DNA from: an uncultured candidatus Porisulfidus sp.
Lineage (GTDB): Bacteria > Pseudomonadota > Gammaproteobacteria > Poriferisulfidales > Oxydemutatoraceae
Length of the DNA stretch: 64,000 nucleotides
Direction of reading: 5' to 3'
Assembly (NCBI GenBank): GCA_965215125.1
Contig: OZ244052.1
Coordinates: forward strand, 256,001 to 320,000
Shown: one piece after another, positions 1 through 64,000 of the stretch
Position numbering within the stretch: position 1 is the first letter of the stretch
Layout of the letters: each line of letters opens with the position of its first letter
Made by a program: the position numbers and the translations under genes
Notes under the pieces: model-generated
The model's input: the letters and a program-made list of their open reading frames with translations, nothing else
Database searches by the model: none
Told to the model about the DNA's origin: nothing

Positions 1-1
1 T

Positions 2-2374
2 GGCACCTCCTGCTATTCCACTGGTATTTATATCCCAATAGCTGTTCGTGATAATACCTCTACTATTCCTACCGACTAAACCGCCTACATCGCTACCTTC
101 TGAAACAGAAGCCGTCGCATAGCTGTTCGTGATAGAACCTCCACTATTCAAACCGACTAAACCGCCTACCCGAACAACTCCTGAAACAAAACCCGTCGCA
201 TAGCTGTTCGTGATAGTGCCTTCATTCCTACCGACTAAACCACCTACATCATTATTACCTCCTGAAACAGAACTCGTCGCATAGCTGTTCGTGATAGAAC
301 CAGCATTCCTACCGACTAAACCGCCTACCCAGAGAACTCCTGAAACAGAACCTATCGCATAGCTGTTCGTGATTGTACCGTCATCATTCCTACCGACTAA
401 ACCGCCTACATCAGAACGCCCGATAATGTTCACATTTAGCAAAACAACATTAGCAATTTGAGCACCACTACTCGTGTAACCAAACAGACCTACTTCACCC
501 GTGTCACTTCTGTCAATCGTAAGATTAGAAATCGTAAAACCATTGCCTCCAAACTCGCTCCTGAAAGCATTAGAAGAATCCCCAATTGGCTGCCAACCTG
601 CTCCCGTAGTCCATGTAATCCTGTTGGCTGGTGAACTATAGCTTTCATCGTCGTTAAAGTCTAAGTTTCTCATCAATTCATAGCCTCTGCATCTGTTGTT
701 GGGACAACCTACTGAAACCTTAAGTGCCGTCTCGCTTTTTCTATAGCCGGTCCCGTCCAGTTGATAACGCATCGCATTCAACTCCTCTAAATTATCAACC
801 TCTATCCAACCATCATCATCCCTATCAACATCTCCGTTAAACTCATAGTAATTGAGATAGAGAGTATAAATAACAGTCTGTGTTGTTTCACCTCTATTCT
901 CAACCACAATTGTGGTTGTAGTTATCCCGTCGGGGTTTAACGAGATAATGCCGCTCTCACCACCACTATCTATAGCCGTACCTCTCTCCTCGTTAGCCGT
1001 AACATAAACCTTGGCATCGGGATTTACTGTTATTGGTCTAAACTGTATTGTGCTAATACTATTAACTGCCGTCCCTCTGTAGTTCGGCACTACCACATCA
1101 AAATCAGGCGATAAATCGCCTTCCGCTAATTGCAATTCACTCAAGCCATATCTCAGTGTAGACGACAACAAACTACCACAGAGAGGTAGATCTGTTGTGG
1201 TATCGTCTTCACGGCATTCACTACTAACTGTTCTAGGATTATCCGTATATTTAAGGATTGGATATTGGCCACTAGTGCCGAAATACCAATTCGTAGTACT
1301 CCATTGGTAATAGGGTTTGTTACGGTCTGTGTCTTGTGCACTCCCTGCTATCAATTCCCCCCTGGTTTTACCCATGCCATTGGTGCCTCCTACTATTCCA
1401 CTGGTATTTACATCCCAATAGCTGTTCGTGATAGAACCAGCATTCCTACCGACTAAACCGCCTATATTTCTATCAACTCCTGAAACAAAACCCGTCGCAT
1501 AGCTGTTCGTGATGGTGCCACTGAAATTATCACCGGCTAAACCGCCTACATCGCTATCTCCTGAGACAGAACCTGTCGCATAGCTGTTTGTGATGGTGCC
1601 ACTGAAATTATAACCGACTAAACCGCCTACATTACTATCAACTCCTGAAACAGAACCCGTCGCATAGCTGTTCGTGATAGAACCCCTACTATTATCACCG
1701 ACTAAACCGCCTACATCGCTACTTCCTGAAACAGAACTCGTCGCATAGCTGTTCGTGATGATGCCATTGAAATTATAACCGACTAAACTGCCTACATTTC
1801 TATCTCCTGAAATAGAACCCGTCGCATAGCTGTTCGTGATAGCACCTCCATTACGACCGACTAAACTGCCTACATCAAAATTCCCGATAATGTTCACATT
1901 TAGTGAACCAACATTAGTAATTTCAGCCCTACTGCCCGTGTAACCGAACAAGCCTATTCCAGACGTGCCACTTCTGGAAATCTTAAGATTATAAATCGTA
2001 AAACCGTTGCCTTCAAACTTGCCACTGAAAGCATTAGAGAGAGAATTCCCAATCGGCTGCCAGCCTGCTCCCGTAGTCCATGTAATCCTGTTGGCTGTTG
2101 AACTATAGCTTTCATCGTCGTTAAAGTCTAAGTTTCTCATCAATTCATAGCCTATGCATCTGTTTTTAGGACAACCCTCGGTAATTCCCATCACCGTCTC
2201 GGTGGTTGTCGTCCTATAACTCGTGCCGTCCAGTTGATAACGAATTGCATTTAAGGTTTCCAAATCGTTGATGTCTATCAGCCCGTCTCTATCGGTGTCT
2301 ATGACGGTGTTGGTTTGAGCAACTATATTCGTGCTGAATAGTGCAAATAAGATAATCAACAAGAGGGTTTTCAT
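2..2374 (-). CDS. Secreted GLUG-repeat / cadherin-like beta-sandwich surface protein, N-terminal part (runs off the left edge)
   Basis: Not in the ORF track because there is no stop in the window. ATG at 2374 gives MKTLLLIILFALFSTNIVAQ (signal peptide), then DTDRDGLIDINDLETLNAIRYQLDG and repeated ITNSYATGSVSG..VGGLVG units; the same frame reads ...GIITNSYWDINTSGIAGGA at the window edge. Paralog of the 54035-64000 protein. Confidence 0.9.
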   Translation of the reverse strand, partial: MKTLLLIILFALFSTNIVAQTNTVIDTDRDGLIDINDLETLNAIRYQLDGTSYRTTTTETVMGITEGCPKNRCIGYELMRNLDFNDDESYSSTANRITWTTGAGWQPIGNSLSNAFSGKFEGNGFTIYNLKISRSGTSGIGLFGYTGSRAEITNVGSLNVNIIGNFDVGSLVGRNGGAITNSYATGSISGDRNVGSLVGYNFNGIITNSYATSSVSGSSDVGGLVGDNSRGSITNSYATGSVSGVDSNVGGLVGYNFSGTITNSYATGSVSGDSDVGGLAGDNFSGTITNSYATGFVSGVDRNIGGLVGRNAGSITNSYWDVNTSGIVGGTNGMGKTRGELIAGSAQDTDRNKPYYQWSTTNWYFGTSGQYPILKYTDNPRTVSSECREDDTTTDLPLCGSLLSSTLRYGLSELQLAEGDLSPDFDVVVPNYRGTAVNSISTIQFRPITVNPDAKVYVTANEERGTAIDSGGESGIISLNPDGITTTTIVVENRGETTQTVIYTLYLNYYEFNGDVDRDDDGWIEVDNLEELNAMRYQLDGTGYRKSETALKVSVGCPNNRCRGYELMRNLDFNDDESYSSPANRITWTTGAGWQPIGDSSNAFRSEFGGNGFTISNLTIDRSDTGEVGLFGYTSSGAQIANVVLLNVNIIGRSDVGGLVGRNDDGTITNSYAIGSVSGVLWVGGLVGRNAGSITNSYATSSVSGGNNDVGGLVGRNEGTITNSYATGFVSGVVRVGGLVGLNSGGSITNSYATASVSEGSDVGGLVGRNSRGIITNSYWDINTSGIAGGA
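41..410. repeat. Intragenic tandem GLUG repeats (~75-81 bp units)
   Basis: Recurring GCTGTTCGTGAT...CCGACTAAACCGCCTAC...CTGAAACAGAA...GTCGCATA with variable linkers; a second block lies at ~1421-1875. Confidence 0.9.
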
Positions 2375-2464
2375 TTTTTCAATAAATCATTATAGTTTCT
2401 CTAACTTTTCTACATTATAATAATTTTGAAATAATAATCCACCTGACTTTACCCCATTTTTAGA

Positions 2465-2625
2465 ACCACCCCGTCAGGCAAAGCCTGCCACCCCTGCAAA
2501 GGAGGGGAATAAACCACCCCGTCAAAAGGTTTTACATTTTGTAATATTTACTAAGATTCTGCACAACGTTACGCCGATTGACCTACTGGCTCAATCGGCG
2601 GTTCTGTTGCGCCTGCCACCCCCCC
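2465..2625. repeat. REP-like palindrome plus a second copy interrupted by the hairpin element
   Basis: ACCACCCCGTCAGGCAAAGCCTGCCACCCCTGCAAAGGAGGGGAAT, followed by the element carrying CGCCGATTGA-N9-TCAATCGGCG. Confidence 0.85.
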
Positions 2626-2691
2626 ATACGGATTTTAGCAATTACGCATATAATAGGCTTATAGCCGAAGTTTCCCCCCAAGTTGAATGGT

Positions 2692-3600
2692 ATGACTGAA
2701 AATAGCGACGATTACATGCTGTCCATAGAGCGTTTTTTGAATATCTTGCTTTCGCAGCAAGGTCTATCGGCGAATACACTGGCCGCATATAGGCACGATT
2801 TACAAGGTTTCGCCGCACAACTGAAAAAACAAGGTAAAGGTTTGAACAGCGCAGAAAGAATAGACATACAAAATTACCTTTTAAGTCGGCTGGAACAAAA
2901 TTATGCCGTCAAATCCAATACCAGATTACTCTCAACCTTGCGTAAATTTTACGCGTGGATGATGCAGAACAAACTGATAACGATAAACCCTTGCGACCGG
3001 ATTCATTCAAGCCGACAAGGACGACATTTACCCCAAGTGCTCGGCGAAGAGGAAATCGAGCGGCTACTCGAAGCCCCCGACATCACGACACCCGAAGGGC
3101 TGCGTAACAAAGCGATGTTGGAAGTGATCTATGCCTGCGGGTTGCGCGTCTCCGAACTCGTCGACCTGGTGTTCTCGCAACTGTCTTTGGATGCCGGATA
3201 TTTGAGGATTATGGGCAAGGGTAATAAAGAGCGTCTAGTACCCATCGGCGAGCAGGCGTGCGAGTGTCTGGAACTCTATATCAAGCAGGCTCGCCCGCAA
3301 TTACTCAAATCGGGACAACACTGCGATTATGTTTTTATATCCAAACGCGGCAGGCACATGACCCGTCAGACCTTTTGGTATGCGCTGAAACGCTTGGCAA
3401 ATATTGCCGAGATTACAAAGCCCTTTTCACCGCATACGCTAAGGCACGCCTTCGCAACCCACCTACTCAATCACGGTGCCGACCTACGTGTTGTACAATT
3501 ACTATTAGGACATAGCGATTTATCAACTACGCAGATATATACTCATGTTGCTAAACAACGCTTAAAAGATTTACATCAACTACATCATCCGAGGAGTTAA
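2692..3600 (+). CDS. xerD: Tyrosine recombinase XerD
   Basis: GLRVSEL, GKGNKERLVP, SPHTLRHAFATHLL, LLGHSDLSTTQIYTHV, C-terminal HHPR; adjacent to dsbC as in many gammaproteobacteria. ATG 2692 preferred over TTG 2683. Confidence 0.95.
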   Translation: MTENSDDYMLSIERFLNILLSQQGLSANTLAAYRHDLQGFAAQLKKQGKGLNSAERIDIQNYLLSRLEQNYAVKSNTRLLSTLRKFYAWMMQNKLITINPCDRIHSSRQGRHLPQVLGEEEIERLLEAPDITTPEGLRNKAMLEVIYACGLRVSELVDLVFSQLSLDAGYLRIMGKGNKERLVPIGEQACECLELYIKQARPQLLKSGQHCDYVFISKRGRHMTRQTFWYALKRLANIAEITKPFSPHTLRHAFATHLLNHGADLRVVQLLLGHSDLSTTQIYTHVAKQRLKDLHQLHHPRS

Positions 3601-3602
3601 TT

Positions 3603-4319
3603 ATGTATCGTATATTTATTATTGCCGTCGCACTCTTACTATGCGCCACCCAAGCCGCAACCGAAGAAGCGGTTGTAGAAGAAAAACTGAAAAGTTCCCT
3701 GAGTAATCATCTTCCCGGGAGCTTGGAGATTCGCGAGACACCCTTAAAAGGCATCTACGAAGTCGTTCACGATAAAAGCAATGTGTTCTACACCGATGCC
3801 AACGGTGATTTCTTACTGCAAGGTGCTTTGATCGACATAAAGCAACGCAAAGATTTGACCGACGAGAGATTAAAACAAGTGCGTCAGGAAACCCTCGCCG
3901 AAGTTCCTGCCGATCGTTTTATAGAATTCGGTAACCCCGAAGCCGAGCACGAGGTCGTGGTGTTCACCGATGTCAACTGCGGTTATTGTAGAAAACTGCA
4001 TAACCAACGAACCCGATACGCCAAGCATGACATCAAAATCCGTTATTTATTGACCCCTGTTTTAGGTTCCGACTCAACCGATAAATCAACGAGCGTTTGG
4101 TGCGCGGACGACCGCCAAACCGCGCTTACCGATGCAAAGATGGACAAAGATATACCTAAGGTCCGCTGCGACGCAAACCTAGATAACAACTTGAAAATCA
4201 TGCGAGGTTTTGATATCCGCGGCACCCCTGCCATCTTGCTGGAGGACGGTACCCTGCTCAGGGGTTATGTAGAACCCGAACAACTGCTGGAACAAATAGA
4301 ATTATCAAAGGAAGGATAG
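3603..4319 (+). CDS. dsbC: Thiol:disulfide isomerase DsbC
   Basis: Signal peptide, FTDVNCGYCRKLH, GTP cis-Pro loop; xerD-dsbC synteny. Confidence 0.92.
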   Translation: MYRIFIIAVALLLCATQAATEEAVVEEKLKSSLSNHLPGSLEIRETPLKGIYEVVHDKSNVFYTDANGDFLLQGALIDIKQRKDLTDERLKQVRQETLAEVPADRFIEFGNPEAEHEVVVFTDVNCGYCRKLHNQRTRYAKHDIKIRYLLTPVLGSDSTDKSTSVWCADDRQTALTDAKMDKDIPKVRCDANLDNNLKIMRGFDIRGTPAILLEDGTLLRGYVEPEQLLEQIELSKEG

Positions 4320-7300
4320 TCGTACAAAAAACCGCTACGGGTGAACAAGATGGACACCCTGATTGCTTTGCCGGGAAATAACTTGGCAAGCCCCGCTTCA
4401 TAACAGCGCATCTGCGGTAAATAATGGGATGCCAATCGGTGATAAAACCGCTTCGCATCCTGCTCGGGCGGTTTGTTGCTCTTGTAATCGATAATCCATA
4501 CTTGATCTTGCGCAACACACACCCGATCTACCTTGCCGTAAACGATACGCCCGTCGTCGTCCTGATACAACAAAGGCATCTCATGATAAGTTCTGCTATA
4601 GTGCGATTTATTAAATAACACCTCCAGTTCGGGGTTCTGCACTAAAGACCACGCCTCTTCGGCGCACACATTGCGGATATCGTCGTCGACATCGGAGTAA
4701 TTCTCAAACTCGCGCTTGAACATTGACAAGTTGTCGTACGATTTTTGACCCAGTAATTCCAGAGCTTTGTGTGTCGTCGTGCCATGCAGTCTTGCGCGAT
4801 CGGTTGCCGGTGTGGATGAAAATACTTTTTCCATCCCCACACGGCTAGGCTCTATCTGCTGCACCGTAGTATTCATCGGCACTTCGCCGTCAAACAATTT
4901 CAAGTCCGGCAACGGCTCGGAGCTTGGTTCGGCAACCTCTGCTTGCGTGCCGTTTGCTTGTTTTAAGGGATCATCCCCGAAAACCGTTTGCTCACCGCAC
5001 GACTCTTTAATCAAGCGATACCAGTGCTTGTGTGTGGACTCGGTTTTGCCGCTACCCGAAATAAAAAGGTATTGCTTCGCCCGCGTCAGCGCAACATACA
5101 TTAAATTCATCTCCTCTCTGAGGTTGCGGGCGCGACGCGTTTCGGTCAATTCGGATAATATCCGACTACGCTCGGAGGTGGGCGGCATCAATACAAAATG
5201 CCTAGGACGTTCATCGTCGGTCGGCCAATCAACCAACACATCGTGGGTCTCTTTGTTCGGTAGCTTAAAAGCACAGTCTATCAAAAACACAACGGGGGAC
5301 TCCAAGCCTTTGGCACCGTGTATGGACATCATCTTCACACAATCTTGCCCTTCGGGTGCTACGACTTCCTCACCCTGGTCTTGCACGAGTGCGGCGTGAT
5401 CCAAAAAACGAGCGATATCGGGATAGCGACCACTATCGTAATCAAGCGTGTATTCCAAAAAAGCCTCCAAATAGAGTTGGACTTGCTCGCGTTCTATAGG
5501 ATGCACCGATGTTTTATATCGGCTGATTAGATTTTGTTCGGCAAAAATCGTATAGAGTAAATCGTGTATAGGAAGACGACCGCAAAGCGTACTCCACTTT
5601 TTGAAACTATGATAAATCCCCGACCACGGTTCACCTCTATCGGCTAAATGCTTCAGCTTAGTGAAGTACTGCGCGCCTTCCTGACAACCGAGTTCCAACA
5701 AATGCCGATCGCTCAACGAATAAATCGGACTGCGTAATACTTGAGTAAGTGCTAAATCGTTATATGGGTTATGCAGTGCTGCCAACAACTGCAACATATC
5801 GGCAACTTCCAATCGGTTGAGCAAACCTGCTTCGTACGAGCTGACGACCGGAATCTGTCGATGGCGCAACGCCCGTGTGAACAATTCAAAGTGTGTCTTT
5901 TGTCGGGCGATGACCAATATATCGCGATACGCGATAGGTCTGGGTCCGTCGGAATCTTCGACGGTCATCCGGCTTTGATACAGCCGTGCAATCGTTTGTG
6001 CCACGGTTGCCGCTTCTTCGCTGCGCGAATTCTGCGACGACAACAGCGGAGCCTTCAGAGGGTTGCGCCATTCACCGTCATCGTCCGCCTTGTCGGCAAC
6101 TGCGGGTTCAAACAAATCAAATATGCGGACGCCGCCTTTGATATCGCGCTTCGTATGATGGTGCTTGAAATCCGACAATAGATTATTACGGGTAAAGACT
6201 CTATTCACAAAATCAATAATCTGCGGGGCAGAACGATACGAGATATCCGCACTCTCCTCAATCCCCGCTAAATGCGCCTTAAGCCATTGCCCGGCTTTGA
6301 CCTGCAACTCGGGGTCGGCGCGCCTAAAACCGTAAATCGATTGCTTGCGATCACCGACGATAAACACACTGCCACCTTGTTGAGATGCAATTTCCTGCAT
6401 CAACGGCTGTAGCAACTGCCATTGCGTCGGATTGGTGTCTTGGAATTCGTCTATCAAAACATGCTCTATGCGCGAAGCCAGCCGGTATTGTATCCAGTGA
6501 CTGCCGTAATCGGGTTGGGTCAATAGCTTGCTTGCGATACTTTCCAAATCGCCGAAATCAAGGAGCTTATGTTGCTGCTTGAGTGCCGTATAAATATCCA
6601 ATACACGGCTACCGACTTTATACCACGCTTGGTTCAAGTAATAGTTGTTGTTACGGTTAATGCCCTCGCGCATTTGCATCACCGCCTCGCTGATCTCGGC
6701 ACACAAAGTAAGTAGCCGCTCAGCCCCCGACTCGCCCAGCGATTTTACTAACGCTTTACTCAAGTCACGCTGCCTCGGCAAGCCTTTACCTGTGTGAATA
6801 CATTTGTTGAGCTTATCAAAGTCATCGTCGGAGAGTTCGTCCAATACAACGAGTTTGCTCAAACATTCGGCGTGTTCAATATTCTTTATCGTTTCATGCC
6901 CGCCCAATAAGATGCCGTAGTCGGCAACCGAGTCGCGTATGCCCTGCCATATCCGAGAGACGGGTAGCGTGTCGGCAATTTTCAACTGCGTATACAAATG
7001 CTTGTCGGCCTCATCGGCACCGACCGAGTTATCCGAAACATAGCTCAACCAATCGTTTTGCCGCGCTAAAAAAGCCTCCAGTATAGTGCGCATAACATTC
7101 ACACTACGAATTTCCGCATAAAGCGTATCCAGAGCGTCGCTGATTTCCTTGTCTTGGGGAGTCGTTGTTGCAAATAATGTATCTATCGCCTTCGCTCGCC
7201 ATTCCTCTGCGTTTTCTGCAATCCGAAAATCCAAAGGCACACGGCTTTGCAACGGGCATAAAGAAATTAGCTTTTGACAAAAGGCATGAAAAGTGGTGAT

Positions 7301-7633
7301 TTGCAGTTGCTCGGTTGAATGTAGCAATCGCTCGTAAAGATGTCTCGCCCTTTCACTATATTTTTCGACATCCTCTATACCGATCTCCCTAAGATCGGCT
7401 GCCAAGCCATCCGCTGTTCGGGTACTCCATTCAAGCACTCGCGCCTCTACCCGCTCGCGCATTTCATCGGCAGCTTTGTTGGTAAAAGTAATCGCCAATA
7501 TAGAACCCGGGCAAACATCGTCCAACAATAACCTCAACACACGAGAGATCAATAACCATGTTTTACCGGTGCCTGCCGATGCATATACGATGCCGCTGGC
7601 TTGCGGTGAAAGTAACTTGAGTAAAGATTCCAT
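4265..7633 (-). CDS. addA: UvrD-family helicase with C-terminal RecB-type nuclease (AddA-like)
   Basis: ASAGTGKT, AITFTNKAA, DEFQDT, VGDRKQSIYGFRRA, SIHGAKGLE, YVALTRA; C-terminal GKVDRV...IIDYKS. Confidence 0.8.
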   Translation of the reverse strand: MESLLKLLSPQASGIVYASAGTGKTWLLISRVLRLLLDDVCPGSILAITFTNKAADEMRERVEARVLEWSTRTADGLAADLREIGIEDVEKYSERARHLYERLLHSTEQLQITTFHAFCQKLISLCPLQSRVPLDFRIAENAEEWRAKAIDTLFATTTPQDKEISDALDTLYAEIRSVNVMRTILEAFLARQNDWLSYVSDNSVGADEADKHLYTQLKIADTLPVSRIWQGIRDSVADYGILLGGHETIKNIEHAECLSKLVVLDELSDDDFDKLNKCIHTGKGLPRQRDLSKALVKSLGESGAERLLTLCAEISEAVMQMREGINRNNNYYLNQAWYKVGSRVLDIYTALKQQHKLLDFGDLESIASKLLTQPDYGSHWIQYRLASRIEHVLIDEFQDTNPTQWQLLQPLMQEIASQQGGSVFIVGDRKQSIYGFRRADPELQVKAGQWLKAHLAGIEESADISYRSAPQIIDFVNRVFTRNNLLSDFKHHHTKRDIKGGVRIFDLFEPAVADKADDDGEWRNPLKAPLLSSQNSRSEEAATVAQTIARLYQSRMTVEDSDGPRPIAYRDILVIARQKTHFELFTRALRHRQIPVVSSYEAGLLNRLEVADMLQLLAALHNPYNDLALTQVLRSPIYSLSDRHLLELGCQEGAQYFTKLKHLADRGEPWSGIYHSFKKWSTLCGRLPIHDLLYTIFAEQNLISRYKTSVHPIEREQVQLYLEAFLEYTLDYDSGRYPDIARFLDHAALVQDQGEEVVAPEGQDCVKMMSIHGAKGLESPVVFLIDCAFKLPNKETHDVLVDWPTDDERPRHFVLMPPTSERSRILSELTETRRARNLREEMNLMYVALTRAKQYLFISGSGKTESTHKHWYRLIKESCGEQTVFGDDPLKQANGTQAEVAEPSSEPLPDLKLFDGEVPMNTTVQQIEPSRVGMEKVFSSTPATDRARLHGTTTHKALELLGQKSYDNLSMFKREFENYSDVDDDIRNVCAEEAWSLVQNPELEVLFNKSHYSRTYHEMPLLYQDDDGRIVYGKVDRVCVAQDQVWIIDYKSNKPPEQDAKRFYHRLASHYLPQMRCYEAGLAKLFPGKAIRVSILFTRSGFLYDYPSFDNSICSSSCSGST

Positions 7634-7689
7634 TAGCAGTCTATGTTTTGAAGCATTAGTTTAGCCTAAGGCGGATACTTTAGAGTAGT

Positions 7690-7755
7690 ATTCCCCTCCT
7701 TCGGAGAGATGGCAGGCGCAATAGAACCGCCGAAGAACCGCCGATTGAGCCGAGT
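7690..7755. repeat. Partial REP plus end of the hairpin element
   Basis: ATTCCCCTCCTTCGGAGAGATGGCAGGCGCA followed by ATAGAACCGCCG...GAACCGCCGATTGAGCC. Confidence 0.75.
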
Positions 7756-7902
7756 AACCCCCCTACTTACTCCGGTTTGGCAGAAGGTTTTTCCCATCAA
7801 ATTCAAAGGCTTATAGAGATTTTGGAAATAAATGACCTTGAAACTCTTTTTTTTAGTAAAAAAGTGTCCTTATTATTCTGTTTTTTACGCTAAAATAGAA
7901 CC

Positions 7903-9036
7903 ATGTATAAGAGGCTATTTACTCCTCCCAAAAAATCTAGTTTTTTTCTCTTCGGTCCAAGAGGCGTAGGGAAAACTCATTTTATAAGGTCTTTCTACAA
8001 AAAATCCCTCTTTTTTGACCTTCTCCAGTCCTCCCTGTACCAGAGCTTCCTTGCCTCTCCCGAGAGGCTATCGCAACAAATTCCCTCCGACTATACGGGA
8101 TGGGTTGTTATTGACGAGGTTCAGAAAGTTCCGGCTCTTTTAGATGAAGTGCATAGGCTCATAGAAACAAGGAAACTTCTTTTTGTTCTCACCGGCTCAA
8201 GTGCAAGAAAGCTAAAGAGAGAGCGAACCAACCTCCTTGCCGGCAGGGCTTTAAGATGCCTTATGTATCCCCTTAGCGTAGAGGAGTTAAAAGATGACTT
8301 TGACTTAAAAACTTCTCTGGAGTTAGGTCATATACCTAGAGTATTTTCATCGGAAAACCCGAAGGCTTTTCTAAAAAGTTATATTGAAGTCTACTTGAAA
8401 GAGGAAATCCAACAAGAAGGATTAACTCGAAGTCTTCCCGCTTTCAGTCGCTTTTTAGAAAGTGCGAGCTTTGCTCAGGGTTCGCCTCTTGTGATGACTA
8501 ATATAGCGAGAGATTGCCATGTGTCGGCAAAAGTCGTGGAAAATTACTTCTCCATTTTAAGGGATACTCTTTTATCTTATGAACTTCCCATTTTTTCAAA
8601 AAGAGCAAAACGGGCTCTAATGAATAAAAGGAAATTTTATTTTTTTGATGTCGGTGTGTTCAAGGCGATACGACCGCAAGGTGTTTTAGATTCTAGTTCT
8701 TATCTAAATGGAATTGCACTAGAAACTCTCGTTTTGCAGGAAATCTCGGCATACAATGAAATCCACCAATTAGGCTACGAAATTTTCTACTGGAGAACGA
8801 GAAAACATTTAGAAGTGGATTTCATTCTCTATGGAGAGAAGGGGTTTAAGGCCATTGAGGTAAAGTGCCAAGAGAGGATTAACCAAAAGGATTTTAAGGG
8901 ACTACTTGAGTTTAAGAAAGACTATCCTGAAAGCGACCTTCTGTTTCTTTACATCGGTTCAAAAGATTATAGCTATCAAGACATTCAAATTCTTAATGTA
9001 GAAAGGTTCTTAAAGAATTTAAGCACCTTTCTTTAA
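7903..9036 (+). CDS. AAA+ ATPase (AAA_14 / DUF4143 type)
   Basis: GPRGVGKT, IDEVQK, LTGSSA, LAGRA, KFYFFDVG, C-terminal EVDF...AIEVK; AT-rich relative to its neighbours. Confidence 0.88.
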   Translation: MYKRLFTPPKKSSFFLFGPRGVGKTHFIRSFYKKSLFFDLLQSSLYQSFLASPERLSQQIPSDYTGWVVIDEVQKVPALLDEVHRLIETRKLLFVLTGSSARKLKRERTNLLAGRALRCLMYPLSVEELKDDFDLKTSLELGHIPRVFSSENPKAFLKSYIEVYLKEEIQQEGLTRSLPAFSRFLESASFAQGSPLVMTNIARDCHVSAKVVENYFSILRDTLLSYELPIFSKRAKRALMNKRKFYFFDVGVFKAIRPQGVLDSSSYLNGIALETLVLQEISAYNEIHQLGYEIFYWRTRKHLEVDFILYGEKGFKAIEVKCQERINQKDFKGLLEFKKDYPESDLLFLYIGSKDYSYQDIQILNVERFLKNLSTFL

Positions 9037-9083
9037 GGTTGGAAGAGCATGTACCGACACTGTACTTGTACAGATACGCTGCG

Positions 9084-9129
9084 ACCACCCCGTCAGGCTG
9101 CGCCTGCCACCCCTCCGAAGGAGGGGAAT
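9084..9129. repeat. REP-like palindrome (full copy)
   Basis: ACCACCCCGTCAGGCTGCGCCTGCCACCCCTCCGAAGGAGGGGAAT between the convergent ATPase and trpC genes. Confidence 0.9.
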
Positions 9130-9131
9130 AA

Positions 9132-9953
9132 CTATTCCCACGGGTGTTGTTCTCCTAGCAGTTCTTTTAATTTGGCACTTCGGTCGGGAGCGGTCATCAG
9201 GGCTTCGCCTATCAGGTAGGCGTGTATATGGTGTTCGGCGAGTGTTTGTATATCGGCAGGGGTGTTGATGCCGCTCTCGCTAATCACGACTTTGTCTTCG
9301 GGGATTTGTGCCGCAAGCGCAATACTGGTTTCCAGTTTGGTTTCAAAAGTACGAAGGTTGCGGTTGTTGATGCCGATGAGTTCAATGCCGTCAAGTTTTA
9401 GGGCGCGTTCCAGCTCCGCTGCATCGTGTATTTCTACCAACACATCCATATCGAGTTCGCGTGCCTTGCCGTATAGGGCATGTAGCTGTGCGTCTTCGGG
9501 CAGTGCGGAGACAATCAGCAAGATGCAGTCGGCACCGATGGCTCGGCTTTCGTATAGTTGATATTCGTCTATGATGAAGTCTTTTTGCAGGGTTGGTAAC
9601 ATGCAGTGACGGCGCACTAGATCCAGTATGGGGGCCGAACCTTTGAAGAATTTTTTATCGGTGAGTACGGATAAGCAGCTTGCACCTGCCATCATGTAGT
9701 TGCGGGCAATTTCCAGTGGGTTAAAGTCTTCGCATAGCATGCCTTTACTGGGAGACGCACGCTTAATCTCGGCGATGATTGCGGTTTGTTTGTTTGCCAC
9801 GCGTCCCTTTAATGTACGAGCAAAGCCGCGCGGTGCACCTTGCTCTTGTGCGTAGTCCTTGAGTGTGTCTATACTGTGCCGTTCGCGCAGTTCGGCAATT
9901 TCCTGTCTCTTATGTGCGAGTATCTCGGGCAGTATGGATTGTCGCTCAGGCAT
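9132..9953 (-). CDS. trpC: Indole-3-glycerol phosphate synthase
   Basis: IAEIKRASPSKG, LSVLTD, KDFIID, GINNRNL, SESGI. Confidence 0.96.
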   Translation of the reverse strand: MPERQSILPEILAHKRQEIAELRERHSIDTLKDYAQEQGAPRGFARTLKGRVANKQTAIIAEIKRASPSKGMLCEDFNPLEIARNYMMAGASCLSVLTDKKFFKGSAPILDLVRRHCMLPTLQKDFIIDEYQLYESRAIGADCILLIVSALPEDAQLHALYGKARELDMDVLVEIHDAAELERALKLDGIELIGINNRNLRTFETKLETSIALAAQIPEDKVVISESGINTPADIQTLAEHHIHAYLIGEALMTAPDRSAKLKELLGEQHPWE

Positions 9954-10980
9954 CGTTCGCTGCCTCTGCTCGGCTGACTTCGATCAATCCCTGTAGTTTG
10001 TCCGAGGCTTGCCCTGAGCGCATCGTGCGCATCGCCGTCTCGGCACCCTCTTTGACATCGGATGCCAGTTGCGCAATATAAAGTGCCGCACCGACATTCA
10101 TCGCAATCGCCTGTGAGGCGGGTGTATTGCCTTCAAGTGCGGCTTTGAGCATTTGTAAGCTATGTTGCGGCGATCTAGTTTGTATCGCCGATAGCACTAC
10201 GGGACTGTAAGCAAAGTCTTCGGGGGTCAGTGTGTATCGTCGGGTTTTGCCGTCGGTGATTTCTACGATATGTGTCGGTGATGCAGGACTTATTTCGTCC
10301 AAACCGTCCTCCGAATGTACTACCATCACTCGCTTAACATCTAGTGCAACCGCTGCTTGTGCCATCGGTTCAAGCCAAGCGCGGTCAAATACTCCGATTA
10401 CCCGATACGGTGCGCGTGCCGGATTGGTCAGCGGACCTAAAAGATTGAACACGGTACGCACACCGAGCGATTTGCGGATGCCGACAACATGGCGCATCGC
10501 CGGGTGAAAGTTAGGGGCAAACAAAAAACCTATGCCGACTTTTTCTATACACGCACGCACCGCATCGGTGGATAAATCAATGCGTACTCCTGCCAATTCC
10601 AGACAATCGGCACTACCGCAATGGCTTGAAACCGAACGGTTGCCGTGCTTGGCTACAACCGCGCCGGCGGCTGCGGCAACCAATGCCGAACCGGTGGAGA
10701 CATTAAAAGTCGTAGCACCGTCGCCGCCGGTACCGCAAGTATCCAGTAGGTGGTCGGCTTGGATGTCCAGTGTTATCGCAAAGTCAAGCATCGTTCGGGC
10801 GGCGATCGTCAGTTCCTCTATCGACTCGCCCTTGGCGCGCAGCGCAACCAGCAAAGCACCGGCTTGAACGGCATCCATCTCTCCGCGCATCAATGTCTCC
10901 ATCACACCTCTCATTTCTTCCGGCGATAGGCTACAACCGCCGACAAGTTTATCTATCAGCTTGTTAAATTGCATCTTCAA
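9946..10980 (-). CDS. trpD: Anthranilate phosphoribosyltransferase
   Basis: [35 protein letters not shown]. Confidence 0.96.
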
Positions 10981-11548
10981 GAAAGTTTTTCAGTAATTTG
11001 TGACCGTATTCGGTCAATATAGATTCCGGATGAAACTGCACACCCACCGTCGGATAACTACGATGGCGTATCCCCATAATCTCTTCTCGTTGATGATCGT
11101 CTAATTCGGTCCACGCAGTCATCTCCAAACATTCGGGCAAAGACTCCGCTTCAATCACCAACGAGTGATATCGGGTTGCCTGAAAAGGGCTGTCTATACC
11201 GGTGAACAGACCTATTCCGGTATGATGAATCTCCGAAGTTTTACCGTGCATGATACGCTTCGCATGGCTTATGGTGCCACCGAAAGCCTGACCGATCGCC
11301 TGATGACCTAAACAGACCCCGAGTATAGGAATGTGTTCTGCAAAATGTTCTATCACCGCAAGCGATATACCTGCGGAGTCGGGCGTGCCGGGTCCGGGAG
11401 AGATTAAAATCCGCTGCGGCTTGATGTCGTCGATCGCATCGGTGTCTATGCTATCGTTGCGCACAACCCTAGTCTCCACACCCAGTTCCCCTAGATACTG
11501 CACCAAGTTATAAGTGAAGGAATCGTAATTGTCTATAACCAGTATCAT
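10964..11548 (-). CDS. trpG: Anthranilate synthase component II (glutamine amidotransferase)
   Basis: [30 protein letters not shown]; lies between trpE and trpD. Confidence 0.93.
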
Positions 11549-11561
11549 CTCTCAACTATCC

Positions 11562-13034
11562 TCAAACAAAATCTTTTGCCGTTTGTGCGGCAGCGAATAA
11601 TACATTCGCTTTGTTCATCGTCTCCATCCATTCTTTATCGGGTTCGGAATCGTAGACCAAACCGGCACCCGTCTGCACGAATAATGTCTGCTCCTTGATG
11701 ACCGCAGTGCGTATCGCAATCGCAGTATCCATAATGCCGTTCCAACCTATATAACCGACCGCCCCCGAATAGATATTGCGCTTGATCGGTTCCAGTTCGG
11801 CAATGATCTCCATCGCCCGCACTTTGGGCGCACCCGAGACGGTGCCGGCGGGGAAAGTTGCCCGCAATACTTCTATGGCACCGATATCTTGCTTCGCTGT
11901 GCCGACGACATTGGAGACGATGTGCATAACATGCGAGTAGCGTTCTATCAACATCTGCTCGGTTACCTTCACACTCCCCGCCCTCGATACGCGCCCGATG
12001 TCGTTGCGCCCTAGGTCTATCAACATCAGATGTTCGGCAAGCTCTTTGGTATCCGATAACAATTCTTTTTCCAACCGCAAGTCTTCGGCATCGGTCTCGC
12101 CTCGGCGACGGGTGCCGGCAATCGGTCTCACGGTGAGGCAGTCGGCCTCTTTGCGCACTAAAATCTCCGGCGAAGAACCCGCTATTTTGAAATCATCAAA
12201 ATCAAAATAAAACATATAGGGCGAAGGGTTCAACCTTCTTAACGCACGATACAGATTGAACGCATCGCATTCAAAAGGTGCTTGCATGCGCTGTGATAAA
12301 ACGATTTGCATCGCCTCGCCGTCAATAATATAACGGCGACATTGTTCTACGGCATCCATATAGGCACTTCGCTCGAAACCGAAAGCGAAGCTATCTTTAT
12401 CCGGCACCTTAATCGTTGTGGACGGCGGATGTTTAAGCGGTTCATGCAACCGAGTCTCTAATTGTGCCAAAGCATCTACCGCGTGTTGATAGCCGTCGGT
12501 CTTCGACGCATCGGCATAGACTATCAACGACAATGTGCCTCTTAAGTTATCAATCACTGCAATCTGCATAGACACCAATAGCAATATGTCGGGCGTGCCG
12601 AGTTCATCGGTCTTGTTGTTATGCCCTAACTTGGGCTCTATATAGCACACCGTTTCATAACCGAAATAACCGACCAAGCCGCCGCAAAAACGCGGCAACG
12701 ACTCTACCTTTGCAATTTTGAAACTAGCGAGATAATCGTCTATCCACGCCAACGGATCGGACACCGTTTGTTGGGAACTCAGGCACCCGTCCTCGTATAA
12801 ACTGACGGTGAAATCGTTCACGCAAATATAATTATTACAGCTGGTTCCGATGATTGAATACCGCCCCCAATAGCGACCTTCGCTTGCAGACTCAAGCAAA
12901 TAACTATTGGGGTCGTTTGCCAGCTTTAGATAAACACCGACCGGAGTGTCCAAGTCCGTGGGCAGTTCTCGCAGCAAAGGAATATGAGTGTAACCTTGTG
13001 CTGCCAGCTGCTCGTATTCGCTACGGCTAATCAT
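11562..13034 (-). CDS. trpE: Anthranilate synthase component I
   Basis: [46 protein letters not shown]. Confidence 0.96.
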
Positions 13035-13708
13035 TGCATTTTATCGGCGTTGTTTATGCGGTCGCGCATCTCGGCAATCGTGCGCCGGTAATCGTCGCTA
13101 CCGAATATCGCAGAACCGGCAACAAAGGTGTCGGCACCCGCAGCCTTCACTTCGGCAATGTTCCCTGTTTTAATGCCACCGTCCACCTCCAGCCGTATTG
13201 ATGTTGCGTGCCGATCCAGAAGTTCACGAGTTTGCCTGACCTTGTCTAAAGTCGAAGGAATGAATTGCTGGGCGGCTCGCCCCGGCACGACCGACATCAG
13301 TAGAACCATATCCACCCGATCAATGACTCGCTCCAGCCCGTCTATCGAAATATCGGGACTGAACACCAACCCGCTCTTGCAACCCTGCTCTCGAATCAAC
13401 TGCAAACTCCGCTCGCTATCCTCACTCGCTTCACCGTGAAAACTGATGTAATCGGCACCCGCTTCGGCAAAATCCACGATAAGCCGATCCACCGGCTGCA
13501 CCATCAAATGCACATCAATCGGCGCGGTAATACCGTAATCACGCAATGACTTACAAACCATCGGTCCGAAAGTTAGATTAGGCACATAGTGGTTGTCCAT
13601 CACATCAAAGTGAATCATATCGGCACCCGCCTCAAGCACCGCGACAACATCCGCGCCCAATCGCGCAAAATCGGCGGATAGTATGGATGGACAAATTAAA
13701 TCCTTCAT
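13031..13708 (-). CDS. rpe: Ribulose-phosphate 3-epimerase
   Basis: [35 protein letters not shown]. Confidence 0.96.
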
Positions 13709-13801
13709 TTGCTTTAACTATTTTTACTAGATACCTCTGAGAGAAACCGGTGAGGTTGCTATTATGACATATCGGAGGCAAACATCACTAGGTGGCGCAC
13801 C

Positions 13802-13936
13802 ATTCCCTTCCTTCGGAGGGGTGGCCTATGCATTTTGCAATGCACGCGTTTAGCAGTCATGTTGAGGTTCTGAACAAAGTCACGCCGATTGACCTACCGG
13901 TTCAATCGGCGGTTCTATTCAGCCTGACGGGGTGGT
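13802..13936. repeat. Composite repeat (REP split by the ~95-bp hairpin element); inverted copy at 28441-28575
   Basis: Near-identical reverse complement of 28441-28575; the spurious ORFs 13792..14079 and 28382..28564 share the same translation. Confidence 0.9.
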
Positions 13937-14151
13937 CGCGTCTTATCTGCACCACCGCAACTACTCGCGCCACTGATTACGCAAACCACCATTCCCCTCT
14001 AGAGAAGAAAAATAATCCGCTCCAAGACACACTATTTCCCAACACCTCATACCATTTATCGGATATTTACTACTGTTAATCCAGTTGTCTCCAGACACTC
14101 CAAATATTCGCCCAAACTATGGGTTTTTAACTAAAACTTAACGGAGATCTC

Positions 14152-15132
14152 ATGGCTAAAAAAACTCAACTTAAATACTTAGAACTAACAAAAGACATTG
14201 TCTTCAAACGATACTTTACCAGCAACAAACGATTACTGCTCTCGCTCATTAAGAGCTTCTTGCCGATCTCCGACAATGTCTCGGATGTCGTCGTCCTAAA
14301 CACCCCAAAAAACAAAACTGCTGCCAACGCTGCAAAAGCAGCCGAACAACAGCAACAGAAATCAGGTGATAAACTACGGTTCAAAGATACCTCCATCCCA
14401 CCACACAAACCACACGGCAAACAAGTCGTCCTCGATCTCAGTGTCAAATTAAGTGGCGGAGAAAATGTCCACATAGAAATGCAAGTCGCTTTCAAAGAAA
14501 ACTTCCTACTGAGAATGCTCACTTATTGGGCTATGCTGCTTACTCAAGACCTAGACCGTGGCGATGACTATTCAGCCCTCAACCCGACCTACTCGTTGGG
14601 ATTTACCCGGTTCACGGTATTCAAGGGAAAGCAAAACTTTATCAGTGGCATAGGATTTGCCGACCGTGAAGAGCTAGAATACCATTTTAATATCGGTGCG
14701 AAGATTGTCATAGTGGAATTGAATAAGTTCAAGAAGAGCTACCGCAACCTTGTTGATATGAAGGATAGGTGGTGCTATATTATTAAGCACTCGGCGGAAT
14801 TGACCCTCGAGCAAGTAGCGTATTTATCACAAGACGGAGAGACGAAGATGGCATTAGAACATTTAGAGGAAATATCAAAAGACGAGGAATTAGACTGGGA
14901 GACTATGGATCGCAGGAAGTATGAGATAGGGATTCAGTTGGAAAGGCGCGGTGCGTTAAAGAGAGGTTTGGCAAAAGGTCGGATCGAAGGCCTGGAGGAA
15001 GGACGAGTTCAAGGCCTGGAGGCAGGGCAACGAGAAATCGCTTTGAATATGTTGCAAAAGGATCTGGAGGTTTCGCTAATTTCCGAAGTCACAGGTTTAT
15101 CTGTCATCAAGATCGAACAGCTAAAAAGATAG
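14152..15132 (+). CDS. Rpn-family PD-(D/E)XK nuclease / putative transposase
   Basis: KDIVFKRYF, LDL...IEMQ, IVELNKF, W.Y.IK, C-terminal GxxEG repeats and IALNML...VTGLS HTH; RBS GGAGA. Confidence 0.9.
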   Translation: MAKKTQLKYLELTKDIVFKRYFTSNKRLLLSLIKSFLPISDNVSDVVVLNTPKNKTAANAAKAAEQQQQKSGDKLRFKDTSIPPHKPHGKQVVLDLSVKLSGGENVHIEMQVAFKENFLLRMLTYWAMLLTQDLDRGDDYSALNPTYSLGFTRFTVFKGKQNFISGIGFADREELEYHFNIGAKIVIVELNKFKKSYRNLVDMKDRWCYIIKHSAELTLEQVAYLSQDGETKMALEHLEEISKDEELDWETMDRRKYEIGIQLERRGALKRGLAKGRIEGLEEGRVQGLEAGQREIALNMLQKDLEVSLISEVTGLSVIKIEQLKR

Positions 15133-15345
15133 ACCGCCGTTTGTTGCGATGGCACAAACGGCGTGACGTTATGCAGAACCTTAGCGTGGGAATGTAGGTC
15201 GGACAAGCTAAGGCTTGTCCTCACGGATGCAGAGCAGTGAAATTGTGCAAATCCGTACTATGCATGATACGGTGATTGTTTAATTTTCGATCTTTTCACA
15301 AGACAAATGACCGCCGATTGAGCCGGTAGGTCAATCGCCGATTCT
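15133..15345. repeat. Hairpin-element variants and a GTAG-type REP
   Basis: CGCCGTTTGT-N9-ACAAACGGCG, GTAGGTCGGACAAGCTAAGGCTTGTCC (reverse copy at ~32960-33000), and CCGATTGAGCCGGTAGGTCAATCG. Confidence 0.75.
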
Positions 15346-15510
15346 ACCTTCAGTAGCCCTACCTAATTCCGCAATAAAAATCGGCGTATGGGTTATAACA
15401 GGTTCCGTCCGCATGGTGCATTGGGGTATTAAATCCCCGATGCATCTTTGGCGGCGGCAGTAGAAAACCCCACTTCGGGTGTATCACCAAAACAAGATAA
15501 AATCAGTACT

Positions 15511-15774
15511 ATGGCACAACATATTTCAATCATAAATTCAAAGCGCAAAAGCCTGCAAAAAATCGCAAAAAGTTTTTTTGAAAAAACCTCACGAGGGATT
15601 GAGGCAATTTCCGGGTCACTGAAATTTGAAGAGTTACCATACAAAAAATATAAGATAACTTTTCATGACAGAGTTTTTTTAACCGAACGAAATATGAACG
15701 GGAAAAAAGAAAAATTTGAACTACACTACGATACGGAAGCTGAAAAAATATTAGATGTATTTCTTGTGAAATAA
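15511..15774 (+). CDS. Small basic hypothetical protein
   Basis: 87-aa ORF from ATG 15511 with island-like AT-rich composition; no recognisable motif. Confidence 0.5.
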   Translation: MAQHISIINSKRKSLQKIAKSFFEKTSRGIEAISGSLKFEELPYKKYKITFHDRVFLTERNMNGKKEKFELHYDTEAEKILDVFLVK

Positions 15775-15993
15775 ATCTTTAACTTGCCCCATTTTCAGAA
15801 CTAGAACTTAAATGAGATCTTTATTATGAGTCACTTCCACGACCGATTCTGAAAACCTTAAATGAGTTAGATTTCCAAGATCGCGCTCCAATGTCGGCTG
15901 GTTTTCCGGTAGTTAGCGTGAGATCATATAGACTTTCGGCATTTGCTTTTGCAGTCTGATATAATGCCTCTTAAGCAACCCCATCTAGCTAAA

Positions 15994-16377
15994 ATGAAAT
16001 TGTCGATTCAAATTATTCTAGTAATTGGTGTAGTTATAATAGCTACAGCATTAGTAGTAATAATATGGTTCTTTTCTTTCGTTTGGGAAAACAATTATGG
16101 TGAAAGGACGATTTTAATTGATTCTATATCCGCTCAGTTGACTATATTTGAGATATTAGTTGCATTCGCAGGTATTGGAGCGGCAATATTGGGATTTTTC
16201 GGATATCAAAACCTCAAAAAGGCTATAACAAGCGAAGTTATAGAATCTATCAACGATATTGTTAGTACAAGGGTGAACTCAATATTAAACGAAAAGGATT
16301 ATGACTCAACCAGCCATAAAACTGATACCTCCACAATAGAAACATCTTCAAAGGATAAATCTCAAGAAAATGTCTGA
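15994..16377 (+). CDS. Membrane protein with two TM segments
   Basis: Two hydrophobic stretches (IILVIGVVIIATALVVIIWFF; ILVAFAGIGAAILGFFGY); overlaps the downstream peptidase start by 8 bp. Start uncertain. Confidence 0.7.
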   Translation: MKLSIQIILVIGVVIIATALVVIIWFFSFVWENNYGERTILIDSISAQLTIFEILVAFAGIGAAILGFFGYQNLKKAITSEVIESINDIVSTRVNSILNEKDYDSTSHKTDTSTIETSSKDKSQENV

Positions 16378-16858
16378 AATAACTAAAAATAGAGAGTTGG
16401 TATTGAATATCATAGATGAGAAAACCAAACCGCCGGTTTTAGTGGTGCCTATTGCCGATAGACTGGGAATAGAAGTCTACAATGTACGAGGATGGAGCGA
16501 TAAGTTATCAGGGATGATAAGAAGAGATACAGAGGATGGCGGGAAAAGTGGTTATGCTATCTATGTAAATGCCAGACATGCTGAAACAAGACGACGGTTC
16601 ACCATTGCTCATGAAATAGCTCATTATGTATTACACAAAAATCTGATACGGGACGGAATAGTGGACGATACTCTATATCGTAGTGGATTGAGCAACCTTA
16701 TTGAAACGGAAGCCAACAGATTCGCCGCAGAGATTTTAATGCCTACACATTTGATTAGAGCAGCAATTAGAAAAGAATCCTCTATATCAAAATTAGCCGA
16801 GCAGTTTAAGGTGTCAAGCGAGGCAATGGCTATTCGGTTGCAAGTGCCTGAGAAGTAG
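16370..16858 (+). CDS. ImmA/IrrE-family zinc metallopeptidase
   Basis: RRRFTIAHEIAH (HExxH), ETEANRFAAEILMP, LAEQFKVS. Confidence 0.92.
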   Translation: MSEITKNRELVLNIIDEKTKPPVLVVPIADRLGIEVYNVRGWSDKLSGMIRRDTEDGGKSGYAIYVNARHAETRRRFTIAHEIAHYVLHKNLIRDGIVDDTLYRSGLSNLIETEANRFAAEILMPTHLIRAAIRKESSISKLAEQFKVSSEAMAIRLQVPEK

Positions 16859-16869
16859 CCTTAAGAAAG

Positions 16870-19800
16870 TTATTGTTGGGCTACAAGTTCCATTAGTTTA
16901 TCAAAGCTGTTAACCGTATCGTACTTTATTTTATCCGGGTCTATTTTTTCATTAAGGGCTTCAAAAAATTTTCTGGCACATTTAATTTTTTCCTTTTCAA
17001 TTTCTCTCAGTTGCATAGATGACATAGAGCCTTTTATCTCGGCAACAAAATAGATGTGCTTGACGGAATTTTTATAAAAGCAGATAGCCCAATCCGGGTT
17101 ATAGCTTCCTACAGGCGTGGGAATATAAAATCCTCTCGGTAATTTCGCATATACTTCAATCTGTTTGGCGCGTTCAAGGTTGTCTACAAACTCCCGTTCT
17201 ACATTAGAATCAGTGGCAACATAATCGTAAATGTGTTTTTTTAATTTTTTCTCTGTTTTGCTAAAGAATTGGTGGCTTTCGGCATCCGTAAATATCTCTG
17301 TTGTATAGGTTTCGGCAATCGGATTATAAGTTAAATGCTCAATCATCATCGTTGCTTTTTGTTCGTTTATCAAGGTGATGAATTTTGAAATAAATGCCTC
17401 CGGATTTTTTTTGAATTGTGCAAAGGTTTCTTCTTTAATTTTTGTGAGAATGCTCGCTACCGTCTTTCTCTTAAGACCCGTCCCTTCGGTTATTTTGCCG
17501 ATTAAGTCATATTTTACTTCGGGATGAATAGTTTGGGTTTCGGTTTCATAACGTATTTCCGTCTTGTCAAAAATCCGACCCGCCAACACTTCTTCATCTT
17601 CAAGGTTGTCTCTCTGTTCCCCGGTTGTTTTGGCATATTGAAGAGTAGGCACCGTGAATTCTTTCTCTTCCAACTTATTTAATACTTTTTCTATCAATTC
17701 GGAACTGTCAAACTTCACACCATATAGAGCTTTTTTATTGATACGCTTCCATAATTCTTTGAATGCTTTTGTCTTGAAGTTGTCATTTAAGATATTCTCT
17801 TTTTTGTCTCTATCATTTTCGGCGCCCGGTATATTTTTATCGGAAACCACGCCGGCAATGAGTTCTAATATCTGCTTTTCATATTTTTTGAGTGACTCCG
17901 GCACTTCCGCTAGGCGATCATTTTCCAAGTCCTCAAAATACTTATCCGTAATATGATCGTTATCATCTACATAGTCATTTTTTATTAAGTATCTCCTATG
18001 AATCTCTGTTGCCATCTGATCCTTTATTTCGATATCTTCCTCGCCTTCGCCGGTTTTTATTAATTTACCTCTAAAATAACTTTCGTTGGCTTTTCTAGGT
18101 CTGCCCGAAAGCGCATCTTTGATTTCACTTTGCAATGCGGAGACAAAATCCTCATAACTCTCGTTTGCGATAACGGTTAGGATATTGATTTCGTGCACGG
18201 TATGCTTATCATCTTGTCTTTCTCCTCGTTGATTAACGGCAATACGAAGACCGCGTCCTACTTCCTGTCTTCTCGGGATGGCATTATCACCGCCGCCATA
18301 CTTTAAGGGGCAAATGACAAAAACATTCGGATTATCCCAGCCTTCCCTTAAAGCCGAGTGAGAAAAAATAAAGCGAGTCGGCTCTTCAAAGGAAAGTAAC
18401 CTTTCCTTGTCTTTTAGGATCAGGTCATAGGCGTTTGTATCATCACTTTCATCATTGGTTCTCCCAGTAGCCGGATCAACTAGTTTTTTTGTCTTTTTAT
18501 CTACAGCAAAATATCCGTTATGCGTTTTAGAGGTTTCTATTGTTTCAAGATAATGTTTATAGCTTTTATCGGCTTTCTTTTTTACTTCCTTAAGATGAGT
18601 GATATATTCCTCTTCAAAAATCTTAGCGTATTCGCCATTCTCTTTTTCCCCGGTATCCGAGTATTTTCGGTAATTTGAAACCTTATCTATAAAAAACAAA
18701 GTTAAAACTTTGATGCCCTTATGAAATAATTGTTTTTCTTTGTCAAAATGCGCCTGAATAGCTTCTCGTATTTGGATTCTTCTAATAGATAATTCGTTAA
18801 TATTTCCTTGAACCTCGCCTACTTCAATTTTTATCCCGTTTGTAAAACTTACTTCCTTAACTTTGTTAGTTCTTGCATCAATTTCGGAGACAACGAAATC
18901 CTTATATTGATCCAACTTGGAAATATCATGTAGATTGTCTCCTTTTTTTATTTTCCTCATGATCTTTTTAATGCCACTTTTTTGCTTTATCTCAATTTCC
19001 ATTCTTGCGACAGGTGCGGAGGTTGAAATCTCTATAGACCGTAAATAGAGGTAGGCGTTGGTTCCGGAAAGCCCTATTTCTTTAATCCCTCTGACCGATA
19101 TTTTTTTGACAAGTTTTTCCTTATAGGCATCAATGGCATCTAAACGGTGAACCTTGTTATGATTTGTCTTGTGTGTTGCCGAATACCGCAAAATCATTAA
19201 GGGATCAAAATTTTTCAGAGACTCAAGTGTTGTTTTACCCTCCATTTTCTGGGGTTCATCCAATATAAGAATGGGTTTATTTACCTTTATAACATCAATA
19301 GGTTTTCTACTTTGGAAGTCATCCAATTCTTCATAAATTCTTCTATTGTCTCTCCCTGTAGAATTGAAGGCTTGTATGTTGATTACCATGATGTTTATAC
19401 CGGCATCGGATGAAAAATTTTCTAATTCATGAAGTTGCCTTGAGTTATAAATAAAGGACTTGGCTTTTTTGCCATAAGATTCTAGAAAATGTTCTGCGGT
19501 GATTTGTAACGATTTATATACCCCTTCTCTTATTGCAATGCTCGGGACGACGATAATAAATTTAGACCAGCCGTATCTTTTATTCATCTCAAAAATCGTT
19601 TTTATGTAGCAATAGGTTTTCCCTGTTCCGGTTTCCATTTCAATGTCTAGGTTGAACGGCGAAATGTTACTTTCCACCAAAGATTTATCAACAGCTAAGT
19701 TTTGCGAATGTTGGATTTTCTTAATGTTCCGAAGGACCTGCTCTTTTGGTAACTTTATGTCTTTATTCCTGAATCCTGTATGTTCAAGGCGGAGGTCGGT

Positions 19801-19917
19801 CTCTCCCGGATCTATTCTGTAATCCAGCATTTCAGCTTCAGGCTGACCCTTAAAACAATTGACCACAGCTTCCACCGCTTTGGTTTGAAAATCTTGTATC
19901 TTAAATCTGAGTTTCAT
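16870..19917 (-). CDS. res: Type III restriction enzyme, Res subunit
   Basis: EMETGTGKT, ILDEPQ, LRYSATH, FSHSALREGWDNPNVF, QEVGRGLR, YNPDWAI...VAEIKG. Confidence 0.93.
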   Translation of the reverse strand: MKLRFKIQDFQTKAVEAVVNCFKGQPEAEMLDYRIDPGETDLRLEHTGFRNKDIKLPKEQVLRNIKKIQHSQNLAVDKSLVESNISPFNLDIEMETGTGKTYCYIKTIFEMNKRYGWSKFIIVVPSIAIREGVYKSLQITAEHFLESYGKKAKSFIYNSRQLHELENFSSDAGINIMVINIQAFNSTGRDNRRIYEELDDFQSRKPIDVIKVNKPILILDEPQKMEGKTTLESLKNFDPLMILRYSATHKTNHNKVHRLDAIDAYKEKLVKKISVRGIKEIGLSGTNAYLYLRSIEISTSAPVARMEIEIKQKSGIKKIMRKIKKGDNLHDISKLDQYKDFVVSEIDARTNKVKEVSFTNGIKIEVGEVQGNINELSIRRIQIREAIQAHFDKEKQLFHKGIKVLTLFFIDKVSNYRKYSDTGEKENGEYAKIFEEEYITHLKEVKKKADKSYKHYLETIETSKTHNGYFAVDKKTKKLVDPATGRTNDESDDTNAYDLILKDKERLLSFEEPTRFIFSHSALREGWDNPNVFVICPLKYGGGDNAIPRRQEVGRGLRIAVNQRGERQDDKHTVHEINILTVIANESYEDFVSALQSEIKDALSGRPRKANESYFRGKLIKTGEGEEDIEIKDQMATEIHRRYLIKNDYVDDNDHITDKYFEDLENDRLAEVPESLKKYEKQILELIAGVVSDKNIPGAENDRDKKENILNDNFKTKAFKELWKRINKKALYGVKFDSSELIEKVLNKLEEKEFTVPTLQYAKTTGEQRDNLEDEEVLAGRIFDKTEIRYETETQTIHPEVKYDLIGKITEGTGLKRKTVASILTKIKEETFAQFKKNPEAFISKFITLINEQKATMMIEHLTYNPIAETYTTEIFTDAESHQFFSKTEKKLKKHIYDYVATDSNVEREFVDNLERAKQIEVYAKLPRGFYIPTPVGSYNPDWAICFYKNSVKHIYFVAEIKGSMSSMQLREIEKEKIKCARKFFEALNEKIDPDKIKYDTVNSFDKLMELVAQQ

Positions 19918-19926
19918 TTCAACCCA

Positions 19927-21828
19927 TTAAATGGTTTTGATGTCTGTTTCGGGGGACTTCAGCTTGAAAATCTGCTCTACATTTATTTTTACGCTATCAT
20001 CCTCAAAGCCGGAGTCTCTAAAAATTACTCTTAACGGTTTCCTCTCGGCAATTTCACGACACAATTCTTCCGTTACTTTTCCATCTTTTACAAAGCAAGC
20101 AGCAAGCGCATCATCATCTACAAAAAATACATCTATGCCCGACAGCTTTTCTTTTCTAATCGGGAGAGATAGGTCTACTCCCCAGCTAAGAAGCACTTGA
20201 AACAGGATATCTTCGGGGGTTCTGTCTGCTTTGATGTTATCTGCAACTTCTTCTATTTTCTGTTGTATTATTTCATCCGGTCGGTAGTAGACATCTTCCA
20301 TGTTACTGCTGTCAACTTTCAAGACTCTGAAGCCGATATCTAAGTCATCTGCATTGATTGAATCATCCTCAAGGAGATTTTTTTGCTTGTTTTTGCTTTC
20401 AGTTTCCTCCTTTATCTTTTTGCCTGCTAGGCGAATACGCTCTTTACCTATGTCTGCAATAGTCTTGAGTCCTTCCTTAAAAGCCTCCGATTTTTCATCA
20501 CAAGGTTCAGGCAACTGAACCATAATATATTTACGATTACCGCCATCATCTTTATTTAAGTCTATTACTGCATGAGCAGTTGTTGCAGAGCCTGAAAAAA
20601 AGTCTAAAACTATATGATTTTGTTTTGTAGAGTGAAAAACTAACTTTTTTATAAGTTTATAAGGTTTTACGGTTTCAAAACCATGATCGCGTTCAAGGAT
20701 TTTAGTTAATTCTTGTTTTGCAGATTCTGTTGTTCCCTCTTCTTTTGAGAAAAATGCCCAAAATGGTTTTGTTATCTGATTTCTTTCATCTTCTGGTCTC
20801 ATTTTTATATATAACTTCTCATTTTTTTTAAGAATATCTCCTCTTTTGTCGAATTCTCTAATTTTATCTAACCCCCATTTCCATTGCTTTCCTTCTCCAG
20901 GCTTTATTCCATGAATGCAAAAAATCATTGATTTTCTACCTCTTATACCAGATGCATTCATTTCCTCAATAAGGTGATAACGAAAATGGCCTCTTTGATC
21001 TTCTTCGGGATAAGTTTTTTCCTTTTTTATGTACACATTAAATCTTTGTTTCTTTTGCTTTCCATAGCAAAGAATATATTCAATTTTAGGCTGTAATTTA
21101 TTGAAAGAGTCGATCGTATTTTGAGATTTTGTTTTAGACTCCCATCCGATGCTTCCAACAAAATTTTCTGAACCGAAGATTTCATCGCACAACTTTCTTA
21201 AATTATCAACTTCATTATCATAAATGCTGATAAAAATAACTCCGTCGTCTCTTAAAAGATTCCTTACCAACTTTAATCGGGGATACATCATAGATAACCA
21301 GTCCGAATGAAATCGTCCGTTAGACGGGAGGTTGTTGATAAGCCGGTTGCCTAGGTCGTCAATTTGACCGCTTTTTTCAAGTTCGCTTTTCACATCGCGT
21401 CTAAAATTGTCTTTATAAATAAAATCGTTTCCCGTGTTATAAGGGGGATCAATATAGATCATCTTCACTTCCCCGAGATATGTCTCTTGCAGAAGTTTCA
21501 GCACATCTAAGTTATCTCCTTCAATAAATAAGTTTCTTGTTTTATCAAAATCAACACTTTCTTCTCTGCAAGGTCTTAAAGTTTTTTCAATGGAGGTATA
21601 TGCCGTATTCGAGGCTTTTTCTTTCCCGGGCCAATTGAGTTGATAGTATTCTTTCGCGCCTTCAACGACGGAATCCGAGAGTTCTTGTTTTAGAAGATCA
21701 AAGTCTATGGACTTTTTAATATTACCTTCATCGTCTTTACTTTCTACAACGCAGTTCGGGAACAGTTCCCCGATTTTTAGAATATTTTCATCCACAATGT
21801 TCGGTGTTTGTAATTTCAGTTTGTCCAT
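19927..21828 (-). CDS. mod: Type III R-M adenine methyltransferase, Mod subunit
   Basis: IYIDPPYNTG, HSDWLSMMYPRL, LDFFSGSATT; directly upstream of res. Confidence 0.93.
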   Translation of the reverse strand: MDKLKLQTPNIVDENILKIGELFPNCVVESKDDEGNIKKSIDFDLLKQELSDSVVEGAKEYYQLNWPGKEKASNTAYTSIEKTLRPCREESVDFDKTRNLFIEGDNLDVLKLLQETYLGEVKMIYIDPPYNTGNDFIYKDNFRRDVKSELEKSGQIDDLGNRLINNLPSNGRFHSDWLSMMYPRLKLVRNLLRDDGVIFISIYDNEVDNLRKLCDEIFGSENFVGSIGWESKTKSQNTIDSFNKLQPKIEYILCYGKQKKQRFNVYIKKEKTYPEEDQRGHFRYHLIEEMNASGIRGRKSMIFCIHGIKPGEGKQWKWGLDKIREFDKRGDILKKNEKLYIKMRPEDERNQITKPFWAFFSKEEGTTESAKQELTKILERDHGFETVKPYKLIKKLVFHSTKQNHIVLDFFSGSATTAHAVIDLNKDDGGNRKYIMVQLPEPCDEKSEAFKEGLKTIADIGKERIRLAGKKIKEETESKNKQKNLLEDDSINADDLDIGFRVLKVDSSNMEDVYYRPDEIIQQKIEEVADNIKADRTPEDILFQVLLSWGVDLSLPIRKEKLSGIDVFFVDDDALAACFVKDGKVTEELCREIAERKPLRVIFRDSGFEDDSVKINVEQIFKLKSPETDIKTI

Positions 21829-22493
21829 TAGATACCTTTCAGGGTTTCAATTTTTCTTTCAAGTGCTTTTATGTTGCTGTTGAGGTCAACCTGCCGGTTA
21901 AATTGTTCCTCTTTCCTAAGTCTCTTTTTCATTTTCTGTGCTTCCAGTTCTTTATTTTTTATCTCTTCAATCCTCTCAATATAAGCATTTATTTCTTCAT
22001 TTTCTCTCAACGGCACAGATAAAATCTTACATATTAATGCTTGATATAATTTCAACAAATTCAAAGTAGCAGGCAATTCGATTTTATCGGCATTTTCAGG
22101 CAACCAGCTACTTCTAAAATAACTGCTTATAACCCGTTTAGTTTTGTCGGCTTCGCTGACTCTCTTATAAGCCACAGCATAACAAACCTGATTCCGATAT
22201 CTTAAAACAAAAATAATCGGAGAGAGTATAGCTTTGTCTATCGCCATTAGCACTTCGTCATTCAGGCGTTTGGTTTTTAATGAAAGCGTGATGATTTGAA
22301 TCTCTCGCGGATATTGCTCGCAGGGTATATTGACGGTTCCGGGAGCAAGTTTATAGCTCCATACTATTTTCTCCACTTGTGATGTTAAATAGGATTTTAT
22401 TTTGGTATTCGGCTTTGCTTCCCGATAAATTTTCTCTTTGGGAATCTTTCTCTCAAATTTGGTACTGTCGGGAAAATCAAAAAGTGCGTTCAT
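21828..22493 (-). CDS. DUF4391-like protein
   Basis: IPKEKIY, W.YKLAP, C-terminal coiled coil with E.QFNRQV.LN; typical position between the helicase and mod. Confidence 0.8.
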   Translation of the reverse strand: MNALFDFPDSTKFERKIPKEKIYREAKPNTKIKSYLTSQVEKIVWSYKLAPGTVNIPCEQYPREIQIITLSLKTKRLNDEVLMAIDKAILSPIIFVLRYRNQVCYAVAYKRVSEADKTKRVISSYFRSSWLPENADKIELPATLNLLKLYQALICKILSVPLRENEEINAYIERIEEIKNKELEAQKMKKRLRKEEQFNRQVDLNSNIKALERKIETLKGI

Positions 22494-22494
22494 C

Positions 22495-25400
22495 TTAGGT
22501 CTGTTTGATAATAAAAAAAGTAATCAACTCAAAATCATCCATGTCGGAGAAACTCTCGGTTAATGCCGTCGTCTTGTCTTCTCTAAATAAACTATCAATA
22601 TCTTTTTCCCGATTCACTCCGCCAATAGATTCAAACGCACGCCGTAATAAATCGGAATATTTTGACATATCTTTTCCTTCTTTTGTCTCGGTATTAAACT
22701 TTTTGCAAAGACTCAATACGGGTTCTTTCATATTGTGGCAACGAGAACGAATAATATCTAAGATTTTCTTTACTTCTCCGTGATTCTTTATCACTTCTCC
22801 CTCTTCGGAGAGATAGACGAGGTAGTACGGATGAAGACGATTATATGAACTGATTTTCAGTTTTGAGTTTTTATTCTTAAGCACAAAAATAACGCCTGGG
22901 GATATGTCTAAGTTTTCATCCGGAGCAAAAATTGCATGCAATCCGTTGGGAAGGCTCTCTATACCTTGATTTTGATTCATATAGTTGAGTAAATCCATCC
23001 TGAAGTCGTTAAGCCCCAAGTCGGTTATGCTCACCCCGGTTTTAACATCTTCTAAATCTACCACCTCGTCTTGTAATTTTTTCAGTTGCGCTTTCCGATA
23101 AGACATATCGGATGACTGCGAGGCAAGCACATTGTCGTCGCCGGTGGCGGTGATGTCGGTTATTACCATCCTGTTTTCAACCCGTTCTTTCAAATTGATA
23201 TATTCGTCAAGGGAAATATCCGGCCAATAATTTACTAGCTGAATACTTTCATTAAGCGAACCGATTCTGTCTATGCGTCCTAGCCGTTGGATAATTCTTA
23301 CCGGGTTCCAATGAATATCGTAGTTAACGAGGTAATCGCAATCTTGTAAATTTTGACCTTCCGAAATGCAATCGGTGCCTATCAAAATATCAATCTCCGC
23401 ATCTATCTCGGAATACAATAAATCTTTCTCTTTAGAACGCGGAGAAAATAAAGTTAAGATAGTACGGAAATCATAACCTTTGCCGACCGTTGTTTGCGCA
23501 GTATCACTCCCTGTAACTTTGCCGAGATGCAGCCTTTGTTCTGAAAAGTGTTGTTTCAAATGCTCGTATAAATAATTGGCTGTATCCGAGAAGGCCGTGA
23601 AAACTATGACCTTTTTATTGTCTTCGTTAATCGGATGCTCGGTTTTTTCTTTAATGACACCCTTTAAGTGATTAAGTTTGAAATCATGTTCGGGAGAGAC
23701 TTTCCCCATAGAAACGAGTAAATCCTCCACCACAGTTAAATCCTCCTCAAGATCGCGTTTCCACGAAGGCACATCCATGTCCTCTAAACTCACCTTTGTT
23801 TTGTCTCCGATTGTCAAATTATCAAAGTCCGTGATGTCGCCACCCTCTTCCAAACTCCCCGTATTTTCTATTGCCATTTCTAGATACGAGAATTCTCCGG
23901 TTTCCTCATACTCATTAATTTTTTTTATTGTTTCATCGTGCCGATCTTTTAAGGATTGAAGGGTGAGTCTAAAAGAGTGTACGGAACTTTCCAATCTTTT
24001 TAATAGATTGACCGTCATTAAAGCACGCAAACATGTTTCTCGATCCCGTTGCTTAAAATTTTCTGTGTCGTAGAGATCTTCGTATTTCTTTCGCTTGCTC
24101 GGGTGAACAAAATTTATCGGCATATAGATTGAAAGCTTGAGTTGTTGCAATCTCGTATAGATTTCGTTGTAGCTATAAACATCTTCCCTTTGAGTCAATT
24201 TGCATCTATGAGAAATGGGTTTTTCCCTGACCGGGAAACGACCAATATCCTTGGTATCGTAAAAAGTTTCAATATGTTTTCTCGATCTAGCAATGGTGAC
24301 ATTGTCAAGCAGATGGAAAAAATCAAAACTAAGAGAATTCAAAATTGCTTCAACGGTTCGCTCTTCATTCGGTAGCTTGACCCATTCATTGAATACGGCT
24401 TGAGCATTACGGAAAATCTCATTAACGCTTTTTCCCGTATCAAATTGTTCTTCCCAGCCTTTTGAATCTCCTTCATACGCCAATGCCAGTTGATTTTTTA
24501 AGTCGCTAAATTTGTTATTGACGGGCGTTGCGGATAGCATCAAAACCTTTGTTTTTGCACCTGGACGGATTACAGAATTCATTAACCTTTGATAACGTGT
24601 TTCTCTATCCCTAAAGGCTTCATTGTTTCTAAAATTGTGCGACTCATCAATGACAAGAAGATCATAAGTTTCCCAGTAGACCTTATCAAGAGCAATCCCG
24701 CAAGATTCACCTCTGGTACGCTGAAGATCGGTATGATATAGAACATCATAGCGAAACTTATCTTCCGGGAAGATGTTCGTTTTTAGATTCTTGTTATAGT
24801 TTAACCAGTTATCCGCTAATCTTTTGGGACATAAGACCAAGACATCTTTGTTTCTCAATTCATAATACTTGATAACACCGAGTGCGGTAAATGTTTTTCC
24901 CAAGCCGACACTGTCCGCTAAAATGCAGCCGTTAAACTTTTCCAGTTTATTGATAATCCCTATAGTTGCATCTTTCTGAAAATTGTATAGCTTGTCCCAA
25001 ATTTGAGTTTTTTTATATCCTTTGCGCTCATTCGGAAGTTCATCTTCGTTCAGGTCGTCTAAAAATTCGCTAAATATGTTGTAGAGGGTGAGGAAATATA
25101 TTTTTTCCGGGGAGTTCTCTTGATAAACGGATTCAATATGATGAGAAATAGTTTCGGTCACCTCTTGCAACTTGGTTTTATCATTCCATATATCCCTAAA
25201 TAATTGCAGACACTGTTCCGTTTCGGGTGCATGATCAAATTTGCTGATGAAATTAGAAACAGCATCACCTTGCTGGTAGCCTATATCTACTGCAGTGAAA
25301 CCCTGAATAGGCATATACACGATATTTTTTCCGCTATGCTGAATTGCCGAAAATTGCTGCATAGGAATGTCGGATGTGTTTGACTTAAATTTCGCCTTTT

Positions 25401-25740
25401 TTCTAATCCACTCGGCACATTCTCTCGCAACAGCCTTTTGAGTAAGCTGATTTTTTAATTTGATTTCAAATTCGCTGCCGTATAGATTCTTCTGCCTTCT
25501 AATTTTAGGTATATAGAATTCCCTTCGCTGCCTGTTTCGCTTGTCCGTAACATCGTCCGGAGTAAAAGCCGGTGCCGTAAAAATAAACTCCAGAGCATCT
25601 ATCTTTGCTAATTCTCGCTTCAGATATTCAAATGCATAGATTGAAAAACAAGAAGCCGCAATTTTCAGCTTCGAACCCTTCCCGAGTTCCTTTTTTAAGT
25701 CATCTCCCCAACGAGTATTAACGTTGTCTATTATGGTCAT
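22495..25740 (-). CDS. SNF2-like SF2 helicase of the type III R-M operon
   Basis: LADSVGLGKT, IDESHNFRN, LSATP, TDCISEGQNLQ, QRLGRIDRIG. Confidence 0.9.
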   Translation of the reverse strand: MTIIDNVNTRWGDDLKKELGKGSKLKIAASCFSIYAFEYLKRELAKIDALEFIFTAPAFTPDDVTDKRNRQRREFYIPKIRRQKNLYGSEFEIKLKNQLTQKAVARECAEWIRKKAKFKSNTSDIPMQQFSAIQHSGKNIVYMPIQGFTAVDIGYQQGDAVSNFISKFDHAPETEQCLQLFRDIWNDKTKLQEVTETISHHIESVYQENSPEKIYFLTLYNIFSEFLDDLNEDELPNERKGYKKTQIWDKLYNFQKDATIGIINKLEKFNGCILADSVGLGKTFTALGVIKYYELRNKDVLVLCPKRLADNWLNYNKNLKTNIFPEDKFRYDVLYHTDLQRTRGESCGIALDKVYWETYDLLVIDESHNFRNNEAFRDRETRYQRLMNSVIRPGAKTKVLMLSATPVNNKFSDLKNQLALAYEGDSKGWEEQFDTGKSVNEIFRNAQAVFNEWVKLPNEERTVEAILNSLSFDFFHLLDNVTIARSRKHIETFYDTKDIGRFPVREKPISHRCKLTQREDVYSYNEIYTRLQQLKLSIYMPINFVHPSKRKKYEDLYDTENFKQRDRETCLRALMTVNLLKRLESSVHSFRLTLQSLKDRHDETIKKINEYEETGEFSYLEMAIENTGSLEEGGDITDFDNLTIGDKTKVSLEDMDVPSWKRDLEEDLTVVEDLLVSMGKVSPEHDFKLNHLKGVIKEKTEHPINEDNKKVIVFTAFSDTANYLYEHLKQHFSEQRLHLGKVTGSDTAQTTVGKGYDFRTILTLFSPRSKEKDLLYSEIDAEIDILIGTDCISEGQNLQDCDYLVNYDIHWNPVRIIQRLGRIDRIGSLNESIQLVNYWPDISLDEYINLKERVENRMVITDITATGDDNVLASQSSDMSYRKAQLKKLQDEVVDLEDVKTGVSITDLGLNDFRMDLLNYMNQNQGIESLPNGLHAIFAPDENLDISPGVIFVLKNKNSKLKISSYNRLHPYYLVYLSEEGEVIKNHGEVKKILDIIRSRCHNMKEPVLSLCKKFNTETKEGKDMSKYSDLLRRAFESIGGVNREKDIDSLFREDKTTALTESFSDMDDFELITFFIIKQT

Positions 25741-25879
25741 TATTGATTGAGTGTTCTAAGAATTTGCGATTTATATTATGCACGATATATGATGTGCGAG
25801 GAAATTGTTAATATCATATCAGCTCTGGCTTGGCTTATTAGAAAAAGCAAGAACGATGTCCGATAATAGGAAACCGGCG

Positions 25880-25999
25880 CATGCACTATAATGAAGTCCG
25901 CCCCGCACAGCGCATTGGGCTATCAACCCTTAGTGTATTTGCAAAGGCAATAGAATGAAAACTAACTTCAACATTAGTATTAGTTTGGAGAGAATGTCA
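25880..25999 (+). pseudogene. IS3-family transposase 3' remnant and terminal repeat
   Basis: CACTATAATGAAGTCCGC-C-CCGCACAGCGCATTGGGCTATCAACCC resembles HYNEVRPHSALGYQP (integrase core C-terminus, with one extra C), followed by an IS3-like end ...GGAGAGAATGTCA. Confidence 0.6.
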
Positions 26000-26265
26000 A
26001 TTTTTTTCTTCCATTAATTTTTCATCATATAGATATTTCAGTATATTTCTTTCTTGCTCTAAAAATTTCTTAATATTATCTAAAGAATTACTACCTTGTC
26101 CTTCTGCTGCATTGCGATTAAACGCTGCCTCCATTATAAGAATCTTCTCCGTAGAAATTTTCAAACGATAAAGAGCTCTCTCGTACTCAGTTAGACAAAT
26201 ATCTGGCATAAGCCAAAATTCATGTCCTTCACGCGGCGTAATCTTTCCTTTTATTACTTCTTGGT
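25997..26265 (-). pseudogene. Truncated gene fragment between two IS ends
   Basis: The N-terminus of ORF 25997..26362 is derived from an IS481 end; its stop coincides with the IS3-like terminal TCA. Confidence 0.55.
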
Positions 26266-26335
26266 TGTACGATGCCATGACATATTGGACAAATGGGGGC
26301 AAAAGGAAGCAAGCTGTTGTGTCGATTTTCAATAG
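26266..26335. mobile_element. Solo right end of the IS481 element found at 42355-43495
   Basis: TGTACGATGCCATGACATATTGGACAAATGGGGGCAAAAGGAAGCAAGCTGTTGTG is a near-exact reverse complement of 43440-43495. Confidence 0.9.
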
Positions 26336-26368
26336 TTTCACATATATTTTCAAAAAGTACAAAGAATA

Positions 26369-27115
26369 ATGGCAACTTCAAAAATTGAGTGGACAGAGTT
26401 TACTTGGAATCCGGTGACGGGTTGCACAAAAGTATCTCCGGGCTGCAAAAACTGTTATGCCGAAAGTTTAGCGAAGCGTCTGCGCACAATGCATGTAGGG
26501 GGTTATGAGATGCCGTTCACCGAAGTGCGGGAATTGTCCGACAGGTTAAACCAACCGAGACACCGAAAATCACCCACCGTTTATTTTGTAAATTCAATGA
26601 GTGATTTATTTCATGAAAAAGTTTCATTTAAGTTTATAGATAGAGTATTCTCCGTGATTAAAGATACCAGCCATCATACCTACCAAGTTCTAACAAAACG
26701 TTCTCAGCATATGGCACGGTATTTTGCACGCCGAGAAGTCCCTCCTAATGTATGGCTCGGTGTTTCGGTTGAAGATAAAAAATATGGCTTGCCGAGAATT
26801 CCGATATTACGGAAAATCCCTACGCAACAAAGATTTTTATCGGTGGAACCCCTGTTGGAAGATTTAGGTCCGATAAATTTGGACGGTATACATTGGGTTA
26901 TTGTCGGTGGTGAATCCGGACACAAGGCTAGACCCATGAATAAGGCATGGGTGATTTCAATTCGCAAACAGTGCAGAGCGCAAAAAGTTCCTTTTTTCTT
27001 CAAACAATGGGGGCGGTGGGGTGAAGATGGAAAAAGCCGTAATAAAAAAGCAAACGGTAGAACCCTAAACGGGCGTGTTTGGAACGGCATACCTGCAGTA
27101 ATGCAACATAGTTAG
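26369..27115 (+). CDS. Phage Gp37/Gp68 (DUF5131) family protein
   Basis: IEWTE.TWNPVTGCTKVSPGCKNCYA, FVNSMSDLFH, LTKR, S.EPLL, WVIVGGESG, FFFKQWG. Confidence 0.92.
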   Translation: MATSKIEWTEFTWNPVTGCTKVSPGCKNCYAESLAKRLRTMHVGGYEMPFTEVRELSDRLNQPRHRKSPTVYFVNSMSDLFHEKVSFKFIDRVFSVIKDTSHHTYQVLTKRSQHMARYFARREVPPNVWLGVSVEDKKYGLPRIPILRKIPTQQRFLSVEPLLEDLGPINLDGIHWVIVGGESGHKARPMNKAWVISIRKQCRAQKVPFFFKQWGRWGEDGKSRNKKANGRTLNGRVWNGIPAVMQHS

Positions 27116-27223
27116 TGGTGACGCAAGCGGTTGTGAACCACCCTGTCAGGCTTCGCCCTCCACAGGAGAGGAATGTACCGGCACTATACCTGATGCGACA
27201 CGCTGCAGGCTCAATCAGCAGTA

Positions 27224-28162
27224 CTACTCGGTGGTTCTGTTTTTTAGCTGTTTAATCTCGTCAGCAGATAAACCTGTCAATTTTGAAATCTCAGAAATCT
27301 CATAACTCTCTTGCAACATATTCAGAGCAATTTTTCGGGCTTTGTTTACTTCGCCTTCTTCCATGACTTCTTCCATGATCTCTTGCTTTCTCAAGTGCCG
27401 TTCCCACTCTCGTCTCTCTATGGATATAGCGTTCCAGGCATCTATATCCTCTTTTGATATTTCCTCTAAATGTTTTAATGCCATCTTCGTCTCTCCGTCT
27501 TGTGATAAATGCTTTACTTGCTCGGCCGTCAATTCCGCCGAGTGCTTGATAATATAGCACCACCTATCCGTCATATCAACCAACTCAAGGTGGCTCTTGT
27601 TGAACTTGTTCAATTCCACTATCACCAACCCAAAATCCTTAGTCAATTCCTTATGCCGATGCTTACGCAGAGTGATCGTGGTTTCGTTTATATAGTCCTC
27701 TTCATCAAACACCGTGAACCGGGTAAACACCAGTAAGTAGCTCGGATTAATCTGACTAAACTTTTGTCCACGCTTCATACCATAAGAGTGCAACTGCACC
27801 CAATAAGCCAACATTCTACTAAAGAAGTCCTTTTGAGAATAGCCCTGCATCTCTATGTCGATATTCTCACCGCTATTTAATTTGACATGGAGGTCTAGCA
27901 CTACTTGTTTACCACCCGGTGTGCCCGGTGGGATAGAACTATCCTGCAGATGTAGCTTATCGCCCGATTGGTTTTGTTGATTTGCGGTTTCGGATGCAGG
28001 GTTGAATATGCCGGGGTTGAGTATCATCATATCCGGCGCATTATCGGGGATCGGCAGGAAGCTCTTAATCAACGAGAACAATACTTGCTTATTGCCTGAG
28101 AAGTATCGCTTAAAGGAAATATCTTTTGTCAAGTCTAAGTATCCGAGATGTTTTTCATCCAT
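27224..28162 (-). CDS. Rpn-family PD-(D/E)XK nuclease, paralog 2
   Basis: Start MDEKHLGYLDLTKDISFKRYF at 28162 with AGGAGA RBS; LDL...IEMQ; C-terminal HTH. The 59-aa upstream extension in the ORF track partly runs through repeat sequence. Confidence 0.9.
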   Translation of the reverse strand: MDEKHLGYLDLTKDISFKRYFSGNKQVLFSLIKSFLPIPDNAPDMMILNPGIFNPASETANQQNQSGDKLHLQDSSIPPGTPGGKQVVLDLHVKLNSGENIDIEMQGYSQKDFFSRMLAYWVQLHSYGMKRGQKFSQINPSYLLVFTRFTVFDEEDYINETTITLRKHRHKELTKDFGLVIVELNKFNKSHLELVDMTDRWCYIIKHSAELTAEQVKHLSQDGETKMALKHLEEISKEDIDAWNAISIERREWERHLRKQEIMEEVMEEGEVNKARKIALNMLQESYEISEISKLTGLSADEIKQLKNRTTE

Positions 28163-28286
28163 AGTAAATCTCCTATAAATTGGGTGTAAAACATCTACCC
28201 TAAACTTGGTATTGAGTAGGGGGAGAGACAAATAGATGAACGGTATATTAGAGGGTGATATTCCTCTCTGAAGGAGAGGGATTAAA

Positions 28287-28575
28287 TGGTGCAGACCCTT
28301 AGCAACCACCCCGTCAGGCTTCGCCTGCCACCCCTCCATAGGAGGGGAATTGACTGGTGCAGACCCTTAGCAACCACCCCGTCAGGCTTCGCCTGCCACC
28401 CCTCCATAGGAGGGGAATTGACTTATGCAGGTCCTTAACGACCACCCCGTCAGGCTGAATAGAACCGCCGATTGAACCAGTAGGTCAATCGGCTTGACTT
28501 TGTTCAGAACCTCAACATGACTGCTAAACGCATGCATTGCAAAATGCATAGGCCACCCTTCCACAGGAGAGGAAT
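28287..28575. repeat. Tandem 68-bp REP units followed by the composite repeat
   Basis: ACCACCCCGTCAGGC starts at 28305, 28373 and 28441; the third copy is interrupted by the hairpin element. Confidence 0.9.
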
Positions 28576-28621
28576 ACTCTACCCTTAAAAATGAGGTGAT
28601 GTCATCAATGTACGCGTTTGT

Positions 28622-29752
28622 CTATTTATACAGTGCTATATACTCCGACAAAGCGAATAGCCTGTTCCTTGAGAAGCCGGTCACTTCTTTTAAGATCCCC
28701 ATGCTTTGAAAATCGTTTATCAATCTTCCGGTCGCAGCAACCCCGACCTCTAAATGCTGCGAGGCTCTCTTGATAGATACGATCGGATTAGAAAACAAGA
28801 ACAATAATAATTGTTGTGCCAATTTTGCTCTTCTTCCCATCGTTATGATTTCGGTTTCGTACCGTTTTTTTAGTTTGATGATAGCCTCCAGAGTTTCCTT
28901 TGCGCTTTTTGCCGTTTCAACAACTCCCGAGAGGAAAAATCTAATCCACTGGTCAAGGTCATTAGAGGCTCTTACCATACTTAACGAGTCATAATATGAT
29001 CCTTTATTACGCTCGAAAAAATCCGAGAGATAAAAGCATGGTTTATTCAATATCTCCGCCTTGACCAGTTGCAAGGTTATAAGTAGACGACCTATTCTTC
29101 CATTCCTGTCTAAAAACGGATGTATAGTTTCAATCTGATAATGACTTATCGCTATCCGAATGAGGTGCGGAAGATTTATTTTTTGGTTATGCCAAAATTT
29201 TTCGAGATCGCTTAATAAATCCGGCAAGTCTTGGTGGTGAGGCGGCACAAAAAAAGCATCTTTCAAACTTGAACCACCAATCCAGTTTTGGCTACTTCTT
29301 ATTTCACCGGGAAGTTTATGCCTCCCTCTTACACCGGAAAGTAATATTCTATGAACCTCCTTGAGTAATCTCATAGATAAAGGCAGTCTATTGAGTTCGT
29401 CTATTGCAAAATTCATTGCACTAATGTAATTTTGAACTTCCCCCCAATCGTCACGTCTTTCGGGATGAATTTCATTTTCAGGCAACACAACTTCGTCAAT
29501 GCCGGTTTTTTTCCCCTCAATTCGGCTAGAGGTCGTTGCTTCTTTCATCACATGCATCTTAATAAAAAAATCAACATCCGGCACAAGTGCGGAATAAGCA
29601 TTGAGTTCTCCGAGATAACGCATGGCATCTTCCAACAAGATAACGATCCTGTCGTCTTTCCAGTGATAATCGGTGTTTATTAACGACGGTAAAAAACTTT
29701 TGTATTTGTATTGCTGTTTGTAAGCCCCGGACTGATACTTATTTATAGGCAT
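28622..29752 (-). CDS. Fic-family protein with C-terminal HTH (variant motif [12 protein letters not shown])
   Basis: [10 protein letters not shown] inhibitory helix, [17 protein letters not shown](R)[17 protein letters not shown]. Confidence 0.9.
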
Positions 29753-29911
29753 GATTAGAATCTCATTTATATGTAAATTGAGGTTATATTATCATTTTTG
29801 GGACTTATAGCGATTAGTTGACAAACCACAATTATTAAAACTATTAGTTGACAAACAATCCTTTTAATTATTACAATAATCCCTATAATAGAAACACAAT
29901 TAGGAAAAGTC

Positions 29912-30838
29912 ATGGCGAAAAGATTAGCAAAAACATTAAGTCTATTTGACTTGATGAAGCAGTACCCTACTGAGTTAGATGCGATGAGGTACATAGAGCG
30001 TATGCAGTGGGGAGATACACTCTGTTGCACTCGTTGTGGAGCGACCGACAAAATTACTGAACGCGAAGACAAACTGGCAAACTATTGGTGCGGTTATTGT
30101 CGCAAATACTTTAATGCTAAGACCGGCACACCGTTGGAACATAATCGTATCCGTGACCAAAGAGTGTGGATATACGCTGCGTATTTGTTAATAACTGCCC
30201 GCAAAGGTATTAGCGCAATGCAACTTCACAAGGAACTTTCTATTAGCTATAAAGCAGCTTGGTATCTACTGCACAGACTACGGCTTGCTTGCGGTCATCA
30301 TCTGGCAGCCTTGCGTGGTGAGGTTGAAATAGACGAGACCTATATAGGCGGTAAAGAAAAGAACAAGCATGAAAGGAAGCGATTAAAGGTGGGTGGCGGG
30401 GCCGGCGGTAAATCTACCATACTCGGCCTGCTGCAGCGAGGCGGTCAGTTGATAGCAATGCCGATAAGCGACACCACCAAACAAACGCTACATCCGATTA
30501 TTAGGGATAACATTATGTCGGGTAGCACTTTATACACAGACGATAACCCGTCCTACACAGGAGCCTATAGAAGACATCAAGTCGTCAACCATTCGGCAAA
30601 GCAATATGTTAATGGTATGGCACACACTAATAGCATAGAAAGTGTATGGGCTTTGCTGAAGCGCGGATACAACCGAACCTATCATAACTGGAGCATGAAG
30701 CATTGCCGGCAATATGTAAATGAGTTTGCCTTCCGTCTCAATGACAGGAATTGTGAGAGAGATACGCAGGATCGGCTAGATAGCCTGTTTTCTATGATGA
30801 CAGGCAAGCGAATAACTTATACGAAATTAACCTCATAG
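29912..30838 (+). CDS. IS1595-family transposase
   Basis: Zn ribbon (CTRC...CGYC), VEIDETYIGG, YTDD, VNHS, HTNSIES.W..LKR, Y.NEF.FR.N. Confidence 0.95.
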   Translation: MAKRLAKTLSLFDLMKQYPTELDAMRYIERMQWGDTLCCTRCGATDKITEREDKLANYWCGYCRKYFNAKTGTPLEHNRIRDQRVWIYAAYLLITARKGISAMQLHKELSISYKAAWYLLHRLRLACGHHLAALRGEVEIDETYIGGKEKNKHERKRLKVGGGAGGKSTILGLLQRGGQLIAMPISDTTKQTLHPIIRDNIMSGSTLYTDDNPSYTGAYRRHQVVNHSAKQYVNGMAHTNSIESVWALLKRGYNRTYHNWSMKHCRQYVNEFAFRLNDRNCERDTQDRLDSLFSMMTGKRITYTKLTS

Positions 30839-30896
30839 TTTGTCCAAAACAACAATGTCATTCTCTAATAGACAATTGGTGATATAGTGATTACTT

Positions 30897-31061
30897 ATGC
30901 GACAAAAAGATCAAACCAAACTAGACAAGGCGGTGCGTGTATTGCTGAATATGGGTAAAGTGCCGCCGCATAAGCCACTGAAGTTCACCAAAGAAGGCCT
31001 TAGAAAAAAATTCAAAATCAAGGTGTCCAGAAGTGGAAAAGGAAAAATAGAGGAAATATAA
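30897..31061 (+). CDS. 54-aa basic passenger ORF inside IS1595
   Basis: MRQKDQTKLDKAVRVLLNMGKVPPHKPLKF...; ends just before the right TIR; below the ORF-track size cutoff. Confidence 0.5.
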   Translation: MRQKDQTKLDKAVRVLLNMGKVPPHKPLKFTKEGLRKKFKIKVSRSGKGKIEEI

Positions 31062-31239
31062 AGAAACTTTGTCAACTAATCGCTATAGTTCCCTCATTTT
31101 TATACTTAAATGATAATATAAATATCCATATTATCGTTTCAGACTCTAAATAATAATATGGAATTCTATATTGTCACTTTCTCACATTAGGGATAACGTC
31201 AGGGTGGTCGGCAAATATAGGTGGCGCAAGCGGTTGTGA

Positions 31240-31365
31240 ACCACCCCGTGGAAAGGCTTTACATTTTGTAATATGTACTAAGATTCTGCACAACGTTACG
31301 CCGATTGACCTACTGGTTCAATCGGCGATTCTATGCATAGACCACCCCGCCACAGGCAGGGAATG
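31240..31365. repeat. REP / hairpin-element composite
   Basis: ACCACCCCGTGGAAAGGCTTTACATTTTGTAAT...CGCCGATTGACCTACTGGTTCAATCGGCGATTCTAT; direct copy at 32660-32728. Confidence 0.85.
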
Positions 31366-31373
31366 GATATGCT

Positions 31374-32525
31374 TTAGATTAGTGTATTTTTCTCTAGGGT
31401 TTTTAAGAAATTTTTAAGTGTATATACCTCTAAGGAATCGGCTTTTAGATTTTTATCACCTAAATAAACTCCGATAGCTCTATCGATAAATTTCTGCGCT
31501 TTGACTTTCTTAAGATATTTGCCGAATTCCCTCTTCCAAACCTTAGAAGATTTAAGTTCTATTCCGATTCTTTGAGCGTTTATTTCTACAAGAAAGTCTA
31601 TTTCGGAATTATGGTATGTTTTACAAAAGCTGATTTTTGCGCCCCAGTCATGAATCTGATTCCATGCTTTCAGTTCGTGGAGCAGATAAGTTTCCAAAAG
31701 AAATCCTTTATCGTAATCGTGTATGGGGTCTCGCAACTGCCCTCTCAAAGCTCTGACGACACCCGTATCAAAAAAGAAAAATTTAGGATGAATTGCCGTT
31801 TTGACCCGTGCTTTTGTCCTCCACGCGGGGAGCCAAAAACCAATGAGCGTGTCTTCTAGTGCTTGAAAGTATCCCATAACGGTAGTTCTGGCAACACCCG
31901 AATCTCTTGCCAACGAGGCGATGTTGATTGTTTGAGCATTGCATAGGGAGGCGATGTCTAAAAAATTAGAGAAACTGTTCATGTTTTTTACTATGGCTTC
32001 TTGTTGTATTTCTTCTCGCAAGTAGATTAGCGAATAGGATTCTAAAAATTCTATTTTTTGTTTCACTGTTTTTAGGTTAAGACTTTCGGGTAGAGTCCCG
32101 AATCGTAGAATATCGTCCCATTTATCTATTTGATGCTCGGAATAAATCAGAGGATAAAAATATCTTTGACTGGCTCGTCCTCCCAATAAATTAGTCGAAG
32201 TTCTTTTGAGTTTTCTAGCACTAGAACCCGATAGGATGAATTGTTTGTTGTTGTCCCTTTGTGCCAGAAAATGATGAACATCGTCCAACAGAATAGGAAG
32301 TTTTTGGACTTCGTCGATTATAACGATTGAATCTTCGGGGATGGCGGATATCTCTTGGCGGAATAATTCCGGGTTTCTACGAAGTTTTAGATAAAGAGAA
32401 GGATTGAGGAGGTCATAAAAAATGGCTTTTTTATAGCGGTTCTTAAGCCAAGTGGATTTGCCCGTTCCTCTAGGTCCTAAAATAAAGAAAGATCTGTCTG
32501 AAGAGGTAAAGATTCTTTTGTACAT
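31374..32525 (-). CDS. AAA+ ATPase (AAA_14 / DUF4143 type), paralog 2
   Basis: GPRGTGKS, IDEVQK, LSGSSARKL, KFFFFDTG, EIDF...IELKS. Confidence 0.88.
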   Translation of the reverse strand: MYKRIFTSSDRSFFILGPRGTGKSTWLKNRYKKAIFYDLLNPSLYLKLRRNPELFRQEISAIPEDSIVIIDEVQKLPILLDDVHHFLAQRDNNKQFILSGSSARKLKRTSTNLLGGRASQRYFYPLIYSEHQIDKWDDILRFGTLPESLNLKTVKQKIEFLESYSLIYLREEIQQEAIVKNMNSFSNFLDIASLCNAQTINIASLARDSGVARTTVMGYFQALEDTLIGFWLPAWRTKARVKTAIHPKFFFFDTGVVRALRGQLRDPIHDYDKGFLLETYLLHELKAWNQIHDWGAKISFCKTYHNSEIDFLVEINAQRIGIELKSSKVWKREFGKYLKKVKAQKFIDRAIGVYLGDKNLKADSLEVYTLKNFLKTLEKNTLI

Positions 32526-32659
32526 AACGAAAGATTAGCACAAAAGTTAAAAAATGTATAGTTTGTTGTCAAAATTACCATAAAAATGACATCTGATATA
32601 GCATTTTTAAGTGAGGGATAACATCGGTACCAGCACTATACTAGCGCAGATACGCCACA

Positions 32660-33140
32660 ACCACCCCGTGGAAAGGCTTTACATTTTGTAATATGTACTA
32701 AGATTCTGCACAACGTTACGCCGATTGATTTTGATATATGTAATATCCCTAATGGACACGATATTTAGATTTTGTACGAAGTTACGCCACTTGACCTACT
32801 GGCTTAAGTGGCGGGTTTACTCGGCGATAATCGGCGGTTCTATTCTGCCCCTACTGGCTCAATCGATGGTAGTCGGTATAGTGAAAGAACCTGAAATTAC
32901 ACGATTACTGCGTTATGCAAGGCATTGTATTTGCACATCGCTACCGCTTTGAACCTATGAGAACAAGCCCTAGCTTGTTTGGCCTACATACCAATGCTAA
33001 GTCGGGCTGTTGAAAAAGTATCCACAAACTGTAGGACGGTACATTGGATGGGTAGCGAGTGCTTTCACGCCTATCTTTAGTTGAAAAAGTATCCACAAAC
33101 TTTAGGACGGTACATTCCCCTCCTTTGGAGGGGAATTAAC
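32660..33140. repeat. Mosaic of REP, hairpin-element and MITE-end fragments
   Basis: Hairpin variant at 32785; GTAG REP at ~32960-32990; (GGGCTG)TTGAAAAAGTATCCACAAACT at 33004 and 33081. Confidence 0.75.
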
Positions 33141-33195
33141 TGGTGCAGATACGATAGAGCTGTTGAATATAAGCCGTACTATGCGGCTAAAGTGC

Positions 33196-33954
33196 TTAGC
33201 CGAAGGTTTTTGCCATCCATCTGACTTCTCCGATAATCTCCGCAGAGCTCGGAAACGACTCGGGCTTTGATTTCGGATGGTCGGCAATTAACTGCCATTT
33301 ATCTTGGTTTTTGCTAAGCCGCCTGACAACGAGATTATCACCGATGCGTATTGCGTAGATACGCTCCTGCCGTCGGCGGTATCGTGAAAGGTCTACCAAA
33401 ACTATTGAGTGGCTTGCTATGGTGGGTTCCATCGATTGATCTAGGATTTGCACGATAAGGCAGTATTCCGGATTCAAACCTTGTCCGTTAAACCAACTTT
33501 CCTGAAAAGATATATGACCCACAGCGCGTTTTTTCTTATCGACCGGAGTGTCATCCATAGCGGCATTAGTCTCAAAAATAGGAATCCGATACATACTACC
33601 TAATTTTGAACCTTTATACGATTTGCCGGTTTTTGATGTTTGCTTTAGGATTTTACGAGGAGGTAATCGAGATATTATCTCTTCAAGCATATCGAACATA
33701 GTTTGCTTTTCGCTAACGGCACGAACCGAAGGTGATTTTTGATGATATTTGGGACCTACATAAAACTCTAGGTTTAGGACATCGCATAAAGCGCAAAATC
33801 TCTCCACCGAGGGTACGCGCCCACGACGCATATTGCGAATAAGTTCGGGAGTGCCGGTCGCAAGAAGGGAGGCTTGGCGGGCAGAGATACCCTGCTCATC
33901 GAGGGCACGGTCAATAATTCTTAAGAGGTCTTTGCTTGAAACACGTTTATTCAT
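33196..33954 (-). CDS. Phage cI-like repressor (HTH + degenerate S24 peptidase domain), copy 1
   Basis: N-terminal HTH (SARQAS...LIRNMRRGRVPSVER); DQSMEPTI; LVVRRL; IIGEVRW. Confidence 0.9.
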   Translation of the reverse strand: MNKRVSSKDLLRIIDRALDEQGISARQASLLATGTPELIRNMRRGRVPSVERFCALCDVLNLEFYVGPKYHQKSPSVRAVSEKQTMFDMLEEIISRLPPRKILKQTSKTGKSYKGSKLGSMYRIPIFETNAAMDDTPVDKKKRAVGHISFQESWFNGQGLNPEYCLIVQILDQSMEPTIASHSIVLVDLSRYRRRQERIYAIRIGDNLVVRRLSKNQDKWQLIADHPKSKPESFPSSAEIIGEVRWMAKTFG

Positions 33955-33991
33955 AATAAGGGAATTATCCCTTATTGCATGAAATATGCAA
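33955..33991 (-). promoter_or_regulatory. Operator palindrome and putative near-leaderless promoter of cI copy 1
   Basis: AATAAGGGA-ATTA-TCCCTTATT at 33955-33976; minus strand TTGCAT-16-GATAAT-9-ATG. Confidence 0.7.
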
Positions 33992-34084
33992 GTAGAAAAT
34001 TGTTTTGTGCCTGCGGATAGTTATCGTGAATTAGATGGTGAACGCGCTCATCGTGCGAGTACGGTACTTTGGGGAGGGCATTTT

Positions 34085-34237
34085 GAATCGCCGATTAATC
34101 CACTGAGTTAATCGGCGCGACATTGTACAGAATCTTAGCACGATTGCTAAATGCATGTATTACAAAAACCACCCCATCAAGCGGAGCCCGCCACCCTAAG
34201 GGCAGATATACGAGTCTGCCCCTAAAAGGAGGGGAAT
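34085..34237. repeat. Hairpin-element variant plus REPs
   Basis: CGCCGATTAA-N9-TTAATCGGCG; degenerate ACCACCCC REP containing GGGCAGATATACGAGTCTGCCCCTA. Confidence 0.75.
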
Positions 34238-34256
34238 GGTCGGCACCTATGGGTGG

Positions 34257-35012
34257 TTAGCTGAAGGTTTTGGCCGTCCATTTTACTTCTCCGATAATCT
34301 CTGCAGAATCCGGAAAGGATTCGGATTTCAATTTCGGATAGTCGCTGACGAGCTGCCATCCATTTTTGTTCTTATCAAGACGCCTAACGACAATATCATC
34401 GTTGATTCGTATTGCGTAGATATTCCCTATTCGGCGACGGCATCTCGAACGATCAATCAGGACTATAGAACGCTTTGATATTGTCGGTTCCATAGATTTT
34501 TCTTGGACTGCCATAATAACGCAATGTTCAAAATCCAGCTTATGCCTAGCAAACCAATCGCAATGAAAAGCGATATGACATGGCTTTTGATAATCTTCGT
34601 TAGCTGTTGTTTTGTTTGTGGTAGCTTTCATTTCAAGAATGGGAATATAGCGAATTAGATCCGACTCCGAAACATACGATGCCTTAGGTTCTGCCATTTT
34701 CCGGTAAGAACTATTAGGCGGCAATCGGGACATTATTTCTCGGAACATGCTGTATATCATTCCTTTATCTTCAGCTGAGTTAGTTAAATCTGACCGTTTG
34801 GGACGTGACGGGCCTATATAAAATTCTAATTTGAGCACCTCGCATAAAGCACGAATTCTTTCTACCGAAGGTATGCTACCACGGCGTATACCGCGAATAA
34901 GTTCGGGACCTCCGGTTGCCAGAATGGAGGCTTGACGGGCAGACATGCCTTGCTTATTTAGAGCCTGATCAATAATTTTTAAGAGAGCTTTAGCTGAAAG
35001 GTCTTTATTCAT
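34257..35012 (-). CDS. Phage cI-like repressor (HTH + degenerate S24 peptidase domain), copy 2
   Basis: Paralog of 33196-33954; EKSMEPTI; IVVRRL; IIGEVKW. Confidence 0.9.
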   Translation of the reverse strand: MNKDLSAKALLKIIDQALNKQGMSARQASILATGGPELIRGIRRGSIPSVERIRALCEVLKLEFYIGPSRPKRSDLTNSAEDKGMIYSMFREIMSRLPPNSSYRKMAEPKASYVSESDLIRYIPILEMKATTNKTTANEDYQKPCHIAFHCDWFARHKLDFEHCVIMAVQEKSMEPTISKRSIVLIDRSRCRRRIGNIYAIRINDDIVVRRLDKNKNGWQLVSDYPKLKSESFPDSAEIIGEVKWTAKTFS

Positions 35013-35013
35013 A

Positions 35014-35358
35014 CGAGGGAATTATCCCTTATTACAGAAAATATGGCAAATAAAAATTACCCCAAAAGTGGAGAATTATAGTCATATCAGAGAGGGAATT
35101 ATTCCTCATTACAGAAAATATAGCAAATAAAAATTACCCCGAAAGTTGAGAATTATAATCATATCGGAACCTGAAAGTGGTATTTGTTCATCGTTGCATG
35201 TATATAAAATTTGTGGGAATACCTAAAAAACCACCAATATACAATAACTTTTATATTCTTCTGTCATTCATCTTTTATGCTAAAATGACTTGTGATCTTG
35301 CTTATTGACATAAGGTTAATTTACCCTAAAATAATCTATATGAGGGAAATTGACCTTA
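35014..35358. promoter_or_regulatory. Divergent cI/cro control region with four operator-like palindromes
   Basis: Sites at 35014, 35091, 35311 and 35341 resemble TAAGGGAATTATCCCTTA; minus TTGCCA-17-GATAAT-8-ATG; plus TTGACA(35305)-16-TAAAAT-7-ATG(35340); ~77-bp direct duplication at 35015/35092. Confidence 0.75.
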
Positions 35359-35603
35359 TAAAGATTAGTAGAAAATACACACATGCCAAAAAGATTAGTC
35401 TCTCGAGGCTAGGCTTCTTGGCAGTGAAAGACGGCAAATTCTTTTCCAGACTGGAAAAAGGAAGTAGCTGCACACTTCGCACGGCGAGGCGTGTTATCCA
35501 ATATCTCTCGGATAGGTGGCCACCGGGACTGAAATGGCCATCGGACATTCGGCGACCTCCGATATCTTCTAGTCCGAAAAGAAAATCCGTACAAAACACT
35601 TGA
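35340..35603 (+). CDS. Cro-like small DNA-binding protein
   Basis: Divergent from cI; SLSRLGFLAVKDGKFFSRLEKG..CTLRTARR...WP...WP.DI.RP resembles the small phage regulators found opposite S24 repressors. Confidence 0.7.
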   Translation: MREIDLIKISRKYTHAKKISLSRLGFLAVKDGKFFSRLEKGSSCTLRTARRVIQYLSDRWPPGLKWPSDIRRPPISSSPKRKSVQNT

Positions 35604-35785
35604 CAAGGACTAAAAGAATAGGGTATAAATACTACTTAAGACGATTACAAGGATGTTCTGTATTAATTGATTTTTTGCTAAAATATGTAAGATTACTTTT
35701 CATTGGTTGCCTCCTATGAGGCCCTTGAGGCGGTCTCTTCCCCCCTCCGACCGCCTCCCTCTTTTGAGGAAACAACTCCGATTAA

Positions 35786-36766
35786 TCACCCCTCATAAAA
35801 CTTTTTTCTAATCTCCTGCAATGTTAAACGCTTTTTTTTCATTGCGTAAATCCGTTCTACACGTTTAATCATATCGGAGTCGTATAGCTGATATCCTGCT
35901 TCGGTAACTTCGGCAACTTCAAGCAATCCTTTTTTTGTCCAATATCTAATAGTGGAATTATTTTCGGATACTTTCCCGGCTAGTTCTCCTATTTTTAACA
36001 ACTTGGTATCGTAATCAATTATCGCACTTTCACCTTGAGCCGCTTTGAGATAAATATCTAAAGAACGATTTATCGCCTTAGCGATAAGCTTCAAATAATC
36101 GTCTTTAGAACCACCCGCCTGCGCTTTCTCTAACGCCGTTATGTAGGCTAAACGTTCTCGTTTTGCGATAATCGCCGGCGGGTAACCGGACATCAATAAA
36201 ATCATATTCATCATTAGTCTGGCAGTTCTACCGTTGCCGTCTACGAAAGGGTGTATACTCACCAAACGATAATGCGCCTCCGCTGCCAAATCTATCGGAT
36301 GGATGTTGTCCGCTGTCTTAATCCATTTTATAAATTCAGTCATCATATCCGGTACTTTGATTGGATTAGGCAACACAACCGTAGAACCGGATATACGTAC
36401 TGCTACCGTACGGTAACAACCGGCGTTAGCATCATCTATACCTCGCAGGATCGTATTGTGTATTTGTAAAATATCTCTTTGTTTGAAGCTACCGGGTTTG
36501 CGGTTGACTTGCTCATGCACCCAATCCAATGCGCAGGCATGGTTTGTAGCTTCCAAATGTTCAGCCAGCAATCTACCTCCGACCGTCAAACCCTTATCAA
36601 CTACCAGAGCAGTCTCACGGCGCGTCAAAGTATTACCCTCAATCGCATTGCTGGTATAAGTCAGTTCTACTCGAAACCAGTCCTCTAAATTTCGAACCAG
36701 CACGCTCGGTAACGGACGGAACCGATCGAGCTGCTGCTTTTTTTCTGTGAGTAGTTCATAGTTCAT
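35786..36766 (-). CDS. Fic-family protein with C-terminal MerR-type HTH
   Basis: TYTSNAIEGNTL, HPFVDGNGRTAR, C-terminal LKIGELA...STIRYW...GYQLY...LTLQEI. Confidence 0.9.
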   Translation of the reverse strand: MNYELLTEKKQQLDRFRPLPSVLVRNLEDWFRVELTYTSNAIEGNTLTRRETALVVDKGLTVGGRLLAEHLEATNHACALDWVHEQVNRKPGSFKQRDILQIHNTILRGIDDANAGCYRTVAVRISGSTVVLPNPIKVPDMMTEFIKWIKTADNIHPIDLAAEAHYRLVSIHPFVDGNGRTARLMMNMILLMSGYPPAIIAKRERLAYITALEKAQAGGSKDDYLKLIAKAINRSLDIYLKAAQGESAIIDYDTKLLKIGELAGKVSENNSTIRYWTKKGLLEVAEVTEAGYQLYDSDMIKRVERIYAMKKKRLTLQEIRKKFYEG

Positions 36767-36819
36767 AGAATAAACCATAAACCATAAAGTTATGGTTGTC
36801 AATATCTTAAATTTATAAC

Positions 36820-37623
36820 TTATTGTAAATAGCTTTTTTTAGCATATGAAGACAAAGAAAGTATTACTATAAAAAGCACTGCAGCCATTGCAACAATAGA
36901 CGGACTCGAAGGCGTATCAAATTGAATAGAAGCGTAAATTCCGCCAACAACGGCAATCATGCCGAGTACAGAGGCAGTTAATGCCATCGCTTCGGGTGAT
37001 CTTACCAGCTGTTTGGCAGTTGCAGCCGGGATAATCAACATAGAAGTAATTAAGAGAATTCCTACAACACGAATAGAAACGGCAACGACAATAGTCATTA
37101 GAAACATAAGCAAAAGGTGCATTAAAAATACCCGAACATTGTCTGCGATAGCTAAATCTTCATCAATAGTCATCAACACTAAAGACTCCCAATTCAACAA
37201 CAGTAGCGTTAAAACAATCGCACCACCAACATAAATCCACCACAGTTCTTCTAGGGTTACGGTTAGAATGTCGCCGAACAAATAAGCATGCAAATCAACG
37301 CGCTGCTCCAACGTGCCGATAACGATAATGCCTACGGATAGTGCCGAATGTGCTAGGATGCCGAGTAATGTATCGGTAGCTAATACTTTCTTTTGTTGCA
37401 ACCAAAGCAACAACAAAGCAAAAGCAAAACAAACAATAATCGTAGCGATGTTAGTGCCTAAACCGGTAGCCAATCCCAGTGCAATTCCCAGCAAAGCACT
37501 GTGTGCTAAAGAATCACCGAAATACGCCATACGCCGCCAAACCACGAAACAACCGATCGTGCCGGCGATAATCGCAACACCGATACCCGCAGCTAATGCG
37601 CGGAGGATAAAAGGTTCAGACAC
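36820..37623 (-). CDS. znuB: Zinc ABC transporter permease
   Basis: GCFVVWRRMAYFGDSLAHSALLG, YLFGDIL, IIPAATA. Confidence 0.93.
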   Translation of the reverse strand: MSEPFILRALAAGIGVAIIAGTIGCFVVWRRMAYFGDSLAHSALLGIALGLATGLGTNIATIIVCFAFALLLLWLQQKKVLATDTLLGILAHSALSVGIIVIGTLEQRVDLHAYLFGDILTVTLEELWWIYVGGAIVLTLLLLNWESLVLMTIDEDLAIADNVRVFLMHLLLMFLMTIVVAVSIRVVGILLITSMLIIPAATAKQLVRSPEAMALTASVLGMIAVVGGIYASIQFDTPSSPSIVAMAAVLFIVILSLSSYAKKSYLQ

Positions 37624-38344
37624 GATCGTCGTTTTCGTGTATATGATTATGGCTATGCTGATAAACCGCGACCATCTTCGCCATATCGCGTCCGAACAAA
37701 GAAATAAACTCCGGGTCTTTGGTTACCGCTTGCGGTTCTCCGGAACAGCAGATATGATGAAAAAGACAAACGACCTGTTTTGTCGACGCCATCACCAAAT
37801 GCAAATCGTGCGACACCATCAAAATACTCAGAGGACGACTCGCATAAATCTTCTCCAATAACTTATAGAAAGCGAGTTGTCCGGAAATATCCAAGTTTTG
37901 CGCCGGTTCGTCCAATACCAATAACTCCGGATCATTTAATAAGCTCCGAGCTAGCAGTACACGTTGCAATTCTCCACCGGAAAGCACCGACACCGGTCTT
38001 GTTACGAGCTGTGCTATGTTGGTTTCGTGCAATATCCTTTGAAGTTGCGAAACATCGATGCGTTTTCGTAGACGCAAGAAGCGACCTACGGTGATAGGCA
38101 TGCTACGTTGAAAACTAAGATGCTGCGGCATATACCCGATTTTTAACCCCTTAGATCGTTCTATGGTTCCGGCATCGGCTCGTTGAAAGCCCAATAAACA
38201 TTTGAGCAACATCGACTTGCCGGCACCGTTCGGGCCTATCACGGTAATAAAATCTCGCTCGCCTATGCTAATAGATACATCTTTGAGGATATATTTTTTT
38301 CGCTTAAGAACGTTAATGCGCTTAGCTTCTATCAATACATTCAC
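37616..38344 (-). CDS. znuC: Zinc ABC transporter ATPase
   Basis: GPNGAGKS, LSGGELQR, LDEP, SHDLHLVM, HICCSG, His-rich tail. Confidence 0.93.
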   Translation of the reverse strand: MNVLIEAKRINVLKRKKYILKDVSISIGERDFITVIGPNGAGKSMLLKCLLGFQRADAGTIERSKGLKIGYMPQHLSFQRSMPITVGRFLRLRKRIDVSQLQRILHETNIAQLVTRPVSVLSGGELQRVLLARSLLNDPELLVLDEPAQNLDISGQLAFYKLLEKIYASRPLSILMVSHDLHLVMASTKQVVCLFHHICCSGEPQAVTKDPEFISLFGRDMAKMVAVYQHSHNHIHENDDRV

Positions 38345-38345
38345 A

Positions 38346-38807
38346 TTATTTTTTCATACAGTCGCTACACTTGCCGTTAATCTCCAACGTAGTGTGGCGC
38401 GGGCTAAATTTATTTTTGCCGGTAGTCTCGACAATAGCATCGTATATCACTTGGTCACAATACTCTTTGACTTCTTGACATTCACTGCATATCAAAAAAT
38501 AACATCCCTGATGTTTGCCCGGATGAGAACATCCTACATAGGCATTCAGGCTTTCCAGCTTATGAACAAAACCTTGTTCTATAAGAAAATCCAGAGTGCG
38601 ATAAACCGTCGGAGGTTTGGCCGAATAATCCATATCTTTGAGCTTATCTAAAATGTCATAGGCTTTGGTAGGTTTATGACTTGCCCATATCATTTCCAGT
38701 ACTTTACGCCTTAAGTCTGTAAAACGAAGCTCCTCTTCTTTACATATCCGTTCCGCCTCACTCATTGCATTGCGAATACAATTTTTATGCGAAACACATT
38801 TATCCAT
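38346..38807 (-). CDS. zur: Zinc uptake regulator (Fur family)
   Basis: KAYDIL, PPTVYRTLDFL, two CxxC motifs. Confidence 0.9.
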   Translation of the reverse strand: MDKCVSHKNCIRNAMSEAERICKEEELRFTDLRRKVLEMIWASHKPTKAYDILDKLKDMDYSAKPPTVYRTLDFLIEQGFVHKLESLNAYVGCSHPGKHQGCYFLICSECQEVKEYCDQVIYDAIVETTGKNKFSPRHTTLEINGKCSDCMKK

Positions 38808-38835
38808 TATTCATTATTTAATTGATTTGCCCAAG

Positions 38836-38858
38836 TAAATGTTATAATATAACATACC
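38836..38858. promoter_or_regulatory. Zur box
   Basis: TAAATGTTATAATATAACATACC matches the proteobacterial Zur consensus GAAATGTTATA-N-TATAACATTTC; lies between divergent zur and znuA. Confidence 0.88.
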
Positions 38859-38894
38859 AATTAGATGAGCGAACAAATATTCGGAGTGTTAGTC

Positions 38895-39941
38895 ATGATA
38901 AAAAGAAAGTTTATATTATTTCTCGCTTTATTGATAGCGTTGTCGGCAAACGCAACAGAAATAGAATCTAATAGCGTAATCGTTACGATTAAGCCGTTAC
39001 ATTCTTTGGTTGCAGGAGTAATCGGAGATACCGGAAAAGCGCAGTTATTGGTTGACGAGGCTGTATCTCCTCATCATATGCAGTTAAAGCCTTCTCAAAT
39101 CAAAAGCATGCAAGAAGCGCACATTATCTTTTATATAGATGATAGTTTTGAGACATTTCTTGCACATGTTTTTAATATTCTGCCGGACGATGTGTTAAAA
39201 GTATCGATGATAGACAACGCAGCATTAATGTTACTACCCTATCGCAAAGGGACGGATTGGGAAGTACATGACCACCACGCGGACGAACACGATGCGGACG
39301 AACACAATGCGCACGACCACCATGCAGACGAGCATGAGGCACATGACGAACATGATACGCACGACCACCATGCGGACGAGCATGAGGCACATGACGAACA
39401 CGATACGCATGAAAGTTACGATATGCATGTATGGCTAGATCCAAAAAACGCTCAAAAGATGGTTGCACTAATCGCCGATACGCTTAGCACTGTATATCCC
39501 GAACACCGTGATATTTACAAAGCAAATGCACAAGGGTTGATGGAAAAAATAGATCGCTTGAATGTAGAACTCAAGACAGAACTCTCCCCGATACAAAACA
39601 AACCCTTTATCGTTTTTCACGACGCATATCAATATTTTGAACACGCTTATGGACTAAACGGCGTAGGGTCTATTACGTTTGAAGGAGGTGAGTTGCTGTC
39701 GCCGGTACGTATTAAATCAGTACGAGAAAAATTGCAGCGCACCAGGGCTACTTGCGTTTTCAGCGAACCGCAATTTCCCGCTCGCCCAATACAGACAATC
39801 GCCGAAGGTTTTGATATAAAGGTCTCGGTACTGGATCCGCTGGGTGCGAACTTAGCCAGCGACGAAAGCCTATACTTCGGTCTGCTTGAGGATTTGGCAC
39901 ACAACTTAACACAATGCTTAACGTCTGAAAACAAAGATTAA
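38895..39941 (+). CDS. znuA: Periplasmic zinc-binding protein with long His/Asp/Glu loop
   Basis: Signal peptide, TIKPLHSLV, SPHH..LKPS, DMHVWLDP, VFHDAYQYFE, LDPLG; GGAG RBS before ATG 38895. Confidence 0.93.
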   Translation: MIKRKFILFLALLIALSANATEIESNSVIVTIKPLHSLVAGVIGDTGKAQLLVDEAVSPHHMQLKPSQIKSMQEAHIIFYIDDSFETFLAHVFNILPDDVLKVSMIDNAALMLLPYRKGTDWEVHDHHADEHDADEHNAHDHHADEHEAHDEHDTHDHHADEHEAHDEHDTHESYDMHVWLDPKNAQKMVALIADTLSTVYPEHRDIYKANAQGLMEKIDRLNVELKTELSPIQNKPFIVFHDAYQYFEHAYGLNGVGSITFEGGELLSPVRIKSVREKLQRTRATCVFSEPQFPARPIQTIAEGFDIKVSVLDPLGANLASDESLYFGLLEDLAHNLTQCLTSENKD

Positions 39942-39953
39942 GCAATCATGCGC

Positions 39954-40316
39954 GGCTGTTAAAAGTAGAATCGCCGATTGAGCCAGTAGGTCAATCGGCG
40001 TAACTTTGAGCAGAACCTTAACATATTGGTGACGCATGCATTACAAAATGCAAAAATCGCCGATTGAGCCAGTAGGTCAATCGGCGTAACTTTGAGCAGA
40101 ACCTTAACATATTGGTGACGCATGCATTACAAAATGCAAAGCCTTTCCATGGAGTGGTACATTCCCCTCCTTCGGAGGGGTGGCAGGCGTAGCCTGACGG
40201 GGTGGTTGTGTCGTATCTGCATGATTTATAAATTCATTTATCCAATTTATGGAAACCAAAACCATACGGTGCAAGCGGTTGCAATTGTGCAAAACGGTAC
40301 TTTTTCAACACTCCCC
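39954..40316. repeat. MITE-like composite: 86-bp tandem duplication of the hairpin element + REP + ~100-bp extension
   Basis: Exact repeat at 39969-40054/40055-40140; REP at 40161-40206; 40157-40300 is an inverted match to ~44477-44617; degenerate ends GGCTGTTAAAAGT / ACTTTTTCAACACTCCC. Confidence 0.8.
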
Positions 40317-40522
40317 AATGTCTGCACTAAAAGTACCGCTCGCTACGGATAATGCGTTTACCCACCAATTTAAAACAACTACCCGTAGAAGCAGACTAAA
40401 TGGTATAACATACCTATTAGATTAATCAATATTGAGGTGCTACACGGTATCAAGAAATTACAGTGCAAAGCGTGAATAAAAAATCTACCATTTAGTAAGA
40501 CCTGCTAAAATACTTGCCGACA

Positions 40523-41956
40523 ATGACTATAGAATTAACAAAAGATTGGATCAAAAACTTAAAAACAGAGAAGGCTTATAACCTTTCGAGTCTCTTTTTG
40601 GACAATACCAAACCCAGAGAAGTTCTTTTTATATTGCAAAACCTAGGGCATCTGTCTACTAATTTCGACGATAGTTGTATCTTGCCTTTGGTAACCGATA
40701 AAAACCAGAAGATCCGTCTTTGGTCAATTAAAACATTAGGCAAAACCAAAAAAATAAAAAACCTACATGTGTTAGAAAAAGTAGCATATCGGGATACATC
40801 AACCGAGGTTAGAAGAGAAGCAATTTCCTCTATCGGTAGAATCAAGGATAAAGTGATTATTCCTACTCTAATCAAATTTCTTAACGACGATGATCCTAAA
40901 ATTGTTTTGCAAGCAATTAGAGGGCTTCTAACTTTTAGGACAGAACCTAAAGTCTGCCATGTACTTAAGAAATGTGCAACACATCCCAATGAAACGGTAC
41001 AGAAAGTCATTAAAAAAGAGTTTTTATCGGAAAATAAAACAATACCTAGAGAACAAAACCACCCTCAATCTTATCCTTTCTTAAAAAATGTGGTCGTGTT
41101 GGGCGATGTGAGAAAGACATTGAAGTATGTACCCGATGAGAGTTTTCATCTCACTTTTACATCGCCACCATACTATAACGCGAGAGATTACTCTATCTAC
41201 AAAAGTTATCGTGAGTACTTAGATTTTCTGAAAGAGGTTTTTTCCCTAACTTATAACAAAACCAAAGAAGGTCGTTTTCTAATAGTCAATACATCACCAA
41301 TTATTATTCCTAGAGTAAGCCGTCGGTATTCCAGCAAGCGATACCCCATACCCTTTGATATTCATAATTTTTTAGTGCCGATGGGTTGGGATTTCATAGA
41401 CGATATCGTCTGGGTGAAACCTGAATCCAGCGTCAAAAATAGAAATGCAGGCTTTTTACAGCATAGAAAACCACTTGCATATAAACCGAATACCGTAACC
41501 GAATATCTAATGGTCTATAGAAAAAAAAGCGATAAATTAATAGACTGGAATATCCACCAATACGACTCGAATACCGTTAACGATAGTAAAGTCAAAGATG
41601 GTTATGAAACATCCAATGTGTGGGAAATTGACCCCAAACATAACAAAATTCATTCGGCAGTTTTCCCCGACAGTTTATGCAAACGAGTCATAGAATATTA
41701 TTCCTTCAAAAATGATTTAGTGTTTGACCCGTTCGCCGGAAGCGGCACTTTCGGCAGAGTGGCTAAGTGCCTTAATAGATTTTTTTTCCTTACCGAAAAA
41801 GAATCCAAGTATTTCAATTATATAAAAGCCTCTTTTTCTAAAGAGGGCACTTTGTTTGAGAAAGAAGAAAAGAGAAACTCCTTTCTATGTCTGGATGAAT
41901 TTGGGACTGTTGAAAAAGTGCTGGCATCGCAAAAATCCAACCGCTATGCGCTGTGA
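40523..41956 (+). CDS. HEAT-repeat domain fused to a beta-class DNA methyltransferase (probably N4-C)
   Basis: N-terminal HEAT-like units (IRLWSIKTLG, VRREAISSIG, IVLQAIRGL); TSPPYY, HSAVFP, DPFAGSGT. The C-terminus is replaced by a MITE insertion. Confidence 0.88.
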   Translation: MTIELTKDWIKNLKTEKAYNLSSLFLDNTKPREVLFILQNLGHLSTNFDDSCILPLVTDKNQKIRLWSIKTLGKTKKIKNLHVLEKVAYRDTSTEVRREAISSIGRIKDKVIIPTLIKFLNDDDPKIVLQAIRGLLTFRTEPKVCHVLKKCATHPNETVQKVIKKEFLSENKTIPREQNHPQSYPFLKNVVVLGDVRKTLKYVPDESFHLTFTSPPYYNARDYSIYKSYREYLDFLKEVFSLTYNKTKEGRFLIVNTSPIIIPRVSRRYSSKRYPIPFDIHNFLVPMGWDFIDDIVWVKPESSVKNRNAGFLQHRKPLAYKPNTVTEYLMVYRKKSDKLIDWNIHQYDSNTVNDSKVKDGYETSNVWEIDPKHNKIHSAVFPDSLCKRVIEYYSFKNDLVFDPFAGSGTFGRVAKCLNRFFFLTEKESKYFNYIKASFSKEGTLFEKEEKRNSFLCLDEFGTVEKVLASQKSNRYAL

Positions 41957-42066
41957 ATATTTATAAACCGCCGTAGGGGCGGACTGGCATGATGCCTTAT
42001 TAAAAATCAAGCCGTTTTATTCATTTTTTATCTCCTTTTGTGAGTATCGATTTAGGACGCAAATGC

Positions 42067-42354
42067 TCAACAATAATTCGTGTCAAACGGTTGCTTGTGC
42101 GTGGTGACCCCATAAATAATACGCGTGAGCTTATGAGCGCAAGCAACAATAATCTGCTTTTTAGTTAACTCCGGACGCCGCCGACTTAATTGGTCGGCAA
42201 ATGCACGGATGGTTAGGTTATGCCGACGTGCCGAGAGTGCTGCCATAAATAGGAGGGTGCGCAGGTCGGCATTGCCCTGTTTAGAGATGGGCGTGGGCGA
42301 TGCGCAGTTGCCGGATTGCTTGTGCTTGGGCGTGATGCCGATATAGGCGGCGAG
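42067..42354 (-). pseudogene. IS110 recombinase, C-terminal part
   Basis: LAAYIGITPKHKQSGN...ISKQGNADLRTLLFMAA...KKQIIVACAHKLTRIIYGV...PFD; lacks its own start, so it is missing from the ORF track. Confidence 0.92.
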
Positions 42355-43495
42355 TGTACAATGCCAGATACATATTGGACTCTTTAGAACCTAATCTTTC
42401 CACTAGGAAAAGTACTTTTCCTAGTGGAAAAATACCTCTTAAATCAAAGTAGCCGACATGCAAAACCAGCACATCGGCTACCGCATTACAGGTTTTTATA
42501 AAATAGCCTCTTTTTCCAACAAAACGGAGGCTATGATGGCAACAGATGCCAAACAAAAACTTAATGCATTAGAATTTTGGAACAAACACGGCTTAAACGC
42601 AACCCAAGACTTTGTCGGGGTGAGCCGTTCCACCCTATACCGCTGGAAAAAGTGCTTTGACGAGGGCGGTGTATCCGCTTTGCGAGACGCAAGTAAAGCA
42701 CCTCGGCAGCATCGTCGCCGTAATTGGTCTACTCACATCAGCGATGAGATTAGGCGACTGCGACACAGCTATCCGAATATGGGTGCGCCGAAGATTTATT
42801 ACTTCTTAAAGCCGTGGTGTGATGCACGCGAACTGCAGTGTCCGAAGCCGCGCACCATTGCACGGTTGATTGCCGATGCATCCGACAACATGCGCTGTTC
42901 GCCCCCTAAACTCTCTAAAAGAAAACACAAATGCAAGACTTCTCAACCACGCAACCGTCTCAGCAAAGATGCCAAAGCGCAATTTCCCGGACACTGCGTG
43001 GCTATGGATACTATCCATTATTTCGTTAATCGAACACGCTATTATCTGTTCACTGCGATTGACCACTACAGCCGTTTTGCCGTTGCCATTACCTGCCGAC
43101 GCGCCCACAGTAAAAATGCTGCGACATTCGCAAGATTGGTGGACACGGTATTCCCCGGCAACCTCTCTCAAGTACTGACCGACAACGGGAGCGAGTTTGC
43201 CGGCGACTTCGAGGCTTATCTACAACGACACAACATTAAACACTGTTATACTTATCCTCGTTGCCCGAAAATGAATGCCATAGACGAGAGATTTAACCGT
43301 ACCATTCAGGAGGAGTTTGTAGCACATCATGAGGATATTTTAGTGACCGATTTAGCACAATTTAACGACGTATTATTTGAGTATCTCGGGCGGTATAACT
43401 TCAGGAGACCGCACCAAAGTCTAGCCTATAAAACACCGGCACAACAGCTTGCTTCCTTTTGTCCCCATTTGTCCAATATGTCATGGCATCGTACA
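42355..43495 (+). mobile_element. IS481-family element
   Basis: TIRs TGTACAATGCCAGATACATATTGGAC / revcomp TGTACGATGCCATGACATATTGGAC; 5-bp TSD GCGAG at 42350-42354 and 43496-43500. Confidence 0.93.
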
Positions 43496-43561
43496 GCGAG
43501 TTGCTTTGGATGGCGAAACGTATTATCATCCAGTACTGCACACAGGGCAGCCGCAGTTTGA
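42458..43561 (+). CDS. IS481-family DDE transposase
   Basis: HTH (VSRSTLYRW), AMDT, LTDNGSEF, ERFNRTIQEE, YNFRRPHQSL; the ORF reads through the right TIR. Confidence 0.9.
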   Translation: MQNQHIGYRITGFYKIASFSNKTEAMMATDAKQKLNALEFWNKHGLNATQDFVGVSRSTLYRWKKCFDEGGVSALRDASKAPRQHRRRNWSTHISDEIRRLRHSYPNMGAPKIYYFLKPWCDARELQCPKPRTIARLIADASDNMRCSPPKLSKRKHKCKTSQPRNRLSKDAKAQFPGHCVAMDTIHYFVNRTRYYLFTAIDHYSRFAVAITCRRAHSKNAATFARLVDTVFPGNLSQVLTDNGSEFAGDFEAYLQRHNIKHCYTYPRCPKMNAIDERFNRTIQEEFVAHHEDILVTDLAQFNDVLFEYLGRYNFRRPHQSLAYKTPAQQLASFCPHLSNMSWHRTASCFGWRNVLSSSTAHRAAAV

Positions 43562-44187
43562 GTTCCGATTCCAGGAATGGAACACAGCAACTGGTGAAGC
43601 TGTGTGAGGTGCTCGTCTTGAGCGATGATTTTGTCCATTGAGGCATTAATCTTATCGATCTGCTTCTCATGGTTCTTCAGGCTAGTGGCTGCCACCTTTT
43701 TTTGCTTCGCATCGCGCAGGGTATTAGCGCAATTGCTTAACATCGTACAACACTTGACTAATTCCCTGCGCCATTTCAGTGCGTCGCGCAAAGCTTGCAC
43801 AGCCGGTGAGGGCTTTTGCCAATTGTTTTCAGGCGGGATAGCAAATACGAAGCGTGCGATGATACGCGCATCCACGCGATCGGTTTTACTGCGTATGCCG
43901 AGCGAGTCGCGGAATCTAGCGATCAGCACCGGTGCTGCCACGATGATTGGATGCCCGGCATCATAGCCGGCCATGCACAGGTCTAGTTCAAGACCGCCGG
44001 TCGCCTCAACACAGATGCGACACTGCTGTGCGCGGTGTTTGCTCGTCCAAGCTAACAACTGTTTGATGCCTTGGGCATCACTACTAAATTGTTGCTCGGC
44101 AAAACTATTATCAGTGAATAATAGAGCCGCCTCTAAAGTGTCTTTAGAGACATCAACGCCAATCGTGACGGGTTGTTTGTTTTCCAT
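43496..44187 (-). pseudogene. IS110 recombinase, N-terminal part (DEDD RuvC-like domain)
   Basis: GVDVSK, VEATG, KTDRVDA, LCSIPGIG; joins 42067-42354 in frame to give 324 aa. Confidence 0.93.
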
Positions 44188-44234
44188 AATAAATTACTCC
44201 ATAAGGGTTGGTTAATGAATGAAATACTAGGTAT

Positions 44235-44430
44235 CAAACACAGTTTAGGAAAGTATGACTACGCCGCCCAAACAGATGAATACGAGATCTAAAGTCCCAA
44301 GCTGCCTTTCGAGCTCTATAGTCATAACGCCGGAGGAGTGCTTTTCATACCATCAGGCTTTAATGCCTCGTCCGTCCTGCAGCGTGTCTCCTCCGACTTC
44401 CTAGGCACTGCATCTGCCTAAGCGTTTATC
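44235..44430 (-). ncRNA. Putative IS110 bridge RNA
   Basis: 5' hairpin TAGGCA..TGCCTA; stem GTCGGAGGAG/CTCCTCCGGC enclosing target-matching guides; stem TATGACTA/TAGTCATA enclosing a donor-matching guide. Ends approximate. Confidence 0.72.
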
Positions 44431-44928
44431 TTATATCAAATAAGCCAGGGTTTAATATATCTGTCCGCCCTAAAGTTCCGTTCTGCACAGCCGTAACCGC
44501 TTGCGCCGTATGGTTTTGGTTTCCATAAATCGGGTGGATGAATGTATAAATCTTGCAGATACGACACAACCACCCCGTCAGGCTGCGCCTGCCACCCCTC
44601 CGAAGGAGGGGAATGTACCGTTCCTACAGTTCGTGGATACTTTTTCAACAGTCCCACGCAGCAACCACTCCATGGAAAGGCTTTACATTTTGTACTATGT
44701 ATCAAAGTTCTGCACAATGTCACGCCGTTTGTGCTACTGCAACAAACGGCGGTTCTATCGCGCCTGCCACCCCTCCACAGGAGGGGAATAATACTCTTTA
44801 AACAGTCCCAATTTAAGAACACCCTTAAAGAATGACACTAAGCGAACGTATTGAAAAAATATTTAACGAGATATTCGTTAATTAAACATAAGCTGTTAAT
44901 CGGAAGAATTGCCGTAAAATAATCTCTT

Positions 44929-46020
44929 ATGGAGATGGATGCGCTTGCCGATAGAATTAAACGATGGGGAATAGAACTCGGCTTTTCCGATGTCGGTTTC
45001 GCCAATACCGAATTGCACGGTTATGAACTCAAGCTACTGGAGTGGTTGAACGATGGAATGCACGGTGAGATGCATTTTATGGAAAAACACGGCAACAAGC
45101 GCAGTAGACCCGAAAAATTAATCGACGGTACCGTTAGCATCATATCGGTGCGCATGAATTATCTCGATAAGGATGCTACGGATGCAGATACGGTATTAAA
45201 GCAACCCGAAAAAGCGTATATTTCCCGCTATGCCTTGGGGCGCGATTACCACAAATTGATACGCAAAAGATTGCAGCGGCTCGCCGATAAAATTACCCAG
45301 GCGATCGGACCTTTTGCATACCGCGCATTCAGCGATAGCGCGCCGGTATTGGAGAAGCCGCTTGCCGAACAAGCCGCACTCGGTTGGATCGGCAAGCACA
45401 CGCTATTGCTCGATCGCTCTGCCGGTTCGTGGTTTTTCTTAGGGGAGCTGTATACGAATTTGGCACTCCCACCGTCTACCCCGACGACGAATCACTGCGG
45501 GAGCTGTGAACGTTGCATGGATATATGCCCGACTCGAGCTATCGTTGCACCCTATAAACTGGATGCACGACGTTGCATCGCTTATTTAACGATAGAACTT
45601 AAGGGTTCTATCCCGGTAGAGTTGCGTCCTCTGATGGGCAATCGCATATTCGGCTGCGACGATTGTCAACTGGTTTGCCCGTGGAACCGTTATGTGCGCT
45701 ATTCCACCGAAGAAAAATTTCGCACACTACATAATCTGGATTCGGCAGATTTGATAGAACTATTTTCATGGAACGAACAAATGTTTTGCGACAGATTGGC
45801 GGGGTCGGTCATTAAACGTAGCGGTTATGAAAGTTGGCTCAGGAATATCGCAGTGGCACTCGGCAATGCACCCGGTAGCGATGAAGTTATACGAGCTTTG
45901 AAGACACGCCTGCACCATCCTTCCGAAATCGTTCGTGAGCATGTACGATGGGGCATCGCACAACATACTCGGAATACCGATACTAAGTGTTCCCCTCGCG
46001 CCACGCCAGATATTTATTAA
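44929..46020 (+). CDS. queG: Epoxyqueuosine reductase
   Basis: ISRYALGRDYH, DSAPVLEK, GWIGKH, CGSCERCMDICPT, GCDDCQLVCPWN. Confidence 0.96.
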   Translation: MEMDALADRIKRWGIELGFSDVGFANTELHGYELKLLEWLNDGMHGEMHFMEKHGNKRSRPEKLIDGTVSIISVRMNYLDKDATDADTVLKQPEKAYISRYALGRDYHKLIRKRLQRLADKITQAIGPFAYRAFSDSAPVLEKPLAEQAALGWIGKHTLLLDRSAGSWFFLGELYTNLALPPSTPTTNHCGSCERCMDICPTRAIVAPYKLDARRCIAYLTIELKGSIPVELRPLMGNRIFGCDDCQLVCPWNRYVRYSTEEKFRTLHNLDSADLIELFSWNEQMFCDRLAGSVIKRSGYESWLRNIAVALGNAPGSDEVIRALKTRLHHPSEIVREHVRWGIAQHTRNTDTKCSPRATPDIY

Positions 46021-47590
46021 TCAGACCGCGGGTCGAAGCGTCCAACGAGGTTATCACATCGCTTTTATCTTCGCTCGGATTGTTTTGCAAGCAATCAAAA
46101 ACTCGGCTCGCTAGTTGCTTTCCTTGTTCCACCCCCCACTGGTCGAAAGAATTAATCCCCCAAATCAAGCCCTCACAAAATACTTTGTGTTCGTACAATG
46201 CAATTAAAGAACCCAAAGTGTGCGGGCTAAGTTTACGGAGCATAATCGTATTGTTCGGTCGATCTCCCGGACATTCACGCTCGGATGCACCGTCCTGTAC
46301 GCCCTGCATCAACGCATGAGACTGAGCAAAACAACTTGCATGAGGCCAAGCCCCCCCGTCGGTTTTATTAGCGATACCGTCGGTGTCGGCAGTCACGATG
46401 AAATCAATCGGGATTAATCGCGTGCCTTGATGCAAAAGTTGGTAATATGCGTGCTGCCCGTCCAGAGCCTTCCCACCCCATATTACCGGAGCCGTATCGC
46501 AATCGAGTCTCTGCCCGTATCTATCCACGCGTTTGCCGTTGCTTTCCATTTCCACCTGTTGCAAATAATCGGGTAATAGTTCCAAGCGGGTGTCGTAACA
46601 CAACACGGCATGGCTTTGTGCATCGTGAAAATTGTTATACCAAATGCCGAGCAAGGCTAGAATAACCGGCATATTCTTTTCCGGTTCGGCGGTTTGAAAG
46701 TGCCGATCCATTCGGTAAGCACCGGTCAATAACTGTTCGTATATCTCCATACCCAAGTTTACTGCAAGCGGTAATCCCGCTGCCGAACACAAAGAATAAC
46801 GACCGCCTATCGTAGTCGGTATCGCTAAGCAATGCTCGGGGGCGATACCGAACTCAACAGCTCGGGCACACTCGGCTGTCACCGCAAACATCCGATTTTC
46901 TGCACCATTGCCCAACCAAGTTTTAGCATAGCTTGCATTCATCAAGGTTTCTCGGGTTTTGAATTTCTTAGAAATAACGATAAAACAGGTATGTTCGGGG
47001 TTCAACTCGGACAGCAAAGACTCTAATTCCCCACAACCTACCGTAGAAACAAAATGAACCCTGGAGGGTGTTTGCTTATAAGTCGCTAGGGCTTGACTTG
47101 CCATCGCCGGACCGATATGCGACCCTCCTATGCCCAGACTGACGACATCGGTAATCGTTTGTCCGCTGGCACGGTGCGGAACCGAACCGGACAATTCCAA
47201 ACATAATTCTTGCATTCGTTGTTTGGTTGCAATAATCTCGGTGTTCAAATCATCGGCATTCGGTTCATCCGACCGGCTACGAGGTTGACGCAAGACGGTA
47301 TGCAACGCTGCCTGTTTTTCACTTAGATTGATTTCGTCGCCTTTGAATAACCGCGCTCGCCAATCTATAAAATCCGACGAGTTCAATAATTCTACCAATA
47401 GCTTTATAGTCTCGTCGGTAAATTTATTTTTTGAATAATCTAGAAATAGGTCGTGTACTTCTATTGAATATTTGTCAAAGCGCTCGCGGTCTTGTGCGAA
47501 TAGATCGTGCAGTCGCATCGATTGCGATTGCGCATGGTGTGCCTTTAACTTTTTTAGGATATCCGTTTTTTGATTAGAATATGGCTTCAT
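45983..47590 (-). CDS. pgi: Glucose-6-phosphate isomerase
   Basis: DYSKN, GIGGSHIGP, GGRYS, MESNGK, GQHAYYQLLHQG, FDQWGVEQGK. Confidence 0.95.
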   Translation of the reverse strand: MKPYSNQKTDILKKLKAHHAQSQSMRLHDLFAQDRERFDKYSIEVHDLFLDYSKNKFTDETIKLLVELLNSSDFIDWRARLFKGDEINLSEKQAALHTVLRQPRSRSDEPNADDLNTEIIATKQRMQELCLELSGSVPHRASGQTITDVVSLGIGGSHIGPAMASQALATYKQTPSRVHFVSTVGCGELESLLSELNPEHTCFIVISKKFKTRETLMNASYAKTWLGNGAENRMFAVTAECARAVEFGIAPEHCLAIPTTIGGRYSLCSAAGLPLAVNLGMEIYEQLLTGAYRMDRHFQTAEPEKNMPVILALLGIWYNNFHDAQSHAVLCYDTRLELLPDYLQQVEMESNGKRVDRYGQRLDCDTAPVIWGGKALDGQHAYYQLLHQGTRLIPIDFIVTADTDGIANKTDGGAWPHASCFAQSHALMQGVQDGASERECPGDRPNNTIMLRKLSPHTLGSLIALYEHKVFCEGLIWGINSFDQWGVEQGKQLASRVFDCLQNNPSEDKSDVITSLDASTRGLINKYLAWREGNT

Positions 47591-47689
47591 TTTGTATTGT
47601 GTTGTGCAAAGCCGATAGCTTAAACGATTAACGAACTTTGCGCTTTATCACGATTATTATACAAAAGATAGCCGATACTATTGATTAAA

Positions 47690-48274
47690 TTAGATAGATC
47701 TATAGGGACTATAGCAATAGTATTTAGGTTTGTTATCCAATCTGATATGCAACCATGCCACACCGCCACCTGCGGTGTTCAGCCATCTAGGTGTGTTATC
47801 CAGATGTGCCTCAACCAGCCGACCGACTCGCTGCCACAACGCGTGATTTTGATGATCGGGCGCATGTCTGCTAAATGCCGCTAAATGACCGTAGGCAAAG
47901 ACTTCGGCTTTAGGACACGGGGCTACCAACCAAGCGTCTCTACCCAAGTTAGGAAATGCAACTACATCTTTATCCGAAAAATAGCCTGCAAATGCATCGG
48001 CATCGGGAGGTAGGTCTAATCCCGGGCTATCTATTATCACGAACTCAAAAGGACGATGCACGGTGTCCGAACTCAGCGGCGGTGTCTCCCAACGATAAGC
48101 GATATATTCAATACTTGATAAGAAACCGATATAAAAGGCTCTGAAAATATCACTTTTCTGCCATAAGGCGATCACCGAATGATAACTCATTACGGCACCT
48201 TCCTTTAATATACGTACCTTTAGTACCCCTTTAGTAGCAACCTCCTCGTTTACACGAGTTTCAAACATACCCAA
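47690..48274 (-). CDS. Conserved hypothetical protein (DUF6940-like)
   Basis: WETPP, FEFV, FPNLGRDA, WLNTAGGGVAWLHIRLD..PKYY. Confidence 0.7.
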   Translation of the reverse strand: MGMFETRVNEEVATKGVLKVRILKEGAVMSYHSVIALWQKSDIFRAFYIGFLSSIEYIAYRWETPPLSSDTVHRPFEFVIIDSPGLDLPPDADAFAGYFSDKDVVAFPNLGRDAWLVAPCPKAEVFAYGHLAAFSRHAPDHQNHALWQRVGRLVEAHLDNTPRWLNTAGGGVAWLHIRLDNKPKYYCYSPYRSI

Positions 48275-48279
48275 TCTCC

Positions 48280-48954
48280 TTAGGAATTTATACCGCCCAA
48301 CAATTCAACCAATCCCGACAATGCCGAGCGACCGATAGTGTCTTTGTACACCTGAATAATCGGCACCTCGGTCCAGACACTTAATTCGCGTTGATTATCA
48401 AGCTCGCTTCCATAAGTCTGCGGATGCATGCGATTAAGCACCACTGCGATAGCTTTGAGCTTCCGAGCGGCGAGTACTTCTAAGGTCAGTAATATGTGAT
48501 TGATGCAACCCAAACGATCGGGCGATACAACGATCGCCGGAAATTCCAATGCCGATATTAAGTCTACATTAAGGCCGTCGGCGGCGATAGGAGACAACAA
48601 CCCGCCGGCACCCTCCACTACCACGAATTGTTCTTCGCAACGGCAACAGGTAGCGAGTTGCGCTATCGTATGTGTTGCACCCGCCAGTATCGCCGCGCGT
48701 TGCGGTGAGGTCTCCGCTTTATAACGATAAGGGCATACTCGTTCAATCGACTGGGGGGATACCGAGGCTGCCGCCAAGCGAACGGCATCTTGGGCGATCA
48801 ATCCATGCTCACCCTCCGAACAACCGCTTTCTACCGGTTTGCGCACCGCCACGCTTAGACCGGTCTCCTCCAGTGCTTTTATTAAGTGGCATGCGATTAC
48901 TGTTTTACCTATTCCCGTATCGGTGCCGGTAATAAACACCCCCGAACCGATCAT
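48280..48954 (-). CDS. bioD: Dethiobiotin synthase
   Basis: FITGTDTGIGKT, KPVESG, VEGAGG, LGCINH. Confidence 0.94.
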   Translation of the reverse strand: MIGSGVFITGTDTGIGKTVIACHLIKALEETGLSVAVRKPVESGCSEGEHGLIAQDAVRLAAASVSPQSIERVCPYRYKAETSPQRAAILAGATHTIAQLATCCRCEEQFVVVEGAGGLLSPIAADGLNVDLISALEFPAIVVSPDRLGCINHILLTLEVLAARKLKAIAVVLNRMHPQTYGSELDNQRELSVWTEVPIIQVYKDTIGRSALSGLVELLGGINS

Positions 48955-48955
48955 C

Positions 48956-49843
48956 TCAACCTTTAGCCAACAATAGATTTTCAATCCATCTATATTTTTC
49001 GGTGGTTTGCTCTACAACCTCTAAAGGAAGTTCGGGTGGCGGTGTTTGCGCATCCCAATTCTGCCGTATCAAGTAGTTGCGTATATATTGTTTGTCAAAA
49101 CTGGTCGGTTCGGCACCGGGACGGTAGCTTTGCAAGTCCCAAAAACGCGAGGAATCGGGGGTTAGTATTTCGTCTATCAGTAGCAAATGTCCTTCCGGGT
49201 CAATGCCGAATTCAAACTTGGTGTCGGCGATTATGATGCCGCGATCATAAGCGTAGTCGCTACAAAGTCGGTAAATCTCAAGTGCCGTGTCGCGAATTTC
49301 GGCAGACATTTCCGCACCTATGGAGTCTGCCATTTGCTCGAAGCTGATGGGTATATCGTGTGCGCCTATCTCGGCTTTGGTAGTCGGTGTGAAAATAGCC
49401 TCGGGCAACCGCTCGCCGAGTTGCAATCCGGCATCCAAAGAAATGCCGCATAACTCACCGTTGTCTCGGTAGTCGTTCCATGCAGAACCGTATAAATAAC
49501 CGCGCACAATCGCTTCTATGGCAAGCGGTTTCACTTTTTTCACAACCATGCTACGCTCGGCTAACTGCGGCCGATGTTTCAATTCCGGCACGCTATCGAT
49601 TGCCGCTATATCGGTGGTATGGTTGGGAACTATCGTTGCGGTTTTATCGAACCAAAAGGTACTCAGCGAGGTCAATACTCTACCTTTATCGGGAATCGGA
49701 GTCGGGAATACGACATCAAACGCCGAGAGCCGATCGCTGGCAACCATCAATATATGTGGTTCGTCTAAATCATACAGATCTCGGACTTTACCTTTGCACA
49801 ACAACGGTACGGATTCTAAATTAGAATCGTATATTGCGTCCAT
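48956..49843 (-). CDS. purC: SAICAR synthase
   Basis: GKVRDLY, SDRLSAFD, IADTKFEFG, DEILTPDSSRFW, SFDKQ; start at ATG 49843. Confidence 0.95.
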   Translation of the reverse strand: MDAIYDSNLESVPLLCKGKVRDLYDLDEPHILMVASDRLSAFDVVFPTPIPDKGRVLTSLSTFWFDKTATIVPNHTTDIAAIDSVPELKHRPQLAERSMVVKKVKPLAIEAIVRGYLYGSAWNDYRDNGELCGISLDAGLQLGERLPEAIFTPTTKAEIGAHDIPISFEQMADSIGAEMSAEIRDTALEIYRLCSDYAYDRGIIIADTKFEFGIDPEGHLLLIDEILTPDSSRFWDLQSYRPGAEPTSFDKQYIRNYLIRQNWDAQTPPPELPLEVVEQTTEKYRWIENLLLAKG

Positions 49844-49859
49844 CGTTATACGTTTGTCG

Positions 49860-50612
49860 TCAACCCTGATCGTGCATATCGCATATACGCTGGGCCGACT
49901 CGGGCAGGTTGTCGGGACAACGACCGCACATCTCATTGCCGGGCACCGCGTAATCCATCTTTTGCGGTTTAGGAAACTCCAACGAGTCCATCAGCGCGAT
50001 AAACTGTGTTCGGGTCGTTCCGACTTTAAGACGCGGGTTGCGCATTTTTTCTTGACCTACGGTACTGATTCGGCGATTCTCGTAATCGTGGCCGGGATAG
50101 ACCAAAGTATCTTCGGGAAGGCTGAATATCTTGTCGTAAATGCTATCGTACAGAGTGCCGGAATCGCCCGATTGGAGGTCGGTTCTGCCACAGCCTTCTA
50201 TCAATAGCGCATCACCGGTGAAAATCATTTTGTGTATGCCGTCGTCTATTAAGTAAGCATAATGGGTGTCGGTATGCCCCGGAGTAAACAACGGATGGAA
50301 TTCTATATGCCCTATTTTCAGTGCCGTTCCTTCCTGCACCCCTATATCCCGGCACGGAAGTTGGTCGGCTTCGGCACCTACCAGTTTGCAATCGGTCAAC
50401 GATTTAAGTTTCAACCCACCGGTAATATGGTCGGCGTGTATATGTGTCTCTATCGCATAATTCAAATTTAAGCCCAATTCTCTAATCGTCTCCAAGTCAC
50501 GCTCGAAAACATCGAGCACCGGATCTACGAGTGCCGTGATGCCGGTCTCGGTACACGCAATTAGGTAAGTATAAGTACTGGATTGGGATTCAAAAAGTTG
50601 TTTGAATATCAT
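49860..50612 (-). CDS. ETHE1-like persulfide dioxygenase (MBL fold)
   Basis: SSTYTYLI, THIHADHITG, TPGHT, GCGRTD, YPGHDY, NPRL. Confidence 0.88.
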   Translation of the reverse strand: MIFKQLFESQSSTYTYLIACTETGITALVDPVLDVFERDLETIRELGLNLNYAIETHIHADHITGGLKLKSLTDCKLVGAEADQLPCRDIGVQEGTALKIGHIEFHPLFTPGHTDTHYAYLIDDGIHKMIFTGDALLIEGCGRTDLQSGDSGTLYDSIYDKIFSLPEDTLVYPGHDYENRRISTVGQEKMRNPRLKVGTTRTQFIALMDSLEFPKPQKMDYAVPGNEMCGRCPDNLPESAQRICDMHDQG

Positions 50613-50678
50613 CGCGCTACTCTCTTTGCTGAAGTTGGATCAAATACATAGTATACTAGCTTAAATACCGAAAATATT

Positions 50679-50915
50679 ATGGGAACCGAAGAAATCAAGA
50701 ATCTAATAACCGCAGGCTTACCGAATGCACAGATTGATGTAGATGGTAGCGACGGCAAATACCAAGTCAAAATCATCAGTACGGCTTTTGAGGACTTAAC
50801 TCAGGTACAGCGACATCGGGCGGTTTATGCAACGATTCAAGCCCAAATACAAAGCGGCGAACTGCACGCGTTGAGTATAGAAGCCCTGACACCCTCGGAA
50901 GCCGAGCAACGATAG
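50679..50915 (+). CDS. BolA/IbaG family protein
   Basis: IISTAFE...VQRHRAVY...LHALSI.A.TP.E. Confidence 0.88.
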   Translation: MGTEEIKNLITAGLPNAQIDVDGSDGKYQVKIISTAFEDLTQVQRHRAVYATIQAQIQSGELHALSIEALTPSEAEQR

Positions 50916-50917
50916 CA

Positions 50918-51532
50918 CTAATTATCTCTGAAAACCCGACGCTCTAAGCGATATGCGGATAAGCCTTGTTGCTTTGAATAATAGAGCGACAATAATTTCA
51001 TATCCGCGTCGTTCAGTGTGGTGATCATCCCCATCATGATAGGGTTTTTGCGTTTGCCGTTCTTATAATCAAGCAAGGATTGATAAAGATAATCCCGATA
51101 TTGTCCCGATAAACGCGGGTATTCGGGTAGCGGACTATTGCCGTCCATACCATGACAACCTGCACAGACTGCGAGTTTGGCATTGAGTTCCTCGGAAAGC
51201 TGAGGAGACTGGGAAGCCGAAACGACAGTCTCCGAACCCGAGAAATAAGCAGCGATATCCGCCATATCCGTTTCCGATAAACCGGCGGCATGGGCACGCA
51301 TTGTCGGGTGACTACGCTCGCCGGATTGGTATGCCTTTAAGGCAGCGACTATATAGGGAGCATGCTGACCGACCAGTTTAGGTACGTGATAACTAGGATA
51401 GATATTGCCGTAACTCGGCACACCATGACAACCCAAGCAGGTTTGCGCTTTCAATCTTCCGCTTTCGGCATCTCCGGCATTCACAAACGGCGATAATATA
51501 AGTAAGCAAAGAACGTAAAAACGATACTTCAT
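50918..51532 (-). CDS. Di-heme cytochrome c4-like protein
   Basis: Signal peptide; CLGCH and CAGCH heme motifs. Confidence 0.9.
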   Translation of the reverse strand: MKYRFYVLCLLILSPFVNAGDAESGRLKAQTCLGCHGVPSYGNIYPSYHVPKLVGQHAPYIVAALKAYQSGERSHPTMRAHAAGLSETDMADIAAYFSGSETVVSASQSPQLSEELNAKLAVCAGCHGMDGNSPLPEYPRLSGQYRDYLYQSLLDYKNGKRKNPIMMGMITTLNDADMKLLSLYYSKQQGLSAYRLERRVFRDN

Positions 51533-51614
51533 AAAAACTCCCTAAATGATTTAATATAAAGTAGCTATCATGCCAAAATATCGGAAAATGTCCATAGTTT
51601 TAGTTTGTTTTTGA

Positions 51615-52679
51615 TTGAATATGCCGCCAACCCCGCATAAACCTCCGCAAAAAATTTGTATCCTGCGATTGTCCGCAATCGGAGATGTCGTACAAGCATC
51701 TATCGCGGTCAACGCGCTCAAATCGTCGCATCCTCAACTTGAACTCACTTGGATTATAGGAAAAACCGAATACGAATTGTTAGCCCATCTGGACGATATC
51801 AATTTTATAGTCTTTGATAAAGACAAGGTTTTGAGGTCTTATAAACTGATTGCCGAACGATTGTCCGGTAGAAAATTTGATGCCCTGCTCCTGATGCAAT
51901 ACTCGTTACGCGCCGGTCTGCTCAGCCTTTTAGTCAAAACACCGTTGCGCATAGGCTATCCGCACCGGTTATCTAGAGAGTTTCATAGTCTGTTTGTTAA
52001 TCAACATATAAAGATGCCGACCGGCAAGCATGTATTGGATATTTATTACGGTTTTGCCGAAGCATTAGGCATAAAGGCGCGGACAAATACCGTCCCCAAC
52101 TATTATCTGCCGGACGATACCCGATTTGCCGAACGCAACTTAGCCCAAGACAAGAAAATACTGTTGATCAGCCCGTGTTCCAGCCATAGCTTCAAAAACT
52201 GGCTACCCGAACGTTATGCGGAGATCGCTCAAATTGCAATGCAACGATACAACATGCATGTCGTATTAGTAGGCGGCGATAGTCAAACCGAACGGGTGTA
52301 CGCAACACGCATACAACAATACCTCCGTACACCCTGCGCCAGCTTAATAGGGAAAACCAGCCTGCGGCAATTAGCCGCCGTCGTTGCACATAGCCATCTA
52401 GTGATCGCACCCGACTCGGCAATCGTACATATCGCCTCTGCGCTACAAACTCCGGTCATCGGACTCTATGCGGCAACCGATGCCGAGCGTAGCGGTCCCT
52501 ATCGTTATCTAGATCGGTGCGTCAATCGCTACCCCGAGGCATTGGAAAAATACTGCGGTAAATCCATAAAAGATGTGCGTTGGGGGAAACATATAAAAAA
52601 ATCCAATGCAATGGAGTTAATCAACACACGATCGGTGATTGCACAACTTGACCGTATTATGGAGGCCGGAGAATGTTAA
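51615..52679 (+). CDS. GT9 LPS heptosyltransferase-like glycosyltransferase
   Basis: ILRLSAIGDV, GKTSLRQL, PDSAIVHIA, VIGLY. Confidence 0.88.
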   Translation: MNMPPTPHKPPQKICILRLSAIGDVVQASIAVNALKSSHPQLELTWIIGKTEYELLAHLDDINFIVFDKDKVLRSYKLIAERLSGRKFDALLLMQYSLRAGLLSLLVKTPLRIGYPHRLSREFHSLFVNQHIKMPTGKHVLDIYYGFAEALGIKARTNTVPNYYLPDDTRFAERNLAQDKKILLISPCSSHSFKNWLPERYAEIAQIAMQRYNMHVVLVGGDSQTERVYATRIQQYLRTPCASLIGKTSLRQLAAVVAHSHLVIAPDSAIVHIASALQTPVIGLYAATDAERSGPYRYLDRCVNRYPEALEKYCGKSIKDVRWGKHIKKSNAMELINTRSVIAQLDRIMEAGEC

Positions 52680-52698
52680 TGCGACACTGCGTACAAGG

Positions 52699-53835
52699 CT
52701 ATAGTCGACAATACTCAATGACGAAATTTGCAATTTGTTCGGGGTCGTTGATGTCTAGAATCGGAATTGTAATATCGGACGGTGGATCCTCATCGGTAGC
52801 AAGCGCAACCACATGGGAGTCTCGGCTATACATATAGGGGTGATCCAGACCGCGCCGATGTAGTTCTATTTTAGCAAAGGTCTCGCGCTTAAAACCTTCA
52901 ACCAAAACAATATCAAGGCTTTGGCGAGTAATAATATCGACGAGTTCGTCCAAGGTCGCTTCTTCGTTCTCACTTAAATGCTCGTTAATCAACGCCCACC
53001 GCCTACTCGACGACACGAGCATATTTTTGGCACCTGCTTTTCTAAGTTCATAACTATCTTTACCCGGCTGGTCGGTGTCAAAATTGTGGTGCGCGTGCTT
53101 AACAATACCCAACTTAAACCCTTTGTCCTTTAATATAGGAATGATTTGCTTGAGCAAAGTAGTTTTCCCGGTTCCGCTGTGGGCGCAAAAACCTATAATC
53201 GGCGGAGTGCTGTCGTTTGTGTTTATCATTTCCATTTCCAGTTTCTTGAGATCTTCGGGTGTGTTGATATTCCTGAAAGCATCTACGCTATCATCAAAAT
53301 TGCAACTAACCGTTTTAAGTTTATCAAACCACCGATCTATTTTACGTCCCCCTTGCGCCAAATATTCCGACAAAGAAGGCCTTAGATTCGTTTTTATCAA
53401 ACAGAAAACCGGATGAATCCGTTTTCCGTCGTCGGCAACCGCAATATCGGCATCATATTCTATCAAGGTATTATATAAACGCTGCGCCAAATCCGTCGGA
53501 GGATGCGGCGTGTCGCAGGGACACACCAACAAATAAGATGTTCGTACATCACGCAATGCACTCGCTATTCCCGCTAAAGGTCCCATAAAATCCTCGTTTT
53601 CATCGGTGATAACCGGATAGCCGTATTTTTGATACTCCTCTAAATTCCGATTTGCATTGATCAATACATTGCCGGCTTGCACGGCAATACGCTCGATTAC
53701 ATGTTCTATCAGAGGACGACCTGCCAACATTATTAAACCTTTATCGGAATGTCCCATACGCGAACCTCGTCCACCTGCCAAAATCACGGCACTTAAATTT
53801 TCTTTCGCCCTTAACACTGAACTATCAAATGTCAT
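52699..53835 (-). CDS. mobAB: Bifunctional MobA-MobB (Mo cofactor guanylyltransferase + dinucleotide biosynthesis adaptor)
   Basis: ILAGGRGSRMG..KG, GPLAG, NINTPEDL; then SGTGKTT, KHAHH, PGKDS, VEGFK. Confidence 0.9.
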   Translation of the reverse strand: MTFDSSVLRAKENLSAVILAGGRGSRMGHSDKGLIMLAGRPLIEHVIERIAVQAGNVLINANRNLEEYQKYGYPVITDENEDFMGPLAGIASALRDVRTSYLLVCPCDTPHPPTDLAQRLYNTLIEYDADIAVADDGKRIHPVFCLIKTNLRPSLSEYLAQGGRKIDRWFDKLKTVSCNFDDSVDAFRNINTPEDLKKLEMEMINTNDSTPPIIGFCAHSGTGKTTLLKQIIPILKDKGFKLGIVKHAHHNFDTDQPGKDSYELRKAGAKNMLVSSSRRWALINEHLSENEEATLDELVDIITRQSLDIVLVEGFKRETFAKIELHRRGLDHPYMYSRDSHVVALATDEDPPSDITIPILDINDPEQIANFVIEYCRL

Positions 53836-53919
53836 ACTGCCATTATACACAGTGGGGTTATCACAAATTAATAAACGAATAAATGTTGGTACGACCACAA
53901 CATAATCAATGTATGTAGG

Positions 53920-54018
53920 GAAGGTTTTATATTTTGTGATGTACGAAATTTAGCGATCGCGTTAAGGTTCCGTATAACATCATGCCGATTAACCTGCCGG
54001 CTTCATCGGCGACTCTAT
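53920..54018. repeat. Degenerate hairpin-element copy
   Basis: GGAAGGTTTTATATTTTGTGAT...TTAAGGTTCC...GCCGATTAACCTGCCGGCTTCATCGGCGACTCTAT. Confidence 0.7.
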
Positions 54019-54034
54019 GCAACAAGTGTCGGTT

Positions 54035-57000
54035 CTACTCTGTTCCTACAGGTAATAATCCTTCCAGTAGGACTCTAATATGAAGATAAATTTTTAGCAT
54101 CGTCGCTCTAAAAGTACTATAGATTGTTTCATCGGATGCAACGCTTTCTCGATAGCCTTGGTCATCGGTGTAGCTTGCAAACACGCGATAAGGGTGATCT
54201 ATTTCCGCTACATGCGGAGTATAGCTTGTTCCGGTTTCGCCGTTTATATCGACCCAGCGAGTTCTTTCGTACTTTTGCCATTGGTATTGGATAGTATCCG
54301 GATATGTAACACCGTCAAGGTCTTGCGACAGCAAACTATCTATCTCGGGAACCGCATAACTCTCATCTTGCAAAATAGGTGCCGGAAGACTCACTATAGC
54401 ACCGTTGTTCTTTTTGCTTATGTACAACGATATACTTTTTTTAACGCTGGCCGTATCGTCTGCTACGGTCAAATCAAATATTATTCGGTCGTCGTCTTGC
54501 GCTGCATCCAATAGATTTTCGGGTATCTTAAAGGATAAATCGGCAGTACCCTGATCGGTTATGATGCCGGATAGTCTATCCACTGCGGATAGTATATCGA
54601 CACCCGAATGTTGCGACCATCGATATCTTAAAGGATTGTCGTCGGGATCTCCGGTGGAAACATCCAAGATAATATCTTCTCCTTCGTCGAGCCGCTCTCT
54701 CGGTATCACATCAATTGCCACTTGTGGAAAACGATTATTGACCGAAAGCGTATATTGAACGGGTAATGCACGTTGCGTTAGCGTATGAATGACGATTACG
54801 GTTGTAGTCATTGCGTGCAAGGTAATCGGGGGACTAAGCTCGCCACTTGACACCGTGAAATCGTTAATACGAACATCGGCATTAAGTGCAATCGGTAATA
54901 CTCTAAGATAGGGTGTATCGTCGGCAATCGTAACATCATAATGGAAAATTTCGGGATTGAAACGAGGGAACATCCGCGCCGGATCGGACAATGTCAAATC
55001 GATCAAACCAATGCGTTGAAACGGCAATAATTCACCGGACGCATCTTTGAGAACAGGATATTGAGATTCATCGCCGAAATCCCAATCAATGTTATTCCAT
55101 CCGTAATAGACTTCGGTCAAAGTCGTGCCGGGCGCGGTAGGTCGTTGCATTTGTGCAGTACTTAAAGCGATACCGTATGGACTATTGCTCGCTCGGTTTG
55201 CCTCTACATTCCAATAGCTATTCATAATTGCCTCGGGATTTAACTTCAAGCCCAAACCTACGAGTCCACCGACATCGTCGCCGGCAACCACTTGACCGAC
55301 CATATAGCTATTGCTTAGTGTGATATTGGTACCCAGACCGATCAAACCACCCACTACACTATTGCCGACGATATTGCCGTTTATATAGTTGTTATTAATA
55401 ATTCCCTCTAAATCGTAAGCTACCAAACCACCTATCAGCATGTCGCCTTCGACATCAACGCGTGCATAACTATTTCTAATCTTACCGCTTCGGTTAAAAC
55501 CAACCAAGCCGCCTACGATATGATCACCCGCTATACTACCGATTACATAGCTATTGCTAATCATCCCCCCGATATTACTACCTACCAATCCACCGATATT
55601 AGACTCACCACGAATGTCGGTATGCAGTAAGCCGATATTATTAATTTTAGCGGTATTTCCTTTAACACCGAAGAAACCTACATCGTAATCACCGGACTTG
55701 ATTGTTAAATTAGAAATTGTATAGCCGTTGCCGTCAAAGTTTGCAACAAAAGAATTGCTTGCATCCCCGATGGGTTGCCAACCTCGACCTTCCGACCAGA
55801 CTTTTTTGTTCACCGACGGATTACGATAGCTCGCATCGTGCTTGAAGTCCAGACTTCTAATTAATTCATAGCCTTTGCAACCGGATATCGGACAACCTTG
55901 CGAAATTATTTGATCTGCGAAACTTTCTTTATAACCGCTACCGTCCAACACATAACGTATTGCGTTGAGCTCCTCCAGTGCTCCGATTTCTATCAAACCG
56001 TCGCCGTCTCTGTCCACATTTTTAATATAGTTAATCGTTTTTGAAAATGTGGTATTACTATAACCCTGTCCGTCTATATAGGTGACTTTCACGCGATGGG
56101 TGGTACTGCCTGTAGTATTCGATGCGAAGCTGTATGTTTTATAGCTTGCATCGAGAATGTCTTGCCAGCTTGTACCTATCCTTCGCTGCCATTGGTAGCT
56201 AATATCGCCTTCATCGCCGACACCGTCCGGATCGCCGGACAATTCTATTTTTGGAGCAGACATTGTGAATGCACCGATAAATTCGGGAGCATCTATAGCA
56301 ACACCTCCGTTGTTTCGCTTTTTTATTCGTATCGGTATATCCATCTCCGTTGCGTCCACACCGTCGCTGACTGTCACTCTCAAAATCACCTCGTCATTCG
56401 TAGTGGATTGTGCTACTAAATCTTCGGGAACTATAAAATCCAAATTTGGGTTCATCTTTTGTTCAAAGTTCAACGATAAAGGCGGTCCCGATAATTGTTC
56501 CCACTCGTAGCGCAATAAATCGGCTTCGTTGTTATCGCTGCTACCCGAAGCATCCAAACCGATACGCATACCCTCGCTCGCTTCACCGGCATCCGGTATG
56601 CCGGAAATCATCACCTCGGGAGCATGGTTCACATGCAACTCGTAGCGCCCCATCCTCTGGTCGGGTTCTACCAAATCTATCGTAATCAAATTCGTCGCGG
56701 TCTCTTTGAGAGGGATTGAAACCCGCTCACCGGTAGTTACCGCTTTTATAAAAATACCGTTCTTCCCGATCCTACTCCCGATGTTCGGGTTCTCCGCTAT
56801 CGGAATGAACTCTATGCTATCGGCATCGTTTAGCACGACCTTATAAACCAATATTTTCGGGTCAAAAGTAGGCACTAATCTCGCACCTCCCAATAAAATC
56901 AATTGTACTAAACCGGTAGATTTATCTTGATTCGATAATAAAATATCACAACGCAGTAATTGCAAAATGCTGCACTCGCCTTTCACGGGTGCGTACTTTA

Positions 57001-60000
57001 GATAGGGATACTGAACCTTAGTGCCGAAATCCCAATCGTCGCTACTCCAATCGTAATAAACCTCAAATGCGGTGTCACCCGCCTCGGTAGGTGATTGTAA
57101 CTGTACGGTGGTTTTAGAAGTGCCACCGGCACTGGTTTTGACACCACTCGTGGTGACATTCCAATAACTGTTCTTAGTGTCGATATAACGACGGCTTCTA
57201 CCTACCAAGCCACCCAAGCCATCGCTGCCGTTACTCCAAACCCTCCCTATTGCATAACTATTTTCAATAACGGATGCATCGTTTATCCCGACCAAACCAC
57301 CGATGTATCCGAGATTATGCTCTCGGCATCTCGCCGTAGGAACGGTCCTGAGTAATACATCACCGGTGGCATAGCTATTCTCGATTTTACCGTGGGTGCC
57401 GCGACTATATCCAACCAAACCACCTGCACCACAAGGACTGTTTACATCACCCTTTGCATAGCTATGAGTGATCGTTGCAGTGTTGATATTTTGACCTACT
57501 AAGCCGCCGGCGATAACAAAACTGTCATCAACGCTTCTCGCGTATACAGCAACATTTGCATAGCTATTTATGACCAAAGCGGAAAAATTGCCGCCACCGT
57601 CGTTGGTCCCGATCAAACCACCTACACCGTATCGGGAACCTTCGACTTGACTTTCTACAGCATAGCTGTCGGAAACAATTCCTTTATTGATGCCGACCAA
57701 ACTCCCGATATTGCCGCGGCCTATTATACTGGCATAAACTAAACCAATTCCATCGATCTCGGCGGTACCCGACGTTGCACCGAATAAACCTATCACATCG
57801 CTGCGTCGACTATTTATGTTCAAGTTGAAAATCTTATAATGATTACCTTTGAATATCGCAGTAAACGGTTTGCTCTCGCTACCTACCGGTTTCCAAAGTT
57901 CCCCTCGTAAATCCAAGTCTTTGCTTAGTTCATATCCTCTGCAGCCGGTTTCGGGGCAGCCGACCGTACTCGTAGTCGCACCGATATTGCGGCGATAGCT
58001 ACTGCCGTCCAACGCATAATACATCGCATACAAATCTTGCACATCGTGTATTTCTATCAGACCGTCACCATCTTTATCTATATCGGTCGCAGTAAATGCC
58101 TCGGAATCCATATTCTCATGTATATACCCTTGCCCATCTACATAACTAATCAATACACGATAGCGTGTGGCATCGAGTACCGATGCAGGAATTGCATAAT
58201 ACCTTGCGGTTGCGCCGCGAATATTACGCCAATGTGCCGCTGCGATCGGGGCTAAACTTTGCCATTGATAAGCGACGGTCTTGGGATCACCGCCACTGTC
58301 GGGATCCGAGGACAATTCTACCGATGCGGTCAATTCGGTATCCCGTAAAACGGGTGCACTAAACCGCTTAGTCACAGACCCATTGTTGCGTTTATTGATT
58401 ATCAACGGCAGATCTTTTTTCATTACCGAGTCGCCGGCTTTTACTTCTAGTGTCAGTATTGTCTCGCTATAGAGTACAGTTTTTGCCAACAGATCCACCG
58501 GCACGGTAAAATCTAAAACAGCTCGGTTTGTGACCACACTCGACAACATAGAAGGTCCCGATGTTTGTGTCCAAAGATATTCGAACGAACCGTTGTCCAA
58601 ATGATGACTCCCGTCCAGCATAATCCGCTCTCCTTCTTCAATCGCTCGGCGAGGAATACCCGAAATTTGCATAGCAGGGGAACGATTTACGACAAATTTA
58701 TACAAGACCGACCGACGACTTTCGGTTTCTACCGTCACCGCAATATTGGTGGCACCGCTGTGAGCAAGCGGTATGTCCACGATTATGAAGCCTAGCTGCT
58801 TGCCGATCAAATCTCCGGTGTTAACAGTGATTTTAGCGTTGTCGTGGATCGCGATTGCTTGTAATCTTATTAGATCGGTCTCGGGCGGCACTGTGAGTTG
58901 ATAATCAAATACATGGGTATTGAAAGCCGGAAATATTAGGACTTCGTCGGATACTATCAAACGATACAAGCCGTCGCGCTGATGAGGCAATAAAGTATCG
59001 TCACCATTTGCATATTTAAGCGCAGGATACTGCTTCGTACTGCCGAAATCCCAATCGCGACGAGGCCAATCATAATAAACATCTCCTGCAACAATTCCGG
59101 CAGTAACAGGCGTTTTAAGTGCTTCGCTACCAAGACCTATGCCGTGCGTGCCAACCGTTATTCCACTCGTCTTTATATCCCAATAGCTATGGACGATTGT
59201 TCCGCTTGATACCGAACCTATTAAGCCGCTTGCCGGTGAACCTCCATCCAAGCGCACACCCCCTATCGCATAGCTATTTTCTATGACACCTTTATTCAAA
59301 CCCACTAGACCGCCACCGTGGCTTCTCCCGGTAATTCGGTTCATCGCATAACTGTTTGCAATCTTGGCTTGATTTTCTCCTATCAACCCGCCGAGATATT
59401 CAATACCCGATATTTGTCCACCGGTATAACTGTTCAGTATTGTTCCGGTGTTTTTCCCGACCAAACCGCCGGCACGATCTATTGCCGATAGACGCCCGAT
59501 CGAATAGCTATTTACTATTTTCCCACCGTCATTGCTACCGACTAAACCACCGACTAGAGAAGCACCTTTGATATCGAAGTTTAGTAAGCCGATGCCGTCA
59601 ATTTCTGCATTTTCGGCTATCACACCGAATAAACCTACGGAATTGGTATTGCTCCTTGTGATTATTAGATTAGAGATGCTATAACCATTGCCCTTGAATA
59701 GGCAGTTCAAAGGTTCGCTGCCGAGACTACCGATCGGCTGCCAACCCTGTCGTGAAGTAAATAGGGTTTTATTGCTATTGGGATCGCGATAACTCTCGTC
59801 AAGTGCAAAATCCAAATCTCGAACTAATTCATAACCTCGACAACCGTCAACAGCACAACCCGTAGTAACCGGTCTTGCTTCGTCTCTCGTTTGATACGCC
59901 GCGCCGCTCGGCTGATAACGCACCGCATACAAGTCTTCCAAATAGTTTATTTCTATCAAACCGTCGTCGTCGTCGTCTATATCTCTGACGACATCCGACA

Positions 60001-63000
60001 TCGGAAGATCCGCTACAGTCAAGCTATATACTATACCGGCTACTTCGATCGTGATTACGGTTTCATCCTCTGGCTTCAACAAAATAGAAGGAATTGTTTC
60101 ACCGCTGTTGCCGACGGCATGGACACTATCGCTCACCTTGACGGTAATCTTGGTATCGCCGACAAATGCGGTCGGAATAAGATTAATATGTGATTCTCCT
60201 TGGTTGAGAACCAAACGATAATTGAAATGCGAAAACTCAAAGGGCGGAGACATGTGCGAAGGTTCCGATACTTCCAAACTTCTCAGCCCGTAAGGTAGTA
60301 ACAAGGAACCGCAATTCGGCAATTCACGAGCGATGCTACAAGCGGCGCGCATATTGAGAGCCGAAGATGTATATTTTAGCGTTGGATATTGGTTTGTATC
60401 ACCGAAATGCCAGTCCTCATTACGCCACCGATAATAAGGTAAAAACGAAACCTCCGATGCGGCGATAGGTGCTTTGAGCACGGATGTGCCGAAACCCTCG
60501 CCTCCCGCACTATGCCGCACACTGCTAAGATGGGTATCCCAGTAACTGTGTGTAATCAAACCACTATCTCCGACACCCGATAAGCCACCGACACGGACGC
60601 GCCCGACCATAGAGACAGCAGCATAGCTATTACCGACGGCACCGCTATTAATGCCTACCAGACCACCGACGGTTCTCGATCCCGATACACTGCCCAAGGC
60701 ATAGGTATTATTGATCGTGCCGGAGTTAGCCCCCACCAAACCACCAATGTTATGACCGCCCGATACTTCACCGTCGGTATAGCTATTGATAATCCTCGCA
60801 TCGCTTTCGTTGAGACCGACTAAGCCACCGACAGAAACGGTTCCACTTACCGTATTAATCGCATAACTATTGATGATTGTCCTCCCGGTGTTGTTAACGC
60901 CGACCAAACCACCGACGACATCACCTCCTTCCACATTGTTGAAAGCGAAGCTGTTGACGACTTGATTGTCGTTGTAACCAACCAAACCGCCGATTTGAGT
61001 ACTATCGCCATCTCGTGCGTATCCTACAATACGCCCCCTTGCATAGCTACTATGGACTACACCCTGATTTATGCCGACCAAACCGCCGGCGCGAACATTG
61101 CCTCGCAATAGCACCGCGGCAAAACTCGCATTTATTTCCGCACCTATCACATTGCGTCCGGTCATACCGCCCACCTCTTGATATCCGACTACACTGCCGT
61201 CGGTTTGACTTGATTCAATGTTTCCCCCATTGACGGCAACCAAGCCACCGACCCGGTGCCTTCCTCTAATATCAATATCGGATAAAACAACATTATTTAT
61301 TAGGGCTTCGTCGGATAGCCGGGCGAACAAAGCAACATCGTCGGTTTGCGGTCTATTAATCGTCAAATTAGAAATCGTATAACCGTCACCGTTGAATCTA
61401 CCGATGAAGGGATTTTTTTCACCGCCTATGGGTAACCATCCCCGACCCTCAATCCAAGTAGTTCTATAATGAATTGCATTGCGATAGCTTAAAGGATCCT
61501 CAAAATCCAGATCCCTCACCAACTCATAACCTACGCACCCACCTGTCGCACAGCCTGAAGTAACCCTACTTTCATTGAAATCTGTCCTATAGCCGCTGCC
61601 GTCCGGTTGATAACGGATCGCGTACAGATCTTCTAAATAGTTAAGCTCTATCAAACCATCGCCGTCTTTGTCCACCCGATCGCCTGCGTTTAGAAAACCG
61701 TGATTCGCCGCTACTATAGTGTATCGAACCGTCTCGTCGTTTTCGGTTCGTACAACGATTGTAATCGTAGTTGTACCGATCGCATTCAAAGGAATTGCCG
61801 AACTCGTAGTTGCGTTTGCTAAGTTCTCCGAGAAAGAATTATCGTCGCTTATTTCAATTAACGAATTATTACCTAGCTCGATACTTTTACCGTAAGTAAT
61901 CGGAACGAAGCGAATGTGATCGTTATCGGCATAGACTGTCACCCGATAATCGGATGTCCGGTTATGAAATTCCGGCAACAAATTGAGCCCTTCACCGACA
62001 ACGTACAAATCGGCTAAGCCGATACGCTGACCGAGGACTAAGGTGCCACATACAATCCCCGACAACATACCACACGCCGCCTCATTCGCCAATAAATTCG
62101 TTATTGCAATACCCTTTACATGCTTGAGATGCGGATAGAATCCTGTTTCAAAATGCCAAGCCGTGTTGCTCCAACCGGCATAAACATCTTTATGCGGCAA
62201 CATTTTCAGACTGGCGGTATCAAGCCCCGAGTTACCTAAAGTGCTTGTCCTTATTCCGCTGGTCTGTATATTCCAATAGTTTCGGGAATATACAATCCCG
62301 CTATTAGCCCCGGCAAAACCGCCGACATTCGTACCGTCTCCGTTCACTTTGCCGATTGCATAATTATTGGTAATTATACCTCTTTGACTATTACTACCTA
62401 CAAATCCACCTACATTATCTATACCTTCGACATCACCGTGCGCATAGTTGTTTCGAATAACACCTCCTACATTGGTGCCCACAAATCCACCTATATCGTT
62501 ATTTTCTGCTACCACATCACCCGTTGCATAACAGCCGGTGATGTTACCCTCGTTGGATCCGATTAGCCCACCGATGTAATATGCACCTTTCACGGAGATG
62601 TCTGCGTGGCTTGTAACGATTGCCGCATCGCTCTCACCGACTAAACCGCCCACGCGATACTGTCCGGTAACTTCGCCCCGTGCACGAATGTTGACAATCA
62701 CACCGTGACTCATACCGACTAAAGCACCTACCTTGTTATTGCCGGTAACCGTTATATCGGATAAACCGATATTACCGATTCTGCCATCCTCACCGAGCAC
62801 ACCGATTAAACCGACGGCATCGGTATCGGGTCGATTGATTTTTAAATTTGAGATTTTTTTGTTATTTCCGTCAAACACGGCAGTGAACGAATCCCGTTCG
62901 TCGCCTATAGGTAACCAGCCTTCGTCCGAGGCCCGGATTTTTTTATTCATCGTATCGGTGCGATAACTCTTATTGTCTGCAAAATCTAAACTTTTGGCTA

Positions 63001-64000
63001 ATTCATAGCCTTTACACACATTCTCCGGACATCCTGCAGTAATCTTACTCGCCGTGGAACTTACCCTATAACCACTACCGTCGAGCTGATAGCGAATTGC
63101 ATTCAAGTCTTCTAAGCGATGAATTTCTATCAAGCCGTCGCCGTCTCGATCAACCCGATTTTCTTTCACCGTAAAAGGGAGTGCATTCACCGTTATCGTA
63201 TAGACGGCTGCGCTATGGTCTTGTTTCTCCATTGTTAATGTAATGACGGTCGGACGTGATCCGTGCAACGGAATCCGGGAACTTTCATTTGCACCGGTCA
63301 CTATTTCATCAAATCCGGTATCGCTAACGATGCGAATAGTCGCATTCGCATCGTATGCCGTGGCGACGAGTTGAATCGCACGCGTGTCGGCGAACACCGT
63401 CATACTATAGTCGTGTATGAAAGGTTCAAAAGTCGGGAACAAATGGAACCCTCTCGCTGCCGGCACTAAATCGGCTAAATCGGTATACTGGTAGGATAGT
63501 GCAACACCACACCTTGCATCCCGTTCATGCGAATTACAAGCCGGTTTATTATTGAATGTTGCCGCAACCCCGACACCGCTCGTATATTTAAGGCTAGGGT
63601 ATTGCGTGTCGGTACCGAAATCCCAGATATCGGTTCTCCATCCGACATAAACCCTCTCGGTTGGGGTGGTAGGCGATTGTAGCGAGCGAGTGTCGAGGCC
63701 TGTGCTACCGGCAATGCTGATTTTGATGCCACTGGTTTCCAAATCCCAATAATTCGCCTTAAAGGTTCCGCCCTCATTGATGCCACCGAAACCACCGATA
63801 TTTTGACCGCCACTCGATACGCTGCCGATGGCATAGCTATGTAAGACCCCACCTTTACCCAAACTGTGGCTACCGATAAAACCACCGACACTATCGGCAC
63901 CCGAGACATTTACGACGGCATAGCCATTATTTATAACGCCTCCGAAATTGAGGCCTACGAAACCACCGACACGCTCACCTTCGGCTTGCACTTTGCCGTT
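54035..64000 (-). CDS. Giant (>3320 aa) GLUG-repeat / cadherin-like / PKD-like surface protein; start lies beyond the right edge
   Basis: The frame is open to position 64000; many VGGLVG.N...NSYA.G.V repeats; five DxDxDGLIE..LEDL.AIRY modules; Y.W.Q.SG PKD-like and YQWQ...Y.DGQGY Ig-like domains. Confidence 0.92.
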   Translation of the reverse strand, partial: NGKVQAEGERVGGFVGLNFGGVINNGYAVVNVSGADSVGGFIGSHSLGKGGVLHSYAIGSVSSGGQNIGGFGGINEGGTFKANYWDLETSGIKISIAGSTGLDTRSLQSPTTPTERVYVGWRTDIWDFGTDTQYPSLKYTSGVGVAATFNNKPACNSHERDARCGVALSYQYTDLADLVPAARGFHLFPTFEPFIHDYSMTVFADTRAIQLVATAYDANATIRIVSDTGFDEIVTGANESSRIPLHGSRPTVITLTMEKQDHSAAVYTITVNALPFTVKENRVDRDGDGLIEIHRLEDLNAIRYQLDGSGYRVSSTASKITAGCPENVCKGYELAKSLDFADNKSYRTDTMNKKIRASDEGWLPIGDERDSFTAVFDGNNKKISNLKINRPDTDAVGLIGVLGEDGRIGNIGLSDITVTGNNKVGALVGMSHGVIVNIRARGEVTGQYRVGGLVGESDAAIVTSHADISVKGAYYIGGLIGSNEGNITGCYATGDVVAENNDIGGFVGTNVGGVIRNNYAHGDVEGIDNVGGFVGSNSQRGIITNNYAIGKVNGDGTNVGGFAGANSGIVYSRNYWNIQTSGIRTSTLGNSGLDTASLKMLPHKDVYAGWSNTAWHFETGFYPHLKHVKGIAITNLLANEAACGMLSGIVCGTLVLGQRIGLADLYVVGEGLNLLPEFHNRTSDYRVTVYADNDHIRFVPITYGKSIELGNNSLIEISDDNSFSENLANATTSSAIPLNAIGTTTITIVVRTENDETVRYTIVAANHGFLNAGDRVDKDGDGLIELNYLEDLYAIRYQPDGSGYRTDFNESRVTSGCATGGCVGYELVRDLDFEDPLSYRNAIHYRTTWIEGRGWLPIGGEKNPFIGRFNGDGYTISNLTINRPQTDDVALFARLSDEALINNVVLSDIDIRGRHRVGGLVAVNGGNIESSQTDGSVVGYQEVGGMTGRNVIGAEINASFAAVLLRGNVRAGGLVGINQGVVHSSYARGRIVGYARDGDSTQIGGLVGYNDNQVVNSFAFNNVEGGDVVGGLVGVNNTGRTIINSYAINTVSGTVSVGGLVGLNESDARIINSYTDGEVSGGHNIGGLVGANSGTINNTYALGSVSGSRTVGGLVGINSGAVGNSYAAVSMVGRVRVGGLSGVGDSGLITHSYWDTHLSSVRHSAGGEGFGTSVLKAPIAASEVSFLPYYRWRNEDWHFGDTNQYPTLKYTSSALNMRAACSIARELPNCGSLLLPYGLRSLEVSEPSHMSPPFEFSHFNYRLVLNQGESHINLIPTAFVGDTKITVKVSDSVHAVGNSGETIPSILLKPEDETVITIEVAGIVYSLTVADLPMSDVVRDIDDDDDGLIEINYLEDLYAVRYQPSGAAYQTRDEARPVTTGCAVDGCRGYELVRDLDFALDESYRDPNSNKTLFTSRQGWQPIGSLGSEPLNCLFKGNGYSISNLIITRSNTNSVGLFGVIAENAEIDGIGLLNFDIKGASLVGGLVGSNDGGKIVNSYSIGRLSAIDRAGGLVGKNTGTILNSYTGGQISGIEYLGGLIGENQAKIANSYAMNRITGRSHGGGLVGLNKGVIENSYAIGGVRLDGGSPASGLIGSVSSGTIVHSYWDIKTSGITVGTHGIGLGSEALKTPVTAGIVAGDVYYDWPRRDWDFGSTKQYPALKYANGDDTLLPHQRDGLYRLIVSDEVLIFPAFNTHVFDYQLTVPPETDLIRLQAIAIHDNAKITVNTGDLIGKQLGFIIVDIPLAHSGATNIAVTVETESRRSVLYKFVVNRSPAMQISGIPRRAIEEGERIMLDGSHHLDNGSFEYLWTQTSGPSMLSSVVTNRAVLDFTVPVDLLAKTVLYSETILTLEVKAGDSVMKKDLPLIINKRNNGSVTKRFSAPVLRDTELTASVELSSDPDSGGDPKTVAYQWQSLAPIAAAHWRNIRGATARYYAIPASVLDATRYRVLISYVDGQGYIHENMDSEAFTATDIDKDGDGLIEIHDVQDLYAMYYALDGSSYRRNIGATTSTVGCPETGCRGYELSKDLDLRGELWKPVGSESKPFTAIFKGNHYKIFNLNINSRRSDVIGLFGATSGTAEIDGIGLVYASIIGRGNIGSLVGINKGIVSDSYAVESQVEGSRYGVGGLIGTNDGGGNFSALVINSYANVAVYARSVDDSFVIAGGLVGQNINTATITHSYAKGDVNSPCGAGGLVGYSRGTHGKIENSYATGDVLLRTVPTARCREHNLGYIGGLVGINDASVIENSYAIGRVWSNGSDGLGGLVGRSRRYIDTKNSYWNVTTSGVKTSAGGTSKTTVQLQSPTEAGDTAFEVYYDWSSDDWDFGTKVQYPYLKYAPVKGECSILQLLRCDILLSNQDKSTGLVQLILLGGARLVPTFDPKILVYKVVLNDADSIEFIPIAENPNIGSRIGKNGIFIKAVTTGERVSIPLKETATNLITIDLVEPDQRMGRYELHVNHAPEVMISGIPDAGEASEGMRIGLDASGSSDNNEADLLRYEWEQLSGPPLSLNFEQKMNPNLDFIVPEDLVAQSTTNDEVILRVTVSDGVDATEMDIPIRIKKRNNGGVAIDAPEFIGAFTMSAPKIELSGDPDGVGDEGDISYQWQRRIGTSWQDILDASYKTYSFASNTTGSTTHRVKVTYIDGQGYSNTTFSKTINYIKNVDRDGDGLIEIGALEELNAIRYVLDGSGYKESFADQIISQGCPISGCKGYELIRSLDFKHDASYRNPSVNKKVWSEGRGWQPIGDASNSFVANFDGNGYTISNLTIKSGDYDVGFFGVKGNTAKINNIGLLHTDIRGESNIGGLVGSNIGGMISNSYVIGSIAGDHIVGGLVGFNRSGKIRNSYARVDVEGDMLIGGLVAYDLEGIINNNYINGNIVGNSVVGGLIGLGTNITLSNSYMVGQVVAGDDVGGLVGLGLKLNPEAIMNSYWNVEANRASNSPYGIALSTAQMQRPTAPGTTLTEVYYGWNNIDWDFGDESQYPVLKDASGELLPFQRIGLIDLTLSDPARMFPRFNPEIFHYDVTIADDTPYLRVLPIALNADVRINDFTVSSGELSPPITLHAMTTTVIVIHTLTQRALPVQYTLSVNNRFPQVAIDVIPRERLDEGEDIILDVSTGDPDDNPLRYRWSQHSGVDILSAVDRLSGIITDQGTADLSFKIPENLLDAAQDDDRIIFDLTVADDTASVKKSISLYISKKNNGAIVSLPAPILQDESYAVPEIDSLLSQDLDGVTYPDTIQYQWQKYERTRWVDINGETGTSYTPHVAEIDHPYRVFASYTDDQGYRESVASDETIYSTFRATMLKIYLHIRVLLEGLLPVGTE

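Follow-up and report, generated by a model that had tools for sequence, protein, structure and literature searches.

A phage-free cI/Cro-type switch with Ser-Arg repressors of the S24 fold in a sponge-symbiont chromosome

The chromosome of this uncultured sponge symbiont (candidatus Porisulfidus sp.) carries a cI/Cro-type switch made up of two repressor genes, A and B, and a divergent Cro-like gene. It lies within the window, the whole stretch of 64,000 nucleotides that was analysed. Two diverged cI-like genes opposite a cro-like gene had been proposed by an earlier, sequence-only reading, and this arrangement was confirmed by the open reading frames, by Pfam and by a phrog_7669 match. The switch genes and two neighbours are as follows:

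33196..33954, minus strand: repressor paralog A, 252 aa (open reading frame, PF00717 and alignments), with a four-helix XRE-like HTH at residues 7-60, a linker with a helix at 82-95 and an S24-fold beta domain at 121-248; Ser174 is retained, Arg211 replaces the Lys, and Ala132-Met133 takes the place of Ala-Gly
34257..35012, minus strand: repressor paralog B, 251 aa; Ser173 kept, Arg210
35340..35603, plus strand: Cro-position gene, 87 aa, phrog_7669
35786..36802, minus strand: Fic-MerR fusion gene, convergent with the Cro-like gene, matching the PADLOC SoFic and PDC-S04 models
31374..32525, minus strand: AAA_14/DUF4143 ATPase, the next gene downstream of A, matching PADLOC PDC-S01

A and B are 52% identical over their full length, and both contain a Peptidase_S24 domain (Pfam PF00717, E 2.3e-15 for A and 1.5e-14 for B). 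The top Foldseek matches of the A model were the lambda cI C-domain (2hnf, 1.2e-8), LexA, UmuD' and 186 CI, with E values for the lambda cI C-domain, LexA and UmuD' ranging from 1e-8 to 1e-5. No Pfam HTH model matched A, B, the Cro-like protein or any of 47 Cro-like relatives; PF01381 was present in one short relative of the repressor N-domain, and likeness to XRE-type proteins at the fold level is only weak, both for the N-domain model and for the Cro-like protein in Foldseek. The expected difference between the recognition helices (LIRNMRRGRV versus LIRGIRRGSI) was borne out by the family alignment, the third helix spanning residues 38-43 in the model. A and B had been described as a tandem pair, but they may rather be two units, as one congener has A elsewhere and A is followed by Fic and/or DUF4143 genes in the four genomes compared.

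The C-domain of A is predicted to dimerise. Two copies of residues 118-252 scored 0.48 against 0.00 for the best control, with contact agreement of at least 88% between runs and a partner pLDDT of at least 80. The mark for this score was reached by 20 of 30 solved one-chain pairs and 1 of 23 solved single chains, rates that hold only roughly for a prediction that used its own alignment. The predicted interface covers residues 154, 177-178, 198-199 and 243-252, and W154, P177, T178, I199 and W246 within it are invariant in the family alignment. Dimers of the LexA and cI C-domains are already solved, and the pass may reflect mere likeness to them.

The Cro-like gene matches phrog_7669 at 3e-22. 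The AF2 model of its product has four helices (pLDDT 87) in an XRE-like fold, laid out as in the N-domain of the repressors. No Foldseek match reached E <= 0.001 (best E 0.49), the weak rows being almost all XRE-type HTH proteins (HipB, C-proteins, SinR, 434 Cro), and hhalign gave a weak match to the repressor N-domain (probability 28%, E 6e-4). Phage homologues of the gene, sought by tblastn on a phage collection, stand opposite a repressor-type gene of 208-249 aa in all six phage sequences examined (Rivra, RR1-A, vB_PeaS-P1, AmM-1, phiAX1 and UViG L114/L147, with H4 and H6 left out); L147 further encodes an O-like replication gene, an antiterminator and a tail gene. To judge from these sequences, the Cro-like gene is the true switch partner.

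The claim that no phage genes lie nearby also held, as the scanned open reading frames of the window included no virion, replication or prophage-integrase gene. The sole Phage_integrase-family gene (2683-3600) lies 30 kb away beside a dsbC-type gene, has a SAM-like N-domain and is read as XerD-like. IS transposases occur near the locus, which is part of an island of low G+C.

Neutral prophage debris on its way to deletion would fit such an island with IS elements, the disruption of A by an IS in one congener, where A and its promoter are located elsewhere, and the sole relative in genome G002, which is only 32-36% identical. This explanation is nevertheless highly improbable. Reading frames are intact in the compared genomes, the intergenic control region is conserved and dN/dS is well below 1, at 0.25-0.43 for A orthologues, 0.10-0.36 for B orthologues and 0.02-0.06 (at dS 0.18-0.81) for the Cro-like gene; by domain, the repressors show 0.08-0.26 in the N-domain and 0.16-0.39 in the C-domain. 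The cassette adjoins znuABC in the genomes compared, and the order znuA-zur-znuCB-FicMerR-cro-B(-A) was seen by translation in loci L001 and L003; L002 has the same layout by open reading frame sizes only, with B and A there confirmed by orthologue comparison. A scan of JGI metagenomes returned five loci, all with N-domain-only or about 25% identical relatives, and so gave no further gene context. Conservation under purifying selection thus points to a domesticated cassette, as had been supposed.

Both repressors keep the nucleophile, the SMEPT motif aligning with the nucleophile-Ser motif such that S174 of A and S173 of B correspond to LexA S119. In all alignments (phmmer against Pseudomonas and E. 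coli LexA, a profile of 25 family sequences with E. coli LexA, and a BLASTP match at E 1e-13 to the repressor of vB_PeaS-P1, a Pelagibaca phage), VVRRL falls opposite VTVKRL or RVKRI, which places A-R211 and B-R210 at the general-base Lys, LexA K156. A downstream Lys (RLSK / RLDK) serving as the base would have spoken against this change from Lys to Arg; it was looked for and aligns with non-catalytic LexA residues, so that the objection fails. The Ala-Gly bond is lost as well: with a stroke for the bond, A reads ETNAA/MDD opposite EASLAA/GAG of vB_PeaS-P1, and B reads MKAT/TNK. An alternative HMMER alignment with P. aeruginosa LexA puts the site at RAV/GHI of A, a Gly that is unconserved in the family. 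The vB_PeaS-P1 repressor, a homologue of A, keeps SMQPT, RVKRI and LAA/GAG. The reading of both proteins as altered at the dyad and the bond therefore stands on each of its points.

Among 25 aligned relatives, the dyad is Ser-Lys in 7 (including the orthologue of B in genome G003), Ser-Arg in 14 and Ala-Arg in 4. About seven changes are needed on the maximum-likelihood tree, where well-supported branches force at least two for Ser-Lys and two for Ala-Arg; the Arg210 codon of B is AGG and the G003 orthologue has AAG (Lys), one transition apart. Conservation among these relatives is lowest in the cleavage-site loop, which contains indels and no conserved bond. On these alignments, the dyad is unconstrained within the repressor family. 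Arg stands at the Lys position in all three S24-fold proteins of the genome. An S24-only protein of 112 aa, core to this order, has this Arg at each of the 23 loci that passed the parser, which indicates that Ser-Arg S24 domains can be under constraint. LexA with a Lys-to-Arg mutation still undergoes autodigestion at very high pH, and Arg by itself is no proof of inactivity. Keyword searches found no literature on Arg-type S24 repressors, which is no proof of its absence.

Alternatively, the repressors could still be inducible, either by self-cleavage of a non-canonical bond with Arg or a neighbouring Lys as base, or through removal by Lon, ClpXP or an antirepressor; the term non-cleavable would then mislead as to their behaviour. 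The Ser kept in A and B within a nearly invariant SMEPT motif would suit this, as would K215, which is about 90% conserved and lies four residues past R211, the CI of phage AmM-1 with Ser, Arg and an intact Ala-Gly, the invariant Arg of the 112-aa protein, the presence of RecA in the genome and IrvR of Streptococcus mutans, a LexA-like protein that reportedly departs from the RecA paradigm. Set against these are the replacement of Ser by Ala in 4 of 25 relatives, the repeated Lys/Arg flips, a linker loop with indels and no conserved bond, and the match of K215 to non-catalytic LexA positions, and we regard inducibility as improbable. The further claim that the switch is SOS-proof is weakened, and partly moot, because no canonical LexA exceeded the cut-off in any of five genomes of the genus, namely this one and its four congeners.

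The control elements of the locus comprise the following:

33959..33972: operator candidate O_A, AGGGAATTATCCCT, with arms GGGA/TCCC and a 4-nt spacer
35016..35029: operator candidate O_B1, a 14-mer identical to O_A, 3 nt ahead of the B start codon
35093..35106: operator candidate O_B2, which has one mismatch and belongs to the second 77-bp module copy
33964..33991, minus strand: putative promoter of A, TTGCAT-16-GATAAT, 9 nt before the ATG, found by eye
35021..35049, minus strand: promoter-like site of B, TTGCCA-17-GATAAT (10/12), 8 nt before the ATG
35098..35126, minus strand: second promoter-like site, in the upstream module copy, TTGCTA-17-AATAAT (9/12)
35305..35332, plus strand: promoter-like site of the Cro-like gene, TTGACA-16-TAAAAT (11/12), 7 nt before the ATG at 35340
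35312-35327: 16-bp near-palindrome AAGGTTAATTTACCCT in the spacer of that site, found by eye and related to the operator
35015..35168: tandem duplication of the B promoter/operator module, 2 x 77 bp, 91% identical
34171..34187, minus strand: terminator-like hairpin and T-run between B and A

On the gene strand, O_A includes GATAAT, and 4 nt separate its end from the start codon of A. With a promoter 9 nt before the start codon and no Shine-Dalgarno sequence, the A mRNA would be near-leaderless. The putative promoter of A scored below the threshold of the promoter scan and is conserved in three genomes, with the same element in G003, where operator and promoter have moved together with A; in general, conservation upstream of A covers the ~60 bp next to its start codon and not the remaining spacer. 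The site of the Cro-like gene is the best scoring in a region whose eight promoter-like sites are not above chance (7.0 +/- 2.7 expected). The 77-bp module is doubled in this genome (G000) and in G003, and single in G001 and G004. Rfam gave no match at E <= 0.1 over 32400-36000. One further palindrome, TTGCAT-N5-ATGCAA, specific to A and covering its -35, was dropped as unconserved in G001 and G004.

The genome of 2,220,706 bp holds three copies of the 14-mer at up to one mismatch; they belong to the promoters of A and B, and the same whole-genome search found no copy near any other gene. Two specificities had been suggested for A and B; although their recognition helices differ, the palindromes at their promoters are an identical 14-mer, which weakens this suggestion. 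The 14-mer is a candidate operator common to both promoters, and its binder could be A, B or the Cro-like protein.

The operator core recurs in phage sequences, namely a contig of 62% G+C and an Acetobacter phage. In viral contig L114, one of 69 viral loci with the exact 16-mer, this sequence abuts the repressor ATG, 100 bp from a Cro-like homologue, and GGGAATTATCCC abuts the repressor start of Acetobacter phage phiAX1. A third helix (E/D)(L/F)IR(N/D)(M/W) is common to the three operator-core repressors, namely A and those of L114 and phiAX1. Two other loci of the 69, L097 and L145, have a second 14-mer-like site and contain no homologue of A, B or the Cro-like gene. A scan of IMG/VR with the repressor family alignment returned 33 pattern matches, none encoding a relative, and no phage of this host carrying the operator was found in the genome, in IMG/VR or among the viral loci with the 16-mer. 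The proposed superinfection immunity thus gained no direct support, as no IMG/VR contig encodes a repressor relative.

From the architecture of the locus we infer DNA binding and repression as follows. The S24-fold C-domain of A and B would have been kept for dimerisation and would no longer act as a RecA*-triggered self-protease, and the dimers would bind GGGA-N4-TCCC palindromes. Since the palindrome centre holds the -10 of the (near-)leaderless promoters from which A and B are themselves transcribed, both would be autoregulated. The opposing partner would be the divergent XRE-type Cro analogue, with a strong leaderless promoter and a near-palindrome of its own, and the result would be a self-contained double-negative switch that the classical SOS route could not flip. 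We therefore hold, with moderate confidence, that the locus is an orphan, domesticated immunity cassette of phage type that works independently of RecA and whose repressors no longer cleave themselves. Its most likely payoff would be constitutive repressor-type immunity to temperate phages that use this operator class, with control of the flanking Fic/ATPase defence genes a close second.

The neighbourhood raises the possibility that the cassette chiefly regulates flanking defence or toxin genes, B/Cro gating Fic-MerR and A heading an A-Fic-DUF4143-ATPase islet, with bistable or heterogeneous expression. Next to the Cro-like gene, Fic-MerR is conserved in L001 and L003, and L002 has a size-matched open reading frame there. 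The same-orientation gene after A is an ATPase in G000 and G001, a Fic gene in G004 and a Fic gene plus ATPase in G003, so that Fic and/or DUF4143 follows A in all four genomes compared; in G003 this A-Fic-ATPase unit occupies another chromosomal place with its own promoter and operator. The neighbours match PADLOC SoFic, PDC-S04 and PDC-S01 (A, B and the Cro-like protein have no PADLOC match), the very strong constraint on the Cro-like gene suits a switch in real use, and the cI/Cro-like remnant and toxin-antitoxin pair described for CP-933P (PMC8630535) offer a precedent. However, the operator recurs beside no other gene, a terminator-like hairpin stands after B, and a 9-bp G+C-rich hairpin (found by eye) stands between the Cro-like gene and Fic-MerR. 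About 670 bp of repeats, in G000 together with IS1595, lie between A and the genes that follow it. These islands moreover commonly contain DUF4143 ATPases and Fic genes (a second DUF4143 gene lies at 7903-9036 in the window), and the adjacency of A, Fic and ATPase may therefore only reflect a hotspot. On balance, regulation of the flanking genes is possible but rather unlikely as the main role.

A more far-reaching version is a long shot: in a lineage where the search found no canonical LexA, a phage immunity switch rebuilt into a RecA-independent chromosomal toggle of cleavage-dead S24 repressors, each with a Fic-type gene, would gate defence and toxin modules, the pairings being B/Cro with Fic-MerR and A with Fic/SoFic plus the DUF4143 ATPase. 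If true, this toggle would add to defence islands a layer of regulation not described before, and Arg in all three S24 proteins could mark a lineage-wide shift to non-proteolytic S24 modules.

Under the preferred reading of an orphan immunity cassette, the minimal decision core of a temperate phage, consisting of repressor, Cro analogue and operators in leaderless promoters, can outlive the phage, and selection would have kept it for long in a small symbiont genome while the DNA-damage trigger decayed. The Ser-Lys, Ser-Arg and Ala-Arg dyads provide a natural series within one family for the role of a non-cutting S24 domain. In addition, the HTH/operator pair around GGGA-N4-TCCC, also present in phage sequences, is now defined as a candidate for cross-immunity.

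Compared with lambdoid switches such as those of lambda and 434, the locus likewise sets an HTH plus S24-fold repressor divergent from a small HTH protein, with a Cro analogue that resembles the repressor N-domain. In both, a palindrome bearing the -10 (here a candidate operator) directly adjoins the start codon of the repressor, which suggests that the mRNA is leaderless; the lambda cI mRNA is leaderless, as cited in PMC8630535. The locus differs in having no cII, replication, lysis, virion or integrase genes, in its Lys-to-Arg change and missing Ala-Gly, and in its two repressor paralogs. Its intergenic region, with the duplicated 77-bp promoter module, measures 327 bp, against 57-165 bp in the phages compared.

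A closer parallel is the cryptic prophage CP-933P of E. coli O157:H7, whose PaaR2/YdaS/YdaT genes are described in PMC8630535 as a bistable, SOS-insensitive remnant of cI/Cro type. There, too, a cI-like and Cro-like pair survives without a functional phage beside a toxin-type module, and according to that account the cI-like gene is leaderless, comparable to the near-leaderless promoters predicted here. PaaR2, as portrayed in the same source, has no peptidase motif altogether, whereas A and B keep the S24 fold with Ser and without Lys. CP-933P, as presented there, is still a recognisable prophage; here no other phage remains are present, there is no YdaT/CII analogue and the repressor exists as two paralogs. 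Synechocystis sll1626 LexA, a non-cleaving LexA-family regulator in the description of PMC1524924, is similar as an S24-fold protein that acts as an ordinary repressor without self-cleavage residues. By that description it lost Ser and Ala-Gly rather than Lys and Ala-Gly, and, unlike the proteins here, it lacks a Cro partner and its N-domain is a LexA winged helix.

The CI of Aurantimonas phage AmM-1 (AB967974, AmM1_58) also combines Ser with Arg, DLVRRT aligning with IYIKRS of RR1-A, and its gene is likewise divergent from a phrog_7669-type gene. Unlike A and B, it keeps a TAAG cleavage motif and resides in a complete phage genome; as an isolated phage with Ser, Arg and an intact TAAG, AmM-1 suggests that some Arg-bearing CIs may still work. 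DicA and DicC of the Qin cryptic prophage of E. coli form an orphaned repressor and Cro-like pair controlling neighbouring genes, although DicA is not known to have an S24 domain and Qin can still be recognised as a prophage. The earlier suggestion of an undescribed system was thus overstated, as the CP-933P remnant and the non-cleaving LexA, to the extent that PMC8630535 and PMC1524924 describe them, and the Arg of AmM-1 precede it: a cI/Cro cassette without a phage adds to the known SOS-blind remnants and is no new class of system.

The locus is a domesticated, phage-less cI/Cro-type cassette in a closed genome of 2.22 Mb (G000, window G000:C1:256001-320000), composed of two repressor genes and a divergent Cro-like gene:

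33196-33954, minus strand: repressor A, 252 aa, Peptidase_S24 match (Pfam)
34257-35012, minus strand: repressor B, 251 aa, Peptidase_S24 match (Pfam)
35340 (best start, ATG), plus strand, divergent: Cro-like gene, 87 aa, phrog_7669 match (3e-22)

A and B share 52% identity across their full length. In the AlphaFold model of A (pLDDT 72.5), a linker helix lies between a four-helix N-domain (residues 7-60) and a beta domain (121-248), and Foldseek ranks the lambda cI C-domain, LexA, UmuD' and the 186 repressor as the best matches to this model. The Cro-like protein belongs to no Pfam family, as is also the case for its relatives (0/47), and its family counts 788 representative clusters at E <= 0.001. 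Its model (pLDDT 87) shares the four-helix arrangement of the repressor N-domain, with which it aligns in register and weakly by profile comparison (E 6e-4, probability 28%). Foldseek returned nothing for it at E <= 0.001, and the weak rows listed were almost all XRE-type HTH proteins, including 434 Cro.

The sequence-only reading held that both repressors had exchanged the catalytic Lys for Arg and lost the Ala-Gly cleavage site, and both observations were confirmed. In three independent alignments (A with LexA, a 25-sequence family profile with E. coli LexA, and A with the repressor of Pelagibaca phage vB_PeaS-P1, E 1e-13), SMEPT falls on the nucleophile-Ser motif and the first Arg of VVRRL lies opposite the general-base Lys (VTVKRL, RVKRI). 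The alternative placement, with a downstream Lys as general base, does not occur, as the Lys at +4 pairs with non-catalytic LexA positions. In the case of the scissile bond, NAA|MDD of A is opposite LAA|GAG of vB_PeaS-P1, where B reads KAT|TNK. Based on these residues, A and B have very probably lost RecA-stimulated self-cleavage.

The dyad itself varies within the family. Among A, B and 23 of the 29 non-self full-length matches (P0004, P0006, P0008, P0010, P0011 and P0021 were left out), seven sequences are Ser-Lys, 14 Ser-Arg and four Ala-Arg, a distribution that needs seven changes on the ML tree, with at least two for Ser-Lys and at least two for Ala-Arg on the well-supported branches alone. 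Within the genus, three genomes have AGG (Arg) as the B codon at the Lys position and one has AAG (Lys). The family varies most in the linker loop where the scissile bond is expected, a loop that also carries a 6-residue indel, while the invariant residues include M175, P177, T178, I199, Y200, G242 and W246. Several of these lie in the interface of a predicted homodimer of the A C-domain (score 0.48, best control 0.00; contact agreement between runs at least 88%, partner pLDDT at least 80), which passes a mark reached, in rough counts with own alignment, by 20 of 30 solved one-chain pairs and 1 of 23 solved single chains. As LexA and cI C-domain dimers are already solved, this pass reflects likeness and is no proof of binding. 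The pattern of conservation would fit an S24 domain kept for dimerisation, not catalysis.

As to the SOS response, RecA is encoded in G000, and LexA above the TIGR00498 cut-off was found neither there nor in its four congeners (0/5 in the genus; 2/31 among all genomes searched, G000 included). The sole other S24-fold protein of G000 is a 112-aa stand-alone domain outside the window (G000:C1:964320-964655, equivalent to L019:1459-1797), a core gene present in 41/41 related genomes. It keeps the Ser (GDSMFP), and its FIFRQL aligns with FTFKKL of lambda cI, placing Arg at Lys192; Arg was likewise found in all 23 loci parsed of the 30 fetched, so that by its residues the protein is a conserved Ser-Arg S24 family. 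As A, B and the 112-aa protein are all without the Lys, no S24 domain of G000 keeps it, which would fit a lineage that no longer uses RecA*-driven self-cleavage. The constancy of Arg in the core protein also cautions that this residue may serve some function in its own right.

Turning to the control region, the 14-mer AGGGAATTATCCCT (arms GGGA/TCCC, 4-nt spacer) stands a few nucleotides 5' of the ATG of both A and B. Upstream of B a 77-bp module is repeated in tandem, and its second copy holds the 14-mer again with one mismatch. The genome-wide operator search proposed by the sequence-only reading recovered the 14-mer three times (up to one mismatch), all at the cassette and never elsewhere. 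The centre of the 14-mer is GATAAT when read on the gene strand, and promoter-like sites were found by scan for B (TTGCCA-17-GATAAT, 10/12, 8 nt before ATG) and the Cro-like gene (TTGACA-16-TAAAAT, 11/12, 7 nt before ATG) and by eye for A (TTGCAT-16-GATAAT). All three genes lack a Shine-Dalgarno sequence at the usual distance, and together with the promoter positions this makes it probable that the three mRNAs have little or no leader, as has been reported for the lambda cI and PaaR2 mRNAs (PMC8630535). Promoter-like sites are no more numerous in the region than expected by chance, and the argument draws on where they lie and on conservation. Across four genomes the Cro-B intergenic region is conserved, and the B-A spacer (33955-34256) only in the last ~60 bp before the ATG of A, the rest being wholly different between congeners. 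Nearby, a 37-nt repeat is present twice within 33009-33116 (97% identity, 71 bp apart), and other short elements occur as inverted copies (32695-32726 and 34110-34141, the latter in the B-A spacer).

Related switches are found in phages. The Cro-like protein of the window matches one isolated phage, Agrobacterium phage Rivra, whose homologue sits between annotated CI and CII, and a relative from a viral contig matches nine records representing seven distinct phages; in each of the five isolates examined, a gene of 229-249 aa is transcribed divergently from the homologue. The translated repressors of RR1-A and vB_PeaS-P1 carry Ser-Lys and the Ala-Gly motif, as does that of phiAX1 (read by eye), and that of Rivra carries Ser-Lys. 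The annotated CI of Aurantimonas phage AmM-1 (AmM1_58, L150:932-1681) is Ser-Arg with TAAG intact, the Arg being confirmed by alignment with RR1-A (DLVRRT vs IYIKRS), so Arg is not peculiar to the orphan cassette. The exact 16-mer abuts a repressor ATG in one of the 69 IMG/VR loci holding it, viral contig L114, where the repressor combines an HTH with S24 (Ser-Lys). This contig has a second GGGA-N4-TCCC site by motif scan, a third by eye, and a Cro-like homologue (E 3.6e-8) beyond a 57-bp spacer; an O-like replication gene, an antiterminator and a tail gene are also present on it. In Acetobacter phage phiAX1, the corresponding place before the repressor is taken by GGGAATTATCCC. Repressors with a palindrome of the 14-mer type share the third-helix motif (E/D)(L/F)IR(N/D)(M/W), and phages with different third helices have different palindromes, still abutting the repressor start with a TATAAT-like centre. 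Such co-variation points to the palindrome as the probable operator of this HTH subfamily, with A, B and the Cro-like protein each a candidate to bind it. Proteins of ~140 aa (P0031-P0054) join the repressor N-domain (58-75% identity) to a helical C-domain replacing S24, and one of them is divergent from two tandem Cro-like genes (locus L044, genome G418), so the same switch exists with another oligomerisation domain.

In the host lineage, the repressor family occurs in 5/41 related genomes, all of one genus (G000 and 4/4 congeners, that of G002 being a relative of just 32-36% identity), and in 0/36 genomes of other genera. The order znuA-zur-znuCB-FicMerR-Cro-like-B(-A) was read by translation at two related loci (L001, L003), and a third (L002) has a matching ORF layout by size, its B and A genes being confirmed. 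As the sequence-only reading had asked, dN/dS was compared between orthologues, and all values are below 1: 0.25-0.43 for A, 0.10-0.36 for B, and 0.08-0.26, 0.30-0.62 and 0.16-0.39 for the repressor N-domain, linker and C-domain. The lowest, 0.02-0.06 (dS 0.18-0.81), belong to the Cro-like gene, and this tightest constraint argues that the switch is really in use, more than a repressor left on. The conserved gene order and dN/dS contradict a reading as neutral debris.

The cassette occupies the margin of a low-G+C island (14-42 kb) in a window otherwise made up of housekeeping genes. The island holds a type III restriction-modification system accompanied by an SNF2/DUF4391 module, genes for a CapP-like protease and SoFic, a PDC-S01-type DUF4143 ATPase and a Fic-MerR fusion, as well as PD-(D/E)XK transposase-family genes (14152-15132, 27224-28339) and IS elements. 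Its defence block (15943-25740) runs through a small ORF, a CapP-like M78 peptidase (16370-16858, PADLOC capP 9e-32), type III restriction enzyme and methylase, DUF4391 and an SNF2-type helicase; at 28622-30838 the SoFic-type gene (PADLOC 5.8e-112) adjoins an IS1595-family transposase. At 40514-41956, an N6/N4 DNA methylase domain with HEAT repeats fused at its N-terminal side stands alone in low-G+C DNA, and an open frame of >3,300 codons (54035-64000) continues past the window end. Same-strand Fic and/or DUF4143-ATPase genes come after A in all four genomes compared. Regulation of Fic-type defence genes by the cassette competes seriously with plain superinfection immunity as an explanation. 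In G003 the A orthologue is at another chromosomal site (L004:5719-8408), preceded by the same upstream element, and is split by a ~1.9-kb insertion with a 401-aa HTH-bearing ORF (probably a transposase), with a second copy of residues 122-133 at the joint. Next in line are a Fic gene and a DUF4143 ATPase gene. This relocation of A with followers of its own means that the tandem cI-cI arrangement may be two juxtaposed units.

Of the earlier interpretation, the phage-less domesticated cassette stands together with the residue changes, while immunity with two specificities is weakened: the recognition helices of A and B do differ, but both genes carry the same palindrome. The description as a candidate undescribed system overstates the case, since a comparable SOS-blind remnant, that of CP-933P, has been published (PMC8630535), as have non-cleaving LexA relatives (PMC1524924).

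Follow-up and report, generated by a model that had tools for sequence, protein, structure and literature searches.

Among the closest described systems of the IS110 family, IS621 pairs a DEDD and serine recombinase with an RNA guide, and its published description includes a sigma-70 promoter that arises at the junction of the circular element (PMC11208160, PMC11208158). Engineered versions of IS621 with AT, GT and TT cores are also in print. For ISPpu10, a preprint describes the movement in trans of cargo flanked by the ends of that element (10.64898/2026.03.19.712850). Bridge recombinases of this type are under development as programmable tools for genome rearrangement, and since the characterised IS621, ISCro4/IS622 and ISPpu10 recombine at CT, the sites that can be addressed are restricted.

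Here, we describe a locus in a stretch of 64,000 nucleotides (the window), in which the region 44235-44460, to judge from its letters, is very probably the left-end non-coding RNA (a bridge or seek RNA) of an IS110-group insertion sequence. An earlier note on this DNA had proposed that an IS110-family element carries a two-loop bridge RNA of the IS621 type in its left end, and that a REP-like hairpin repeat is its target. Recombinase homology, RNA folds and guide matches bear out the first proposal, and the agreement between the guides and the occupied loops bears out the second. The sequences quoted in that note are found on the minus strand where it placed them, namely GGACGGACG (44377-44369), AGGC-ATTAAA-GCCT (44368-44355), TGGTAT (44352-44347), AAGGCAGCTT (44308-44299) and TTGATT (42010-42005).

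Architecture and copies of the element

The element was compared within a set of 27 elements from four genomes of a single genus (this genome and three relatives), which are not independent of one another and were grouped in classes, including A, B, C and D, and L023. The window copy measures 2472 bp, against 1326 bp in intact copies, because of a nested insertion inside it (Table 1). An intact 1326-bp copy has a left end of about 273 nt and a right end of about 78 nt, without long terminal inverted repeats; a long non-coding left end before the gene and a short right end is the layout of the IS110 group. The recombinase matches the Pfam families PF01548 (1.4e-20) and PF02371 (1.3e-24), as well as the NCBIfam family NF033542, 'IS110 family RNA-guided transposase', at 216 bits (cut-off 140). 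The residues D12, E61, D103, D106 and S243 are invariant in 7/7 lineage representatives and lie within motifs that align to ISCro4.

The nested insertion carries rve and HTH domains and has its best NCBIfam match to IS481, at 192 bits, under the cut-off of 224 bits. Sequencing contigs omit exactly 42350-43495, with 6 ambiguous bases, in 4/4 runs. As this IS481-like element splits the gene, the window copy makes no recombinase of its own. Two intact copies are found in the same genome, and the one that was compared (G000 603046-604371) differs from the window copy, once the nested element is removed, at 0/1326 positions. Given that this intact copy has identical ends and an identical RNA region, the window copy could still be moved if a recombinase came in trans. 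The suggestion that the element would be restorable by deleting IS481 is moot, since with intact copies at hand there is nothing to restore. The 2.5-kb composite of element and nested insertion sequence is present as two copies. Several truncated left-end fragments are also found elsewhere in the genome.

An orthologous empty site for the window copy was not found in G036, G035, G033 or G034, where homology to the right flank of the window copy begins only past the first ~88 nt, with no hairpin repeat upstream of there. Paralogous empty hairpins stood in for the pre-insertion allele. Among the joints listed for the sequencing contigs, none links 41990 to 44461, which says nothing either way on a circle or tandem junction.

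Table 1. Coordinates of the element, its RNA, its guides and its target in the window.
Feature	Position	Strand	Basis or remark
Whole IS110-family element, one CA copy counted in	41990..44461	minus	Junctions over 9 copies and 27 elements; empty sites
Left target half: REP-like hairpin, left arm TAGGGCGGA as far as the core	44464..44472	minus	
Left CA core copy	44462..44463	minus	27/27 elements; target- or element-derived origin indistinguishable
Right CA core copy	41990..41991	minus	Junction comparison
Right target half: rest of loop TGCCA and right hairpin arm GTCCGCCCC	41974..41989	minus	
-10-like hexamer TATATT, left end	44454..44459	minus	Meets the -35 only in the circular form
-35-like hexamer TTGATT, right end	42005..42010	minus	Spans the junction
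Subterminal inverted repeat, left-end arm TATTAAA	44451..44457	minus	
Subterminal inverted repeat, right-end arm TTTAATA	41998..42004	minus	
Predicted 5' stem-loop of the non-coding RNA	44400..44422	minus	One compensatory pair (A-U to G-C) and one-sided changes
Predicted 63-nt target-binding loop module with basal stem GGAGGAG/CTCCTCC and a hairpin between left and right guides	44332..44394	minus	Predicted folds
Left target guide GGACGGACG	44369..44377	minus	Sense of left target and core; would pair with the bottom strand, by analogy
Hairpin AGGC-ATTAAA-GCCT between the target guides	44355..44368	minus	Stem invariant in 7/7 class representatives
Right target guide TGGTATG	44346..44352	minus	Pairs with top strand CATGCCA (core and 5 nt)
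Predicted 76-nt donor-binding loop module with basal stem and a hairpin between left and right donor guides	44253..44328	minus	Predicted folds
Left donor guide AAGGCAGCT	44300..44308	minus	Compared with donor AAGGCAT-CA
Right donor guide ATTCATCTG	44273..44281	minus	Pairs with donor top strand CAGATATAT
Recombinase gene, N-terminal part (DEDD RuvC-like domain), cut by the nested insertion	43496..44187	minus	
Recombinase gene, C-terminal part (Tnp domain, conserved serine) to stop codon	42067..42349	minus	
Nested IS481-like insertion sequence, 1146 bp with one copy of the 6-bp target duplication	42350..43495	plus	Outside the bridge system

The hairpin target and its CA core

Unoccupied hairpin repeats in this genome and its three relatives have a 6-nt loop and read GGGCGGAC-ATGCCA-GTCCGCCC. 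In this genome, 84 of the 85 strand-counted hairpin matches have such a loop and the remaining one is a nested 10-nt artefact, and in the three relatives all 150 among the matches listed are 22 nt long, which corresponds to a 6-nt loop. Nearly all matches listed for G034 and G035 carry ATGTTA or its reverse complement, a loop complementary to the class C guide TAACATG. The empty site reads GGGCGGA-CA-TGCCAGTCC, the empty hairpins reading ...GGA-CA-TGC.... The earlier note had called for other insertion sites of the element to be collected; all 27 elements sit at hairpins, and CA is present at both junctions in each of them. The core dinucleotide is CA, neither the usual CT nor AT. The CT that IS621 and its close orthologues have at either end, its second base T being nearly invariant, was not found, and with its CA core the element is therefore filed with the wider IS110 family, outside the CT-core IS621 subgroup. 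Because CA is the dinucleotide shared by the junctions, the ends of the element lie one base off their previous placement (CA copies at 44463-44462 and 41991-41990). The position of this dinucleotide in the empty hairpin suggests that the crossover falls at the left boundary between stem and loop, where C would be the last base of the left arm and A the first base of the loop.

The earlier note had described the same kind of element with an AT core, a reconstructed target GGACAG-AT-GCCA and ends one base further in. In class A and B copies, AT is indeed also present at each of the two junctions, and the matches quoted for it (7/9 and 8/10, with one G-U) are arithmetically correct. However, the reconstructed target is absent from this genome and its relatives, whose loops have 6 nt: a loop of 8 nt (AGATGCCA), as an AT core demands, was found in 0/85 strand-counted matches here and in 0/150 among the matches listed in the three relatives. 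An AT core is untenable in class C, where that frame yields GT for the left junction and AT for the right one, whereas CA is common to 27/27 elements. Furthermore, both right guides (target and donor) end in TG, the complement of CA, in 27/27 elements. Taken together, an AT core is scarcely credible, and of the claim on the core it is the departure from CT that holds. The alignment of the left guide had accordingly been made against the wrong target, the correct register being GGACGGACG against GGGCGGACA, and the last T of the proposed donor end AAGGCATCAT belongs to the flank, not to the donor. With the CA core, the circle junction reads ...AAGGCAT-CA-GATATATT..., where the AT reading gives ...GGCATC-AT-ATATT.

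Fold and conservation of the RNA

Both the single-sequence fold and the consensus fold of seven representatives predict two pseudo-symmetric modules, each with a stem, an internal loop and a hairpin. This is the two-module fold of IS110-group RNAs, as far as prediction and analogy indicate, and the RNA would be ordered as in IS621, with a 5' stem-loop followed by the loops that bind target and donor. Mean column identity in the scaffold is 94% over the seven representatives, the recombinases of which are 58-70% identical, and the variable columns of the RNA concentrate in the guide segments. The stems show next to no covariation (of 59 predicted pairs, 1 is compensatory); as the scaffold hardly varies, the secondary structure derives mainly from energy prediction and analogy. 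The fold of the whole region is no more stable than that of shuffled sequences (z = -1.31, with 15/200 shuffles equally stable), and a search of Rfam 15 at E up to 10 returned no relevant family. Three Rfam matches at E 0.8-2.3, among them a microRNA model on a palindrome in the nested insertion sequence and psRNA6, were set aside as spurious.

Guides of the target loop and the donor loop

The right target guide TGGTATG forms six Watson-Crick pairs and one G-U pair with CATGCCA, and its position holds the unique best-pairing 7-mer among ~206 windows of the RNA in 6/6 guide classes. Over the 27 elements, all seven pairs are Watson-Crick in 19, one is G-U in 5 and one position is mismatched in 3, so that 7/7 positions are paired in 24/27. 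Four variants of this guide are found over five recombinase lineages (TGGTATG, TTGCATG, TAGCATG and TAACATG), each of which matches the loop that its element occupies. The right target guide changes together with the target loop, beyond chance.

The left target guide is a partial match. In the window copy, GGACGGACG and GGGCGGACA form seven Watson-Crick pairs, one G-T pair and one mismatch over nine positions. This guide is the best window of the RNA in 4/6 classes but not in classes C and D, and in class C it reaches five Watson-Crick pairs and one G-U pair of nine. The sequence GGACGGAC accompanies GGGCGGAC targets, with a constant mismatch of A opposite C, and in L023 CGAGGGC accompanies a GAGAGGGC target. 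The base of the left guides that faces the second core position forms a Watson-Crick pair in class B only. The palindromic hairpin lets the left target guide pair equally with the right arm of the top strand, so that its assignment to the bottom strand is made by analogy.

With regard to the donor, the right donor guide pairs at 7/9 positions, and a T or C in this guide follows an A or G in the donor in 27/27 elements. The left donor guide pairs at 7/9 positions in the window copy and at 8/9 in class B, and is nearly invariant, with too little variation for a covariation test. The guide matches known from the IS110 group are thus present in both loops, and complementarity to target and to donor is observed together with co-variation. 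As for a possible handshake, judged by eye, the A that follows the right target guide never varies and could pair with donor position 7 (T) in 7/7 guide sets, and for the T that follows the right donor guide, target position 7 offers a possible partner (A, or G as a wobble pair) in 6/7 sets, L023 being the one left out.

These matches bear on the question of whether the RNA guides the element at all, since the protein might itself read the shape or sequence of the hairpin, the left-end matches being a captured or convergent copy of the repeat without a guiding role. Every site is a hairpin, and the target loop resembles the bottom strand of that hairpin (arm and loop) split by an inserted hairpin, so that a captured fragment could look alike; in ISPpu10, the target stem-loop is reported to aid beyond base pairing (2026 preprint, 10.64898/2026.03.19.712850). 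However, four guide variants each fit their own loop, whereas the remaining RNA is 94% conserved, and a recombinase 97% identical in a related genome comes with a different right target guide and sits in the matching loop, such that near-identical recombinases use different loops, following the guide. Moreover, a copy that combines a class B recombinase (99% identical) with a class A left end sits at CATATCA, which pairs at 7/7 positions with the class A guide and, in a hand count, at 5/7 with the class B guide. The donor guide covaries too, and the homologous IS621 is described as experimentally RNA-guided. Recognition by the protein without a guiding RNA is therefore very unlikely, and we favour guidance by the RNA.

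Junction promoter and proposed life cycle

A promoter motif consisting of TTGATT or TTGACT, a 17-nt spacer and TATATT spans the circle junction in 27/27 elements (as a motif only), and upstream of the RNA the integrated element showed no promoter-like site. The junction promoter of the earlier note stands in that it is completed only at the circle junction, but the spacing to TATATT (44459-44454) is exactly 17 nt and not 15-17. The arms of the subterminal inverted repeat are 7 bp long in 24/27 elements, with a compensatory change between classes (TTTAATA/TATTAAA vs TTAAATA/TATTTAA).

By homology with IS621, the element would leave as a circle, in which the joined right and left ends could form a sigma-70-type promoter (TTGATT-17-TATATT) from which the left end is transcribed. 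The RNA would then fold into the 5' stem-loop, the loop for target binding and that for donor binding. In the target loop, the left guide GGACGGACG would engage the bottom strand of the left hairpin arm, and the right guide TGGTATG the top strand of core and loop (CATGCCA). In the donor loop, AAGGCAGC and ATCTG may each pair with one side of the circle junction AAGGCAT-CA-GATAT. Strand exchange by the DEDD/serine recombinase at CA would lead to insertion at the left stem-loop boundary of the REP-like hairpin GGGCGGA-CA-TGCCAGTCCGCCC. In this scheme we infer transcription, RNA-protein binding and strand exchange solely by analogy.

Conservation and wider relatives

Alternatively, the window copy and its relatives could be dead relics, with a left end kept by recent copying or gene conversion and no function. 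The split recombinase gene of the window copy, the truncated left-end fragments and the near-identity of copies within one genome would all be compatible with such decay. Conversely, intact 324-aa reading frames are found in all five deep lineages, and the copy number rises to as many as 17 matches in one relative. Recent copying is rejected as the cause of the likeness between left ends, because lineages with proteins 30-40% apart still share a conserved RNA scaffold. We consider it highly improbable that these elements are relics, and regard them as a probably functional RNA-guided group.

Beyond the genus, a class-wide sample of 400 genomes contained only IS110-family relatives at 34-36% identity to the recombinase; this sample gave no intermediate relatives by which the covariation test could be extended. 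A scan of species representatives gave three loci, all in one MAG record, and a scan of metagenome contigs with a 7-protein alignment gave 155 pattern matches, of which 0 were confirmed. In the distant relative G107, five copies are found just 3' of a different hairpin, with junctions compatible with a CT core; this is mentioned as a lead only.

Significance of a natural CA-core clade

These observations allow for a joint claim, which we put forward tentatively and with slightly less than even confidence. It holds that a natural clade restricted to one genus requires or at least prefers a CA core, with A as the second base where IS621-type enzymes read a near-invariant T, that it functions with the second core base of the bottom strand left unpaired by the RNA, that the loop of a DNA hairpin is what its native right target guide, 7 nt long, reads, and that the 2.5-kb composite copies represent natural cargo transposition in trans. 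If CA is indeed required or preferred, target sites closed to bridge editors with CT or GT cores would become open, and six natural guide sets, carried by a scaffold that is nearly the same throughout, would constitute a ready-made reprogramming series. The clade, a well-supported case of a natural CA core, comprises five diverged recombinase lineages, whose nearly constant scaffold carries six or seven natural guide sets, with hundreds of matching hairpin targets per genome; it is a clean natural data set on guide reprogramming and a candidate for a wider core repertoire. For annotation, the lesson is that such elements are to be delimited by means of empty sites rather than by whichever repeated dinucleotide is met first at the junctions.

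Comparison with known systems

The element shares with IS621, as described in print, a DEDD and serine recombinase and a long left end that encodes an RNA, and the two recombinases align over nearly their full length (phmmer, E 2.1e-43). The predicted order of the RNA is also shared, with a 5' stem-loop, a target loop (nucleotides 34-98 of the IS621 RNA, 63 nt in the present one) and then a donor loop, as is the sense of the guides: left guides run in the same sense as the top strand and would pair with the bottom strand, and the right guides are complementary to the top strand and would pair with it. A dinucleotide core, a sigma-70 promoter at the circle junction and targets of the REP type complete the likeness. 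However, the second core base is an almost invariant T in IS621 and its close orthologues, whereas the core is CA here. The right target guide is described as 4 nt, extendable to 7, in IS621 and has 7 nt natively here, and pairing to both core strands is preferred in IS621, whereas the left guides here mostly miss the second core base. Furthermore, the subterminal inverted repeat reported for the IS110 group is 2-3 bp long, against 7 bp here.

Among solved structures, the best match to the recombinase is ISCro4/IS622 of Citrobacter rodentium (PDB 9t56; phmmer, E 1.2e-44, residues 8-321, nearly full length), with aligned catalytic motifs. This enzyme uses CT cores and is reported to have been tested in human cells (Perry et al., 10.1101/2025.05.14.653916), whereas the present element is known from sequence alone. 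ISPpu10 of Pseudomonas putida (10.64898/2026.03.19.712850), also of the IS110 group, is described as inserting only into REP sequences, with a target hairpin that matters. It differs in its CT core and in its stem-loop, which lies 5' of the pairing site and is formed with the complement of the left target, whereas here the crossover would fall inside the hairpin, at the boundary of left arm and loop.

At the level of the family, the element also resembles the IS110-type ISEc21, in which circle formation and targeting are reported to require a short seekRNA from the upstream non-coding region (Siddiquee et al. 2024, PMC11187229). Likewise, the target is not truly duplicated by ISEc21, since the element itself contributes one of the repeat copies. 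ISPpu9 of P. putida (PMC12288879) is another IS110-family element found in REP sequences, with the non-CT dinucleotide AG in place of the CA found here, and it is described as carrying a small RNA gene downstream of the transposase gene. As ISPpu9 recombines at AG, natural diversity of the core is already documented in the family, and since non-CT cores (AG in ISPpu9, and AT, GT and TT in engineered IS621) are already in print, the novelty is less than the earlier note implied. The exception is the natural CA core, and even CA-core elements may already be listed in the boundary and core tables of Durrant et al.; the element is otherwise an ordinary member of a known RNA-guided family.

Element, recombinase gene and nested insertion

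The minus strand of the window carries an IS110-family insertion sequence, the left-end RNA of which is very probably the bridge RNA of the element. Its recombinase matches PF01548 and PF02371, scores 216 bits against the NCBIfam model 'IS110 family RNA-guided transposase' (cut-off 140) and aligns across residues 8-321 with the solved ISCro4 (E 1.2e-44) and IS621 (E 2.1e-43). The DEDD residues D12, E61, D103 and D106, together with the serine S243, are unchanged in seven lineage representatives.

The nested element is skipped by contigs of four public runs, which omit exactly 42350-43495 with six ambiguous bases, and thus measures ~1140 bp, plus a 6-bp target duplication. Its top NCBIfam match is IS481 (192 bits, under the 224-bit cut-off). 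The earlier note had proposed that the element could be restored by deleting this insertion; there is no need to do so, since the same genome, a single contig of 2.22 Mb, holds two intact copies, each of 1326 bp with a 324-aa recombinase, and the window copy minus the nested element differs from the one compared at 0/1326 positions.

The nested transposase reading frame (42458-43561, plus strand) overruns the element end at 43495 by 66 nt into IS110 sequence, so that its last 22 codons and stop are flank-derived here. The genome has seven copies of the nested element at 100% identity, two of them within IS110 copies, and two at 96%. Its end contains a near-perfect palindrome (42383-42445), where microRNA-model matches on both strands (E about 1) are spurious.

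Features of the window element (window positions)
Feature	Position	Strand	Remarks
5' stem-loop	44422-44400	minus	predicted by both folds
63-nt module	44394-44332	minus	basal stem, internal loop, AGGC/GCCT hairpin; predicted by both folds
76-nt module	44328-44253	minus	build like that of the 63-nt module; predicted by both folds
Recombinase gene	start 44187	minus	interrupted at 43496/42349 by the nested element with an rve-type transposase

Target hairpin and CA core

A left-end query found 17 places in the genome, eight of full length, and comparison of the flanks of nine copies revealed a constant hairpin repeat surrounding them. Elsewhere in the genome this hairpin has 85 strand-counted matches, with a 6-nt loop in 84 (e.g. 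GGGCGGAC-ATGCCA-GTCCGCCC) and one nested artefact. In three related genomes the count of such hairpins per strand is 183, 229 and 210, the reversed control pattern giving zero, and among the matches listed for them 150/150 hairpin rows are of 22 nt. The target reconstructed in the earlier note, GGACAG-AT-GCCA, has an AT core and predicts the 8-nt loop AGATGCCA, which occurs in 0/85 of the strand-counted matches in the genome.

The left junction reads ...GGA-CA-GAT..., the right junction ...CAT-CA-TGC... and the empty, unoccupied site ...GGA-CA-TGC...; CA is the dinucleotide common to all three, and the bases beside it differ on either side. This boundary was found at both junctions in 27/27 elements collected from four genomes, after three of 30 loci had been left out for want of the left-end motif (one 32%-identity relative and, in the related genome G033, two fragments with internal stop codons). 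The AT core is independently ruled out by the elements of guide class C, whose left junction in that frame would carry GT and whose right junction AT. The crossover lies within the hairpin, at the boundary of left arm and loop.

The hairpin forms part of a larger repeat unit, ~88 nt in length and numbering tens of copies per genome (window 41902-41989 and 44464-44640; related genomes G034-G036), and is frequently tandem with 84-140-nt spacing. The three relatives with 183-229 hairpins per strand stand beside zero in G033.

RNA layout and guides

The same two-module layout emerges from single-sequence folding and from a consensus fold computed on seven representatives. Fold stability showed no significant excess over shuffles, a compensatory change is present in 1/59 predicted pairs, and Rfam gave no family match to the region. 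The RNA scaffold has a mean column identity of 94%, while the proteins differ by 30-40%, and its variable columns are concentrated in the guide segments; the contig of one run departs from the window chiefly at the right guide.

All strings quoted in the earlier note are present at their coordinates, and its bridge-RNA reading is well supported. With the corrected target, the first hairpin is flanked by GGACGGACG and TGGTATG. The former has the same sense as GGGCGGA-CA and forms seven Watson-Crick pairs, one G-T pair and one mismatch with the bottom strand, and the latter forms six Watson-Crick pairs and one G-U with top-strand CA-TGCCA. The palindromic nature of the hairpin would let the left guide pair equally well with the right arm on the top strand. 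The second module holds AAGGCAGC, similar to AAGGCAT-C on the left side of the donor, and ATCTG, complementary to donor CA-GAT. The same geometry has been described for IS621, where, in the available portion of the account, left guides bind the bottom strand and right guides the top strand, both covering the core. The base of the left guides opposite the second core position is Watson-Crick only in class B, whereas IS621, in that same portion, favours pairing to both core strands.

Natural guide variants

The 27 elements, all from one genus, comprise seven guide sets over five deep lineages of recombinase that are pairwise 58-70% identical, beside which there is one close variant (96-97% amino-acid identity). 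Elements with the right target guide TGGTATG occupy hairpin loops CATGCCA/CATATCA, those with TTGCATG occupy CATGCAA, those with TAGCATG occupy CATGCTA and those with TAACATG occupy CATGTTA. All seven positions are Watson-Crick in 19/27 elements, with one G-U in 5/27 and one mismatch in 3/27, and this guide is the sole best-pairing 7-mer of ~206 RNA windows in 6/6 class representatives. The right donor guide has T opposite donor A and C opposite donor G in 27/27. The left target guide GGACGGAC is changed to CGAGGGC in a single element (L023), with target arm GAGAGGGC; its fit in class C is moderate (five Watson-Crick and one G-U out of nine), and it falls short of the top RNA window in classes C and D. 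Beyond the genus, a class sample of 400 genomes contained only relatives of 34-36% identity, and a metagenome scan found nothing.

In a mosaic copy of the same genome (L039, contig C1, about 1998278-1999587), a recombinase 99% identical to class B is joined to a left end 100% identical to class A across 283 nt. With the class A guide its CATATCA loop pairs 7/7 and with that of class B, counted by hand, only 5/7, which may support targeting by the guide set and is suggestive only, because the mosaic may postdate the insertion.

Junction promoter and ends

Upstream of the RNA, a scan of the integrated copy found no sigma-70-like site. A look for public sequencing runs containing the stretch turned up no RNA run. 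When right and left ends are joined with one core copy, the circle-junction promoter motif anticipated in the earlier note appears in 27/27 elements as TTGATT (or TTGACT), 17 nt and TATATT, the -10 hexamer being element positions 3-8. Subterminal inverted repeats of 7 bp bracket the donor sequence in 24/27 elements and change in compensatory fashion between classes (TTTAATA/TATTAAA vs TTAAATA/TATTTAA).

Other copies and relatives

One and the same composite, in which the IS481-like element occupies an identical position within IS110, is found at window 41990-44461 and at 763828-766299 of contig C1 of this genome, in different hairpin sites with unrelated flanks, and the two differ at just 2/2472 positions. 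The explanation is either transport of the 2.5-kb composite as cargo, with the recombinase provided in trans, or conversion of one copy from the other.

Truncated pieces of the left end are present in related genomes (L029 in G034, L038 in G035) and on contig C1 of this genome at 521878-521933, 2109565-2109617, 1981282-1981359 and 1402490-1402598. After L029 and L038 come CA and a complete element; directly after the pieces at 521878 and 2109565 comes the right hairpin half. The joints of L029, L038 and 2109565 lie at CA within the left end (after ...GATG, after ...GGAGGAGA) and look like the products of recombination at pseudo-sites. A 2026 preprint, reportedly on 'half-match recombination' by its title, may bear on these pieces.

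In another genus of the class (contig C1 of G107), five identical copies of a distant IS110 relative (L057-L061, 35% identity) each lie directly 3' of a hairpin unlike the one targeted here (GTTGGGCT...AGCCCAAC); their junctions, taken alone, are compatible with a CT core.

Comparison with known systems

Judging by its sequence, the element would work like IS621, ISCro4 and ISPpu10. All the testable features of the family were found; what is absent is only the CT core, a feature of the IS621 subgroup. The accessible text of PMC11208158 describes the second core base T of IS621 and orthologues related to it as near-invariant and as recognised by the protein backbone, and the part available for ISPpu10 also gives CT (10.64898/2026.03.19.712850), in contrast to CA here. 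Non-CT cores are nonetheless on record: excerpts describe AG for ISPpu9 (PMC12288879) and an engineered IS621 that functions with AT, GT and TT cores (PMC11208160). According to the same portion of the latter, 85.7% of ISfinder IS110-group elements are predicted to encode bridge RNAs, so that a finding such as this one was already to be expected. The distinctive points of the element are modest, namely the CA core, a native 7-nt right target guide and a crossover inside the hairpin.
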